This document shows, one piece after another, positions 1 to 64,000 of a stretch of DNA of 64,000 bases. Location of the stretch: assembly GCF_009834185.1 (NCBI RefSeq), contig NZ_CP047173.1, forward strand, positions 1,391,725 to 1,455,724. Reading direction: 5' to 3'. The stretch's first letter is position 1. Each line of letters begins with the position of its first letter. A program made the position numbers and the translations under genes. The stretch comes from Rathayibacter sp. VKM Ac-2760 (lineage in GTDB: Bacteria > Actinomycetota > Actinomycetes > Actinomycetales > Microbacteriaceae). The notes under the pieces are model-generated. The model saw nothing but the letters and a program-made list of their open reading frames with translations, ran no database searches and was not told the DNA's origin.

Positions 1-8706: not shown

Positions 8707-9851
8707 CAGGCGCCGGCGGTCTTCAGCACGCCGCAGGCGCCGCAGGCCGCGCAGCCCGCCTTCTGGCCGGAGGAGAGCATCCCCGCCGCGATCAGCAGCG
8801 CGGCGACCTGCTCGCTCACCTTCTCCAGCAGCGAGCCGGCCGGCGGCAGGACGTGGTCCACCTCCGTCGCGAGCGTGCCCCTGAGCGGCCGGAACGGCAC
8901 CACGAACGGGTAGATCCCGCGCTCGATCAGCTCGCCGGCGCTCGCGACCAGCTCGTCGGGATCCTCGCCGAGGCCGACGAGCAGGTAGGTCGAGACCTGG
9001 TTGCGGCCGAAGATCCGCACCGCCTCGTCCCAGGCCTCCCAGTACTTCGCGGTCGAGACGCGCGCCTTGCCGGGGGTCCAGCGGCGGCGGATGTCGTCGT
9101 CCATCGACTCGATGTGGATGCCGATCGAGAGGGCGCCGGCGTCCTTCAGCTCCTGCAGCGCGGCGAGGTCCTCCGGCGGCTCGCACTGCACCTGGATCGG
9201 CAGCCCGGGCACGGCCTCGAGCACAGCGCGGACGCAGCGGGCGAGGTGCCGGGCGCCGCGGTCGCGACCCTTCGAGGTGCCGGTGGTCATCACCATCTGG
9301 CGGATGCCGTCCAGCCGGGCGGCTGCCTCGGCGACCTCGGCGAGCTGCGCGGGGGTCTTCACGGCGATGGTGGAGTCGTTGGCGAGCGAGGCCTCGATCG
9401 CGCAGAAGCGGCAGCGCTCGGCCGCGTCGTAGCGCATGCAGGTCTGCACGACGGTGGTGGCGAGGATGTTCCGGCCGTGCAGGCGGGCGATCTTCTCGTA
9501 GGAGACGCCGTCGGCGGTGCTGAGGTCGTAGAAGCGCGGGCGCTTCACCGGCTCCACGTCGAGGCCGATGTCGGCGCCGTCGAGCAGGAGCCGGCCGTTG
9601 GTCACGGCGTAGGGGCTCTTCGGGTTGACGGGGATGGCGGCGCCGAGGCCGCCGAGCATCACGTGGCCGTCGTCGCTCGGGCCGGCGCCCGCCTCGCGGT
9701 GCACGGGGGCGTCGACGCGGATGCCCTGCAGGGCGATGTCGACGCGGGTGCGCAGGGCGGACGGGGCGGCTCCGCAGCCGGAGTCGGCGGGAGCGGTGTC
9801 GGTCGGGGCACTGTCGATGGTGCGGAGGCGGGGCATCTGCAGGTCGGTCAT
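8706..9851 (-). CDS. radical SAM protein (MSMEG_0568 type)
   Basis: 381-aa ORF with Cys triad C138-x8-C147-x2-C150 (TCMRYDAAERCRFCA) and a C-terminal CAACGAC. The cluster context matches Nit1C. Confidence 0.8.
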   Translation of the reverse strand: MTDLQMPRLRTIDSAPTDTAPADSGCGAAPSALRTRVDIALQGIRVDAPVHREAGAGPSDDGHVMLGGLGAAIPVNPKSPYAVTNGRLLLDGADIGLDVEPVKRPRFYDLSTADGVSYEKIARLHGRNILATTVVQTCMRYDAAERCRFCAIEASLANDSTIAVKTPAQLAEVAEAAARLDGIRQMVMTTGTSKGRDRGARHLARCVRAVLEAVPGLPIQVQCEPPEDLAALQELKDAGALSIGIHIESMDDDIRRRWTPGKARVSTAKYWEAWDEAVRIFGRNQVSTYLLVGLGEDPDELVASAGELIERGIYPFVVPFRPLRGTLATEVDHVLPPAGSLLEKVSEQVAALLIAAGMLSSGQKAGCAACGACGVLKTAGA

Positions 9852-9929
9852 GGTGCTCCTCGGATTCTCGAGTCGAGCGGTGCGCGACGGCGAGTCCGAC
9901 GTCGTGAGCCTCCATTAGGTCAACGCGGT

Positions 9930-9945
9930 GTTTCGGAGCGATGAC
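9930..9945 (-). promoter_or_regulatory. candidate GlnR-type box (GTCAT-n6-GAAAC on minus strand)
   Basis: The plus strand reads GTTTCGGAGCGATGAC. It resembles the actinobacterial GlnR a/b-site pattern gTnAc-n6-GaAAc and sits in the divergent control region. Confidence 0.2.
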
Positions 9946-10019
9946 ATCGGGAACGCGATCGTGTTACATCCGGCGGCCGCCCCGGAGCCCGCCCGGCGTC
10001 ACGCAGGCTTCTTCTGGCC

Positions 10020-10035
10020 GAAACCACTTCGAAAC
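10020..10035 (+). promoter_or_regulatory. candidate GlnR-type b-site pair (GAAAC-n6-GAAAC)
   Basis: GAAACCACTTCGAAAC lies about 195 nt upstream of the Sll0783-like start. Confidence 0.2.
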
Positions 10036-10229
10036 ACGAGCGGCCTTGACTGGACGCAGTCGGGACGAACGCTCCCGACCCGGCCCCGTCGCTCCGCTCG
10101 CCCTCGAACCGCCCCGAGCGACGCCGGCCTCTGCATCACAGCACCGCCCGTTCCACCCGGCACTCCTGTCCCTGCACCACTCGCTCGCGCCCCGCCCGGC
10201 GCGCTCCTCACCGAACCCCGGAGGTTCCC

Positions 10230-10799
10230 ATGACCGACGACCAGACCACCCCCGCCGACGTCAGCACGGACGACCAGGCCGCGATCGAAGAGCAGATCAG
10301 CGCCAACATCGAGAAGTCGCGCGGCGAGATCGCGCACCCCTCGCTGCCCAAGGGCAGCAACCTCTACGGCTCCACCAAGGTCTTCCCCGACTACCAGGCC
10401 GAGCCCGGGCAGTCCTACTTCACCCTCGTGCACGGCATCGCGCACGAGTCCTCGGTCAGCTTCGTCGCGATCCTGCAGGCGACCCGCGCGGCCCGCAAGG
10501 GCTTCGAGTCGGCCGTCTACTTCTACGGCCCCGGCACGATCAACGCGATGGCGACCCGTGGCTTCCCGACGGTCGGCGACTCCGGCTTCCCGGGGGAGCA
10601 GAACATCAACGACGCCCTGAAGACCTTCATCGACGAGGGCAACCGCGTCTTCGTCTGCCGCTTCGGCATGGCGCTGCACGGCCTGCGCGAGGAGGACCTG
10701 ATCGAGGGCACCATCCCCTGCCACCCGCTCGACGTGCAGGACGCCGTCATCCACTACGCCCGCAAGGGCGCCATCATCAACTCGACCTACAACCTCTAG
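10230..10799 (+). CDS. MSMEG_0572/Sll0783-family nitrogen-starvation response protein
   Basis: 189-aa ORF. GGAGG lies 6 nt upstream of the ATG. It is the first gene of the plus-strand arm of the Nit1C-like cluster. Confidence 0.75.
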   Translation: MTDDQTTPADVSTDDQAAIEEQISANIEKSRGEIAHPSLPKGSNLYGSTKVFPDYQAEPGQSYFTLVHGIAHESSVSFVAILQATRAARKGFESAVYFYGPGTINAMATRGFPTVGDSGFPGEQNINDALKTFIDEGNRVFVCRFGMALHGLREEDLIEGTIPCHPLDVQDAVIHYARKGAIINSTYNL

Positions 10800-10808
10800 G
10801 CCGCCGCC

Positions 10809-11687
10809 ATGACCGTCGTCGGATCGGTCGCGGCGAACTTCACCCGCGACCTCGATCAGAACTACGCGCTCATCGCCGCGCTGGCCGAGGAGGCCCGGGA
10901 GAAGCGGGTCGAGTTCCTCGTCCTGCCCGAGGCCGCGATCGGCGGCTACCTCTCCTCGCTCGGCAATCACGGCGACACCGTCAAGACGACGACCCGATCG
11001 ATGCCACCGGCGATCGCGCTGGACGGGCCGGAGCTGCGCCGGGTGCAGGAGATCGCGGGCGACCTGCTGGTCGCGATCGGCTTCTGCGAGCTCGACGAGG
11101 ACGGCGAGACCCGCTACAACGCGGCCGCCCTGCTCGACGGCGGGCAGATCTACGGCAGCTACCGCAAGGTGCACCAGCCGCTCGGCGAGCACATGTCCTA
11201 CTCGCCCGGGCCCGGCTACTCGGTCTTCGAGACGCCGGTCGGCCGGGTCGGGCTGCAGATCTGCTACGACAAGGCCTTCCCGGAGGCGGCCCGCTCGATG
11301 GCGCTGGACGGGGCGGAGATCATCGCCTCGCTCTCGGCCTGGCCGGCCGCGCGGACGGCGACGGCGGAGAACCTGCAGGAGGACCGCTGGACCTACCGCT
11401 TCAACCAGTTCGACATCGCGCGGGCCCTGGACAACCAGGTGTTCTGGCTGGCGTCGAACCAGTCCGGCACCTTCGGGTCGCTCCGCTACGTGGGCAACGC
11501 GAAGGTCGTCGATCCGGGCGGCAACATCCTCGCGACGACGCTGCTCGGCTCCGGCATGGCGGTCGCCGACATCGACGTGCGGGGCACCTTCGAGGCGATG
11601 CGCGGCGGGATGTTCCACCTGCGCGACCGCCGGCCGGACGCCTACGACATCGACCGCGTCTGGAGCGGAGGGCTGGTCCATGCCTGA
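10809..11687 (+). CDS. nitrilase / carbon-nitrogen hydrolase (Nit1C-type)
   Basis: 292 aa with an intact E-K-C triad context (LVLPEAA, YRKVHQP, LQICYDKAFPE; Cys codon 11262-11264). Confidence 0.85.
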   Translation: MTVVGSVAANFTRDLDQNYALIAALAEEAREKRVEFLVLPEAAIGGYLSSLGNHGDTVKTTTRSMPPAIALDGPELRRVQEIAGDLLVAIGFCELDEDGETRYNAAALLDGGQIYGSYRKVHQPLGEHMSYSPGPGYSVFETPVGRVGLQICYDKAFPEAARSMALDGAEIIASLSAWPAARTATAENLQEDRWTYRFNQFDIARALDNQVFWLASNQSGTFGSLRYVGNAKVVDPGGNILATTLLGSGMAVADIDVRGTFEAMRGGMFHLRDRRPDAYDIDRVWSGGLVHA

Positions 11688-12000
11688 GATGACCTTCCAC
11701 GTCCGCTGGCCGGACGGCGTCGAGGAGCGCTGCTACTCGCCGAGCCTGGTGATGCACGACTACCTCGCCGAGGGCGAGAGCTATCCGCTCGAGGACTTCG
11801 TCGGGCGCTCGACCGAGGCGCTGCGGCTGGCCAGCGAGCGGGTGCGCGCGAAGTTCGGCTTCGCCTGCACCTCCGCGCTGCAGCAGGAGTCGGAGATCGT
11901 CGCGGCCGCCGCGCGCTTCGACGGCGGGCGGGTGCGGGTGCTGGCGATGGATCCGCCGCTGCCGTCCGCTGCTCCGACCGTGCAGGGGACGCGCGCATGA
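11680..12000 (+). CDS. MSMEG_0570-family small protein
   Basis: 106-aa ORF. It has an 8-nt overlap with the nitrilase gene and an ATGA overlap with the flavoprotein gene. Confidence 0.7.
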   Translation: MPEMTFHVRWPDGVEERCYSPSLVMHDYLAEGESYPLEDFVGRSTEALRLASERVRAKFGFACTSALQQESEIVAAAARFDGGRVRVLAMDPPLPSAAPTVQGTRA

Positions 12001-13271
12001 CCGCGCTCGAGAACGGCCGGCACCTGCCGGTCGCCGTGATCGGCGCCGGTCAGGCCGGGCTGTCGATCAGCCGCCTGCTCACGGACGAGGGCGTCGAGCA
12101 CCTCGTGATCGAGCGCGACACGATCGCGCACGACTGGCTCGACCGCCGCTGGGACAACTTCACCCTCGTCACGCCGAACTGGCAGTGCCGGCTCCCGGGT
12201 TACCCCTACGACGGCGACGACCCGCACGGCTTCATGACCCGCGACGAGGTGCACGCCTGGGTGCGGCGCTACGCGGAGTCGTTCGACGCTCCGGTCGTGG
12301 AGGACACCGAGGTGCTGCGGCTGCGCGAGGGCGCGGACGGGGCCTTCGAGATCGTCACCTCGCGCGGCACGATCACGGCCGACCAGGTCGTCGTCGCGAC
12401 CGGCGGCTACCACCGGCCGGTGCTGCCGGCGGTCGCGCACCGCATCCCGGACTCGGTCGTGCAGCTGCACTCGGCCGACTACCGCTCGGCCGCGGCGCTG
12501 CCCGAGGGCGGGGTGCTCGTGGTCGGCTCCGGCCAGTCCGGCGCGCAGATCGCGGAGGACCTCTTCCTCGAGGGGCGCGCCGTGCACCTGGCGCTGGGGA
12601 CCGCTCCGAGAGTCGCCCGGTTCTACCGCGGGCGGGACTGCGTCGCGTGGCTCGCCGACATGGGCGTCTACGACGTGCCGGTGCACGCGCAGGTGGGCGG
12701 GCTCTCGAAGCGGGAGTCGACCAATCACTACGTCACCGGGCGCGGCGGCGGGCGGGATATCGACCTGCGGGCGTTCGCGCGCGACGGGATGCACCTCTAC
12801 GGGCGGCTGCAGCAGGTCGACGGTGCGTCGCTCCGGTTCGCGCCGACGGCCGAGGCGTCGCTCGACTACGCGGACTCGGTCGCCGAGTCGATCAAGAACG
12901 ACATCGACGCCTACATCGAGCGCTCGGGCGTGCAGGCGCCGACCGAGGCCCGCTACACCCCGGTCTGGCGGCCGGAGCGCGAGATCGAGGAGCTGGACCT
13001 GGCGGCCGCCGGGATCACGAGCATCGTCTGGGCGGTCGGCTTCCGCGCCGACTACTCCTGGATGCAGATCGGCGTCTTCGACGGCGCCGGGCACCCCACC
13101 CACCGCCGCGGCGCGACCGCGGTGCCGGGGCTGCACTTCCTCGGGCTGCCGTGGCTGAACACCTGGGGCTCCGGCCGCTTCGAGGCGATCGCGCGGGATG
13201 CGGAGCACGTGGTGCAGCAGCTGCTCGGCGGCGCGCGGTTGGACCGGTTCGAGGGCGCCGCGGTACGGTGA
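11997..13271 (+). CDS. flavin-dependent oxidoreductase (MSMEG_0569 type)
   Basis: 424 aa with two dinucleotide-binding motifs (VIGAGQAGLS, VVGSGQSGAQIA). Confidence 0.8.
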   Translation: MTALENGRHLPVAVIGAGQAGLSISRLLTDEGVEHLVIERDTIAHDWLDRRWDNFTLVTPNWQCRLPGYPYDGDDPHGFMTRDEVHAWVRRYAESFDAPVVEDTEVLRLREGADGAFEIVTSRGTITADQVVVATGGYHRPVLPAVAHRIPDSVVQLHSADYRSAAALPEGGVLVVGSGQSGAQIAEDLFLEGRAVHLALGTAPRVARFYRGRDCVAWLADMGVYDVPVHAQVGGLSKRESTNHYVTGRGGGRDIDLRAFARDGMHLYGRLQQVDGASLRFAPTAEASLDYADSVAESIKNDIDAYIERSGVQAPTEARYTPVWRPEREIEELDLAAAGITSIVWAVGFRADYSWMQIGVFDGAGHPTHRRGATAVPGLHFLGLPWLNTWGSGRFEAIARDAEHVVQQLLGGARLDRFEGAAVR

Positions 13272-13298
13272 CGGCCGCGCGCTCGCCCCGGGCGCGCC

Positions 13299-13334
13299 TC
13301 CGGCCGCTCGTCCGGCCGCTCGTCCGGCCGGGCG
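13299..13334. repeat. 12-bp tandem repeat x3 (TCCGGCCGCTCG)
   Basis: Three consecutive copies (the third is degenerate) in the spacer between the flavoprotein gene and the second C-N hydrolase gene. Confidence 0.6.
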
Positions 13335-13352
13335 GGGCGAGAGAAGAGGACC

Positions 13353-14207
13353 ATGTCGAGCATCACCCTGGCCGCGGTCGCGGCGCACTTCGGCCGCGAT
13401 CTCGAGCGCACCCTCGTCAAGCTGCCCGGCATGATCGCGAGCGCGCAGGAGCGCGGGATCGACCTGCTGGTGCTGCCCGACGCGACGCTCGGCGGCTACC
13501 TGCTCGACATGCACCACCCCGGCCCGGACGACCTGCCGCAGGCCGTGGAGGTCGACGGGCCGGAGGTCGCCGCGGTCGCGGCGATGGCGGGGGACACGAC
13601 GGTGTGCTTCGGCATCGCCGAGCGCGCGCTCGAGGGCGGCGAGGTCCGCCGCTACAACTCGGCGGTCTGCGTGCAGGGCGGCCGGGTGATCGGGACGCAC
13701 CGGAAGGTGCACCTGCCGCTGGGCGAATCGGAGGCGTACGCGGCGGGCGACGCGTTCCGCTCCTTCGACTCCGCGGTCGGGCGGATCGGGATGATGATCG
13801 ACTTCGACAAGACCTTCCCCGAGTCGGCGCGCTCGCTGGCGCTGGACGGGGCGGAGATCCTCTGCTGCCTCAGCGCCTGGCCGGCCAGCGTCACCGACCG
13901 GTCCGACCGGATCCGCAACGACCGGCAGGCGCACCTGTTCGACCTCTACGACTGCGCGCGCGCCGCCGAGAACCAGGTCTACCTGGTGTCCTCGAACCAG
14001 ACAGGCGTGCTCGGCGGGCTGCGCTTCCTCGGGCAGGCGAAGGTCGTCGATCCGGCCGGCGAGATCATCGCGAAGACGTGGGCGAAGGGCGGGCTCGCGG
14101 TCGCGACGGACGACGTGTCCGCGTCCGTGGCGCGAGCCCGGCGGAGCATGGACCACCTGCGGGACCGCGCCGTGCACGCGTACCACGGGGCGGCGCCCAC
14201 CGGCTGA
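13353..14207 (+). CDS. carbon-nitrogen hydrolase family paralogue lacking the catalytic Cys (MSMEG_0566-like position)
   Basis: 284 aa, alignable to the nitrilase. It has LVLPDAT (Glu to Asp), HRKVHLP (Lys kept) and MMIDFDKTFPE (Cys to Asp, codon 13800-13802). Confidence 0.8.
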   Translation: MSSITLAAVAAHFGRDLERTLVKLPGMIASAQERGIDLLVLPDATLGGYLLDMHHPGPDDLPQAVEVDGPEVAAVAAMAGDTTVCFGIAERALEGGEVRRYNSAVCVQGGRVIGTHRKVHLPLGESEAYAAGDAFRSFDSAVGRIGMMIDFDKTFPESARSLALDGAEILCCLSAWPASVTDRSDRIRNDRQAHLFDLYDCARAAENQVYLVSSNQTGVLGGLRFLGQAKVVDPAGEIIAKTWAKGGLAVATDDVSASVARARRSMDHLRDRAVHAYHGAAPTG

Positions 14208-14278
14208 CCCGGCCGGCCTGCCCGCCCGGCTGCCCGGCCCCGCTGCCCACCCGCCCGCTCGATCGAGAAGGAGACCCC

Positions 14279-15385
14279 GTGCGGATCGCGCAGCTGACCT
14301 ACTCCACCAGGCCCCGCGGCGGCGTGGTGCACACGCTCGCGCTCTCGGAGGCGCTGGCCCGGCGCGGGCACGAGGTGACCGTCTGGACGCTCGGCCGCGG
14401 CGGTGACTCCGCCTTCTTCCGCGCGGTCGATCCCGCCGTGGCGGTCCGGGTCGTGCCGTTCGCGGCGCGAGAGGGCGAGAGCGTCGGCGACCGGATCGTC
14501 CGCTCCCTCGATGCGCTCGCGGCCGGGCTCGCGGCGACGGGCGGGACGGAGTGGGACGTCGTGCACGCGCAGGACTGCATCTCGGCCAACGCCGCGCTCC
14601 GTGCCGGCGCCGCCGGACCGGGCGGGCTGCTGCGCACCGTGCACCACCTCGATGAGTTCACGACGCCGGCGCTGATCGACTGCCACGAGCGCGCGCTCAC
14701 CGGGCCGGCCGCGCTGCTCGCGGTCTCGGCGTCGGTCGCGGGCGACGTCGCCGCAGGCTGGGGCCGCGAGCCGACCGTGATCCCGAACGGCGTCGACGCC
14801 GCGCGCTTCGCCGCCGCCGCGGGCGGCCAGGGGGTCGCCGAGTGGCGGGCCGAGCTCGGCCGCTACGTGCTCGCGCTCGGCGGCATCGAGCCGCGGAAGG
14901 GCAGCGTCGACCTGCTGGCGGCGTTCGCGGGACTCGCGCCCGGCACGGTGCTCGTCTTCGGCGGCGGGGAGACGCTGTTCGACTACCGGGGCTATCGCGA
15001 GGAGTTCGAGCGCCGGGCGGCCGAGCTGGGGGTGACGCCGGTCGTGCTCGGCACGGTGCCCGAGGAGCGGCTCGCAGCGCTCGTCGCCGGCGCGGCGGTG
15101 CTCGGCTTCGTCTCGACCAAGGAGGGCTTCGGCCTCGCGGCGATGGAGGCGCTCGCCGCGGGGGTGCCGGTCGTCGCGCGCGATCTGCCGGTGCTGCGCG
15201 AGGTGTTCGGCGGGACGGTGGCGTACGGGAGCGACGTGGCGGGCATCCGGGCGGCGCTGGCCGCGGCGCTCGCGGGGGAGGCGCCGGACCCGCGGCCCGG
15301 GCGGGAGCTGGCCTTCTCGCACTCCTGGGACGACGTCGCCGCGAGCCACGAGGCCCTGTACCGGTCGCACGCGAGCGCCGCCTGA
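14279..15385 (+). CDS. glycosyltransferase (MSMEG_0565 type, GT-B/GT4-like)
   Basis: GTG at 14279 is preceded by GAAGGAG. The sequence VRIAQLTYSTRPRGGVVHTLALSEALARRGHEV ... EGFGLAAMEALAAGVPVV is GT-like; the upstream part of track ORF 12185..15385 is shadow. Confidence 0.8.
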   Translation: MRIAQLTYSTRPRGGVVHTLALSEALARRGHEVTVWTLGRGGDSAFFRAVDPAVAVRVVPFAAREGESVGDRIVRSLDALAAGLAATGGTEWDVVHAQDCISANAALRAGAAGPGGLLRTVHHLDEFTTPALIDCHERALTGPAALLAVSASVAGDVAAGWGREPTVIPNGVDAARFAAAAGGQGVAEWRAELGRYVLALGGIEPRKGSVDLLAAFAGLAPGTVLVFGGGETLFDYRGYREEFERRAAELGVTPVVLGTVPEERLAALVAGAAVLGFVSTKEGFGLAAMEALAAGVPVVARDLPVLREVFGGTVAYGSDVAGIRAALAAALAGEAPDPRPGRELAFSHSWDDVAASHEALYRSHASAA

Positions 15386-16800
15386 TGCGCCGCTCGTTCT
15401 CGCGCTGCTTCTCGGCGCTCGCCGCGGAGGATCCCGAGCGGGTCGTGGTCGTCGCGGACGACGCGACGCTCACCGCGGGCGCCCTGGACCGGGCCTCGAA
15501 CCGGCTCGCGCGCGCCTACGCGGCGCGGGGCGTCACTCCGGACTCGCTCGTCGCGGTCTCGCTGCCGAACTCGGCCGAGCTGGTGCTGGCCTGCGCCGCG
15601 ATCTGGAAGGCGGGCGCGACGCCGCAGCCGCTCTCGCGCGGGCTCTCGGCGCGGGAGCTCGCCGAGGTCGGCGCGCTCGGGCGGCCCACGCTGAGCGTCG
15701 GCGTCGAGCTGGAGGGCGTGCCGTTCGTCCCCGCCGGCTTCGAGCCCGACCCGGCGCTGCCGGACGACGAGCTGCCGGATCTCCGGGCGGCGTCGTGGAA
15801 GGCGCCCGCCTCCTCCGGCAGCACCGGTCGGCCGAAGATCGTTCTCGCGGCGGCTCCCGCGCTGATGGACCCGACGCAGCCGGTCGCGGCCTTCCTGCCG
15901 CGGGAGGGGGTGCAGCTCGTGGCCGGGCCGCTCACCCACTCCGCGACCTTCACCTACGCGTTCCGCGGGCTCCTGACCGGGCAGCGGCTGGTGATCCTGC
16001 CGCGCTTCGACGAGGCGCGGGTGCTCGCCGCGATCGCGGCGCACCGGGTGACCTGGGCGCTGCTGGTGCCGACGATGATCCACCGGCTGCTGCGGACGCC
16101 CGCGCACCGGGACGCGGACGTGTCGTCGCTCGAGACGGTGCTGCACCTGGGCTCGCCGTGCCCGCCCGCGGACAAGCGCGCGCTGATCGACTGGGTCGGG
16201 GCGGAGAAGGTGGTCGAGGTCTACGCGGGCAGCGAGTCGAACGGGCTGACGATGATCCGCGGCGACGAGTGGCTGGAGCGGCCCGGCAGTGTCGGCCGGC
16301 CGATCGGCGGCACGGAGCTTCGGGTGCTGCGCCCGGACGGGACGGAGTGCGCGGTCGGTGAGCCGGGGCGGGTCTGGCTGAAGCGCGGCGAGCCGACCTA
16401 CCGCTACCTCGGCGGGGAGTCGAAGCGGACGGAGGACGGCTGGGACACGCTCGGCGACGTCGGCTCGGTCGACGCCGACGGCTACCTGACCGTGCTCGAC
16501 CGGGCCGACGACCTGATCCTGCGCGGCGGGGTGAACGTCTACCCGGCGGAGATCGAGCGGGTGCTGGAGGAGCACCCGGCGGTGCGCGGGGCGGTCGCGT
16601 ACGGCGTCCCGGATGCGGAGCTGGGCCAGGCGATCGAGGCGGTGGTCGACATCGCGGACGCCGCAGTGACGGCGGAGGAGCTGCTCGCCTTCGCGCGCGA
16701 GCACCTCGGCTCACGCGCGCCGCGGGCGCTGCGGCTCCAGCGCTCGCCGCTGCGCGACGACGCGGGCAAGGTGCGGCGCGCGGCGCTCGCGGACGACTGA
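15385..16800 (+). CDS. AMP-dependent synthetase/ligase (acyl/aryl-CoA ligase family)
   Basis: The ATG at 15385 shares 1 nt with the GT stop (TGATG). Adenylation motifs are SSGSTGRPK, YAGSE and GDVGSVDADGYLTVLDR. Confidence 0.8.
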   Translation: MRRSFSRCFSALAAEDPERVVVVADDATLTAGALDRASNRLARAYAARGVTPDSLVAVSLPNSAELVLACAAIWKAGATPQPLSRGLSARELAEVGALGRPTLSVGVELEGVPFVPAGFEPDPALPDDELPDLRAASWKAPASSGSTGRPKIVLAAAPALMDPTQPVAAFLPREGVQLVAGPLTHSATFTYAFRGLLTGQRLVILPRFDEARVLAAIAAHRVTWALLVPTMIHRLLRTPAHRDADVSSLETVLHLGSPCPPADKRALIDWVGAEKVVEVYAGSESNGLTMIRGDEWLERPGSVGRPIGGTELRVLRPDGTECAVGEPGRVWLKRGEPTYRYLGGESKRTEDGWDTLGDVGSVDADGYLTVLDRADDLILRGGVNVYPAEIERVLEEHPAVRGAVAYGVPDAELGQAIEAVVDIADAAVTAEELLAFAREHLGSRAPRALRLQRSPLRDDAGKVRRAALADD

Positions 16801-16847
16801 GCAGCCGCGCAGGCGGGGCCCGCGAGTGGCCGCCGCCCGCAGGTCGC

Positions 16848-16920
16848 CGCACAACATCAGCTGAGAGGTGGGTCCCTCCCCCCACAGCGGAGGCCCTCCC
16901 TTCTCAGCTGATGTTGTGCG
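16848..16920 (+). repeat. family-2 palindromic element, copy B
   Basis: Perfect 19-bp arms, CGCACAACATCAGCTGAGA / TCTCAGCTGATGTTGTGCG. Confidence 0.8.
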
Positions 16921-16965
16921 GGGCTCGACGGCCGTCTCCGGTTTCGGAACGCCCCGGACGGGGAA

Positions 16966-18111
16966 GTGGAGGAGTGCCCCTTCCCCGGAGTCGTCCCGCG
17001 CGGCTCCGCAGCACCGAGAGGAACCCCCGTGGTCGCCATCGCCCCGCTCCGAGACCGCTTCGACGGAGTCGAGAGGATCGCCGTGCTCCGCGGTGGCGGA
17101 CTCGGCGATCTGCTCTTCGCGCTGCCCGCCGTGGACGCGCTCGCCGCCGCGTACCCGGGCGCCGAGATCACCCTGCTCGGCACTCCGGCGCACCGCGTGC
17201 TGATCGAGGGCAGCGACGCGCCCGTGGCGGGCGTCGAGGTGCTGCCGGTGGCGCAGGGTGTGCGCGACGGCGACGGGGAGGACGAGCGGATCGTCGAGGA
17301 CTTCACGGCCCGGATGCGCGCCCGGCGCTTCGACCTCGCGGTGCAGCTGCACGGCGGCGGGCGCTTCTCCAACCCGTTCCTGCTACGGCTCGGCGCGCGG
17401 CACACGATCGGCACGCGCACCGACGACGCGGCGGACCTGGAGCGCACCATCCCCTACGTCTATTACCAGCACGAGATGCTGCGCGCGCTCGAGGTCGTCG
17501 GGCTCGCGGGCGCGCCGGCGGTGCGGCTGGAGCCGTCGCTGCAGGTCGACCCGGAGCGCCGCGACCGGCTCGCCGCGGTGCTGCCCGACGGCGGACCGCT
17601 GGTGCTGATCCACCCGGGGGCGACGGACGTGCGGCGGCGCTGGGCGAGCGCGTCCTTCGCCGAGGTGGCGCGGGCGCTGCTGGCGGACGGGGCGCGCGTG
17701 CTCGTGGTCGGCGACGCCTCCGACGTGCCCGCCGCCGACGCGATCGTCGCGGGCGCGCCGGGCGCCGTGTCGTGGGCCGGCGCGGTCGAGCTGCCGGACC
17801 TCGCTCCGCTGCTCTCGCTCGCCGACCTCGTGCTCGGCAACGACAGCGGACCGCGGCACCTCGCAGCGGCGGTCGGGGCGCCCACGGTCGGCGTCTTCTG
17901 GGTGGGCAACGCGATCAACGCCCAGCCCCTCGGCCGCCAGCGCCACCGCGTCCAGCTGAGCTGGACCACCCGCTGCCCGGTCTGCGGCATCGACGTCACG
18001 CAGGTCGGCTGGACCGCCCCGCGCTGCGAGCACGAGCTGTCCTTCGTCGACGACGTCCCCGTCTCCCGCGTCCTGGAGGACGCCCGAGCCGTCCTCGCCT
18101 CGACCAGCTGA
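16966..18111 (+). CDS. glycosyltransferase family 9 (heptosyltransferase-like)
   Basis: GT9 hallmarks: VLRGGGLGDLLFALPAVDAL, LIHPGATDVRRRW, LGNDSGPRHLAAAVGAPTVGVF. The start is uncertain (GTG at 16966 or GTG at 17029). Confidence 0.75.
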   Translation: MEECPFPGVVPRGSAAPRGTPVVAIAPLRDRFDGVERIAVLRGGGLGDLLFALPAVDALAAAYPGAEITLLGTPAHRVLIEGSDAPVAGVEVLPVAQGVRDGDGEDERIVEDFTARMRARRFDLAVQLHGGGRFSNPFLLRLGARHTIGTRTDDAADLERTIPYVYYQHEMLRALEVVGLAGAPAVRLEPSLQVDPERRDRLAAVLPDGGPLVLIHPGATDVRRRWASASFAEVARALLADGARVLVVGDASDVPAADAIVAGAPGAVSWAGAVELPDLAPLLSLADLVLGNDSGPRHLAAAVGAPTVGVFWVGNAINAQPLGRQRHRVQLSWTTRCPVCGIDVTQVGWTAPRCEHELSFVDDVPVSRVLEDARAVLASTS

Positions 18112-18133
18112 CGACGCCCGGGCCTTGCCCCAA

Positions 18134-18196
18134 CCGCGAGATGCCACTTATGAGCGGCGACACCGGCGTGTCGCGCTCATAAGTGGCATCTCGCGG
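18134..18196 (+). repeat. family-1 palindromic element, copy 3
   Basis: CCGCGAGATGCCACTTATGAGCG ... CGCTCATAAGTGGCATCTCGCGG. It carries a compensatory G>A / C>T change relative to copy 2. Confidence 0.85.
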
Positions 18197-18243
18197 GAGG
18201 GGTCGGACGCGGGTGAGCGTCAGACGTCCTGGGCGTCAGCGGG

Positions 18244-18948
18244 TCACGGCCAGGAGGGCTCCTCCTCGTGGGTGATGACGAGCTCGCGGACCTCGCAACC
18301 GCGGGGCTGGCCGAGGACGAACATCACGGCGTTCGCGACGTTCTCCGGGTCGTTGAGGAGCGCGTCGGGGCCCGGCTTGTACTGGGCGTCGCGGTCGTCG
18401 AAGAAGCGGGTCTTCATGCCGGAGGGGATCAGGGTGGTGACGCCGATCTCGCCCTTGGTCTCGGCCGCGAGGGCGCGGGTGAAGCCGAGCACGCCGAATT
18501 TCGACGCGCAGTAGGCGGTCGCGTCCGAGACGGCCTTGATCGCGAGCGAGGACGCGACGGTGACGACGCGGCCGTGGGTCTCCGTCAGGAACGGCAGCGC
18601 GGCGCGGACGACAGCGGCGGTGCCGAGCAGGTTGACCGAGATCACGCGCTCCCACTCCTCCGGGTCGACGTCGACGAGGCGGCCGCAGCGGTCGATGCCG
18701 GCCGCGGTGACGACGGCGTCGAGTCCGCCGTGCTCGTGGGCGATCTCGACGACCGCCTTCTCGGCCTCGCGGGTCTTCGCGACGTCCACCTGGTAGGCGG
18801 CGACGCCCTCCTGCACGTTCGACACGTCGCGGTCGAGGACGATCGGCGTGCCGCCCGCGGCCGCGACGGCAGCGGCGACGGCGGCTCCGAGTCCGGAGGC
18901 GCCTCCGGTGATCAGGACGCGGCCGATGGGGGTGGGGGTGGTGGTCAT
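18244..18948 (-). CDS. SDR-family oxidoreductase
   Basis: 234 aa with TGGASGLG and YCASK motifs. Confidence 0.85.
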   Translation of the reverse strand: MTTTPTPIGRVLITGGASGLGAAVAAAVAAAGGTPIVLDRDVSNVQEGVAAYQVDVAKTREAEKAVVEIAHEHGGLDAVVTAAGIDRCGRLVDVDPEEWERVISVNLLGTAAVVRAALPFLTETHGRVVTVASSLAIKAVSDATAYCASKFGVLGFTRALAAETKGEIGVTTLIPSGMKTRFFDDRDAQYKPGPDALLNDPENVANAVMFVLGQPRGCEVRELVITHEEEPSWP

Positions 18949-19020
18949 GGGTGTCCCTTCCAGGATCCTCGGCGCCGGCGAGCGGGCGCGGTGGGTGGTG
19001 GTCGGCCGGAGCCGACGCGG

Positions 19021-20395
19021 TCAGCCGACGCGCGCGAGCGCGGCGGCGAGATGGGTGGTCGAGCGGCCCGCGTGGTACGGCACCGTCAGGACGCGGCCGC
19101 CCCACTCGGCGACCGTCGCGGTCTCGGGCAGCGATTCGGCGGAGTAGTCGCCGCCCTTGACCCAGACGTCCGGGCGGATGCGGCGCAGTGCCTCGTCCGG
19201 GGTGTCCTCGCCGAAGACGAGCACGGCGTCGACGCACTCGAGCGCGAGCAGCAGGTCGACCCGGTCGTCCTCGGGGATGATCGGCCGCGCCGGTCCCTTC
19301 AGGCGACGGACGGAGTCGTCCGAGTTGAGGCAGACGATCAGGCAGTCGCCGAGCGCCCGGGCGGCCGAGAGGGTGCGGGCGTGCCCGGCGTGCAGCAGGT
19401 CGAAGCAGCCGCCGGTCGCGACCACGGTGCCGCCGGCGCCGCGGACGGCCTCGGCGACGCGCAGCGCGTCCACCCCCGAGGCCCCGTGCAGGGCGGCGGT
19501 GTCGGCGGGCACGGCGAGGGAGGCGCGACCGCCCGCGAGCAGATAGGCACCGGCCGCGGCGACGGCCGCGCCGACCGCCTCGGACGCAGTGGCCCCGCCC
19601 GCGAGTGCGACGGCGGCGGAGGCGGCGAAGGTCGCCCGCCCCGCACGGGTCCGTCGGCGGCACGGGGGCGGCAGGATGCACGACCGGAACGCCGGCGCCG
19701 CGCGAGCGGACCAGCGCACCGCCGGAGCCCATCGTCACGGCGACCGCGCCGCAGCCCCAGCGCTCGAGCAGCGTCGTCGCGGCGGTCTCGGCGAGGGTGA
19801 CGCCGCGGCCACTCGCGCCGGAGAAGCCGGTGGCCTCGCCGAGGTTCGGCGTCGCGAGGGTCGTCCCGGCGACGGGCGCCGAGCCGCGCGGGTGCGGATC
19901 CCAGACCAGCGGCACCGAGAGCGCGTCGAGGGCGGCCCGCAGCGAGGCGTCCTCGGTCAGCCGGCGGCCGTAGTCCGCCACGACGACCGCGTCCACCTCG
20001 TCGAGCGCGGCGAGCATCTCCAGGGTCACGCTCGGCACCGGCGGTCGCTCGCAGCCGCGGTCGAAGCGGACGACGGCCTGGCCGGAGGCCGCGACCCGCG
20101 TCTTCACCGGCGTCGGAGCGCCGGACGGACCGGCGACCACCCGCACGCCGTCGAGCGCGACCAGCAGCTCGGCGGCATCCGGGTCCGCGGCGTCGGCGAG
20201 CGCCGTCACCAGCACGACGTCGTGGCCGTCGCGCGCGAGCATCCGCGCCACGAGCCCGGCGCCGCCGGCCCGGACCCCGCGGGTCGACACGTCGACCACG
20301 GGCACGGGCGCGTCGGGGCTCAGCCGCTCGGCCGGGCCGGAGAGGTCGACGTCGAGCATCACGTCGCCGACCACGGCGATCCGCAGGCGGCTCAC
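19021..20395 (-). pseudogene. hldE: second hldE paralogue with an apparent frameshift inside the GAGD motif
   Basis: The kinase frame (from GTG at 20395) reads ...DPCGAGD and then turns to nonsense. The adenylyltransferase frame resumes with TFAASAAVALAGG...GGCFDLLHAGH. The span is 1375 nt (3n+1) and the break is near 19628-19633. Confidence 0.65.
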
Positions 20396-21024
20396 GCGGC
20401 CGCCCCCGTCCGCACGCGGATCCGGTGCTCGAACGCCCGGCAGAGCGCGTGCACCAGCACGAGCTGCGCCTCCTGCACGTTCGAGCCGTGGCCCTCGAGA
20501 GCGATCGACTCGTCGCAGGCCTCGGTCAGCGGGTTCGGCCCGTCGCCGGTCAGCGCCCAGGAGCGGGCTCCGGCTGCGCGCGCCGCCTCGGCCGCGTGCA
20601 GCAGGTTGGCGCTGCGGCCGCTGGTCGAGAGCAGCACGACGACGTCGCCGGCGCGGGCGTGCGCGGTGACCTGGCGGGAGAACACGTGGTCGAAGCCGTA
20701 GTCGTTGCCGATGGCGGTGAGGCTGGAGGTCTCGGAGTGCAGCGAGATCGCCGAGAACGGCACGCGGTCGCCGTCGAAGCGGCCGACCAGCTCGGCAGTG
20801 AGGTGCTGCGCCTCCGCCGCCGAGCCGCCGTTGCCGGCCGCGAGCAGCCGCGCGCCGGAGTGCAGCCGGTCGGCCAGCTCGACGCCCCAGGCGACGATCC
20901 GGTCGGAGTGCCGCTCCAGCTGCGCGACGACGTCGAGCGCGCGGGCGATGTGGTCGTCGACGAGGCGCCGGGCGGCGTCCGTCGGGGTGTCGGTCGGGGT
21001 GTCCAGAACGGTGTCGATGCTCAT
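20392..21024 (-). CDS. gmhA: D-sedoheptulose-7-phosphate isomerase
   Basis: 210 aa from the ATG at 21024. SIS domain ([34 protein letters not shown]). 4-nt overlaps on both sides. Confidence 0.85.
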
Positions 21025-22337
21025 CTGCGCGGGGCCGCCTTCCGGGGGGTGGAGGAGAGGGGAGTGCGGGCGGTGCCGCTCATGGCGGCCTCGCCGTCGC
21101 CGAGTCCGGCGAGGGTGGTCAGGTAGGCGCGCTCCGTGTCCGCGGCGACGCGGTCCCAGGAGTAGCGCGCCTCGACGCGGGCGCGGCCGGCGGCCCCGTA
21201 GGCACGGGCGCGCTCGGGGTCGGCGATCAGCGCGGCGAGCGCCTCGGCGAGGGCCTCGGGGTCGCGCGGCGGCACGTGCACGCCGGTGACGTCCTCGACG
21301 ACCGTGTCGATCAGCCCGCCGACCGAGGAGGCGACCACCGGCACGCCGCAGGCCATCGCCTCCAGCGGGGTGATGCCGAACGGCTCGTACCAGGGCGCGC
21401 AGATCACGATGTCCGCCGATCGGAGCATCGCCGGCATCTCGGTCTGCGAGAGCTGGCCGGCGAAGTCGACGCGATCGGCGACGCCGAGGCCCTCGGCGAC
21501 GCTGTGCAGGCGCTGATACTCCGGGTCGGCGGCGAGCGCGTCGCCCGAGCCGGAGCCGCCGACGATCACCAGCTCGGCGTCGCAGCCGTCGGCGACCAGG
21601 CGGGCGAGCGCCTCGATGGCGTGGCCCATGCCCTTGCGCGGCACGAGGCGGCCGATGCTCATCAGGCGCACCCGCCCGGAGCGCTCGGCGACGGGTCCGT
21701 CGGGCGTGAACCGCTCGAGGTCGACCCCGCAGGGCACCACCGAGATGCTCGCGGTCGGCACGCCCAGGCCCTTGAGCTCGAAGGCCTCGTCGGAGCAGGT
21801 GGCGACGACGCCGTCCGCCCGCTGGCCGACGCCGGGCTCGAGCCAGGCGCGCTCCTCGGGGCTGGTGTCGAGCGCGCCCTGCTGGCGGCGCTTCACCACG
21901 CCGAGCGCGTGGAAGGTGTGGAAGACGGGCACGCGGCGCCCGGTGGCGCGCTCGACCCGCTCGGAGGCGTCGAGGGCGGCGACCCCGGACATCCAGAAGT
22001 GGCTGTGCACCAGGTCGGGGCGGGAGTCGAGCCAGTCGTTCGCGAGATCGACGGCGAAGTCGCCCATGAACGGCAGCAGCTCGTCCTTCGAGACCTTGGC
22101 GGCCGGCCCGGCGTCGATGTGCACGACCTCGACGCCGGAGGTGAAGGGCACGCGCCGGGGGAGGGACGCGTCGTCGCGCCGGGTGTAGACGGTGACGCGG
22201 TGGCCGCGGCGCGCGAGCGCGTCGGCGAGCGCGGCGACGTGCACGTTCTGGCCGCCGGCGTCGACGCCGCCGAGCGTCGCCAGCGGGCTGGCGTGCTCGG
22301 AGACCATCGCGATCGAGAGGGGTCGGGTCGAGGTCAC
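21021..22337 (-). CDS. glycosyltransferase family 4 (GT-B)
   Basis: 438 aa with [25 protein letters not shown] and [22 protein letters not shown] overlap with the upstream gene. Confidence 0.8.
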
Positions 22338-23341
22338 AGGGTGCTCCCTTCGCGGGTTCCGGCGGTGGACAGGGTGCGCGGGGCGGCGGCGAGGTCGCCG
22401 AGCACCCCGTCCCAGTCGCGGTGGAACCGGCCGAGGCTGTAGCGCGCGAGCGCGGCCTCACGGGCGACCGCGCCGGCGATCGCGGCCCGCTCCGGATCCT
22501 CGATCAGCGCGCGGGCCGCGGCGGCGAGTGCGTCCAGGTCGTTCGAGATCGCGCCGGCCTCGGGCGGCACGGCGCGGCCGGCCTCGGTCGTCTCGAGCGC
22601 GACGACCGGCATCCCCAGGTGCATCGCCTCGAGCAGCGCGAGCCCGAGCGAGGTCCAGCGGAACGGGTGCAGGTAGACGCGGCGGCGGGCGAGCTCGGCG
22701 TGCATCGCGCCGGTCTTCACATCGCCGAGCACCTCGAGCCGGTCGGCGGGCAGCCCGGGCGTGCCGACGAGCCCCTCGGTCTTCATCCCGAAGACGTCGA
22801 GCGGCGCGACCGCGGCGAAGCGCGGCAGCAGATCGGTGCCGGTCACCCGCTGACGGCGCACCGGCTCGTTGATGACGACGCCGAAGCGCGCCAGCTCGCC
22901 GGTGTAGAGCGGTCCGGGGTCGTTGATCCCGTGCTCGATCACCGTGGTGCGCGTCGATCCGGTATCCCACATCAGCGCGTTGAAGTGCGTCACGTGCACG
23001 AGCAGGAGGTCGTCGCGGTCGGCGAGCGGGTGGCGGTTGTCGGGCACGTCGCCGCGGGGCGTGTTGTGCTCGACGTAGACCGCGGGGATCTCGCGGCCGA
23101 GCCGCCGGCCGAGCAGCCGCTCCGCCTCGGCGAGCTCGTCCGGACGCTGGAGGAGGACGACGTCGACGTCGGCGTCGCGCAGCTCCTCCGGGGCGATCTC
23201 GATCGTGTTCGGCCAGTCGCGGCCGCCGGTGCCGAGGCCCCAGCCGTCGCGGGCCGGAGTGGTGGGGAGCAGGTACTCGTGGTCGCCGCGGACGAACGCG
23301 TCCGCCCAGCCGCCGTGCACGTGCCAGAGCAGGATCCTCAT
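22334..23341 (-). CDS. glycosyltransferase (GT-B, GT1/GT4-like)
   Basis: 335 aa from the ATG at 23341 ([12 protein letters not shown]...[18 protein letters not shown]). The upstream part of the track ORF is shadow. Confidence 0.75.
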
Positions 23342-24420
23342 GCGAGTGCCTCCGAGGGTGTGGTGGTGGGGGTCGTCGTGGCTGTCGTCGTGGCGCGGCG
23401 CGGGAGCGCGCGGAGCCGGTGCGCGGCGGCCACCGCCTCCTCGGCGCTCACCCCCGCGAGGCAGGGGTGACCGGGCACCGGGCAGACCCGCGCGCGCGAG
23501 CCGGCGCAGGCCGCGCCCTGATCGCCGAGCAGCTCGACCGGCACGCCGTAGGGCGCCCAGCGGATCGCCGGGACGACCGGTGCGAACAGGCTGACGACCG
23601 GGGTGCCGACGGCCGCCGCGAGGTGGGCCGGGCCGGTGTTGCCGCTGATCACGACCTCGGCGCGCGCGAGCACCTCGGCCGCGCCGGCGAAGTCGGTGGC
23701 GCCGCCGAGGTCGATGCCGCGGCTGCCCGCGACCTGCGCGGTGAGCACTCGCTCGCCGGGCCCGCCGGTGACGGCGACCGCGACTCCGGAGTCGGCGAGC
23801 AGCTCCACGGCACGCGCCGCGTTCTCGGCCGGCCAGGCCCGCGCGGGAACGGCGGCACCGGGGTGCACGACCACGTACGGGCCGACCCCCTCGAGCGCGG
23901 CGGGCAGCACGCCCTCGCGGCGCACCCGCAGCAGCCCGTCGTCGCCCTTCGGCAGCGCGAAGCCCGCGGCCGCCGCGATCGCGAGGGCGCGCTCCGGCTC
24001 GGGCTGGTCCTCGTCGAGGGTCTCGCCGGGCACCAGCCGCACGTCGAGCAGGGCACCGGCGAAGTCGACCGAGGCGCCCGAGATCCGGGCGACACCGGCC
24101 AGGCGCAGCAGCAGCGCGAGCGGCAGCGGCGACTGGTGGAAGGAGGTGAGGATCACGGCCTCGTCCGGAGCGAACTCCTCGACGATCGCGCGCAGCTCCG
24201 CCACCAGGGCGGCGTCCACCGGCCGCGAGGCGTCGCCGATCCACGGGCAGGACCAGGTGCGCACCGACGTCGGCCCCGGCAGCAGCGCCGCGGCGGGCGC
24301 CCCCTGCGGCCCGGCGAGCAGCAGCACCTCGGCATCCGCGGCGATCGCCCGCACGGCCGGCCCGCAGAGCAGCACGTCGCCCGCGCTGTCCAGCCGGGCG
24401 ACCAGCACCCGCCGGGTCAC
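23338..24420 (-). CDS. glycosyltransferase family 9 (heptosyltransferase-like)
   Basis: 360 aa from the GTG at 24420 (VARLDSAGDVLLCGPAVRAI, VVHPGAAVPARAWP, SGNTGPAHLAAAVGTPVVSLF). Confidence 0.8.
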   Translation of the reverse strand: MTRRVLVARLDSAGDVLLCGPAVRAIAADAEVLLLAGPQGAPAAALLPGPTSVRTWSCPWIGDASRPVDAALVAELRAIVEEFAPDEAVILTSFHQSPLPLALLLRLAGVARISGASVDFAGALLDVRLVPGETLDEDQPEPERALAIAAAAGFALPKGDDGLLRVRREGVLPAALEGVGPYVVVHPGAAVPARAWPAENAARAVELLADSGVAVAVTGGPGERVLTAQVAGSRGIDLGGATDFAGAAEVLARAEVVISGNTGPAHLAAAVGTPVVSLFAPVVPAIRWAPYGVPVELLGDQGAACAGSRARVCPVPGHPCLAGVSAEEAVAAAHRLRALPRRATTTATTTPTTTPSEALA

Positions 24421-25028
24421 GCCTCGTCCTCGTCGGGCTGCATCGCGAGCAGCAGCTCCACGGCCTCGAGGAGCGTCGCCGCGCGCAGCGGTGCGGCGGT
24501 CACCTCCTCCGTGCGGGTGATCGGGGTCGGCACGAGGACGCCTCGCGCGCCGGCGGCGGCCGCGGCCCCCACATCGGCGCCGATGTCGCCGATCACAGCG
24601 AGCGACTCGGCGGGCAGATCCAGAGCCCGGGCCGCCTGGAGCACCATGCCCGGAGCGGGCTTGCGGCAGGCGCAGCCGTCCTCCTGCCCGTGCGGGCACA
24701 GCTGCCAGGTGTCGAAGCCGCCGAAGAGCTCGTCCACGCGGCGGTTCACCGCGTCGGCCTGCTCGCGGTCGATGATGCCGCGGGCGATGCCGGACTGGTT
24801 GGTGACGACGCCGACGGCGAGCCCCGACTGGCGGGCCCGGTCCACCGCGTCGAGGGCGGTCGGCATCGGCTCGACCCGCGCCGGGTCGCCGTTGTAGGGC
24901 ACGTCGACGACGAGCGTGGCGTCGCGGTCGAAGAGGATGCCGCGCAGCCGCGGCGCGCCCGCGACGGACGCGACGGGCGCGTCCTCGGCGGTGCGGTGCG
25001 CGGAGCCCTGCTGGATCGAGTCGTTCAC
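24417..25028 (-). CDS. gmhB: D-glycero-D-manno-heptose-1,7-bisphosphate phosphatase (HAD-IIIA)
   Basis: FDRDATLV, VTNQSG, CxC Zn-site-like CPHGQEDGCACRKP, and GDIGADV. The start is uncertain: GTG at 25028 after GAGGAG is preferred over the track's TTG at 25061. Confidence 0.8.
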   Translation of the reverse strand: MNDSIQQGSAHRTAEDAPVASVAGAPRLRGILFDRDATLVVDVPYNGDPARVEPMPTALDAVDRARQSGLAVGVVTNQSGIARGIIDREQADAVNRRVDELFGGFDTWQLCPHGQEDGCACRKPAPGMVLQAARALDLPAESLAVIGDIGADVGAAAAAGARGVLVPTPITRTEEVTAAPLRAATLLEAVELLLAMQPDEDEA

Positions 25029-25156
25029 CTTCTCCTCGTACCCCCCTCGTCCGGGTTCCAAACGCGGGGGAGGAGAAGTCGTCCGCTCGGGCGCGTCGGT
25101 CGCCGTCCGCGTCTGCGCGGGTCCGGGGTCTCCGCGGGTCCGGGGATCCGCGCGCC

Positions 25157-25201
25157 TGAGGATCCCGCGTCCGAGGATCCCGCGTCTGAGGATCCCGCGT
25201 C
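25157..25201. repeat. 15-bp tandem repeat x3, YGAGGATCCCGCGTC (each unit contains GGATCC)
   Basis: Three exact or near-exact units, with degenerate copies upstream (about 25120-25156). They lie in the divergent gmhB / GT9 promoter region. Confidence 0.7.
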
Positions 25202-25249
25202 TGAGCCGCTCGGAGCGGGGTACGGGACCTCCGACAGGAAGGAGGCGCC

Positions 25250-26272
25250 GTGCGCGCTCTCACCGCCCCCGACGGCACCCCGGAGATCCTCGCCCTGCGA
25301 GCCCTCAAGCTCGGCGACCTCCTCGTGGCCGTCCCCGCGCTCAAGGCCCTGCGCCGCGGGTTCCCCGAGCACCGGCTGATCCTCGCGACCACGCCCTGGC
25401 TCGAGCCGATCGTCGACCTCGTCGACGGCCTCGACGCGCTCGTCCCGACCCTCCGCGGTCTCGACGACCCGCTGCCGGTCGATCCGGGCCGGATCGAGCT
25501 GGCCGTCAACCTGCACGGCAACGGCCCGGAGTCGCGCGACGCCCTGATCGCGCTGGAGCCGCAGCGCCGGCTCGATTTCCGCGTCCCCGCCCTCGACCCG
25601 GATGCGAGCCACGACGACCCGCGCCCGCTCTGGATCGACGGGGAGCTCGAGCGCGCCCGCTGGGCCCGCCTGGTCAACTCCATCGGCCTCGACGCCGACC
25701 CGGAGGACGTGGCCATCGCCGTCCCGGACGCGCCGGCTCCGGTCGCCGGCGCCGCGATCGTGCACATCGGCGCCTTCTACGGCTCGCGCGAGTGGCCGGA
25801 GGAGCGCTTCGCCGCCGTCGCCCGCTCGCTCGCCGCCGAGGGCCACCGCGTCGTCTACACCGGGGGTGCGAACGAGGCCGACCGCGCCCGCCGCGTCGCC
25901 GAGCTGGCCGGCACCGGCGAGGTGCTCGCCGGCACGATCGACCTGACCGGGTTCGCGGCGGTCGTCGCAGCCTCCGAGGTCCTCGTCACCGTCGACACCG
26001 GAGCCGCGCACCTCGCCTCGGCCTACGGCATCCCGTCGGTGGTGATCTTCGGACCGGCGCCGCCCGAGGCCTGGGGCCCGCCGGTGAGCGGACCGCACGT
26101 CGTGCTGACCGACGCGTCGCTCCGCCGCGGCGACGTCTTCTCCTCCGAGCCGGACCCCGCGCTGCTCGCGGTGCAGACCGAGCACGTGCTCGACGCGCTC
26201 GCCGCTCTGCCCTCGCGCGCCGAGGCGCACCTCAGGCGGTCCGCAGCCGCGCTGCCGGGCGGACGGGCGTGA
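25250..26272 (+). CDS. glycosyltransferase family 9 (heptosyltransferase-like)
   Basis: 340 aa. GGAAGGAGG precedes the GTG. Motifs: LRALKLGDLLVAVPALKAL, VHIGAFYGSREWP, VDTGAAHLASAYGIPSVVIFG. Confidence 0.8.
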   Translation: MRALTAPDGTPEILALRALKLGDLLVAVPALKALRRGFPEHRLILATTPWLEPIVDLVDGLDALVPTLRGLDDPLPVDPGRIELAVNLHGNGPESRDALIALEPQRRLDFRVPALDPDASHDDPRPLWIDGELERARWARLVNSIGLDADPEDVAIAVPDAPAPVAGAAIVHIGAFYGSREWPEERFAAVARSLAAEGHRVVYTGGANEADRARRVAELAGTGEVLAGTIDLTGFAAVVAASEVLVTVDTGAAHLASAYGIPSVVIFGPAPPEAWGPPVSGPHVVLTDASLRRGDVFSSEPDPALLAVQTEHVLDALAALPSRAEAHLRRSAAALPGGRA

Positions 26273-27164
26273 CGGTCGCGACCCGCGCGCGGGCCGCCCT
26301 GGGCTGATGGCTGCGCGAGGGGGCGCCGAGGCGGTCGGCGAGCTGCGCGAGGATCCGGCGCTGCAGCCGCGAGACCTGCATCTGCGTGGTCCCGAGCGCG
26401 TCGGCGATCTGCTGCTGCGTCATCTCCTCGACGAAGCGCATCCGGAGCAGCTCGCGCTGGCCGGCCTCCAGCTCCGCGAGCGCCTCGGCCAGACCGTGCC
26501 GGCGGTCGATCGCGGCGAGGTCCGCGTCGTCTCCGCCGAGCGTCTCGCCCAGGCGGACGCCGGTCTCGCCGACCGACTCGTCGAGCGAGAGCGGGTGCCC
26601 CGCCGAGCGCGCGTCCGCGACCTCGGCCGGGTCGACGCCGAGCCGCCGCGCGATCTCGCGATCGGACGGATGACGGCCGAGCTCCTGCGCCAGCTCGTCG
26701 GCGACGACCGCCGAGCGCCGGTGCAGCTCCTGCACCCCGCGGGGCGGCCGGATCATCCAGCCCAGATCGCGGAGATGGCGCTTCAGCTCACCCGTGATCG
26801 TGGGCACCGCGAACGCGGCGAAGCTGTCGCCGCGCTCCGGGCTGAACCGCCGGGCCGCCTTCACGAGACCGACGTAGGCGACCTGCCGGAGATCCGCGCG
26901 ATCGCCGCCGCCGCGGGAGACCCGGTTCGCCATCGCCTCGGCCAGGCCGAGGTGGTCGAGCACGATGCGCTCGCGGATCCGCGCGCCCTCGGCGTCGTCG
27001 GCGCCGGCCGCCGCCTGGAACAGCGAGAGCGTGCGCGCGTCCTTCTCCTCGCGCGGCGATCCGGCCGCCGGGGGGAGCGCGGGCGGCACGGAGGCGGGCG
27101 GCACAGGGGCGGGCGGCACGGGGGCGGGGAGTGCAGTGGCGGTGGCGAGAACGACCGTGCTCAT
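26232..27164 (-). CDS. RNA polymerase sigma factor, SigB/SigF/SigG (group 3) type
   Basis: The ATG at 27164 follows GGAAGGGG. Region 2 (LRQVAYVGLVKAARRFSPERGDSFAAFAVPTITGELKRHLRD) and region 4 (RELLRMRFVEEMTQQQIADALGTTQMQVSRL) are present. The 3' end overlaps the convergent GT9 gene by 41 nt. Confidence 0.8.
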   Translation of the reverse strand: MSTVVLATATALPAPVPPAPVPPASVPPALPPAAGSPREEKDARTLSLFQAAAGADDAEGARIRERIVLDHLGLAEAMANRVSRGGGDRADLRQVAYVGLVKAARRFSPERGDSFAAFAVPTITGELKRHLRDLGWMIRPPRGVQELHRRSAVVADELAQELGRHPSDREIARRLGVDPAEVADARSAGHPLSLDESVGETGVRLGETLGGDDADLAAIDRRHGLAEALAELEAGQRELLRMRFVEEMTQQQIADALGTTQMQVSRLQRRILAQLADRLGAPSRSHQPRAARARVATVTPVRPAARLRTA

Positions 27165-27353
27165 CGGTACCCCTTCCGGGCATGCTGGCGCCCAGGTCCG
27201 GAGCGGCGGGTTGCGACGCGCTCGTCGTCGAGCGGCCCCGGGAGAAGCGGTGCCCACAGGCCACCACTGCTCCTCTCGTTCTAGAAGTCCGTTGACTCGG
27301 AGCACTGCTTCGCGCTAGGCACCCCGAGCGCACCCGCCTCCGGCACGTCGAAC

Positions 27354-28200
27354 CACCTCCGGCTCGCAGATCCGCGTCCGGCTCGCTGAATCTCCCGTTT
27401 CCCGCGAGCCGAGCCTGTTTCCGCGAGCCGAGCCTCGACCCGTGGCACCTCCGGCTCGCAGAATGACGTCCGGCTCGCCGAATCGCCTGATTCCCGCGAG
27501 CCGAACCGGTTTCCGCGAGCCGAACCTCGGCCCGCGTCACCTCCGGCTCGCAGATTCGCGTCCGGCTCGCTGAATCGTCTGAATCCGGCGAGCCGAACGG
27601 GTTTCCGCGAGCCGAACCTCGGTCCTCGTCACCTCCGGCTCGCAGATTCGCGTCCGGCTCGCTGAATCGCCCGTTTCCCGCGAGCCGAACGGATTTCCGC
27701 GAGCCGAGCCTCGACCCGTGGCACCTCCGGCTCGCAGAATGACGTCCGGCTCGCCGAATCGCCCGATTCCCGCGAGCCGGACCGGTTTCCGCGAGCCGAA
27801 TCTCGGTCCGAGTCACCTCCGGCTCGCAGATTCGCGTCCGGCTCGCTGAATCGCCCATTTCCCGCGAGCCGGACCGGTTTCCGCGAGCCGAACCGCGACC
27901 CGCGTCACCTCGGGCTCGCAGAATGACGTCCGGCTCGCTGAATCACCTGATTCCCGCGAGCCGAACGGGTTTCCGCGAGCCGAACCTCGGTCCGCGTCAC
28001 CTCCGGCTCGCAGATTGACGTCCGGCTCGCCGAATCGCCTGATTCCCGCGAGCCGGACCGGTTTCCACGAGCCGAGCCTCGGCCCGCGTCACCTCCGGCT
28101 CGCAGATTGACGTCCGGCTCGCCGAATCGCCCGTTTCCCGCGAGCCGAACCGGTTTCCGCGAGCCCGACCTCGGCCCGCGCCACCTCCGCCCCGCAGACC
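27354..28200. repeat. tandem array of nine exact-length 92-bp units plus a degenerate tenth
   Basis: Unit starts (CACCTCCGGCTCGCAGA) are at 27354, 27446, 27538, 27630, 27722, 27814, 27906, 27998, 28090 and 28182. Each unit holds 2x CCGGCTCGC and 2x GCGAGCCG (mutually inverted). Confidence 0.95.
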
Positions 28201-28288
28201 CCCCCCGCCCCGCCCACCACTCCGACCCCGCCCCATCCCCCTCCCGCCCCCTCGCTGTCCAGTCCGCCCCCGATCCCCGCCCCGCCGC

Positions 28289-28294
28289 TAGAAT
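28289..28294 (+). promoter_or_regulatory. candidate -10 hexamer TAGAAT for a leaderless or short-leader gltX mRNA
   Basis: TAGAAT ends 9 nt before the gltX ATG and no Shine-Dalgarno lies between them. Leaderless mRNAs are common in actinobacteria. Confidence 0.3.
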
Positions 28295-28302
28295 CGCCGC
28301 GT

Positions 28303-29844
28303 ATGTCTGAGCTCACCCCGCCCTCCGATCGCGCCCACGACGCGCACCCGTTCACCACCGCGACCGGGAGCGACGTCCGCGTCCGCTTCTGCCCGTCCCC
28401 GACCGGGACGCCGCACGTCGGCCTCATCCGCACCGCCCTGTTCAACTGGGCCTACGCGCGGCACACCGGAGGCACCTTCGTCTTCCGGATCGAGGACACC
28501 GACGCGGCCCGCGACAGCGAGGAGAGCTACGAGCAGCTCATCGACGCGCTGCAGTGGCTGAAGCTCGACTGGGACGAGGGCGTCGGAGTCGGCGGCCCGC
28601 ACGGCCCGTACCGCCAGTCCGAGCGCAGCGACGTCTACACCGACGTCATCCAGCGCCTGCTCGCCTCCGGCCACCTCTACGAGAGCTACTCGAACGCGGA
28701 GGAGATCGACGCCCGCAACGAGGCGGCCGGCCGCGCCAAGCAGCACGGCTACGACAACCACGACCGCGACCTCACCGAGGAGCAGCGCGCCGCCTTCCGC
28801 GCCGAGGGCCGCAGCCCCGCGCTGCGCCTGCGCGTCCCGGACGCCGACCTCTCCTTCGACGACCTCGTCCGCGGCGAGATCACCTTCCCGGCCGGCTCGT
28901 TCAGCGACTTCGTCGTCGTCCGCCCCAACGGCCAGCCGCTCTACACGCTGGTGAACCCGGTCGACGACGCGCTCATGCAGATCACCCACGTCCTCCGCGG
29001 CGAGGACATCCTGCCCTCCACCGCGCGCCAGATCGCGCTGTACCACGCGCTGATCGACATCGGAGTGACGACGTTCGTCCCGCGCTTCGGTCACCTCCCC
29101 TACGTGATGGGGGAGGGCAACAAGAAGCTCTCCAAGCGCGACCCCTCGGCCAACCTCTTCCACCACCGCGACCGCGGCTTCATCCCCGAGGGCCTGGTCA
29201 ACTACCTCGCCCTGCTCGGCTGGTCGCTCACCCACGACCGCGACGTCTTCTCGATCGACGAGATGATCGCCGCCTTCGACGTCGCCGACGTGAACCCCAA
29301 CCCGGCCCGCTTCGACCTCAAGAAGGCCGAGTCGATCAACGGCGACCACATCCGCCTGCTCGCGGTCGACGACTTCACCGAGCGCACCATCCCCTACCTG
29401 ATCGCCGCCGGCGTTCTCGAGGGCCGGCCGACCGCCGACCAGCGCGCCGTCCTCGACGCCGCCGCCCCGCTCGTCCAGGAGCGGATCGGCCTGCTCGGCG
29501 AGGCGCCCGGCATGCTCGGCTTCCTCTTCACCACCGCCGACGCCCTCTCCTACGACGAGGACGCGCTGAAGGGCCTGCCCGCGAACGCCGGCGAGGTCCT
29601 CGCCGCATCGATCGGCGCCCTCGAGCTCGTGCCCGAGGGGGAGTGGCTGACCGCTTCGATCCAGGAGGCGCTCGCCGGCGCCCTGATCGAGGGCCTGGGC
29701 CTCAAGCCCCGCATCGCCTACGGGCCGTTGCGCACCGCGATCTCGGGCCGCCGCGTCTCGCCGCCGCTGTTCGAGTCGATGGAGATCCTCGGCAAGTCCG
29801 AGTCGATCGCCCGCCTCGCCCGCCTCGCCGACACCCGGAGCTGA
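28303..29844 (+). CDS. gltX: glutamate--tRNA ligase
   Basis: 513 aa with the HIGH-type motif [15 protein letters not shown] and the KMSKS-type KLSKRD. Confidence 0.95.
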
Positions 29845-29846
29845 TC

Positions 29847-30851
29847 GTGGCGGAGGTGCAGGGCGGCCACTACGACGTCGTCATCATCGGAGCCGGTCCC
29901 GCGGGCCTGTCCGCCGGGCTGAATCTCGTTCGTGCGCGCCGCAGCGTGCTGCTGCTCGACAGCAACCGGCCGCGCAACGCGGCGACCCTGCACTCGCACG
30001 GCTTCCTCACCCGCGACGGCGTCTCGCCGCTCGAGCTGCGCCGCCTCGGCCGCGCCGAGCTGGAGCAGTACGACGAGGCCGAGGTGCACAACGCGATGGT
30101 CACCTCCGTCGAGCGCTCCGGCGGCGAGTTCGTCGTCACCGCGAAGGGCGTCCGCGGCTCGGCCGACCGCTCGGTGCTCGCGACCGCCGTCGTCGTCGCC
30201 GGCGGCCTCTCCGAGCGCCTGCCGACGCTGCCGAGCCTCCGCGCCTACTACGGCACCGCCGTGCACAGCTGCATGGAGTGCGACGGCTACGAGAAGGCCG
30301 GCGAGCCGCTCGCGCTGATCGGCGAGACCGCCGACCTCGCCGAGCGCGCCATGCTGCTCTCGCAGTGGTCGACCGACCTCATCGTCTTCACCAACGGCGT
30401 CGGAGTCGTCAGCGACGCCGACGAGTCGCTGCTCGGCTCGATCGGCATCCGCGTCGAGCGCCGCCCCGTCGCCGACCTCGCGGGGGAGCGCGCCGTGATG
30501 ACCGGAGTCGCCCTCGCCGACGGCGACGTCATCCCGCGCACCGGCGCCTTCGTCCGCCCGGTCTGGGTGCCCGTCCTCGACTACCTCGACCCGGCCGGCC
30601 CCGACGTGGACGCCGACGGCTTCCTCCGCGTCGACGCGGGCGGCCGCACCTCCGTCCCCGGCCTCTACGGCGCCGGCGAGGTCACCGCCCCCGGACCGCA
30701 GCAGCTGATCGTCGCCGCCGGCTCCGGCGCGCAGGTCGCCTCGGCGATCAACCGCGACCTCGTCCGCGCCCGCCTCGGCGAGGCCGCGCCCGAGTCGGAG
30801 GCCCCCGCCATCGACACCCGGGCCGCCGATCTGAGCGACGTCCGTCCGTAG
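29847..30851 (+). CDS. NAD(P)/FAD-dependent oxidoreductase (thioredoxin-reductase-like)
   Basis: The GTG at 29847 lies 2 nt after the gltX stop. Motifs: VVIIGAGPAGLSAG, a redox-type CMEC, GLYGAGEV. Confidence 0.8.
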   Translation: MAEVQGGHYDVVIIGAGPAGLSAGLNLVRARRSVLLLDSNRPRNAATLHSHGFLTRDGVSPLELRRLGRAELEQYDEAEVHNAMVTSVERSGGEFVVTAKGVRGSADRSVLATAVVVAGGLSERLPTLPSLRAYYGTAVHSCMECDGYEKAGEPLALIGETADLAERAMLLSQWSTDLIVFTNGVGVVSDADESLLGSIGIRVERRPVADLAGERAVMTGVALADGDVIPRTGAFVRPVWVPVLDYLDPAGPDVDADGFLRVDAGGRTSVPGLYGAGEVTAPGPQQLIVAAGSGAQVASAINRDLVRARLGEAAPESEAPAIDTRAADLSDVRP

Positions 30852-30887
30852 CCCGGGCCGGTCGATTTGAGCGACGTCCGTCCGTAG
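30817..30887 (+). repeat. 35/36-nt tandem duplication that includes the stop codon of the preceding gene
   Basis: CCCGGGCCGCCGATCTGAGCGACGTCCGTCCGTAG (30817-30851) is followed by CCCGGGCCGGTCGATTTGAGCGACGTCCGTCCGTAG (30852-30887). Confidence 0.8.
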
Positions 30888-30960
30888 GGTACTGTCGTCT
30901 CTCGGCGCCGGGTTCACCCCCGATCGCCATCTGGTCCCGGCCTCACCGCCGGATGACCAT

Positions 30961-31032
30961 TGGGGTATGGTGTAATTGGCAACACGACTGATTCTGGTTC
31001 AGTTGTTCTTGGTTCGAGTCCAGGTACCCCAG
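30961..31032 (+). tRNA. tRNA-Gln (anticodon CTG)
   Basis: A hand-folded cloverleaf: acceptor TGGGGTA/TACCCCA, D stem GTGT/ACAC, anticodon stem ACTGA/TCAGT with loop TTCTGGT, and T arm CTTGG-TTCGAGT-CCAGG. CCA is not encoded. Confidence 0.9.
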
Positions 31033-31240
31033 CACTTCTCCTCCTCGCCCTGAGGATCCTCGCCCGGCTGTCGCCCGCCGCTGTTCCGGCTGTGTCGTTC
31101 CGGCAGCGCCGCGCGTCTCGCGCAGGGCCGCTGCATCCCCCGCCCGGCCGACGCCCGACTCCTCCCGGCATGCCACGATGAACCTGTACATCGCTCAGAA
31201 ACCCGCCTCCCGCGGGTTCCGAGAAGGGGGTCTCTCGTCC

Positions 31241-32761
31241 ATGAATTCTGATCTGCTCTGGGTCGTCGGCGCCGGCATCGTCGTCGGCGTCGTGCTGCTG
31301 CTCGCCATCATCGGCTTCTTCATCTTCCGGGCCTGGTACCAGGTCCCGCAGGCCGACGAGGCCATCGTGATCGTCGGAAAGAAGCAGAAGGGCGACGACG
31401 GCCTGACCTCGAACATGACCGTCATCACCGGCGGCGGCGCCTTCGTCAACAAGCTGACCCAGCGCTCCGACCGCATCTCGCTGCGGTCGCGGCAGATCAA
31501 GATGGAGCCGGTCGCGCAGACCAAGAACGGCGTCACGATCCACCTCGCGGGCGTCGCCCTCGTCAAGATCGGCTCCACGCCCGACCAGGTGCGCGCCGCC
31601 GCCGAGCGGTTCGCCTCTCAGGACCAGTCGATCGACGTCTTCACGACCGAGCAGCTCGAGGGCGCGCTGCGCGGCGTCGTCGCGAAGCTCAGCGTCGAGG
31701 AGGTCATGCAGGACCGCCAGAAGCTCGGTGACGAGATCGCCGAGGGCATCAAGGGCGACCTGCTCGCCCAGGGGCTCGTCCTCGACTCCTTCGCCATCCA
31801 GGGCGTCACCGACCGCAACGGCTACATCGAGGCGCTCGGCGCGCAGGAGATCGAGCGCGTCCGCCGCGAGGCCGACGTCGCCCGGATCAACGCGGCCCGC
31901 GAGGTCAAGGCCCGTCAGCTCGCCACCGACGAGGCGAACCTGATCGAGCAGACCGCCTTCGACAAGAACACCGCCGCCTCGAAGTCCGAGGTCGGCCGCG
32001 CCAACGCCGAGGCCGAGCAGGCCGAGAACCTCGCCCGCGCCGAGCGCGAGCAGGCCGTCCTCGTCCAGCGCGCCGAGAACCGGCAGGCCGAGCTCGACGC
32101 CGACGTCAAGCGCGTCGCCGACGCCGAGAAGTACCGCCGCCAGACCGAGGCCGACGCCGACGCCTACGGGCGCGAGAAGAAGGCCTCGACGGATCGCCAG
32201 GTCGCGCAGCAGGTGTCCGACGCCGAGGCCTACGCCGTCCAGCGCCAGGCCGAGGCCCGTCAGGCGTCCGCCGCGGCCGAGGCGGCGGCTCTGAGCGCCC
32301 GCGCCGAGGCGGAGGCCCACGCCCTGCGGGCCAAGGCCGGCGCCGAGGCCGAGGCCCTGCGCGCGAACGCCGCGGCCGAGGCGGAGGCCATCCGCGCTAA
32401 GGGTGAGGCGAGCGCGGCCGCGATCCAGGCCGAGGCGGAGGCCCTCCGCGAGAACCAGGAGGCGATCCTGGGCCGCGAGCTCATCGGACAGCTCCCCTCC
32501 CTCATGGCGGAGTTCGCGAAGGGCTACCAGAACGTCGGCACCGTCACCCTGATCGGCGGCGACACCGCCGGCACCCACATCGCCCGGGAGCAGGCGGCGA
32601 GCCTCGCGGCCACCTTCGACAGCGTGAAGTCCGCGACCGGCGTCGACCTCGGCGCGATCCTGCAGGGCCAGGCGTTCGGCCGGGGAGTGGCGTCGGCCGC
32701 CGAGCCCGCCGCTCCCACCGGCCTCACCGGCGATCCCACCGCCGTCCCCTCGACGAGCTGA
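31241..32761 (+). CDS. flotillin-like SPFH/band-7 domain protein
   Basis: An N-terminal TM helix, an SPFH core, and a long Ala/Glu-rich coiled-coil (AEAEA repeats). The ATG at 31241 after GAAGGGGG is preferred to the track start 31178. Confidence 0.8.
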   Translation: MNSDLLWVVGAGIVVGVVLLLAIIGFFIFRAWYQVPQADEAIVIVGKKQKGDDGLTSNMTVITGGGAFVNKLTQRSDRISLRSRQIKMEPVAQTKNGVTIHLAGVALVKIGSTPDQVRAAAERFASQDQSIDVFTTEQLEGALRGVVAKLSVEEVMQDRQKLGDEIAEGIKGDLLAQGLVLDSFAIQGVTDRNGYIEALGAQEIERVRREADVARINAAREVKARQLATDEANLIEQTAFDKNTAASKSEVGRANAEAEQAENLARAEREQAVLVQRAENRQAELDADVKRVADAEKYRRQTEADADAYGREKKASTDRQVAQQVSDAEAYAVQRQAEARQASAAAEAAALSARAEAEAHALRAKAGAEAEALRANAAAEAEAIRAKGEASAAAIQAEAEALRENQEAILGRELIGQLPSLMAEFAKGYQNVGTVTLIGGDTAGTHIAREQAASLAATFDSVKSATGVDLGAILQGQAFGRGVASAAEPAAPTGLTGDPTAVPSTS

Positions 32762-32905
32762 CCGCCGATCCGTCGCGGACGGCCGCCTCGACGGCCGGCG
32801 GACGACCGTTCGCGACGGATCGAGCACGCCTCAGGCTTGTCGAGCACGGGAAGGGCGATCCGTCCACTCCCCGCGGGCCCCGCGGTCCGGACGTACGCTG
32901 ACCGG

Positions 32906-33679
32906 ATGAGGCAGGGTCGGACGCGCGCGCTCGGCGGCGCCGCGCTGGCGCTGACCGCGGTGCTCCTGCTGGCCGGCTGCAGCGGCGACTCCTTCCGCGC
33001 GGACTTCGCGCGGACCTTCGGCAGCGACGAGTCGGTCGCCGATGTGGAGCTCGCGAGCGTCGACGACAGGCCGTTCAGCGGCGGAGTGAGCGCCGAGGTC
33101 GTGGCCCGCGAGGACCTGTCCGATGCCGACCTGACGTCCCTCGCCGCCCGGTTGGCCACCTTCGCCGCGAAGCGTCCGACGGGCGACGTGCGGATCCTCC
33201 TCGACGCCGAGGACCTCACCCTGCCCGTCTCCGGCGACGACGCCCTTACGTCCGGCCGGATCGCGGCCGCGCTCGCGCTCCGGGACGACTCGCGGGTCTC
33301 GTCCCTCGCCCTCGCCGCCGACGACAGCGAGGACCGCGTCAGCGGACTGAGCCTCTTCCTGGCGGAGGGGACGTCCGCCGCGGACGCCTTCGCACTCGCC
33401 CGCGACGCGCCCGCGCTGCTCCCCGACGCCCCACCCCTGCACATCAGCGTCCAGAGCGCCGACCGCGCGCAGCTCGTCACCGGCTCCCCGGGCCCGTGGC
33501 TCGACGACGCGGAGCGCCTCTGGACCGCGATCTCGGCCGCCGTCCCCGCCGCGGGCTTCCGCGCCGACTCCGACCACCTCGACGTGACCCTGACGAGCGA
33601 CGCCGACCGCGCCGCGGCGACGCTCGCCGCCGACACTGTCCCCAGCGACGGCATCTCCGTCACGTTCTCCGCCCCCTGA
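32906..33679 (+). CDS. hypothetical lipoprotein
   Basis: The ATG at 32906 gives MRQGRTRALGGAALALTAVLLLAGCSG (signal peptide plus lipobox LAGC). I recognise no domain. Confidence 0.6.
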   Translation: MRQGRTRALGGAALALTAVLLLAGCSGDSFRADFARTFGSDESVADVELASVDDRPFSGGVSAEVVAREDLSDADLTSLAARLATFAAKRPTGDVRILLDAEDLTLPVSGDDALTSGRIAAALALRDDSRVSSLALAADDSEDRVSGLSLFLAEGTSAADAFALARDAPALLPDAPPLHISVQSADRAQLVTGSPGPWLDDAERLWTAISAAVPAAGFRADSDHLDVTLTSDADRAAATLAADTVPSDGISVTFSAP

Positions 33680-33770
33680 CCGCCGAGGACGCACCCCGTT
33701 CGCTGCCCATCGCACAGCGAGGTGCAGGTCGTCACGGTCGGAGGGCGACCGATCAGCCGGAGGAGGCTCC

Positions 33771-33926
33771 ATGAAGCGCAAAGACGTGACCGCCGAGGCT
33801 CTCCGCCGTGCCGCAGAGCGATCGACGCGTGCCTCGGCCGCCTTGGAGAACCGCTCGGTGCCGACCGATACCGTCCGCTCCGACAGGGTGGCTCGATTCC
33901 TCGCTGCCCGGGGGTCCCGCGCCTGA
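33771..33926 (+). CDS. small ORF, VbhA-like (Fic-inhibitory antitoxin motif)
   Basis: 51 aa, below the ORF-track cutoff. GGAGGA lies 5 nt upstream of the ATG. It contains S-A-A-L-E-N, matching the [S/T]xxxE[G/N] Fic-inhibition motif. No Fic gene is adjacent. Confidence 0.3.
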   Translation: MKRKDVTAEALRRAAERSTRASAALENRSVPTDTVRSDRVARFLAARGSRA

Positions 33927-34109
33927 CCGGCGTCGGTCCCGCGTGCACGGGTGATGCTCTGCACGCTGATCGTGTGGCAGATGCTTCCCGACGCGGTCGC
34001 GGTGAAGGGCGGCATAGGTGTGAAGCTCCGTCTCGGTGAGCCAGGCGACAAGTCCGCGGACGGGAAGGGCGCGAGCGACGCGGTCACGCCGCCCGCTCGC
34101 ACAGCCCGC

Positions 34110-34183
34110 CGCGCAACATCAGCCCGGAGCCGACCTCAGCCACGATGGCGGACGGCGACCGCTCTCAGCCGACGTTCTGCGCG
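34110..34183 (+). repeat. family-2 palindromic element, copy C (degenerate)
   Basis: CGCGCAACATCAGCCCGGAG ... CTCTCAGCCGACGTTCTGCGCG, with the centre CCACGATGGCGGACGG. Confidence 0.65.
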
Positions 34184-34255
34184 GCCCGCGCGCGCCGTCG
34201 GTCTCGTCCAACACTCCGATCGCTCGGAATCGAGTTCCGTATTACGATAATCGTC

Positions 34256-34519
34256 ATGAGCGACGGGGAGACGATCGACGGCCGGCCGGTGACGGAGGAG
34301 CAGATCGCAGAGTGGGCGGCGGAGGCGGAGCGCGGCTACGACATCGATGCCCTCAAGGCGAGAGGCCGAGGACGCCCCGGTAGAGGCGCTCTCCCCTCGC
34401 AGGTCGTCGCCGTTCGGCTCACCCTGGACGAGCTCGCCGCACTCGACGAGCGCGCCGCCCGGGAGCACAAGACGCGCTCCGAGGTCGTCCGCGAGGCGCT
34501 CGCCGCGTCGGCGGCGTGA
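34256..34519 (+). CDS. ribbon-helix-helix (CopG-like) antitoxin
   Basis: 87 aa from the ATG at 34256. The C-terminal RHH is VVAVRLTLDELAALDERAAREHKTRSEVVREAL. GTGA overlap with the next ORF. Confidence 0.7.
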   Translation: MSDGETIDGRPVTEEQIAEWAAEAERGYDIDALKARGRGRPGRGALPSQVVAVRLTLDELAALDERAAREHKTRSEVVREALAASAA

Positions 34520-34755
34520 AGGTCCACCCTTCGGCGCTCAAGCACGGGATCTCGGCGGACGACGCCGTCCACGCCGCAGACCTGGCGCTCTGGGTCGAGG
34601 AACTCGACGACGACTCTCCGGCGCGTCAGCTCCGCCTGGGCTTCGATACCCGCGGTCGGCTCCTCGAGACGGTCGTCCTGATCTTCGACAGCGGCCACGA
34701 ACTCGTCATTCACGCGATGAAGGCCCGCCCGGGCATGATCGAGCTCCTGCCCTGA
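34516..34755 (+). CDS. BrnT-like small toxin candidate
   Basis: 79 aa. The motif order KHGIS ... GRLLETVV ... VIHAMKARP resembles the BrnT family (KHGVS ... ISARKA). It is coupled to the RHH gene, but the gene order is the reverse of classical BrnTA. Confidence 0.5.
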   Translation: MKVHPSALKHGISADDAVHAADLALWVEELDDDSPARQLRLGFDTRGRLLETVVLIFDSGHELVIHAMKARPGMIELLP

Positions 34756-34779
34756 CGGGCCGCTGACGGGTCGTTCAGG

Positions 34780-34795
34780 CCGACGCGCGCGTCGG
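34780..34795. terminator. 16-bp perfect palindrome CCGACGCGCGCGTCGG between convergent genes
   Basis: It lies between the toxin-like ORF (+) and the DUF2075 gene (-). There is no U-tract. Confidence 0.3.
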
Positions 34796-34875
34796 TGCCG
34801 GTCAGGGGCGATACGTCTGTGCGGCTCCCCGCTGCGTCCTCCCTCTTCCGAACGTCGGCGACTTCTCGCGCCCCC

Positions 34876-36594
34876 TCAGAAGTAGCGCGCCAGGTGCTCG
34901 CGGAGCGCCTCGTCGCAGACGTGCACGTACGTCCCCCTGATGCCGCGCGTGAGCAGCACCGTGTAGATGTTGCGGACGTACGCGAGCAGGTCCTCGTCGC
35001 TGTAGGTGATGCCGAGCTTCGGGTTGTTCTCGCGCCCCTTCTTGTCGAAGTAGTGCGAGCGGTCGAAGACGACGCGTCCCGAGGCGGTGTCGAAGCGCAG
35101 ATCGCGGCCGATGATGACGCCCGCGTAGTTGAGGTCGTAGCCCTGCACCGTGTGGATCGAGCCGACCTCGTCGATCGCGCCGGGGGAGTTGATCCAGTCG
35201 CGCTGCGTCTGATTCCAGCGGAGCGACTCGTCGCCGATCACGATGTCGAAGGCGCTCCTGTCCGTCTTCGTGACCCACTTCCACGCGTAGCCCGCGACCA
35301 GTCGTGAGAGGCCGTGCTCCCGGTCGCGCTCGACGATCGAGCGGCGCAGCTCGCCCGGATCGTCGAAGAAGCGCAGGTCGTACTCGCCGAAGTCCTCGCG
35401 CGCCGACGGCGGATCATCGGACAGCGCGGCGCGGACGTAGCCGACGTAGTCCTTCTCCGCGGCGATGCGCATCTGCGAGCGGAGCGGGTAGACCCGGCCC
35501 TCGGCCGACGCCTCCGCGAGGACGGCGCGGGTGACCGTCGCGGGCAGGTCCGCTGGGCGGACGGTCTGCGCGGTGTCCAGCATCAGGATCGTGTGCCTGC
35601 TCCGCGCGCGGATCCAGTCCAGCTGCGTGTACTCGAGCGAGTCCTCGCCGAACAGCCGCTCGTTGATGTCGATGAACTTGCGGTTGAGCGGCCCCGAGGG
35701 CTGGTTCGCCCGCTGGCTGAGCCGGTGCGCTTCGTCGACGAGGAGCAGATCGAACGGCTCGTCGCTCTCGCCGACCTGGAAGGGCGTCAGCACCAGGTCC
35801 TTCGACAGTCCCGGGGTGAGGCTGAAGACCCGGGAGATCGACCCGCGCAGCGACTGCTGCGGCACGACGAGGCCGACCCGCAGCGTCGACAGCAGCTCCG
35901 CGTGGCCCGGGGTGAAGAACTCGCTGAAGATCGAGTCGCCGTCCAGCGGCTCCTCCGGGTCGTGCTCGCGGATGTCCTGCAGCAGCTTCAGCAGGTAGAT
36001 GGCGACGACGGTCTTCCCGGTCCCCGGATCGCCCTGCACGACGACGGTGCTGGGACCGCCGGACTCGAGGTCGGTGAACAGCCCTTCGAGGATGTCCTCG
36101 ACCGCGATCGCCTGATCGTGGTTCAGCGCCTTGAACGGAGACAGCTTGAAGAGATCGCTGTTGACGATCTCGGGGAGCGTCCGCTGGAAGAGCTTCTCCT
36201 CGGTGCGGAGGACCTCGAACACCTCGTCGAACGTCCGGCGGTAGGACGCGCGGTCGAAGTAGTCGGCGTCGGTGATGCCGGCGTTGTGATTGAGGACAGC
36301 CAGGCGGCCCTCCCCCGAGAGCATCCGCAGGAGGAACGATTCGAGGTCGAGGCAGGCCGACTTGTTGAAGGTGTCGTCGAGGACGACCCGCACCCGGTCC
36401 AGCCGGCTCTTCTCCGGCGAGTCGAGGTGCTGGCGCAGTCGCCCCTCGGCGTTCAGCGACTCGCCGACGTAGACCTCCGAGGCGCTGTCGAGCACGTAGA
36501 CGACGGGCCAGTTCCGGTGCCGCGGGTCGGCGGCGCCCCACACGCGCACCCGATCGGAGTCGAACGGGAGTCGCTCGACGCTAAAGCCGGTCAT
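34876..36594 (-). CDS. GIY-YIG-like nuclease / DUF2075 (Schlafen-type helicase-like ATPase) protein
   Basis: 572 aa. The N-terminus is VVYVL-x6-VYVGES-N-x4-RLRQH. Walker A is GDPGTGKT and Walker B is LLLVDEAHRL. The C-terminal part is DUF2075-like. Confidence 0.85.
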   Translation of the reverse strand: MTGFSVERLPFDSDRVRVWGAADPRHRNWPVVYVLDSASEVYVGESLNAEGRLRQHLDSPEKSRLDRVRVVLDDTFNKSACLDLESFLLRMLSGEGRLAVLNHNAGITDADYFDRASYRRTFDEVFEVLRTEEKLFQRTLPEIVNSDLFKLSPFKALNHDQAIAVEDILEGLFTDLESGGPSTVVVQGDPGTGKTVVAIYLLKLLQDIREHDPEEPLDGDSIFSEFFTPGHAELLSTLRVGLVVPQQSLRGSISRVFSLTPGLSKDLVLTPFQVGESDEPFDLLLVDEAHRLSQRANQPSGPLNRKFIDINERLFGEDSLEYTQLDWIRARSRHTILMLDTAQTVRPADLPATVTRAVLAEASAEGRVYPLRSQMRIAAEKDYVGYVRAALSDDPPSAREDFGEYDLRFFDDPGELRRSIVERDREHGLSRLVAGYAWKWVTKTDRSAFDIVIGDESLRWNQTQRDWINSPGAIDEVGSIHTVQGYDLNYAGVIIGRDLRFDTASGRVVFDRSHYFDKKGRENNPKLGITYSDEDLLAYVRNIYTVLLTRGIRGTYVHVCDEALREHLARYF

Positions 36595-36907
36595 GCCTGG
36601 TGCTTCTCCCGCGAGCCTTCTCCACCGGGTACTTGGCCCTGGTCCTCTCGAGCTTCGCGAGGACGATCTCGCCCGCGTCCACCCCGAGTCGGTCGGCGAG
36701 CAGGAGAGAGTAGGTCAGCACGTCCGCGAGCTCGTCGACGGCCGAGGGGAGGTCGCCCTCGCCCCACTGGAAGCACTCGAGCAGCTCGCCCGACTCGATG
36801 CTGATGCTCTTCGCGAGGTTCTCCGGCGTGTGGAACTGCGCCCAGTCGCGCTCGCGCACGAAGGCGCGGAGGGCGTCGAGGACCTCGTCATCGGGCATGG
36901 CTGCCAA
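36581..36907 (-). CDS. MazG-like nucleotide pyrophosphohydrolase
   Basis: 108 aa with acidic metal-binding helices ESGELLECFQW and VDELADVL. The 3' end overlaps the DUF2075 start by 14 nt. Confidence 0.8.
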   Translation of the reverse strand: MAAMPDDEVLDALRAFVRERDWAQFHTPENLAKSISIESGELLECFQWGEGDLPSAVDELADVLTYSLLLADRLGVDAGEIVLAKLERTRAKYPVEKARGRSTRHDRL

Positions 36908-37066
36908 CCTACAGCGGCGGTGCGGCGGTCACCCTGCCCCCGCTCGCTTCGACGCCCGAGATCCGCCGAGCGTGCGATCGCGGCGAGGCCCCCCCTTCGC
37001 GTCCACTGCCTCGCCACCCGCCACCGACCGGACCCGAGCGGGGCTTCGCCGCGCCGCCAGGCCCTG

Positions 37067-37561
37067 TCACATGTCCGGCCGGCCGAGTTCCTTCCGCAAC
37101 TGCAGAGCCGTCGGCTCGTAGCCGAGCGACTCGTACAGCCCGCGGGCCGCGGTGTTGAAGCCGAAGACGTTCAGCGCGAGCGCCCGGTAGCCGCGCGAGC
37201 GGGCGTGCTCCTCCGCCAGCAGCATCGCCGCGCGGCCGAACCCGCGGCCCCGCTCGGCCGGGTCGACCTCGACGTCCCAGACGTAGGCGACGCCCTCGAG
37301 GTCCTGCGGGTGCGGGCCGACCCAGAGCACCCCGACCGGGCGTCCGTCGTCGAGGATCCGCAGCAGGTCGTGGCCCGGCGCGAGGTCGCCGCCCGGGAAG
37401 AGCCGCTCGTCGTTCGCGTCCGCGTTCCGCACCGCGGCGGCCTCGTCGTCGCCCGCTCGGATCCGATCAGCGACGTACGTCCTGCGTTGGACGGACCTCC
37501 ACGCCGTCAGTTCGTCGGGTGGGAGCGGCGCGAGGGAGACGGACATGCCCCACGGTCCCAC
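37067..37561 (-). CDS. GNAT-family N-acetyltransferase
   Basis: 164 aa with an acetyl-CoA binding motif RGRGFGRAAM. The start could be the ATG at 37546. Confidence 0.8.
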   Translation of the reverse strand: MGPWGMSVSLAPLPPDELTAWRSVQRRTYVADRIRAGDDEAAAVRNADANDERLFPGGDLAPGHDLLRILDDGRPVGVLWVGPHPQDLEGVAYVWDVEVDPAERGRGFGRAAMLLAEEHARSRGYRALALNVFGFNTAARGLYESLGYEPTALQLRKELGRPDM

Positions 37562-37568
37562 ACCGCCG

Positions 37569-37638
37569 GCACGACGTCAGCTGAGGCACCGGCTCAACGC
37601 CGATGGTGGATGACGAGCGGTCTCAGCTGACGTCGTGC
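37569..37638 (+). repeat. family-2 palindromic element, copy D
   Basis: Perfect 17-bp arms GCACGACGTCAGCTGAG / CTCAGCTGACGTCGTGC. Both arms carry the same A>G variants relative to copy B. Confidence 0.8.
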
Positions 37639-37661
37639 GCCGCCGAGGCGCCGGAGTCCGC

Positions 37662-39038
37662 TCAGGAGCGGTCCGCGTCCGAGCTCTCGGCCGCCGCGGT
37701 CTGCTCCGCGTGCTTCTTCTTGCCGAGGCGGGTCGCCAGGAAGAGCAGCGTGCCGACCACGACGTAGCCGGCGGTGCCCAGCCAGACCACGCCGGTCTGC
37801 TGGGTCAGCAGCACGGCGCTCGTGATGATCGCCAGCACCGGCACGACGCGCGGCACCGAGAAGTGCGGGTGGTCGACGCGGTCCTTCTTCAGCACCAGCA
37901 CCGAGACGTTCGCCGAGATGAAGACCAGGAGCAGCAGCAGCACGGTCGTCTCGGCGAGGGTTCCGACGTCGCCGACCAGGCTCAGCGCGGCGGTCGCGCC
38001 GCCGACCACGACGATCGACACCCACGGCGTGCGGCGGTTCGGCAGCACCCGGCCGAATGCGCTCGGCATCAGCCCCGACTTCGCCAGCCCGAAGCCGACC
38101 CGGCTCGCCATCACCATGAACAGCAGCGCGCCGTTCGCGATCGCGATCAGCGCGATCAGGCCGAACAGCCACGGCGGCACCGCCACTCCGCTCGCCGCGA
38201 CCACGTCGAGCAGCGGGCCCGTCGACTCCGCGAGCTCCTCGTTCGGCAGCACGATCACCGCGCCGAGGGCGATCAGCAGGTAGACGACGGCGGCGGTGAT
38301 CAGTGCGCCGAAGAGCGCCCGCGGGTAGACCTTCGACGGGTTCCGCACCTCCTCCGCCATGTTGGCCGCCGCCTCGAAGCCGAGGAAGGAGAAGAAGGCG
38401 ACGATGGACGCGGCGAACGCGCCCTGCAGCGGAGCGACGTCGGGCGCGAACTCGAAGATCCGGCCCGGGTCGCCGTTGCCGCCACCGAAGAAGATCGCTG
38501 CGCAGACGATCACGATCACCAGTCCGCTCACCTCGATCACCGACGCGACCAGGTTCGCGGTGAGCGACTCCTTCACTCCGCGCAGGTTGATCAGCGTGAG
38601 GACCGCGATGAAGACGACGGCCGTCGGTGCGGCCGGCACGTCGAGCAGCGCGCCGAGGTAGTCGCCGGCGAAGGCGTTGGCGAGCGAGGCCGCGGTCGTG
38701 ATCCCGGACGCCATCATCAGGAAGCCGACGAGGAACGACAGGTACGGCTTGCCGAACGCCCGGTCGGCGTAGCGGGCGGCGCCGCCGGCGTGCGGGTACT
38801 TGGTGATCAGCTCGGCGTAGGTGCCGGCCGTCAGCAGGGCGATGACGAGCGCGATGAGCAGCGGCAGCCAGATCACGCCGCCGACGTCGGTGGCCATCGT
38901 CCCGACCAGCGTGTAGATGCCGGCGCCAAGCGTGTCGCCGACGATGAAGGCGAAGAGGAGCGGGCCGGTGATGACCTTCTTCAGCGATCCTCCGCCCTTC
39001 GCGGGGGCGGCGGACTCGGCGTTCGTGGTGTCGGTCAT
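37662..39038 (-). CDS. APC-family amino acid permease
   Basis: 458 aa from the ATG at 39038. It is polytopic, with GDTLGAGIYTLVG and other typical APC sequence. Confidence 0.85.
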   Translation of the reverse strand: MTDTTNAESAAPAKGGGSLKKVITGPLLFAFIVGDTLGAGIYTLVGTMATDVGGVIWLPLLIALVIALLTAGTYAELITKYPHAGGAARYADRAFGKPYLSFLVGFLMMASGITTAASLANAFAGDYLGALLDVPAAPTAVVFIAVLTLINLRGVKESLTANLVASVIEVSGLVIVIVCAAIFFGGGNGDPGRIFEFAPDVAPLQGAFAASIVAFFSFLGFEAAANMAEEVRNPSKVYPRALFGALITAAVVYLLIALGAVIVLPNEELAESTGPLLDVVAASGVAVPPWLFGLIALIAIANGALLFMVMASRVGFGLAKSGLMPSAFGRVLPNRRTPWVSIVVVGGATAALSLVGDVGTLAETTVLLLLLVFISANVSVLVLKKDRVDHPHFSVPRVVPVLAIITSAVLLTQQTGVVWLGTAGYVVVGTLLFLATRLGKKKHAEQTAAAESSDADRS

Positions 39039-39242
39039 CCGGCGATTCCAACGAGAACCGGCCCGGGGCGCAACCCCCGCCGCGAGATCGCTTCGGAATT
39101 TCTCACGATCGAAACACGCGAGGCGAGCGGCCGGGCCCAGGGCCGGGCGGAGGAGGCGGAGCGCCACCGACCCGCCCGTCCGCCCCGCCCCCGCCCCGGT
39201 GCGCCACCATGGGCGCACGCCCCGCGACGGATCGAGGACCCC

Positions 39243-40565
39243 GTGCACGACATCACCCCGCGCCCCGGCCTGCCCGAGCGCCTCGCGCGGCTGATCCGCC
39301 TGCGCACGGTGTCCGCCGAACTCGAGACCGTCGACGAGCCGCTCGCGCTGCTGCGCGAGCTCTACCCGCTGACGCACGAGCGCCTCGAGCTCGAGCGCAT
39401 CACCGACCGCGGACTCCTCTACCGCTGGCCGGGCCGCGACTCCGGGGCGGATCCGCTGGTCCTGATGGCGCACCTCGACGTGGTGCCGGTCGAGGACCCC
39501 GCCGCCTGGACGCACCCGCCGTTCGGCGGCGAGATCGTCGGCGGCGCGGTCTGGGGCCGCGGCGCGCTCGACGACAAGGGACCGCTCGTCGTCGTGCTCG
39601 AGGCCGTGGAGAACCTGCTGGCCGCCGGCGTCGTCCCCGCCCGCGACGTCCTGCTCGCCTTCGGCGGCGACGAGGAGGTGCGCGGATCCGCAGCGTGCGC
39701 CGTCGCCGCCACCCTGCGCGAGCGCGGGGTCGTGCCGTGGCTGGTGCTCGACGAGGGCAGCGCCGTCGTCGAGGCGCCGCTGCCCGGCGTCGTCGGCCCG
39801 GTCGCGATGATCGGCGTCGGCGAGAAGGGCCTGCTCACGCTGCGCCTGACCGCGCGCTCGGCCGGCGGCCACGCCTCCGCTCCGCCGCGCCTCACCGCCG
39901 TCGGCCGCCTGGCGCGCGGTCACCCGGCTCACCCCGTCGACCTTCCCCGCCTGGGTCCCGAGGCGCTCGCCCGCGCGCTGACGCTCCTCGCCGAGCGCGC
40001 GCCCGGGCGTCGCGGCACTCTCTACCGGCTGCTCGGGTCGCGCCCGCAGGTCGCCGCGCCCCTGCTCGCCGCGCTCGGCGGCGAGACCGCCGCGCTGGTG
40101 CGCACCACGATCGCCCCGACGATGCTGCGCGCCGGCACCGCCGACAACGTGCTCGCGGCGGAGGCGTCGGTCGTGCTGAACCTGCGCCTCGCGCCCGGCG
40201 AGACGGTGTCGAGCGCCACCGAGCGCGTCCGCCGCCGCGTCCGCGACCGCGAGCTGACCGTCGAGGTCGTCGCGGGGGAGGACCCGTCGCCGCAGTCGCC
40301 GAGCGACGGCGCTCCGTTCGCCGCCGTGCGGGCGGCGCTCGCCGTGTCGCACCCGGACGCCGCGGTCGTGCCCTACGTGATCAACGCGGCCACCGACTCC
40401 CGGCACCTGCACCGCTTCGCGCCCGCCGTCTACCGCTTCGCGCCGCTGCTGATGTCGAAGGAGCAGCGCGCCGGCATCCACGGGGTCGACGAGCGCGTCG
40501 ACGTCGCGGCGCTCGAGCGCGGCGAGGTCTTCCACCGCGCCCTGATCACGGGGCTCGGAGCCTGA
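39243..40565 (+). CDS. M20/M25/M40-family metallopeptidase
   Basis: GTG at 39243. Motifs: LMAHLDVVP, RGALDDKG, GGDEEV. Confidence 0.8.
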   Translation: MHDITPRPGLPERLARLIRLRTVSAELETVDEPLALLRELYPLTHERLELERITDRGLLYRWPGRDSGADPLVLMAHLDVVPVEDPAAWTHPPFGGEIVGGAVWGRGALDDKGPLVVVLEAVENLLAAGVVPARDVLLAFGGDEEVRGSAACAVAATLRERGVVPWLVLDEGSAVVEAPLPGVVGPVAMIGVGEKGLLTLRLTARSAGGHASAPPRLTAVGRLARGHPAHPVDLPRLGPEALARALTLLAERAPGRRGTLYRLLGSRPQVAAPLLAALGGETAALVRTTIAPTMLRAGTADNVLAAEASVVLNLRLAPGETVSSATERVRRRVRDRELTVEVVAGEDPSPQSPSDGAPFAAVRAALAVSHPDAAVVPYVINAATDSRHLHRFAPAVYRFAPLLMSKEQRAGIHGVDERVDVAALERGEVFHRALITGLGA

Positions 40566-40608
40566 CCCGCCGAAGGCCCCGCAGGCGCCGGGTGTAGGTT
40601 CGTCCGTC

Positions 40609-42045
40609 GTGGAGACGGTGCCGATGCAGACCCAGGATCGCGTGCGGACCCAGGACGGCCCGCACGTCCGGGACCGCGTGCTCGCCGACCTGCGCGCGCT
40701 GCTCGGCGACCGCGTGCTCACCGACCACGACGTCCTCGAGGCGTACCGCCACGACGACGCCGAGTGGGCGCCCTCCGGGCTGCCGCTCGCGGTCGTCGTC
40801 GCCGAGAGCGCGGAGGACGTGGCGCACGCCGTCCGCGTCGCCGCCCGCGAGGGCCTCAGCGTCGTCCCGCGCGGTGCCGGCACCGGCCTGTCCGGCGGCG
40901 CCAACGCCCTCACCGGCTGCCTCGTCGTCTCGCTCGAGCGGATGACCGCCGTCCTCGAGATCGACGCCGACGAGCGCTTCGTCGTCGCCCAGCCCGGCGT
41001 GATCAACGACGCACTGCGGGCGGCCGTCGCCGAGGTCGGGCTCTGGTACCCGCCGGACCCGGCCAGCTCCGCCATCTCGACGATCGGCGGCAACGCCGCG
41101 ACCAACGCCGGCGGCATCTGCTGCGTCAAGTACGGCGTCACCCGCGATTACGTGCTCGGGATGAAGGTCGTCCTCGCCGACGGCTCGCTGGTGAACCTCG
41201 GCCGCCGCACCGCGAAGGGCGTCGTCGGCTACGACCTCACCGGCCTGATGGTCGGCTCCGAGGGCACCCTCGGCATCATCGTCGAGCTCACCCTCCGCCT
41301 GCTCCCGCTCGCCGGCCGCGAGCAGCGCGCCGTCGTCGGCTCCTTCGCCTCGCTCGAGGCCGCCGGAGTCGCGGTCGCCGCGATCTCGGCCGCCGGCATC
41401 ATCCCGTCCGCGCTCGAGATCATCGACAGCACCTGCCTGCGCGCCGTCGACGACTGGCAGCACCTCGGCCTGCCGCACGGCGTCGACACGCTGCTGCTGG
41501 CGAAGGTCGACGAGCCGGGCGAGGCGGGCCGCGCCGCCGCGGACCGTGTCGAGGCGCTGATGGCCGGCGCCCGCGCCCTCTCCGTCGAGCAGGCCACCGA
41601 CCAGGACGAGGTCGACCGGCTCTTCCTCGCCCGCCGCCTCGCCTACCCGGCGCTCGAGCGCCTCGGCCCGGTGCTGACCGAGGACGTCTGCGTGCCGCGC
41701 GGCGCGGTCCCAGAGATGCTCGCCCGCATCCGCTCCGCCGCAGAGGACCACGACGTGGTGATCGCGACCATCGCGCACGCCGGCGACGGCAACCTGCACC
41801 CGTTGATCATCGCGCCCGAGGGCGACGACGCCGCGAAGGACCGCGCGAAGAGCGCCTTCGACCGCATCGTCGCCGACTGCCTGGCGCTCGGCGGCACCGT
41901 CACCGGCGAGCACGGCGTGGGCCTGCTCAAGCTGCCTGGCGCGGCCGACGAGCTCGGGCCGCGCGTGCTCGCAATGCACCGCTCGATCAAGGACGCGCTC
42001 GACCCGCTCGGCGTGCTCAACCCGGGCAAGGCGTTCCCTGGCTGA
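40609..42045 (+). CDS. FAD-linked oxidase (GlcD-like)
   Basis: 478 aa with an FAD-binding PCMH domain (VVPRGAGTGLSGGA) and C-terminal GEHGVGLLK. Confidence 0.85.
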   Translation: METVPMQTQDRVRTQDGPHVRDRVLADLRALLGDRVLTDHDVLEAYRHDDAEWAPSGLPLAVVVAESAEDVAHAVRVAAREGLSVVPRGAGTGLSGGANALTGCLVVSLERMTAVLEIDADERFVVAQPGVINDALRAAVAEVGLWYPPDPASSAISTIGGNAATNAGGICCVKYGVTRDYVLGMKVVLADGSLVNLGRRTAKGVVGYDLTGLMVGSEGTLGIIVELTLRLLPLAGREQRAVVGSFASLEAAGVAVAAISAAGIIPSALEIIDSTCLRAVDDWQHLGLPHGVDTLLLAKVDEPGEAGRAAADRVEALMAGARALSVEQATDQDEVDRLFLARRLAYPALERLGPVLTEDVCVPRGAVPEMLARIRSAAEDHDVVIATIAHAGDGNLHPLIIAPEGDDAAKDRAKSAFDRIVADCLALGGTVTGEHGVGLLKLPGAADELGPRVLAMHRSIKDALDPLGVLNPGKAFPG

Positions 42046-42058
42046 CGCGCCGCCCGCC

Positions 42059-42871
42059 TCAGCGCGCCAGGAACTCCAGCAGGGCCTCGGTGAACACCTT
42101 CGGCTGCTCGATGTTCGCCGCGTGCCCGTCCTTCTCGATCACGAGCGAGTCGCCGTGCGGAGCGAGTGCTGCCGCCGCCGCCGCGTGCTCGGCCGGCCAG
42201 AACTCGCTCTCGCGCCCGGCGACGAAGAGCACCGGCACGCCCGTCCGCGCGATCACCGGCCGCCAGTCCGCCGCCGCGTGGTCGTTCAGGAGCCGCCGCT
42301 CGGTCTCGGTCAGCTCGCGCCGCTCGCCACCGCCGAGCGCCTTCAGCAGCCGAGCGATGCGCACCGGCCCCTTCGACGCGACGCTCCACCGGCCCGGATC
42401 GGGGATCGTCGTCGCGAAGAGGGTGTCGCGATTCGCCTCGGTGTAGTCGTAGAAGCCGTAGGGCCAGTCCTCGCCGTTCAGCATCCGCGGCGTCTGGTCG
42501 ACGATCACGATGCGCTCGACCCGGCTCGCCGCCTCCACGCCCGCCCCCGCGAGGAACGCCCAGATCGAGTTGCCGCCCATCGAGCCGCCGACCAGCGCGG
42601 CACCGCGCAGATCCAGGTGCTCGAGCAGCTGCGCGAGATCCGCCCCGTGCCGCAGCATCGTCGCGCCGGCCTCCGTCCGCTCGGACAGCCCGTGCCCGCG
42701 CCGGTCGAACGAGACCACCCGGTAGCCCGCCTCGGCGAGCGGCCCCTGCTGCGGCTTCCAGCTCGTCGCCGGCGCCTTGAACCCCGCGATCAGCACCACC
42801 GGGCGCCCCGCGGGGTCGCCCTGCTCGGTCCAGCTCAGCCGGACCCCGTCGTCCGTGGTGAAGTCCGGCAT
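42059..42871 (-). CDS. alpha/beta hydrolase
   Basis: 270 aa from the ATG at 42871, with a GGSMGG nucleophile elbow. Confidence 0.8.
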   Translation of the reverse strand: MPDFTTDDGVRLSWTEQGDPAGRPVVLIAGFKAPATSWKPQQGPLAEAGYRVVSFDRRGHGLSERTEAGATMLRHGADLAQLLEHLDLRGAALVGGSMGGNSIWAFLAGAGVEAASRVERIVIVDQTPRMLNGEDWPYGFYDYTEANRDTLFATTIPDPGRWSVASKGPVRIARLLKALGGGERRELTETERRLLNDHAAADWRPVIARTGVPVLFVAGRESEFWPAEHAAAAAALAPHGDSLVIEKDGHAANIEQPKVFTEALLEFLAR

Positions 42872-42972
42872 CGTCGCCCCTCGTCGCAGTCGTCGCGGTC
42901 GGCTCCGGCCGCTCCCCGCCACGCTAGTGCGACGGGAGGCGCGAGTCGCTGCAGAGGAGGGGGCTGTGGCGA

Positions 42973-43368
42973 TCAGGCTTCCTCGAGCACGCTCCGCACC
43001 GCGTCGTTGGCCTCGCGCCACTCGTCCGGGTCGGCCTCCTCCCAGAGCTCCGTGAGCTCGCTCCCGGGCGAGTCGGAGGCGGCCAGCGCGGCGAGGGCGA
43101 GCGCCACGAGCTCGTCGTCGGGTCGCCCGGCCCGCTGCACGAAGTGCGCGATCGTGTCGGCGTGCGGACCGCCCTCGCGGCCGAGCCCGCGCGCGACCAC
43201 CTCGGCGGCCGCGATCGCGCAGGTCGCCGCATCGGCGTCCACCCCTCTCGGCGCGACGGCGGTCTCCAGCGCCTCGCGGACGTACTGCCAGTCGCCGGCC
43301 TCGTCGAGCTCGTAGACCCAGTCGCTCGCCGTGTCGTTGCCGAACGGCTCTCCACTCCATGCACCCAT
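42973..43368 (-). CDS. DUF4259 domain protein
   Basis: 131 aa with the N-terminal MGAWSGEPFGNDTASDW typical of DUF4259. Confidence 0.7.
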   Translation of the reverse strand: MGAWSGEPFGNDTASDWVYELDEAGDWQYVREALETAVAPRGVDADAATCAIAAAEVVARGLGREGGPHADTIAHFVQRAGRPDDELVALALAALAASDSPGSELTELWEEADPDEWREANDAVRSVLEEA

Positions 43369-43413
43369 GGCCCGACGCTACGCCGACCCGCGCGCGGCCG
43401 CACCGCCGATGCA

Positions 43414-43479
43414 CCGATCGATCCGTCGGAGAAGCACGTGCCGGAGCACGCGGGAGATCCGTCCGTGACGGATCGATCC
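43414..43479. repeat. inverted repeat CGATCGATCCGTC / GACGGATCGATCC (12 of 13 positions) with a roughly 40-nt spacer
   Basis: Seen directly, between the VOC gene stop and the DUF4259 gene start. Confidence 0.5.
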
Positions 43480-43494
43480 GAGCGGAGGAGCGCC

Positions 43495-43935
43495 TCAGGC
43501 CAAGCGCTCGCTGAGTGCGACGATGACGCCCTCCGGTCCGCGGACGTACGCCATGCGCCAGGCCCCCTCGTACTCGTCGACACCGCCGACCAGTCCGTAC
43601 CCGTCGGCCGCGAGCCGCTCGAGGACGGCGGCGAGGTCGTCGACGACGAAGGCGAGGCTCCGAAGCCCCGGCTCGTCCGCATCGACGGGGGCGGGGACGG
43701 GCCGCGGCGCCGGCCGGACGAACCGTGAGAGCTCGACGGCGGTCCCGCCGCCGGGCGGACGCAGCATCACGATGTCGGTGCGGGCGTCCTGCATGCCGAC
43801 CACCGTGTCGAGGAACTCGCCCTCCACGGGCGCCCGTCCCTCGAGCACGAGACCCAGCCCGACGAAGAACGCGGTCGCCGCCTCGAGGTCGTGGACCGTC
43901 ACTCCGATGTGGTCGAACCCGGTGATCCCGGCCAT
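43495..43935 (-). CDS. VOC (glyoxalase/bleomycin-resistance) family protein
   Basis: 146 aa with N-terminal FDHIGVTVHDLEAATAFF. Confidence 0.8.
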   Translation of the reverse strand: MAGITGFDHIGVTVHDLEAATAFFVGLGLVLEGRAPVEGEFLDTVVGMQDARTDIVMLRPPGGGTAVELSRFVRPAPRPVPAPVDADEPGLRSLAFVVDDLAAVLERLAADGYGLVGGVDEYEGAWRMAYVRGPEGVIVALSERLA

Positions 43936-44172
43936 GCGCGTCTCCTCGTGTCGGCCCCAGTCAGGCAGGACCGCGCTGCCGCGTCAAGGCGCACTCCCAC
44001 CCCGTCTCCGCGGGGTGCAGCCGCCCGGCCGGGCCGGCCGAGCCGCTCCGTCGAGCCGCTCCGCCGAGTTCCTGCACCGTTCACCCACGGGAGCCCGCCG
44101 TGCGTACCGCGGCGCGCGAGCACTGGGTAGGCTGTACTGCTTCGTCGTGAGTGGAGCGGTCGCGGAGGAACG

Positions 44173-46014
44173 ATGGGCAAGAAGCGCAATCAGGGACGAT
44201 CCGGAGGCGGGCGCTCCGGCGGATCGGGCGGTCAGGGCGGCGGCCGCACGGCCGAGACCGCGCTGATGGTGCGGTTCCGCAGCTGGTACCGCTCCCACCT
44301 GGCCGACGTCGCCGTGATGCACGAGCACCTCGACGTCGACGAGGCCGTCGAGGTCCTCACCGATCTCTTCGCCATGACCCGCGACCTCCGCCCGCGCGGC
44401 TCGTTCGCCCAGCCCGACGCAGAGCTGCTCGAGGCCGTCTTCGACCAGATCGAGGCCGACCTCTCCGGTGAGGAGAGCGAGGCCGACCTCGACGACACCC
44501 TCTTCACCGTCGCCGAGGTGGTCGAGCACTTCCTCGACTTCCTCACCGACGAGGACCTCTGGACCGGCACCGACGAGGAGCTCGACGAGTGCCAGGCCGT
44601 GCTCGACGAGGTCCTCGACCTCGCCGGCTCCTTCGTCGAGGCCGTCCTCGACGACCTGCTCGAGGTCGACGAGGTCCCGGACGCCGAGATGCTCACCGCC
44701 GCCCGCGCCACCGCGCTCGTGCACGCCGCCGACGTCGTGGTCGAGCACCTCGCCGCGACCGCCGACGCGACGATCACTGAGCGCGCCGCCCGCGAGATCG
44801 TGGTCGAGGCGGGCATCTCCTCCGCCGGCTCGACCCCGAGCGACGACGCCGTCCGCATCCCCGTCTCGGCCTGGTGGGACGCGCTGGTCGCCTCCGACGT
44901 GCTCGAGACCGACGGCTCGACCGCGGGCCTCGGCGACGCCGCCCGGCCCTGGCGCAGCTCCGACGCTCGCGAGGCGACGGTCGAGCGCATCGCCTACATC
45001 GCCCGCTTCGTCGAGCAGTGGCTCGCCAGCTCGCAGGAGGCGCTCGCCGCCGCCGACACCGAGAACGGCGCCTTCTCGCCGCGCGAGCGCGCGATCACGA
45101 CGACCGACGCCGTCCTGGTGCGGATGGCCGTCGCCTGCCAGGCGCAGATCCACGAGGGCCTCGTCGTCGGCGAGCTGGTCGACGAGCTCGCCGCCGACCT
45201 CGACGTCTCGCTCGAGGAGGCGCTCGACGAGCGCGAGCGGATGGTCGGCTCGGCCGAGCGGATGCTCGACGACGCCGCCGAGCTCGGCCTGCTGCTGCAC
45301 TCGCCCGAGTTCGGCTACGTGCTGCCCGAGGGCCTGCAGCCCGTCCTCGCCTCGGTGGTCCGAGCGAGCATCGTGCTGCTCGGCGCCCGCGACGCGACCC
45401 GCCTCGAGATCCTCGACGAGGCGACGGAGGACACCGACGCCTCCTACGCCCTGCACGTCTCGCTCCTCGGCACCAAGCCGGTCGTCTGGCGCCGGCTCGA
45501 GCTGTCCTCGGAGTCGTCGCTGCGCGATCTGCACCTCGCGCTGCAGCTCTCGCTCGGCTGGACCGACGCGCAGCCGCACTACTTCAGCGTCGGCGTGCCC
45601 GACGAGGAGCGCGCGCCGATCGGCTCGCCGGCCGATGCCGAGGAGCTCGGCGCCGACCTGGTCGACGAGGGCGGCGTCGCGCTCGCCGAAGTGCTCGAGA
45701 GCGTCGACGACGAGCTGTTCTACGTCTACGACCTCGAGGACGAGTGGCGCCACGTCATCCGCCTCGAGTCGGTCTCGCCGCTGCGGGCCGCGCTGCCGCG
45801 CTGCACGGGGGCCCGGGGCGCCGCTCCGCTCGACGCCCCCGGTGGTCCGGCCGCGTGGGCCGACACGGTCCGAGCCGCGACCGATCCGGCCTCGGCCGAT
45901 CACGCGGAGGCGCTGGACGCCCTCGGCCTCGCCGCCGGGGCGACCTTCGACCCGGCGAGCGTCGACGTCGACGGCATCAACCGATCGCTCGGCCTGCTGC
46001 GCGCGGCGGTCTGA
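44173..46014 (+). CDS. plasmid pRiA4b ORF-3-like domain protein with acidic N-terminal region
   Basis: 613 aa. GGAGG precedes the ATG. The C-terminal region is YALHVSLLGTKPVVWRRLEL...LHLALQLSLGWTDAQPHYF...FYVYDLEDEWRHVIRLE (PRiA4_ORF3 pattern). Confidence 0.75.
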   Translation: MGKKRNQGRSGGGRSGGSGGQGGGRTAETALMVRFRSWYRSHLADVAVMHEHLDVDEAVEVLTDLFAMTRDLRPRGSFAQPDAELLEAVFDQIEADLSGEESEADLDDTLFTVAEVVEHFLDFLTDEDLWTGTDEELDECQAVLDEVLDLAGSFVEAVLDDLLEVDEVPDAEMLTAARATALVHAADVVVEHLAATADATITERAAREIVVEAGISSAGSTPSDDAVRIPVSAWWDALVASDVLETDGSTAGLGDAARPWRSSDAREATVERIAYIARFVEQWLASSQEALAAADTENGAFSPRERAITTTDAVLVRMAVACQAQIHEGLVVGELVDELAADLDVSLEEALDERERMVGSAERMLDDAAELGLLLHSPEFGYVLPEGLQPVLASVVRASIVLLGARDATRLEILDEATEDTDASYALHVSLLGTKPVVWRRLELSSESSLRDLHLALQLSLGWTDAQPHYFSVGVPDEERAPIGSPADAEELGADLVDEGGVALAEVLESVDDELFYVYDLEDEWRHVIRLESVSPLRAALPRCTGARGAAPLDAPGGPAAWADTVRAATDPASADHAEALDALGLAAGATFDPASVDVDGINRSLGLLRAAV

Positions 46015-46026
46015 GCTCGTCGCCGA

Positions 46027-46094
46027 CAGAACATCAGCCGGGAGCGGACCTCCTCCACCATCGTGGACGAGGTCGCTTCTCAGCTGATCTTGTG
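46027..46094 (-). repeat. family-2 palindromic element, copy E (inverted orientation)
   Basis: CAGAACATCAGCCGGGAG ... CTTCTCAGCTGATCTTGTG. The centre CCACCATCGTGGA is the reverse complement of the CCACGATGGTGGA-type centre of the other copies. Confidence 0.7.
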
Positions 46095-46120
46095 AAGCCG
46101 TCCGCCCCTGCCGGCCGTCC

Positions 46121-47095
46121 TCACGGCGTGAGCAGCAGCTTGCCGATGTGCCCGGAGGAGCGCATCCGCTCGTGCGCCCGCTCCGCCTCGGCCAGCGGGA
46201 TCACCTCGTCGACCACCGGCCGCACCGTCCCGCCCGCGACCAGCGGCCACACCTTCTCGCGCACCGCGGCGACGATCGCACGCCGCTCCTCCAGTGGGCG
46301 GGCGCGGAGTGTCGTCGCGTGCACCGACGCGCGCTTGCGCATCAGCGTCCCGATGTCGAGCGCGCCCTCCGCGCCGGACTGGTTGCCGATGAACACGACG
46401 CGACCGCCGAGCGCGAGCGCCTCGATGTCCCGGGCGAGGTAGTCGCCGCCGACCGGATCGAGGATCACGTCGACCCCGCCGTCGGTCTCGGCGGCGATGC
46501 GCTCCACGAAGTCCTGCTCGCGGTAGTCGATCAGGATGTCCGCGCCGAGCGCCCGGCAGGCGTCGAGCTTGCGCGGACTGCCGGCCGTGACGGCGACGCG
46601 CGCCCCGATCGCCGACGCGATCTGGATCCCCGTCGTGCCGATCCCGCTGCCGCCGCCGTGGATCAGCACCGTCTCGCCGGCGCGGAGCCCCGCCACCAGC
46701 ACCAGGTTCGACCAGACGGTCGCGGTCGTCTCGGGCAGCGCGGCCGCCGAGATCAGCCCGACACCGTCGGGGACGGGCAGCAGCAGGCCCGCGTCGACGA
46801 CGACGTGCTCGGCGTAGCCGCCGCCCGAGAGCAGCGCGCAGACCTCCTCGCCCTCCGCCACCGCGGTCACGCCCTCGCCGAGGCCGACGACCGTGCCCGA
46901 GACCTCCATGCCGAGGATCTCCGAGGCCCCGGCGGGCGGCGGATAGACGCCGGCGCGCTGCCCGAGGTCGGCCCGGTTGACGCCGGCGGCGGCCACGCGC
47001 AGCAGCACCTCGCCGGGGCCGGGAGACGGGGTCGGCACCTCCTCGAGCACGAGGCGGGAGTCGGGGCCGGGGTTCTCGACGCGGATCGCAAGCAT
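46121..47095 (-). CDS. NAD(P)H:quinone oxidoreductase (MDR superfamily)
   Basis: 324 aa with the cofactor motif IHGGGSGIGT and overall Qor/PIG3-like sequence. Confidence 0.85.
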   Translation of the reverse strand: MLAIRVENPGPDSRLVLEEVPTPSPGPGEVLLRVAAAGVNRADLGQRAGVYPPPAGASEILGMEVSGTVVGLGEGVTAVAEGEEVCALLSGGGYAEHVVVDAGLLLPVPDGVGLISAAALPETTATVWSNLVLVAGLRAGETVLIHGGGSGIGTTGIQIASAIGARVAVTAGSPRKLDACRALGADILIDYREQDFVERIAAETDGGVDVILDPVGGDYLARDIEALALGGRVVFIGNQSGAEGALDIGTLMRKRASVHATTLRARPLEERRAIVAAVREKVWPLVAGGTVRPVVDEVIPLAEAERAHERMRSSGHIGKLLLTP

Positions 47096-47130
47096 GCCGC
47101 GATGCTACGCCGCGCGCGTCCGGCGGCCCT

Positions 47131-47220
47131 CCGTTCGATCTGCAGGCGGTCCGGGCCGTCGCGCGACCGGACGCACGGCGGAGGGCCCTTTCCCGGCGGG
47201 ATCGCCTGCAGATCGGACGG
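47131..47220. repeat. 90-nt imperfect palindrome (18-nt arms, 17 of 18 paired) with competing inner pairings
   Basis: CCGTTCGATCTGCAGGCG (47131-47148) pairs with CGCCTGCAGATCGGACGG (47203-47220). GGCCCTCCG (47125-47133) pairs with CGGAGGGCC (47179-47187) and overlaps or crosses the first stem. Confidence 0.6.
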
Positions 47221-47227
47221 CGGCCGC

Positions 47228-48007
47228 TCAGGCGTGCTCGGCGAGGAAGGCGAGCACCGCGTCCTTGAACGCGCGTGCCGGAACCGTGCTGGTGTGGTCG
47301 CGGCCCGGGACGCTGACGAAGCGCGCCCCCGCCTCCTCCGCCAGCCGCGCCCCGCCGGGTGCGATGGGGTCGGCGCCGCCGGTCACCATCAGGGTCGGCA
47401 GTGCCGGGTGCACCCCGAGCTCCGGATGCGCCCCGCCGCGGACGCCGTCCGCCACCGCCACCAGCGCGGCGAGGTCGTTGCCGGCCACGCCCTCCGCCAT
47501 GCCGATGAACGCGCGGGTGAAGCCGTCGTCGATCTCGCCGCCGTCTGCCACCCGCGCCCGCGCCGCCGCCGCGTCGAAGTGCCGGAGCGGCTCGCCCACG
47601 GTGAGCCCGCCGAGGCTGAGGGTCGCCAGCAGCTCCGGGCGCTCGAGTCCGAGCACCCAGCCCATCCGCGCGCCGAGCGAGTAGCCCAGGTAGTGCGGAG
47701 CGATCAGGTCGTAGGTCTCGATCACCCGGACGATGTCGGCCACCATCGGATCGACCCCGTAGGCGCCGGCCCGGTGCGGCTTCTCGCTGGCCCCGTGCCC
47801 GCGCTGGTCGAGCGCCACCACGCGGTAGCCCGCGCGGCTCAGCGTCCGCAGCCAGCCCGCCGTCTCCCAGTTCAGCACCGCGTTCGACGCGAAGCCGTGC
47901 ACCGCCAGCACGGTCGGAGCCCCCTCGTCGCCGACCGCGTAGGTCGCGATCCGCGTCCCGTCGTCGGCGACCACGGACACGGGCGGGGGGAAGGCGATCG
48001 GCGTCAC
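47228..48007 (-). CDS. alpha/beta hydrolase
   Basis: 259 aa from the GTG at 48007, with a GYSLGA nucleophile elbow. The upstream part of the track ORF is acidic/Arg-rich shadow. Confidence 0.75.
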   Translation of the reverse strand: MTPIAFPPPVSVVADDGTRIATYAVGDEGAPTVLAVHGFASNAVLNWETAGWLRTLSRAGYRVVALDQRGHGASEKPHRAGAYGVDPMVADIVRVIETYDLIAPHYLGYSLGARMGWVLGLERPELLATLSLGGLTVGEPLRHFDAAAARARVADGGEIDDGFTRAFIGMAEGVAGNDLAALVAVADGVRGGAHPELGVHPALPTLMVTGGADPIAPGGARLAEEAGARFVSVPGRDHTSTVPARAFKDAVLAFLAEHA

Positions 48008-48175
48008 CCGACAACCCTGCCACCCCGCGGGCGCGGGCTCGGCAGGCCCTCCGCGACGGCCGGACTGCACGGCCCGTCGCGCCATCGGACGGCCGGAAGG
48101 CCGACATCGCACGCCGACACCCGACGAGGGCCGCCGAGAGCCTCCTGAGCGAGGGCATCTGCGTTTGGTTCTCGG

Positions 48176-48406
48176 ATGGGAGATCCAGAACGCTCGAGTG
48201 ACCGGCACGACCGGAGGTCGCTGTACGGGGCGCACACACCGTGGGGCTTCCTCGCGATCCTGTTCGTCGGGTTGTCCGTCGGAAGCGCCGTCGCCGGTGC
48301 CGTCGGCGTGACCCTCTCGCTCGACGTCGTACCGATCGCCCTCTCCGTCGCGATCACCTGCCTGATCAGCCGCCTGGTGCTCTTCCTCCGACACCGCCGC
48401 CGGTGA
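48176..48406 (+). CDS. small membrane protein (two predicted TM helices)
   Basis: 76-aa ORF with high third-position GC and hydrophobic stretches WGFLAILFVGLSVGSAVAGAVGV and VVPIALSVAITCLISRLVLFL. There is no clear RBS. Confidence 0.4.
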   Translation: MGDPERSSDRHDRRSLYGAHTPWGFLAILFVGLSVGSAVAGAVGVTLSLDVVPIALSVAITCLISRLVLFLRHRRR

Positions 48407-48455
48407 GCGTGACGGCCGACGGACGCTGCGGTCGCTGAAGAAGGGCGCGGCGCGG

Positions 48456-48887
48456 TCAGCGCGCCGCTCGCGAGGAGCGCACGAACGGCACCGCGAGGAC
48501 GAGCCGCACGCTGTGCCCCCGCCCCGAGCGGATCCCGAGCACGACGGAGAGCACGAGGTTCAGCACGAAGAGGCCGAGGATCGCCGCGATCGTGAGGGTG
48601 GGCCAGCCGCCGCCGTAGGCGTCGCGCGCCGAGACCAGCGCGAGGTGCAGCGGGACGAGCATCAGCTGGAGCGCCAGGTAGGTGAGCTGCCAGTTCACGG
48701 CGACGACGCCGTTGCGGTCGCTCAGGGTGCCGGTGCGGCGGCGCGCGCCCCACGCCATCACGGTCGCCGTCAGAGAGATCAGCGGCGAGAGGATGACGAA
48801 GCCGGCGATCGCCGAGAGCCCCGCGAACCAGATCGCCCGGGCGCCGCGGCCGTCGCGGCGGCGGCGCAGCGTGTCGTCGTCGTCCAT
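48456..48887 (-). CDS. DUF4870-like membrane protein
   Basis: 143 aa from the ATG at 48887. It has 3-4 TM segments and an NWQLT motif. Confidence 0.55.
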   Translation of the reverse strand: MDDDDTLRRRRDGRGARAIWFAGLSAIAGFVILSPLISLTATVMAWGARRRTGTLSDRNGVVAVNWQLTYLALQLMLVPLHLALVSARDAYGGGWPTLTIAAILGLFVLNLVLSVVLGIRSGRGHSVRLVLAVPFVRSSRAAR

Positions 48888-49077
48888 CCGCCACCGCTCC
48901 CTCGCGATCCCGCCGGCGATCCGCCGGCACTCCAGTCTCCCACCCGCCCCCGGCGAGGGGCGGGGACGTCCCCCGCCGCCCCGGGGGTTACCCGGATGGG
49001 ATGCCGCGCGGCCGCTCCGTAGCGTGGAGGAGTCGCCGGGCGCCCCCGGCATCCCACCCGCAGAAGGAGCACCGACC

Positions 49078-49584
49078 ATGTCGAACACCGAGTCCACCCC
49101 CTCCAGTGCCACCACCGCCGTCCCCACCACCGCGACCGCCGCCGACGCGAAGCCCACCGAGGTCTACGGCGCCACCGCCGTCCTGACCGACCCGGCCCCG
49201 GTGCAGGAGCAGGAGCGGGAGCGAGCGCAGCGCGAGCAGCAGCCCGCCGCACAGCCCGCCGCCCAGCACCCCGCGCCCTACGGTGTCCCGCCCGTCGCCC
49301 CCGCCGCCGCCACCCCCGCGCCGTCCACCCCGTTCTCGCTGACCAGCCTCATCCTCGGCGTCACCTCGGTCTTCTTCGGCCTCACCGTGATCGCCCCCGT
49401 CGCCGGCCTGATCTTCGGCATCCTCGGCCTCCGCCGCGAGCCGACCGGGCGCACCCTCGCGATCTGGGGCATCGTCCTGAACGCCGTGATGATCGGCCTC
49501 GTCGTCCTCTTCGTCGTCGCGCTGCTCTTCCTCGGTCTTCTGGTGCCGTTCGTCGCGCTCGCGACCGGCACCGACGTCAACTGA
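49078..49584 (+). CDS. DUF4190-like membrane protein with Pro/Ala/Gln-rich N-terminus
   Basis: The ATG at 49078 follows GAAGGAG. The C-terminal part is LILGVTSVFFGLTVIAPVAGLIFGILGLRRE...WGIVLNAVMIG. Confidence 0.6.
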   Translation: MSNTESTPSSATTAVPTTATAADAKPTEVYGATAVLTDPAPVQEQERERAQREQQPAAQPAAQHPAPYGVPPVAPAAATPAPSTPFSLTSLILGVTSVFFGLTVIAPVAGLIFGILGLRREPTGRTLAIWGIVLNAVMIGLVVLFVVALLFLGLLVPFVALATGTDVN

Positions 49585-49606
49585 CCGGCGTCACCTCCGC
49601 CGCCCC

Positions 49607-50347
49607 TCAGGCCAGGAACGCCCGGAGCAGCGCGGCCGACGCCCGCACGTGCTCGCCGGCCAGCCGCGCCGCCTCGTCCGCCCGCCCCGACAGGACGGCG
49701 ATCACGAGCGCCCGGTGCTGCTCGTCCGCGTGCGCGATGTTGCGCGGCAGCAGCGGGATGTCGTCGAGCAGGGCGTTCAGCCGCATCCGGTTCTCGGCGA
49801 CGAGCGGCAGCAGCGACGGCACGCCGGCCAGCTCGGCGAGCACCAGGTGCAGCCGGGAATCCCGGCGGCGGTAGTCCTCCTGGCTCGCGTCCTCCACCGC
49901 CCCGAGCGCGTCGAACAGCTGCTCCCGGTCGGCCGCACTCAACTCGGCCGCCGCGGCCAGGCGCACCGCGCCCACCTCGAGGATCTCGCGGAGCCCCACC
50001 ACGTCGTCGATCTCGGCCCGGTCGAAGCCGCGCCGCCCGGTCGGCACCGCCGGCAGCTCGACCGCGACGAAGGTGCCGCCGTAGCGGCCGCGTCGCACCT
50101 CGAGGTACCCGGCGTCCACCAGCGACGCGATCGCCTCGCGCAGCGTGTCGCGCCCCACGGCGAGCCGCCGGGCCAGCTCGCGCTCGGCCGGCAGCCGCTC
50201 GCCGGGCGCCACCAGCCCGAGCCGCACCGTCTGCATCAGCCGCTGCACCGTCTCCTCGAAGGCGTTGCCCGAGCGCACGGGCCGCAGGACCGCCTCGCCG
50301 GCGCTCACCGCCGGCCCGGCCGCGGGCCCGGAGTCCGCGCCGGTCAC
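49607..50347 (-). CDS. GntR-family transcriptional regulator (FadR/FCD subfamily)
   Basis: 246 aa with a wHTH (PGERLPAERELARRLAVGRDTLREAIASLVDAGYLEVRRGRYGGTFV) and a helical C-terminal domain. Confidence 0.85.
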   Translation of the reverse strand: MTGADSGPAAGPAVSAGEAVLRPVRSGNAFEETVQRLMQTVRLGLVAPGERLPAERELARRLAVGRDTLREAIASLVDAGYLEVRRGRYGGTFVAVELPAVPTGRRGFDRAEIDDVVGLREILEVGAVRLAAAAELSAADREQLFDALGAVEDASQEDYRRRDSRLHLVLAELAGVPSLLPLVAENRMRLNALLDDIPLLPRNIAHADEQHRALVIAVLSGRADEAARLAGEHVRASAALLRAFLA

Positions 50348-51147
50348 TCCGGCGTGACGTAGGCGGAGGAGATGCCGCCGTCGACGAGGAAGGTCGAGCC
50401 GGTGATGAACGAGGCGTCGTCGCTCGCGAGGAAGGCCACCGCGGCGGCCAGCTCCTCCGGCTCGGCGAACCGCCCGATCGGGATGTGCACGAGCCGGCGC
50501 TGCGCCCGCACCGGGTCCGCCGCGAACAGCTCCTGCAGCAGCGCCGTGTTGACCGGCCCGGGGCAGAGCGCGTTCACCCGGATGCCCTGGCGGGCGTACT
50601 GCACGCCGAGCTCGCGGCTCATCGCGAGCACGCCGCCCTTCGAGGCGGTGTAGCTGATCTGCGAGGTCGCCGAGCCGAGCACGGCCACGAACGACGCGGT
50701 GTTGATGATCGAGCCGCGGCCCTGCCGGGTCATGTGCCGCAGCGCCGCCCGGCAGCAGAGGTAGACCGACTTCAGATTCACGTCCTGCACCCGCTCCCAG
50801 GCCGGCAGCTCGGTCGTCTCGATCGAGTCGTCGTCCGGAGGCGAGATGCCCGCGTTGTTGAAGGCGATGTCGACCGAGCCGTAGGCGTCGACCGCGGCCT
50901 GGAAGAGCGCGTCGACCTCGGCCTCGCTCGTGACGTCGACCCGCACGAACATCCCGCCGAGCAGCTCCGCCGCCTCGGTGCCGCGCGCGACGTCGACGTC
51001 GGCGATGACCACGCGCGCTCCCTCGCGGGCGAAGCGCACCGCGGTGGCGAGACCGATGCCGCTGGCGCCGCCGGTGATGACGGCGACCCGGCCGGCGAGG
51101 CGCTGCGTCAGATCCAGCGGAGTGGTGTCGAGGGGAGGGAGCGCCAT
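50344..51147 (-). CDS. SDR-family oxidoreductase
   Basis: 267 aa from the ATG at 51147, with TGGASGIG, NNAG and YTASK. Confidence 0.85.
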   Translation of the reverse strand: MALPPLDTTPLDLTQRLAGRVAVITGGASGIGLATAVRFAREGARVVIADVDVARGTEAAELLGGMFVRVDVTSEAEVDALFQAAVDAYGSVDIAFNNAGISPPDDDSIETTELPAWERVQDVNLKSVYLCCRAALRHMTRQGRGSIINTASFVAVLGSATSQISYTASKGGVLAMSRELGVQYARQGIRVNALCPGPVNTALLQELFAADPVRAQRRLVHIPIGRFAEPEELAAAVAFLASDDASFITGSTFLVDGGISSAYVTPE

Positions 51148-51215
51148 GGATCGGCCTTTCACGGAGGAGGAGCGGGGGAGGAGCGGGAGGAGCGGAGGGG
51201 GAGTCGTGGGCCGGC

Positions 51216-52594
51216 TCAGTCGGCCGCGAAGAAGACGTTCTTGGTCTCGGTGAAGCCGAGGGCCGCGTCCGGTCCGAGCTCGCGCCCGAGCCCGGACTGC
51301 TTGAAGCCGCCGAACGGCGTCGCGTAGCGGACCGACGAGTGCGAGTTGACCGAGAGGTTGCCGGCCTCGACCGCGCGGGACATCCGCAGTGCGCGGCCGA
51401 GATCGCGGGTCCAGATCGAGCCGGAGAGCCCGTAGTCGGTGTCGTTGGCGAGCCGGATCGCGTCCGCCTCGTCCTCGAACGGCAGCACGGAGACGACCGG
51501 GCCGAAGACCTCCTCGCGCCAGACGGCGTCGCCGGTAGCGGGCAGCAGGACGGTCGGCGGGAACCAGAAGCCCGGGCCGGACGGAGCCGACCCGCGGAAC
51601 GCGACCGGCGCTCCCTCCGGCACGAAGCCGGCCACCCGCGCGTGATGCTCGGCCGACACCAGCGGACCCATCTCCGTCGCCTCCTCGCGCGGGTCGCCGA
51701 CGACGACGCCCTGCACGGCCGGCTCGAGCAGCTCGAGGAAGCGGTCGAGGACGCGCCTCTCGACCAGGATCCGGCTGCGCGCGCAGCAGTCCTGGCCCGC
51801 GTTCTCGAAGACGCCGGAGGGCGCGGTGCTCGCGGCGCGCTCGAGGTCGGAGTCGGCGAAGACGATGTTCGCGCTCTTGCCGCCGAGCTCGAGCGTCACC
51901 CGCTTCACCTGGTCGGCGCAGCCCGCCATCACCCGCTTGCCGACGCGCGTCGATCCGGTGAAGACGACCTTGCGGACCAGCGGATGCGTCACGAAGCGCT
52001 CGCCGACCACGTCGCCGCGCCCGGGCAGCACCTGGAAGAGGCCCTCGGGCAGGCCGGACGCGAGGGCCAGCTCGGCCAGGCGGAGACTCGTCAGCGGCGT
52101 CCACTCCGCGGGCTTCAGCACGACGGCGTTGCCCGCGGCGAGCGCCGGCGCGAAGCCCCAGGAGGCGATCGTCATCGGGAAGTTCCACGGCGTGATGATG
52201 CCGACCACGCCGAGCGGCTCGTGGACGGTGACGTCGAGCCCGCCGGCGACCGGGATCTGCGCGCCGAGCAGGCGCTCGGGGGCGGAGGAGGAGTACTCCA
52301 GCACGTCGCGGACGTGACCCGCCTCCCAGCGCGACTGGGTGATCGGGTGGCCGGAGTTGCGGGTCTCGAGCTGCGCCAGCTCCTCGATCGCGCCGTCGAC
52401 GGCGGCGGCGAAGCGGCGGAGGGCGCGGGCCCGGTCGACGGGGGCGAGCGCCGCCCAGCCGCGCGTGCGCCGCGGCGGCGCGGCTCGATCGCGGCGTCGA
52501 CGGCGGCGAGGTCGGCGAGGGCGATCTCGTCGAAGGCGGCGCCGGTCGCGGGGTCGACCAGGGTTTGCACGGCAGCGGGGGAGGGCGGGGTCAT
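51216..52594 (-). pseudogene. aldehyde dehydrogenase with an apparent 1-nt frameshift near the N-terminus
   Basis: The N-terminal 37 aa (MTPPSPAAVQTLVDPATGAAFDEIALADLAAVDAAIE) are in one frame. The rest (GWAALAPVDRARALRRF ... VVLKPAEWTPLT ... ELGGKS ... FENAGQDCCA) is in another. The span is 1379 nt (3n+2) and the break lies within 52461-52483. Confidence 0.65.
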
Positions 52595-53403
52595 CGGGGT
52601 GCGTCCTTCGGGGTTCCGGAGCGGTCGTCGGCGTCGTGCGCGGCTCCCGCGCGGTGGGCGAGCGCCGCGGCGACGAGGCCGGTGAACAGTCGGGTGTCGG
52701 CGGTGTCCTCCTCCGGGTGCCACTGCACGCCGAGCGCGAAGCGGCGGCCCGGCAGCTCGAGCGCCTCGATGGTGCCGTCGGCGGTCCGGGCGGCGACCTC
52801 GAGGCCGTCGGCGACCCGGTCGACCGCCTGGTGGTGGTAGACCTGCGCGACGACGACGTCCTCGCCGAGCAGTCCGCGCAGGCGCGACTCCGGCTCGACG
52901 GCGACGTCGACGTGGGAGAACACGCCGCCGCCCGCCTGGTAGCGGCGGTCGCCGACGACGTCGGGCAGGTGCTGGTGCAGGGTGCCGCCGAGCGAGACGT
53001 TGAGCAGCTGCGCGCCGCGGCAGATGCCGAGGAACGGCAGATCGGCCTCGAGGGCGGCGGTCATCAGGTGGTCCTCCCAGGCGTCGCGCTCGGGGCGGGG
53101 CTCGTCCGTCTCCGGGTGCGGCTCCTGGCCGTAGCGGGCCGGGTCGATGTCCTTGCCGCCGCAGACGATCAGCCCGTCGAGCCGGGCGACGACCGCGCGG
53201 GCGGTCTCGGCCGAGGCCGGCTGGGGCGGCAGGAGCAGCGCCACGCCGCCGGCGCGGGTCACGGAGTCGAGGTAGTTCGCGGGCAGGAAGGACGCCTCGA
53301 CGTCCCACACGCCCGACACGGCGCGCTCGCGGTAGGTCGTCAGTCCGATGATCGGGCGCGGGGCGACGACGCCGCCGCCGGTCGACGCGTCAGAGCCGCT
53401 CAA
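52591..53403 (-). CDS. gamma-glutamyl-gamma-aminobutyrate hydrolase family (class-I glutamine amidotransferase, PuuD-like)
   Basis: 270 aa with the nucleophile motif GICRGAQLLNV and GVQWHPE. Confidence 0.85.
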   Translation of the reverse strand: MSGSDASTGGGVVAPRPIIGLTTYRERAVSGVWDVEASFLPANYLDSVTRAGGVALLLPPQPASAETARAVVARLDGLIVCGGKDIDPARYGQEPHPETDEPRPERDAWEDHLMTAALEADLPFLGICRGAQLLNVSLGGTLHQHLPDVVGDRRYQAGGGVFSHVDVAVEPESRLRGLLGEDVVVAQVYHHQAVDRVADGLEVAARTADGTIEALELPGRRFALGVQWHPEEDTADTRLFTGLVAAALAHRAGAAHDADDRSGTPKDAPR

Positions 53404-54823
53404 AGCCGCGCACCCTCTCCCAGTCGGTCACCGCCGCGTCGTAGGCGGCCAGCTCCACGCGGGCGTTGTTCACGTAGTGCTCCACGACCTCGTCGCCGAA
53501 GGCGGCCCTGGCGAGCGCGGACGACTCGAACAGGTCGGCCGCCTCGCGGAGGGTGGCCGGGACCCGCGGCGCCCCCGAGCCGTAGGCGTTGCCGGTGCAG
53601 GCGTCCTCGAGCTCGAGCTCGTTCTCTATGCCGTGCAGACCGGCGGCGACGAGCGCCGCGACGGCCAGGTACTGGTTGACGTCGCCGCCCGGCACCCGGT
53701 TCTCGACCCGCAGCCCGGCGCCGTGTCCGACGACGCGCAGGGCGCAGGTGCGGTTGTCGAGACCCCAGGCGACCGCGGTCGGCGCGAAGGAGCCGTCGAC
53801 GTAGCGCTTGTAGGAGTTGATGTTCGGGGCGAAGAACAGCGTGAGCTCGCGCATCGCGGCCAGCTGGCCGGCCAGGTAGTGCCGGAAGAGCGGCGACATC
53901 CCGTGCTCGCCCGCCGCGTCGGCGAAGACGGGGGTGCCGTCCGTACCGCGGAGGGAGAGGTGGATGTGGCAGGAGTTGCCCTCGCGCTCGTTGAACTTGG
54001 CCATGAAGGTCAGGCTCTTGCCGTGCTTGTCGGCGATCTCCTTGGCGCCCGACTTGTAGATCGAGTGGTTGTCGCAGGTGACGAGGGCGGCGTCGTAGCG
54101 GAAGCCGATCTCCTGCTGGCCGAGGTTGCACTCGCCCTTGATGCCCTCGCAGTACAGGCCGGCGCCCTCCATCGACACCCGGATGTCCCGCATCAGCGGC
54201 TCCATCCGGGTCGAGGCGAGCAGGGCGTAGTCGATGTTGTAGTCGCTGGCGGGGGTCAGCTCGCGGTAGCCCTTCCGGAAGGCGTCGCGGTAGGAGTCGT
54301 CGAAGACGATGAACTCGAGCTCGGTCGCGACGAACGCCTCGAGCCCCCGGTCGGCGAGCCGGTCGAGCTGCGCGCGGAGGATCTGCCGGGGCGCCTCGCC
54401 CACCGGAGCGTCGTCGAGCCAGGTCAGATCGGCCGTCACCAGCGCGGTCCCCGGCAGCCACGGCGCGAGGCGCAGCGTCGACAGGTCCGGGATCATCTTC
54501 ATGTCGCCGTAGCCGCGCTCCCAGCTGGAGAGGGCGTAGCCGTCGACGGTGTTCATCTCGACGTCGACCGCGAGCAGGTAGTTGCAGCACTCGGCGCCGT
54601 GCTCGGCCACGTCGTCCTGGAACAGCCGTGCGGAGATGCGCTTGCCGACGAGCCGGCCCTGCATGTCGGTGAAGGCGACGATGACGGTGTCGATCTCGCC
54701 GGCCTCGATCAGGGTGTCGAGCCGGTCGAGGGTGAGCATGCCGCGGGGGAGCGTGCGGGCGGCGCGCGTCGTGTCGGCGCGCGGCTGGGCGGCGCGCGGC
54801 TGGTCGGCGCTGTCGGGTGCCAT
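53390..54823 (-). CDS. glutamine-synthetase-family gamma-glutamyl ligase (PuuA/GlnA3-GlnA4-like)
   Basis: 477 aa with GS beta-grasp and catalytic domains (NSCHIHLSL, FAPNINSYKR). GGAGG lies 6 nt upstream of the ATG at 54823. Confidence 0.85.
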   Translation of the reverse strand: MAPDSADQPRAAQPRADTTRAARTLPRGMLTLDRLDTLIEAGEIDTVIVAFTDMQGRLVGKRISARLFQDDVAEHGAECCNYLLAVDVEMNTVDGYALSSWERGYGDMKMIPDLSTLRLAPWLPGTALVTADLTWLDDAPVGEAPRQILRAQLDRLADRGLEAFVATELEFIVFDDSYRDAFRKGYRELTPASDYNIDYALLASTRMEPLMRDIRVSMEGAGLYCEGIKGECNLGQQEIGFRYDAALVTCDNHSIYKSGAKEIADKHGKSLTFMAKFNEREGNSCHIHLSLRGTDGTPVFADAAGEHGMSPLFRHYLAGQLAAMRELTLFFAPNINSYKRYVDGSFAPTAVAWGLDNRTCALRVVGHGAGLRVENRVPGGDVNQYLAVAALVAAGLHGIENELELEDACTGNAYGSGAPRVPATLREAADLFESSALARAAFGDEVVEHYVNNARVELAAYDAAVTDWERVRGFERL

Positions 54824-54887
54824 GGCGTGCCTCCGGAGATCGCTCCGCCGGGCGGGACGGACGCCGCATGGTCGGATTCGGGACCAT

Positions 54888-55006
54888 TAGACCACAGCCC
54901 GTCTCGGTCGTGCTCCCGGTCGCCCGGTTGTCGCGCAGGGTCCATGGCGAGCCGTCGGCGCAGTGCCTCGATCGCGCCGTTCACACCCCTGTAACGCCAT
55001 TGGTCT
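54888..55006. promoter_or_regulatory. candidate GntR-type operator half-sites TAGACCAC (54888-54895) and TGGTCT (55001-55006)
   Basis: Mutually inverted TGGTCT/AGACCA half-sites, as in GntR-family operators of the TGGTCTAGACCA type. They lie in the divergent GS-like / permease promoter region. Confidence 0.2.
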
Positions 55007-55061
55007 TCCCCGCGTCCATTGAGGACCCTATGCTCTGAGCCACCCGAGCCGAGGAGACCCG

Positions 55062-56648
55062 ATGGCAGAGCAGACGAAGCAGACTCCGACGAGCAAGGGT
55101 GCGAGGCGCCCGGCGGCGTCCGGGCCCGACTCCGCGAACGTCACGAGCACCGCGGGGGTGACCTACCGCGAGGCCGAGGCCGGCTACTTCGAGAAGCGCA
55201 CCCTGCGCCGCTCCGCCGGCGTCTGGGGGCTCTGGGGTCTGGCCGTCGCCGCCGTCATCTCGGGTGACTTCTCGGGCTGGAACTTCGGGATCGAGTTCGC
55301 CGGCTTCGGCGGGATGCTGATCGCCTTCGCGGTCCTCGTGGTGATGTACTACGGCCTGATCTTCTCGATCGGCGAGATGTCGGCCGCGATGCCGCACACC
55401 GGCGGCGCCTACTCCTTCGCCCGCTCGGCGATGGGGCCGTGGGGCGGTCTGGTCACCGGACTGGCCGAGACCATCGAGTACGTGGCCACCACCGCCGTGG
55501 TCGTCTTCTTCTCGGCGCAGTACGCGAACGGGGTGACGAGCGAGCTGCTCGGCTTCGACCTCTCCGGCGCGATGTGGATCTGGTGGCTCGTCCTCTACAT
55601 CGTCTTCGTCGCGCTGAACTCCGCGGGCGCGGCGATCTCGTTCCGCTTCGCGATCGTCGTCTCGATCGTGTCCATCGCGATCCTGCTGGCCTTCTCCGTG
55701 ATGGCGCTGCTCTCGCCGGCGCTCGACTGGTCGAGCCTGTGGAACATCGCGCCGGACGCGGGCCAGTCCGAGTTCCTCCCGCACGGCGTCCTGCCGATCC
55801 TCTTCGCACTGCCGTTCGCCATGTGGTTCTTCCTCGGCATCGAGGAGCTGCCGCTCGCGGCCGAGGAGGCGCACGATCCGGTCCGCGACATCCCCCGCGC
55901 CGGCTTCTGGGCCCGCGGCACGCTGATCGTGACCGGACTGCTCGTCCTCTTCCTCAACACCGCGCTGATCGGCTCCGAGGACATGGGCGTCTCGACCGAG
56001 CCGCTGCTCGACGGCTTCCGCGCGATGGTCGGCGACGGGGCGGCGGCCGTGCTCGCGCTGTTCGCCCTGATCGGGCTGCTCGCCTCACTGCAGGGCATCA
56101 TGTTCGCCTACGGGCGCAACATGTACTCGCTCTCCCGGGCGGGCTACTACCCCCGCGTCTTCTCGCTCACCGGGAAGCGCCAGACGCCGTGGATCGCCCT
56201 GACCGTGGGCGCGGTCATCGGCTTCGTCGCCCTCGTCGTCGTCGACGTGCTCAGCCGGCTCGACCCGGACAACGCCGGCGCCGTCGCGGGAGCGATCGTG
56301 CTGAACATCGCGGTCTGGGGCGCGGTCGTCGCGTACTTCATGCAGATGGTCTCGTTCGTGCTGCTGCGCCGCCGGTTCCCGAGCGCGACCCGTCCGTACC
56401 GCAGCCCGTGGGGTGTGCCGGGTGCGGTGATCGCGGCGCTGATCAACGTGCTGATCTTCCTCGGCTTCCTCTTCAACGACGCGTTCCAGCCCGCGATCAT
56501 CGCCATCGCCGTGGTCTACGTGATCATCCTGATCGGCTTCGCGGTCTGGGGGCGGAAGCGCCTCGTGCTCTCGCCCGAGGAGCGCTACGCGCTGAGCGGC
56601 GGACTGCACGCGGCGCCGAGCATCCCGGAGCCGGATCGCGTCGACTGA
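55062..56648 (+). CDS. ethanolamine-permease-like APC transporter
   Basis: 528 aa. The N-terminal YFEKRTLRRSAGVWGLWGLAVAAVISGDFSGWNFG pattern is typical of ethanolamine permeases. Confidence 0.75.
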   Translation: MAEQTKQTPTSKGARRPAASGPDSANVTSTAGVTYREAEAGYFEKRTLRRSAGVWGLWGLAVAAVISGDFSGWNFGIEFAGFGGMLIAFAVLVVMYYGLIFSIGEMSAAMPHTGGAYSFARSAMGPWGGLVTGLAETIEYVATTAVVVFFSAQYANGVTSELLGFDLSGAMWIWWLVLYIVFVALNSAGAAISFRFAIVVSIVSIAILLAFSVMALLSPALDWSSLWNIAPDAGQSEFLPHGVLPILFALPFAMWFFLGIEELPLAAEEAHDPVRDIPRAGFWARGTLIVTGLLVLFLNTALIGSEDMGVSTEPLLDGFRAMVGDGAAAVLALFALIGLLASLQGIMFAYGRNMYSLSRAGYYPRVFSLTGKRQTPWIALTVGAVIGFVALVVVDVLSRLDPDNAGAVAGAIVLNIAVWGAVVAYFMQMVSFVLLRRRFPSATRPYRSPWGVPGAVIAALINVLIFLGFLFNDAFQPAIIAIAVVYVIILIGFAVWGRKRLVLSPEERYALSGGLHAAPSIPEPDRVD

Positions 56649-56664
56649 CGCGCGGCGTCCGGGG

Positions 56665-56802
56665 TCAGGAGGCGCCGCCGCGGCTGTCGTGGCCGGGGTC
56701 GAACGCGACGGGGGAGAGCCCGTCGCTCCGGATCGCGAGCGCGAGCGGGAGGGCGAGCGCGGTGAGCAGGACGGCGGTGAGGAGGGTGAGCAGGAGGAGC
56801 AT
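56665..56802 (-). CDS. possible 45-aa hydrophobic peptide
   Basis: MLLLLTLLTAVLLTALALPLALAIRSDG..., with almost every codon ending in G or C. There is no convincing RBS and it is below the track cutoff as a separate ORF. Confidence 0.3.
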   Translation of the reverse strand: MLLLLTLLTAVLLTALALPLALAIRSDGLSPVAFDPGHDSRGGAS

Positions 56803-56866
56803 GAGGGGTCCGATCTCGAGGTGATGCTCCGAGAGTGGACCCGTCCACTTGTCCGCGGGGCTCGAG

Positions 56867-56927
56867 GAGCAGTCCACTTCGGCCGGTCCGGTCCATCCCC
56901 GTCCGGCCGCGCCAAGGTGGACTGCTC
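56867..56927 (+). repeat. 61-nt hairpin-forming inverted repeat in the aspA upstream region
   Basis: GAGCAGTCCAC (56867-56877) pairs with GTGGACTGCTC (56917-56927), with an inner CGGCCGG/CCGGCCG pairing. Nearby is the 7-2-7 palindrome AGTGGAC-CC-GTCCACT (56834-56849). Confidence 0.5.
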
Positions 56928-57013
56928 GGCTGGAGCCCCGGCGTAGGCTGGCCCCGCAGTCCGCGGACCCCCTGCACCCTTCGGGGCCGCACGACGACAG
57001 CGATGGAGCTGAC

Positions 57014-58519
57014 GTGACCTCCGCCTCGACCACCCTCCCCGAGAGCATCGACCCGCCGAGCCGGCCGGAAGGACCCCCTGTGAACGGCGCCACCCGCACC
57101 GAGACCGACTCGCTCGGCCCGCTCGACATCCCGGCCGACGCCTACTGGGGCATCCACACCGCCCGGGCCCTGGACAACTTCCCGATCTCGAAGCGCCCGA
57201 TCTCGATCTACCCGGACCTCGTCCGCGCGCTGGCGACCGTCAAGCTCGCGGGGGCCCGGGCGAACACGGAGATCGGCAGCCTCGCCCCGGCGAAGGCCGA
57301 GCTGATCGAGCAGGCCTGCCGCCGGATCATCGACGGCGAGTTCCACGACCAGTTCGTGGTCGGTGTCATCCAGGGCGGCGCCGGCACCTCGACGAACATG
57401 AACGCGAACGAGGTCGTCGCCAACGTCGCCCTCGAGATCGCCGGCCGGCCCAAGGGTGACTACGCCTTCCTGCACCCCCTCGACGACGTGAACCGCAGCC
57501 AGTCCACCAACGACGTCTACCCGACGTCGATCAAGATCGCGATGACCTGGTCGCTGCGCCGGCTGCTCGACGAGCTCGCCCTCCTCCAGGCCTCGTTCTC
57601 GCGGAAGGCCGTCGAGTTCGGCAGCGTCCTCAAGGTCGGCCGGACGCAGCTGCAGGACGCGGTGCCGATGACCCTCGGCCAGGAGTTCCACGGCTTCGCC
57701 ACCACGCTCGGCGAGGACCACGCGCGCCTCTCCGAGACGATCTGGCTGCTCGCCGAGGTCAACATCGGCGCCACCGCGATCGGCACCGGCATCACCGCCG
57801 ATCCGCGCTACGGCGCCGCCGCCGTCCGCCACCTCAACGAGCTGACCGACCTCGACCTCGAGATGGCGCAGGACCTGGTCGAGGCGACCAGCGACGCCGG
57901 CGTCTTCATGTCGTTCTCGAGCGCGCTGAAGCGCTCGGCGATCAAGCTCTCCAAGATCTGCAACGACCTCCGCCTGCTCTCCTCGGGCCCGCAGGCCGGC
58001 TTCGGCGAGCTCAACCTGCCGCCGCGCCAGGCCGGCTCGAGCATCATGCCCGGCAAGGTGAACCCGGTGATCCCCGAGGTCGTCAACCAGGTCGCCTACT
58101 CGGTGGCCGGCGCCGACGTCACCGTGACCATGGCGGCCGAGGCCGGCCAGCTGCAGCTCAACGCCTTCGAGCCGGTGATCGCGCACTCGCTGCTGCAGTC
58201 GATCACCTGGATGACCCAGGCCTGTCTCACGCTCCGGATCAACTGCATCGACGGCGTCACCGCCAACGTCGACCGGCTGGAGGCGATGGTCGCCTCCTCG
58301 GTCGGCGTGGTCACCGCGCTGACCCCGAGCATCGGCTACACCGCGTCGGCGGCCCTCGCGAAGGCGGCGCTCGCCACCGGGCGCAACGTCGCCGACCTGG
58401 TGGTCGAGGCCGGTCTGATGTCGCGCGAGGAGGTGCTGCGGCTCATCTCACCCGCGCGCCTCTCCGGCATCGAGGCGATGACCGCGTCCCTCCCGATCAT
58501 CGAGCCGACGCCGGAGTAG
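57014..58519 (+). CDS. aspA: aspartate ammonia-lyase
   Basis: The GTG at 57014 follows GGAG. Fumarase/aspartase signature GSSIMPGKVNPVIPE and N-terminal TETDSLGPLDIPADAYWGIHTARALDNF. Confidence 0.85.
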   Translation: MTSASTTLPESIDPPSRPEGPPVNGATRTETDSLGPLDIPADAYWGIHTARALDNFPISKRPISIYPDLVRALATVKLAGARANTEIGSLAPAKAELIEQACRRIIDGEFHDQFVVGVIQGGAGTSTNMNANEVVANVALEIAGRPKGDYAFLHPLDDVNRSQSTNDVYPTSIKIAMTWSLRRLLDELALLQASFSRKAVEFGSVLKVGRTQLQDAVPMTLGQEFHGFATTLGEDHARLSETIWLLAEVNIGATAIGTGITADPRYGAAAVRHLNELTDLDLEMAQDLVEATSDAGVFMSFSSALKRSAIKLSKICNDLRLLSSGPQAGFGELNLPPRQAGSSIMPGKVNPVIPEVVNQVAYSVAGADVTVTMAAEAGQLQLNAFEPVIAHSLLQSITWMTQACLTLRINCIDGVTANVDRLEAMVASSVGVVTALTPSIGYTASAALAKAALATGRNVADLVVEAGLMSREEVLRLISPARLSGIEAMTASLPIIEPTPE

Positions 58520-58530
58520 TCCGGCCCACT

Positions 58531-58593
58531 CCGCGAGATGCCACTTGCGCGCGCCTTCCTCGGCGTGTCGCGCTCACAAGTGGCATCTCGCGG
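58531..58593 (+). repeat. family-1 palindromic element, copy 4
   Basis: CCGCGAGATGCCACTTG ... CAAGTGGCATCTCGCGG. It lies 12 nt after the aspA stop, and the alkA-like stop codon (58574-58576) is inside it. Confidence 0.8.
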
Positions 58594-60038
58594 AGAGGTG
58601 CAGGGCGGCGTAGCTGCGCCAGGGGGACCAGGGGCGGGAGGAGTCGGCGAGGGCTCGAGGGGTCGAGGGGAGACCGAGGGCCGCGGCGCCGCGGCGGACG
58701 GGACCGTCGTCGGCGAGCAGCACGTCCGGGTCGCCGGTGATCCGTGCCGCGACGGAGCCGGCGGCCACCGGATCGATGCCGTCCACGGCGAGCAGGCGTT
58801 CCAGCAACTCCTCGCGACTCGCGCCGGCGTCGAGCCGCAGCTCGCCGGCGGCGAGGAGCGCGGCGACGCGGAGGACGGTCCCGACTCCGCGAGCGCCTGC
58901 CAGCGGCTCCGCGCCGCGGTCGGCGATCGCCGCGGGCGAGGAAGGCGCGGGTGATCGCCCCACTCGCGAGCGCGGCGGGCAGCGGCTCGCCGAGGGCCGC
59001 GACCAGCCGGGTCAGCGCCGCGCGGGCCGCGACCGGAGCACCGCGCCCGATCAGCGTGCGGAGCAGGGTCTCCGCCGGGTCGACGGAGCCCGGCAGGCGG
59101 ATCCCGGGCCTCGCGGCGACGAGCGGAGCGAGCACCGGATCCGCCGCGAGCGCCTCGTCGATCGCCGCGGAGTCGGCGTCGAGGTCGAGCAGACGGCGCA
59201 CCCGCGCGACCAGCGGGCCGACGTCGGCGACGGAGGCGAGCGTCGCAGTGCAGCGCACCGCGTCGCCGTCGAGCTCGAGCCGGGCGATCGCCGGGCCGCC
59301 GGGCAGCGCGAGCGAGCGGGCGTACCGGTCCGGCCCTGCCTCCTCGACCCCCGGCAGGGCGGTGCCCCCGAGCGCGGTGAGCACGCCCGCGTCGAACGGC
59401 GCCCGCACCGGCAGGCGCAGCTCGAGCGTCGTCGCGCCCGCCTGCACGGCCGCCGCCGAGCGGTCGCCGCGGGTCGAGGCGCGCACGGCGCTGGGGCTGC
59501 GCTCGTACACCTCCTGGATCGTCGCGTTGAACTGCCGGATGCTCGCGAAGCCCGCCGCGAACGCCACCTCCGACACCGGCAGCTCGGTGCCGGTGAGCAG
59601 CAGCCGGGCCGTCTGCGCGCGCTGGGCCCTGGCCAGGGCGAGCGGAGGCGCGCCGAGCTCGTCGCGCAGGATCCGGCCGAGCTGGCGGGTGCCGTAGCCG
59701 AGTCGTGCGGCGAGCCCGGCGACACCCTCGCGGTCGACCACCCCGTCGCCGATCAGCCGCATCGCCCGGGCGGCGGTGTCGTCGCGGAGGTTCCACTCCG
59801 GCGAGCCGGGCACGGCGTCCGGCAGGCAGCGCTTGCACGCGCGCAGCCCCGCCTCGTGCGCGGCGGCCGCGGTCGGATAGAAGCGGACGTTGCCGGGCCG
59901 CGGAGTCGCGGCGGGGCAGCTCGGGCGGCAGTAGATGCCGGTCGAGTGCACGCCGGTGAGGAAGCGGCCGTCGAAGCGGGAGTCGCGCGAGGCGACCGCG
60001 CGGTAGCGCTGCTCGAAGAGCGGGTCGACGTCCGTCAT
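58574..60038 (-). pseudogene. Ada/AlkA-type protein (Ada Zn-binding + AraC HTH + DNA-3-methyladenine glycosylase II) with an apparent frameshift
   Basis: Frame 1 reads MTDVDPLFEQRYRAV...YCRPSCPA...CKRCLP...HTH...GAITRAF. Frame 2 reads SPAAIADRGAEPLAGARGVG...WRSYAALHL (HhH-GPD part). The span is 1465 nt (3n+1) and the break is near 58940. Confidence 0.65.
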
Positions 60039-60142
60039 GCTCCGAGCCTCGCACGGCACGCGGCCGCTCGATCGCGGGAATCGGACACGGCCGCTGTCAA
60101 CCGCCGGTCCGGCGGCCCGCCGGTGCCCTACTCTCGGTCCCC

Positions 60143-61258
60143 ATGAGCGTCTACCCGCCGCCCCCGCCCGCCCGGCCCTCGATCGTCCCGACCGTGCTGG
60201 GCGCGATCGGCGTCGCGCTGCTCGGCGTGCTGCTGCTCCTCGTGCTCGCCTACGTCGTGTCGGGTCTCGGCGCGACCGCCGCGGGGATCTGCGCGGTCGT
60301 CGCCCTGGTGCCGCTGCTGATCGTGCTCGCGGGCGTCCGCTGGGTCGACCGCTGGGAGCCGGAGGCGCCGCTCGGGCTGTGGTTCGCGTTCCTCTGGGGC
60401 GCGGCGGGCTCCGTGGCGATCTCGCTCCTGGTCGACCTCGGCGTGCAGATCGCGGTCTACGCGACCGGGGCGCAGCCGAGCGAGTCGGACTTCGTCGGCG
60501 CGGTGATCCAGGCGCCGATCGTCGAGGAGTCGGCCAAGGGGCTCGGCGTGCTGCTGATCCTGCTGATCTGGCGCCGGAGCTTCGACGGACCGGTCGACGG
60601 CATCGTCTACGCGGCGGTCGTCGCCTCCGGATTCGCCTTCGTCGAGAACATCCTCTACTTCGGCAGCGCGCTGGTGGAGGGCGGGCTCGGCTCGCTGGCC
60701 GTCACCTTCTTCCTCCGCGGCGTGCTCTCGCCGTTCGCGCACGTGCTCTTCACCGCCTGCTTCGGCGCCGCACTCGGTGTCGCGATGAACCGCCCGCCCG
60801 CCGCGCGCCTGCCGATCGCGCTGCTCGGCCTGGCGCTCGCCGCTTTCCTGCACGCGCTCTGGAACGGCTCGTCGTTCCTCGTCGCCGACTGGTTCGGCTT
60901 CTACGGCGTGGTGCAGGTGCCGCTGTTCGTCGTCGCGGTGGTGATCGTCTCGCTGCTGCGCCGGCAGGAGCGGCGGGTCACCCTGGAGCGGCTCGGCGAC
61001 TACGCCGCGGCCGGCTGGCTCTCGCCGACCGAGGTGCGGATGATCGGCACGGCCGAGGGGCGCCGCACCGCCGCGCGCTGGGCCCGGGTGGCCGGCGGCG
61101 ACCGGCCGCGGGCGATGCGCGGCTTCATCCGCTCGGCGACGCGGCTCGCCCACGTGGGTCAGCAGCAGCTGGCCGGGCGCGGTGGGCGCGGGGCGGTGCT
61201 CGACGAGCGGGTGCTGCTGGACGAGCTGGTGGCGCGCCGCGCCGCGCTGACCGGCTGA
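60143..61258 (+). CDS. PrsW-family intramembrane glutamic/metallo-protease
   Basis: 371 aa, polytopic, with motifs APIVEESAKG, FAFVENILYF and SPFAHVLFT. Confidence 0.8.
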   Translation: MSVYPPPPPARPSIVPTVLGAIGVALLGVLLLLVLAYVVSGLGATAAGICAVVALVPLLIVLAGVRWVDRWEPEAPLGLWFAFLWGAAGSVAISLLVDLGVQIAVYATGAQPSESDFVGAVIQAPIVEESAKGLGVLLILLIWRRSFDGPVDGIVYAAVVASGFAFVENILYFGSALVEGGLGSLAVTFFLRGVLSPFAHVLFTACFGAALGVAMNRPPAARLPIALLGLALAAFLHALWNGSSFLVADWFGFYGVVQVPLFVVAVVIVSLLRRQERRVTLERLGDYAAAGWLSPTEVRMIGTAEGRRTAARWARVAGGDRPRAMRGFIRSATRLAHVGQQQLAGRGGRGAVLDERVLLDELVARRAALTG

Positions 61259-61284
61259 CCACGGGGAACGAAGGGAGTCGCCGA

Positions 61285-62103
61285 GTGCGCAGCATCGAGG
61301 TCGGGACCGCCGACGGGGGAGTCCTCCGCGTCCACGACAGCGCCGGCCCGGGCCGGCCGCTGCTCTGGCAGCACGGCTCCCCGCAGACCGGGGCGCTGCT
61401 GGCGCCCGTGCTGCGGGCCGCCCGCGAGCGCGGACTCCGGCTGCTCTCCTACGGCCGGCCGGGCTACGGCGGCTCGACCGCCCGGCCGGGTCGCGACGTG
61501 GCCTCGGCGGCGGAGGACGTCCGCGCCGTCCTCGACGCACTCGGCCTCGACCGGATCCTGACGGCCGGCGCCTCGGGCGGTGGACCGCACGCCCTGGCCT
61601 GCGGCGCCCTGCTCGCCGACCGGGTCGACGGCGTGCTGGCGCTCGCCTCACCCGCGCCGGACGACGGCGGCCCCGAGTGGCTCGCCGGCATGGCGGCGCC
61701 GGGCGGGCTCGCCTCCGCGCGGGAGGGCCGCGATTCGCGCGCCCGCTTCGCCGAGACGGACGAGTTCGATCCCGCGTCGTTCGTCCCGGCGGACGACGAG
61801 GCGCTCGAGGGCGAGTGGGCGGCGCTCGGCGAGGACGTCGCGCGCTCCGAGGAGTGGGGCGACGGCGGCCTGATCGACGACGACGTCGCCTTCGCGCGGC
61901 CCTGGGGCGTCGACCTCGCGGCGGTGCGCTGCCCGGTCGTCCTGGTGCAGGGCGGCCTCGACCGGGTGATCCCGCCGCACCACGCCCGCAGGCTGCGCGC
62001 GCTCCTCCCGAGCGCCGAGCTGCACGAGCACCCGGGCGACGGCCACGTCTCGGTGCTGCGGCGGTTGCCCGAGGCGCTCGACCGGCTGCTCGCAGTGAGC
62101 TGA
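61285..62103 (+). CDS. alpha/beta hydrolase
   Basis: The GTG at 61285 follows GAAGGGA. It has a GASGGG nucleophile elbow and C-terminal GDGH. Confidence 0.75.
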   Translation: MRSIEVGTADGGVLRVHDSAGPGRPLLWQHGSPQTGALLAPVLRAARERGLRLLSYGRPGYGGSTARPGRDVASAAEDVRAVLDALGLDRILTAGASGGGPHALACGALLADRVDGVLALASPAPDDGGPEWLAGMAAPGGLASAREGRDSRARFAETDEFDPASFVPADDEALEGEWAALGEDVARSEEWGDGGLIDDDVAFARPWGVDLAAVRCPVVLVQGGLDRVIPPHHARRLRALLPSAELHEHPGDGHVSVLRRLPEALDRLLAVS

Positions 62104-62125
62104 GGCGACGGCGGCCGCCGCCTGG

Positions 62126-63394
62126 TCAGCTCGGCTGCACCGCGACCTCGGGGTCGGTCGCCGTCCGCCTCGCCCGCAGTCGTTCCGCGGCGCGGCGGCG
62201 GAGATCCGCGAACGCGACGACGCCGGAGGCGAGGCACAGCGCCGCCACGGCCGGTGCGACCAGGTCGATCGCCGCCTCCAGCCCGAGCGCCGTCGCCACG
62301 GCTCCCGCGGCGACCGCGGTGATGGCCTGCGCGAGGTAGCTCAGAAGGTAGACGGCCGAGATCATCGAGCCGCGGTGCTCGGGCGGCGCCGCCTGCCCGA
62401 CCAGTGCGAGCCCGCCCGAGAAGCTGAGCGAGTAGCCGACGCCGCCGACGATCATGAAGGCGACGAACAGCACGAGCGAGCCGCTCGCCGCCGTCCACTC
62501 CATCAGCGCGAGACCGGCGATCGCGACCACGGCGCCGGCGATGATCGCGAGATGCGCGTGCACCCGCTGGATCGCCAGGGCGGTGAGACCGATCACGACC
62601 GACGACAGCGCGAGCACCGCGCCGATCACGAGCAGATCGGTCGTGCCGGTGAGCTCCCGCGCCATCTGCGCGCCGAGGGAGAGCACGAGGGCGCCGACCG
62701 CGTAGGCGACCGAGACGGCGAGCGTCGCTCCGGCGTACGCGCTCCGCAGACCCGCGGGCACGGTGGGCAGGCGCGGGCGCCAGCGGGCACCCGGGACCGG
62801 GCGGTCGTCGCGACCGAGGGCCAGCAGGACGAGCGTGACCGCGCCGACCAGCCCCAGGACCCAGTAGCTCAGCTGCAGGGGCAGCGGCGCGTACTGCGCC
62901 AGGGCTCCCGAGAGCAGGAGCGACAGGGTGAGCCCCGCGGCGGTCGACACGGTCGTCAGCGACGAGGGGAGCCGCGGGTTGGCCGACACGTTGTTGTCGA
63001 CGAGGGAGGCGCTCGCCGCGCTGAGCGCGAGCGCCGTCCCGACGCCCTGCATCGCCCGGCCGAGATAGAGCAGCGCGACGCCGTCCGCGAGCGAGAAGAC
63101 GAGCGCCGAGAGCGCGATCAGGGCGATGCCCAGCAGCATCGTCCGCCGCCGCCCGATGACGTCGGAGAGCCCGCCGACGAGGAGCAGCGCGAGCAGCAGC
63201 GCGACGGGATAGGCGCCGAAGACCGAGGTGATGACGACGGGGGAGAGTCCCCACTCCGCCGCGTAGCTGGGGTAAAGCACGGAGGGCGCGCCGCTGGACC
63301 AGAGGCACAGGGCCAGCACGAGCGTCGAGACCCAGAAGGCGCCTCGCCGCCCGAAGCGCGCGGGAGGGCGGAGGACGGTCCGGGGAGTCGGCAT
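62126..63394 (-). CDS. MFS transporter
   Basis: About 12 TM segments with the MFS motif GGLSDVIGRRR. The ATG at 63394 is preferred to the track start 63454. Confidence 0.8.
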   Translation of the reverse strand: MPTPRTVLRPPARFGRRGAFWVSTLVLALCLWSSGAPSVLYPSYAAEWGLSPVVITSVFGAYPVALLLALLLVGGLSDVIGRRRTMLLGIALIALSALVFSLADGVALLYLGRAMQGVGTALALSAASASLVDNNVSANPRLPSSLTTVSTAAGLTLSLLLSGALAQYAPLPLQLSYWVLGLVGAVTLVLLALGRDDRPVPGARWRPRLPTVPAGLRSAYAGATLAVSVAYAVGALVLSLGAQMARELTGTTDLLVIGAVLALSSVVIGLTALAIQRVHAHLAIIAGAVVAIAGLALMEWTAASGSLVLFVAFMIVGGVGYSLSFSGGLALVGQAAPPEHRGSMISAVYLLSYLAQAITAVAAGAVATALGLEAAIDLVAPAVAALCLASGVVAFADLRRRAAERLRARRTATDPEVAVQPS

Positions 63395-63454
63395 GGCGGC
63401 CACGCTAGTGCCCTGGCTTGGAAAAACCAAGCGAGCCTGCGATAGTCTCGACAC

Positions 63455-63952
63455 GTGCCCGCCACCGCCCGCCTCCCCGTCGACGTCGACAGCGACCGGG
63501 CCGAGCGCTGCTCGGTCGCCCGATCCCTCGAGCTCCTCGGCGAGCGCTGGAGCCTGCTGATCATCCGGGAGGCGCTGCGCGGAGCGAGCACCTACTCCGA
63601 GTTCCGCGAGCGGCTCGGTGTGCCGAGCGACGTGCTCTCGGCGCGGCTGCGCACCCTCACCGAGGCCGGGATCTTCGCCAAGGTCCCCTACCGGCCGGAA
63701 GGAGCGCGCGAGCGCTCCCGCTACGAGCTCACCGAGCAGGGCCGCGCGCTGAAGCTCGTGCTCGTCGCGCTCGCGCAGTGGGGCGATGAGAACCGTCCGC
63801 TGCCGCAGGGTGCGAGCTCGATCCCGGCCGACGCCGACTCGGGCGAGCGGCTCGAGCTCGCCTTCGTCGACCGGGAGGGCCGCCGGTCGCCTCTCGAGCG
63901 CGTCCGGATCGTGCCCGGCCCCGCCGCCCGGTCGACCTGGAAGAGTCTCTGA
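63455..63952 (+). CDS. HxlR-family (winged-helix) transcriptional regulator
   Basis: 165 aa with CSVARSLELLGERWSLLIIREAL...YSEFRERLGVPSDVLSARLRTLTEAGI. Divergent from the MFS gene. Confidence 0.85.
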   Translation: MPATARLPVDVDSDRAERCSVARSLELLGERWSLLIIREALRGASTYSEFRERLGVPSDVLSARLRTLTEAGIFAKVPYRPEGARERSRYELTEQGRALKLVLVALAQWGDENRPLPQGASSIPADADSGERLELAFVDREGRRSPLERVRIVPGPAARSTWKSL

Positions 63953-64000
63953 GCCGAGCGTCCCGGCCGAGGGCGGTCCTCAGGCCGCGCGCAGCACCCG

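Follow-up and report, generated by a model that had tools for sequence, protein, structure and literature searches.

A frameshift of probable assembly origin and a repeat-made 3' end in the AdaA-AraC-AlkA fusion gene of Rathayibacter sp. VKM Ac-2760

Proteins of the AdaA-AlkA fusion family are made up of a Zn domain that senses methylphosphotriesters, an AraC HTH and a 3-methyladenine glycosylase. Small palindromic repeats of the REP type can overlap or remodel gene ends. The AdaA-AlkA fusion type has been described (PMC6300522), and residual assembly indels that create false pseudogenes are a general problem (see, for example, PMC12007338 and PMC8011154).

We analyzed a 64 kb window of the genome of Rathayibacter sp. 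VKM Ac-2760 (CP047173), in which the minus-strand gene at 60038..58574, with its ATG at 60038, is the VKM Ac-2760 orthologue of the actinobacterial AdaA-AraC-AlkA fusion of the Rv1317c type. An earlier note on this DNA had recognized such a fusion, and Pfam domains and orthologue alignment confirm it: the protein matches Ada_Zn_binding (PF02805, E 7e-29, 100 bits), HTH_18 (PF12833, E 2e-18, 67 bits) and AlkA_N (PF06029, E 6e-28, 98 bits), and its Zn-ligand motif IYC37RPSC41...C68KRC71 (Cys37/41/68/71, four ligands that include the methyl-acceptor Cys) aligns with FCRPSC...CKRC of E. coli Ada. It shares with the AdaA-AlkA fusions of Actinobacteria and Deinococcus, including M. tuberculosis Rv1317c, the order of Ada Zn domain with four Cys, AraC-type HTH, AlkA N-domain and HhH-GPD domain. 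Homologues number more than 8000, with 55-67% identity to Leifsonia and Agromyces proteins and 75-87% within Rathayibacter. Unlike the other fusions, the deposited gene is not continuous in one frame; it is split by a 2-nt gap at 58939/58940 into the following parts:

58940..60038, minus strand: alkA frame-A part, with the Ada Zn-binding domain, AraC-type HTH, AlkA N-domain and first HhH-GPD helices (Pfam, orthologue and E. coli Ada alignments)
58574..58939, minus strand: alkA frame-B part, with the remaining HhH-GPD domain, SPAAIADRG...WRSYAALHLSARCHL, including the TGA (orthologue and E. coli AlkA (1diz) alignments)
58497..58939, minus strand: out-of-frame Arg-rich tail of the GenBank 513-aa protein, from frame-A read-through (translation)

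Frame A runs to ...GAITRAF and continues as Arg-rich nonsense to a stop at 58497, crossing a hairpin and overlapping the 3' end of the convergent aspA gene by 23 nt. Frame B is open over 58963..58574 and reads SPAAIADRG...WRSYAALHLSARCHL to its stop. The NCBI protein P0009 (VKM Ac-2760) is 100% identical to the frame-A part, and it matches the repaired fusion protein at 100% identity with only 75% coverage. The 129-aa frame-B ORF had no exact match among recorded proteins.

The position of the break is precise. The gene spans 1465 nt (3n+1), and a DNA alignment with the closest relative, VKM Ac-2857, and 11 more orthologues places a clean 2-nt gap between 58940 and 58939. At this junction the window reads TTCC followed directly by TCGCC, compared to TTCCCNTC.CC in the other orthologues, all 12 of which encode F-P-S in a single frame as TTC CCN TCN. 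The earlier note's placement of a break near 58940, with a 3n+1 span and an expected RAF-PSPAA junction, was thus borne out as a 2-nt loss. The 2-nt-shorter form at the alkA site reads TTCCTCGCC; the form with two more bases at 58939/58940 would read TTCCCNTCG.

Programmed ribosomal frameshifting (+1 or -2) at TTC-CTC-GCC would yield full-length AdaA-AlkA, and the only observation in its favor is that both frames meet exactly at the conserved junction. We rejected this explanation as effectively refuted by the ordinary codons of the single-frame orthologues (12 of 12 aligned). The 2-nt difference occurs in this assembly alone, and no conserved slippery heptamer or downstream stimulatory structure is seen at the junction. 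All orthologues compared are single-frame with one exception, the Rathayibacter draft of VKM Ac-2630, which lies in three frames and breaks at another place. It is also very improbable that the culture was heterogeneous for a phase-variable C run of which the assembly caught the shorter allele, whether minor or major. Most relatives do have CCCC where the deletion falls, but the homopolymer is not conserved among them (CCCG, CCCT and CCCC all occur). A 4-nt homopolymer is far shorter than known phase-varying tracts.

To judge whether the missing bases are missing from the organism, we turned to how the sequence was made. CP047173 is a Unicycler hybrid assembly of ONT rapid-kit reads (Guppy 2.3.5) and Nextera Illumina reads, and we compared it with Logan Illumina-only contigs from the same strain's reads (run SRR10912304). 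These contigs match the window exactly over 19.9 kb save in two places, which are the two companion frameshifts that the earlier note had reported in hldE2 and ALDH and that are indeed present in the window sequence near 19650 and 52480:

19629..19673, minus strand: hldE2 frameshift site, with GC lost and an A/G substitution relative to the Illumina-only contig; assembly error (Logan contig comparison)
52465..52483, minus strand: ALDH frameshift site, with two surplus G relative to the Illumina-only contig; assembly error (Logan contig comparison)

At hldE2, GC is missing from the window at 19629/19630 and A stands for G at 19673; the nearest end of an Illumina contig is 90-135 nt away. At ALDH the window has two surplus G, near 52465 and 52483, and here the distance to the contig end is 13-31 nt. 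The Illumina sequence gives single-frame, full-length products for both genes (Aldedh profile 10-461/461 for ALDH; PfkB 3-294/302 plus CTP_transf_like for hldE2). Both checkable frameshifts are assembly errors. Like known false pseudogenes from hybrid and long-read assemblies, each gene is broken in CP047173 and intact in the Illumina-only assembly, and the sites share with that class 1-2-nt indels and a substitution near Illumina contig ends in extreme GC. Where the earlier note had weighed gene decay against systematic assembly indels, the second option therefore holds for hldE2 and ALDH, and a "third frameshift in 64 kb" is no evidence of genome decay. A GC3 frame scan gave further candidate junctions at 4300, 8740, 11650, 15350 and 50335, all of which are ordinary gene boundaries.

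Because the hldE2 and ALDH frameshifts are proven assembly errors, we consider the alkA frameshift most probably an assembly artefact that is absent from the organism, with a probability of roughly 0.7. The gap would be a leftover long-read consensus error in a GC-rich stretch thinly covered by the Nextera library, and the real alkA gene would be one frame of 488 codons. We infer that the site belongs with the residual-indel false pseudogenes. Local GC at all three sites is at or above the 95th percentile of 100-nt windows (80-82%, about the 95th percentile, around the alkA junction), and the hldE2 error likewise includes a 2-nt deletion. The alkA deletion is one of three within 130 nt (-3 at about 59024, -2 at 58940, -3 at about 58896), and both proven error sites are also clusters of changes. 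The column of the 58896 deletion is filled in 118 of 118 homologues. Illumina-sequenced relatives (P0014-P0017) also have in-frame deletions at these two loops, so that the codon deletions of the window may be genuine. No hidden compensating +/-1 errors were found around either codon deletion, and the intervening translation is homologous in frame.

The Illumina contig on the PrsW side of the gene ends at 59424 with a Nextera adapter attached, which indicates a coverage hole to its left, and the contig on the aspA side ends at 58585, inside the hairpin. These ends lie 484 and 355 nt, respectively, from the alkA site, farther than at hldE2 and ALDH, so that an artefact requires one more break in coverage that was not observed. 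A 5.8-billion-protein database (queries included residues 202-488 and 319-488) yielded no Illumina-derived protein from 58585-59424, which fits a fragmented stretch but carries little weight, one search having missed the known close hits P0009 and P0003.

The main alternative is a real 2-nt deletion, by recent slippage in the short C run (TTCCCCTCG to TTCCTCG), that truncated an already decaying glycosylase domain. Its product would be the 513-aa protein with Ada sensor, HTH and AlkA_N intact and a junk tail, amounting to domain-level pseudogenization. Illumina coverage of the assembly was 378x, Unicycler polishing was applied, and the flanking 4.6 kb and 6.1 kb match Illumina-only contigs perfectly, all in favor of a genuine deletion; against it stand the signs of an Illumina coverage hole adjoining the gene and the two proven errors of the same size class in similar GC-rich context.

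The state of the glycosylase domain also bears on this alternative. The repaired protein is homologous to residues 8-271 of E. coli AlkA (1diz, E 2e-16) and keeps the D238 equivalent, but the equivalents of E. coli G216, W218, Y222 and W272 are replaced. In the clade of VKM Ac-2760, Ac-2857, Ac-2856 and PhB152, the HhH hairpin GIGPWTAGY of AdaA-AlkA fusions has become GIDPVAGS, the GQQVS motif is degenerate too, and the conserved Trp of the C-terminal HLW is gone. The Pfam HhH-GPD score is 13.4 bits, far under the 26.2 cut-off. We dropped this low score as proof of decay on its own, since most intact homologues also have no precomputed PF00730 match, and gauged decay instead by conserved-column counts and dN/dS. 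Of 82 conserved columns in the glycosylase domain, 24 are changed in the clade; typical Rathayibacter have 7-12 such changes, and 102 other homologues average 1.8. Omega for the domain is 0.3-0.5 in the clade versus 0.15-0.25. Judged by these sequence measures, the clade's glycosylase domain is demonstrably under relaxed constraint. The clade has lost conserved pocket and HhH residues, other Rathayibacter lineages have also lost conserved residues of this domain, and the Ada sensor half is strongly conserved. The protein probably still serves as an alkylation-responsive regulator, and its glycosylase is probably weakened or altered.

Relaxed constraint counts against an artefact, since a genuine disabling indel would be tolerated. 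In the window gene and its nearest relatives, conserved residues have been lost specifically from the glycosylase domain, omega is raised in the HhH-GPD part only, and the HhH-GPD score is very low; all of this fits a real deletion. On the other hand, the other three clade members are single-frame across the junction despite equal degeneracy, and with omega at about 0.4 rather than 1 on the window lineage, inactivation would have to be very recent. Taken together, we regard a real deletion as possible but unlikely, and an assembly artefact remains our preferred reading of the frameshift.

The 3' end of the gene has a separate history. The earlier note had proposed that a repeat supplies the last codons and stop of alkA, and the following features are involved:

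57014..58519, plus strand: convergent aspA, an aspartate ammonia-lyase/fumarase-type lyase of 501 aa (exact product on a Logan contig; Pfam Lyase_1 and FumaraseC_C)
2000..2074, no strand assigned: hairpin repeat copy 1, directly 3' of the stop of a plus-strand gene (1997-1999)
3997..4063, no strand assigned: hairpin repeat copy 2, between a plus-strand gene (end 3943) and a convergent DUF2795 gene (stop 4069)
18117..18213, no strand assigned: hairpin repeat copy 3, between convergent genes ending at 18111 (plus) and 18244 (minus)
58526..58598, no strand assigned: hairpin repeat copy 4, between convergent aspA and alkA, with core arms 58529-58547 and 58577-58595, the right arm encoding alkA ARCHL and stop

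The ARCHL codons and the TGA (58574-58576) fall in the right arm of copy 4 (58577-58595 plus flank), where ...GCG AGA TGC CAC TTG TGA provides alkA's last residues and stop. The repeat lies in identical register at the alkA end of three related, independently sequenced species (VKM Ac-2857, L081 and L083), and on this basis the repeat-made end is real and inherited, but ordinary. The proposal thus stood up in both directions: each of the three orthologues ending in ARCHL has the repeat in that register, and none of the seven repeat-free species examined has this end; their alkA genes end in ...RAG, ...RGR or ...AGR and overlap aspA by 20-26 nt. The further suggestion that the element is shared with aspA stands insofar as the hairpin lies downstream of both genes; the aspA stop codon itself lies 6 nt before the hairpin, outside the repeat.

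The comparison shows that a REP-like repeat of about 67 nt arrived at the alkA 3' end in the ancestor of the clade. Before its arrival alkA and convergent aspA overlapped by 20-26 nt; the repeat pushed the two genes apart and replaced the alkA tail, including the conserved Trp equivalent to E. coli W272. The repeat-derived tail sets the gene apart from the AdaA-AlkA fusions of Actinobacteria and Deinococcus.

Copy 4 is an inverted repeat with arms 58526-58554 and 58570-58598 (90% complementary) and a folding energy of about -60 kcal/mol (z about -8); across copies the range is -59 to -63 kcal/mol (z -7.5 to -11). The arm sequence occurs eight times in the window, in four hairpins, versus 0.02 expected by chance, and six further copies lie at the orthologous locus of the same three relatives. 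Being short, multi-copy and imperfectly palindromic, and folding into a very stable hairpin, it resembles REP elements and also the Correia elements of Neisseria, mycobacterial MIRUs and Rickettsia RPEs. It is REP-like, too, in its position (each of the four window copies has one or more adjacent stop codons at a distance of 0-6 nt, and three are flanked by convergent genes), in its variable copy number at one locus (one here, two in tandem in relatives) and in its restriction to a narrow clade. Unlike REP-type families, it has no Rfam family and its loop is asymmetric, since just one side has a conserved CGGCGTGTCGCG. From distribution alone we infer that the repeat may be mobile. A test for intrinsic terminators found the hairpin but no T run in the 3' flanks of either strand (GGAGAGGTGCAGG, GGAGTGGGCCGG). 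Terminators of Actinobacteria can also be U-less and "I-shaped", a form that the repeat may take.

For the genome, these results mean that, of three "pseudogenes" in 64 kb of a "complete" GenBank genome, at least two result from assembly errors, at sites where the Nextera library failed on extreme-GC DNA and the long-read consensus filled in. Frameshift counts in CP047173, and probably also in sister genomes built alike, would overstate gene decay, and GenBank already holds a 513-aa chimeric protein (P0009) from the alkA locus.

For the family, several independently sequenced genomes show that a clade-specific REP-like hairpin can capture a gene's last codons and stop and resolve a convergent overlap. 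Loss of AlkA pocket residues alongside a tightly conserved Ada regulator part likewise appears in several Rathayibacter lineages and in independently sequenced genomes. A bolder and rather doubtful idea is that one Rathayibacter lineage after another is losing the glycosylase half and keeping the sensor/regulator half; the hairpin would have been the clade's first lesion, cutting off the pocket Trp and uncoupling the aspA overlap, and the VKM Ac-2760 frameshift would be a genuine and very recent next step. If this order of events were true, the locus would represent domain-level pseudogenization by a small palindromic repeat, caught in the act.

The alkA gene, an AdaA-AraC-AlkA fusion on the minus strand, opens at an ATG at 60038, and the product of this frame (frame A) matches the Pfam families Ada_Zn_binding (100 bits), HTH_18 (67 bits) and AlkA_N (98 bits). 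Frame A is sensible as far as ...ALASGAITRAF and beyond it becomes an arginine-rich string running to a stop at 58497; the glycosylase remainder lies in a second frame (frame B, 58963..58574), which translates as SPAAIADRGAEPLAG...WSPWRSYAALHLSARCHL followed by a stop. The 513-aa protein deposited at NCBI for Rathayibacter sp. VKM Ac-2760 (P0009) is 100% identical to the frame-A product. Every other Rathayibacter orthologue retrieved at the protein level has a single frame, of 482-514 aa, and the junction TR.FPSPAAIAE. DNA alignment to VKM Ac-2857, the closest relative (87% aa identity), and eleven other orthologues places a clean 2-nt gap between 58940 and 58939, where the window reads TTCC--TCGCC and the other aligned orthologues read TTCCCNTC.CC. 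The window gene is also short of one codon at ~59024 and one at ~58896, the latter in a column filled in 118/118 homologues (114 Pro, 4 Ser), so that within 130 nt there are three deletions found in this assembly alone or nearly so. The earlier note had described the frame break, the frame-B glycosylase part and the repeat-encoded ARCHL and TGA correctly in every detail. Separately, the alkA orthologue in the VKM Ac-2630 draft (NZ_MUKN01000016.1; L011:5990-7450) is spread over three frames, with one break inside the Ada Cys motif, following residue 37, and another following residue 391.

The VKM Ac-2760 genome was assembled with Unicycler 0.4.8 from ONT rapid-kit data (41,508 reads, N50 4.3 kb, Guppy 2.3.5 basecalls) and Nextera DNA Flex Illumina data at 378x coverage (PMC7256256). 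GC content is 72% in the genome and 74% in the window. Via neighbouring genes we reached four Illumina-only Logan contigs assembled from a single run of the same strain, SRR10912304, and compared them with the window.

Companion frameshifted genes and Illumina-only contigs compared with the window
51216-52592, minus strand: ALDH gene; discrepancy at 52465-52483
~19021-20395, minus strand: hldE2; discrepancy at 19629-19673
59424-64000: contig _70; no differences; Nextera adapter at its left end
52452-58585: contig _448; window has one extra G at ~52465 and one at ~52483, within the contig's last 31 nt
18167-19494: contig _1274; no differences
19539-27447: contig _290; GC missing from the window at 19629/19630; at 19673 window A, contig G

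Over the 19.9 kb compared, all differences are error clusters of the deposited assembly, and they fall exactly at the frameshift sites of the ALDH gene and hldE2. With the Illumina sequence (two G removed), the ALDH gene encodes AVDAAIERAAAAQRGWAALAPVDRARAL in one frame of 458 aa, matching positions 10-461 of the 461-position Aldedh profile; hldE2 likewise becomes a 458-aa single-frame PfkB and cytidylyltransferase protein. Both frameshifts, which the earlier note had attributed either to gene decay or to assembly indels, are present in the deposited sequence as described, and are errors of the assembly; they give no evidence of decay. (A paralogue of hldE2, hldE1, lies at 4326-5852.) Both error clusters lie no more than 135 nt from an Illumina contig end, at a GC content of 82-87% in 100-nt windows (95th to 99.9th percentile), the pattern expected when short-read coverage fails and the long-read consensus bridges the hole.

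Residual long-read errors that create false pseudogenes are a known problem. Around alkA, the Illumina-only contigs cover 52452-58585 and 59424-64000, on either side of the frameshift. At the 59424 end of contig _70 (L085:1-19), the Nextera mosaic-end adapter AGATGTGTATAAGAGACAG is joined to genomic DNA; since such a tip is normally clipped if covered, Illumina coverage to its left must have been very low, which points to a gap in coverage within alkA, immediately left of 59424. The site has 82% GC per 100-nt window, with an 88% peak ~60 nt away. We consider the 2-nt frameshift of alkA probably an assembly artefact, at odds of roughly 70%, because both tested frameshifts in the window are artefacts, one of them a deletion of the same size, because the GC context is that of the proven error sites, and because here too unique deletions are clustered. 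Short-read coverage would have failed in this GC-rich stretch, and a bridging long-read consensus would have introduced the 2-nt error.

The 3' end of alkA is a separate matter. The ARCHL codons and the TGA (58574-58576) sit in the right arm of an inverted repeat at 58526-58598, whose 29-nt arms are 90% complementary and which folds at ~-60 kcal/mol (z ~-8) on either strand. The window contains eight matches to its arm sequence, arranged as four hairpins, against 0.02 expected by chance.

Hairpin copies in the window, by arm matches
~2004-2070
~3997-4063
~18132-18198
~58529-58595, at the alkA 3' end

The three closest relatives, VKM Ac-2857, PhB152 and VKM Ac-2856, have this hairpin at the end of alkA in an identical register, and a second tandem copy ahead of the convergent gene aspA. 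PhB152 and VKM Ac-2856 alkA end in ARCHL as in the window. In VKM Ac-2857 (L001:7443-7551) the in-hairpin stop is mutated from TGA to AGT (TTGTGA to TTGAGT) and the gene continues through the whole hairpin for 30 additional codons, which shows that the tail supplied by the repeat is free of constraint. Seven further Rathayibacter species lack the repeat; their alkA genes end in RAG, RGR or AGR, and the overlap with the aspA 3' end is 20 or 26 nt. Among the clade members with the repeat, 54-195 nt separate alkA from aspA. These differences bear out the proposal that the element replaced the ancestral tail, and none of the seven repeat-free orthologues shares the window's C-terminal residues. 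The replaced tail normally starts HLW. At least 90% of 102 non-Rathayibacter homologues keep this Trp, which aligns with W272 of E. coli AlkA, the residue that follows ...LLHI271 and lines the substrate pocket. The repeat-supplied end is real and inherited, but ordinary.

Each of the four window hairpins has a stop codon 0-6 nt away on at least one side, and three are located between convergent genes. The anatomy is that of a REP-like extragenic palindrome, with no T tract 3' of the hairpin and no match in Rfam, and the element may stabilise mRNA 3' ends or act as a bidirectional terminator that lacks a U tract. Small palindromic repeats of this kind, placed on stop codons or reshaping the ends of genes, are known (REP/BIME, Correia, MIRU and RPE); the present family appears to be an undescribed member confined to one clade. 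Copies in the window and in the three relatives share a single chromosomal orientation, whatever that of the flanking genes (too few to judge significance), and a conserved CGGCGTGTCGCG half-loop on one constant side. Logan contigs consistently break within hairpins of this family.

The window holds other repeats. A second, unrelated palindromic family (core CACAACATCAGCTGAGA) occurs at 7238-7305 and 16834-16934. An apparently non-coding 92-nt tandem repeat (27354-28198; 9.2 copies, 87% matches) has inverted CGGCTCGC/GCGAGCCG motifs in each unit; unique spacers are absent, so the array is not CRISPR-like. Contig _290 stops within it, at 27447.

The AdaA-AlkA fusion is a well-known protein type (Rv1317c is one example; PMC6300522), and the window gene is an ordinary member save for its degenerate glycosylase domain. 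We counted changes per domain at columns at least 90% conserved in the 102 non-Rathayibacter homologues.

Changed conserved columns per domain
Window gene: Ada 4/62, HTH 7/73, AlkA_N 6/55, HhH-GPD 24/82
PhB152: HhH-GPD 20/82
VKM Ac-2856: HhH-GPD 26/82
Typical Rathayibacter: HhH-GPD 7-12/82; Ada, HTH and AlkA_N as in the window
102 homologues: HhH-GPD mean 1.8, maximum 15

Compared with E. coli AlkA, the window protein keeps the equivalent of catalytic D238 but has those of G216 (HhH hairpin), W218, Y222 and W272 replaced, and GQQVS has become GRGAP. Pairwise NG86 omega for HhH-GPD is 0.30-0.50 within the clade versus 0.15-0.25 among typical species; for Ada plus HTH it is 0.03-0.10 in all comparisons. 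Judged from the sequences of independent genomes, this clade has a truly degenerate glycosylase half. A true disabling indel there would therefore be tolerated, which keeps a real 2-nt deletion in VKM Ac-2760 a credible, if less probable, reading. However, omega remains well under 1, and the three other clade members have a single frame across the junction, so any real inactivation would be very recent, and we continue to favour an assembly artefact.

Similar HhH-GPD degeneracy is seen in the independent lineages of R. tritici, R. rathayi, AY1H2, Leaf248 and R. rubneri (P0008, P0014-P0017), with 23-30/82 conserved columns changed, the HLW Trp lost, in-frame deletions of 3-8 codons at the same loops as in the window, and the Ada/HTH half fully conserved. 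The domain-specific AlkA decay in Rathayibacter is real, though a modest finding.
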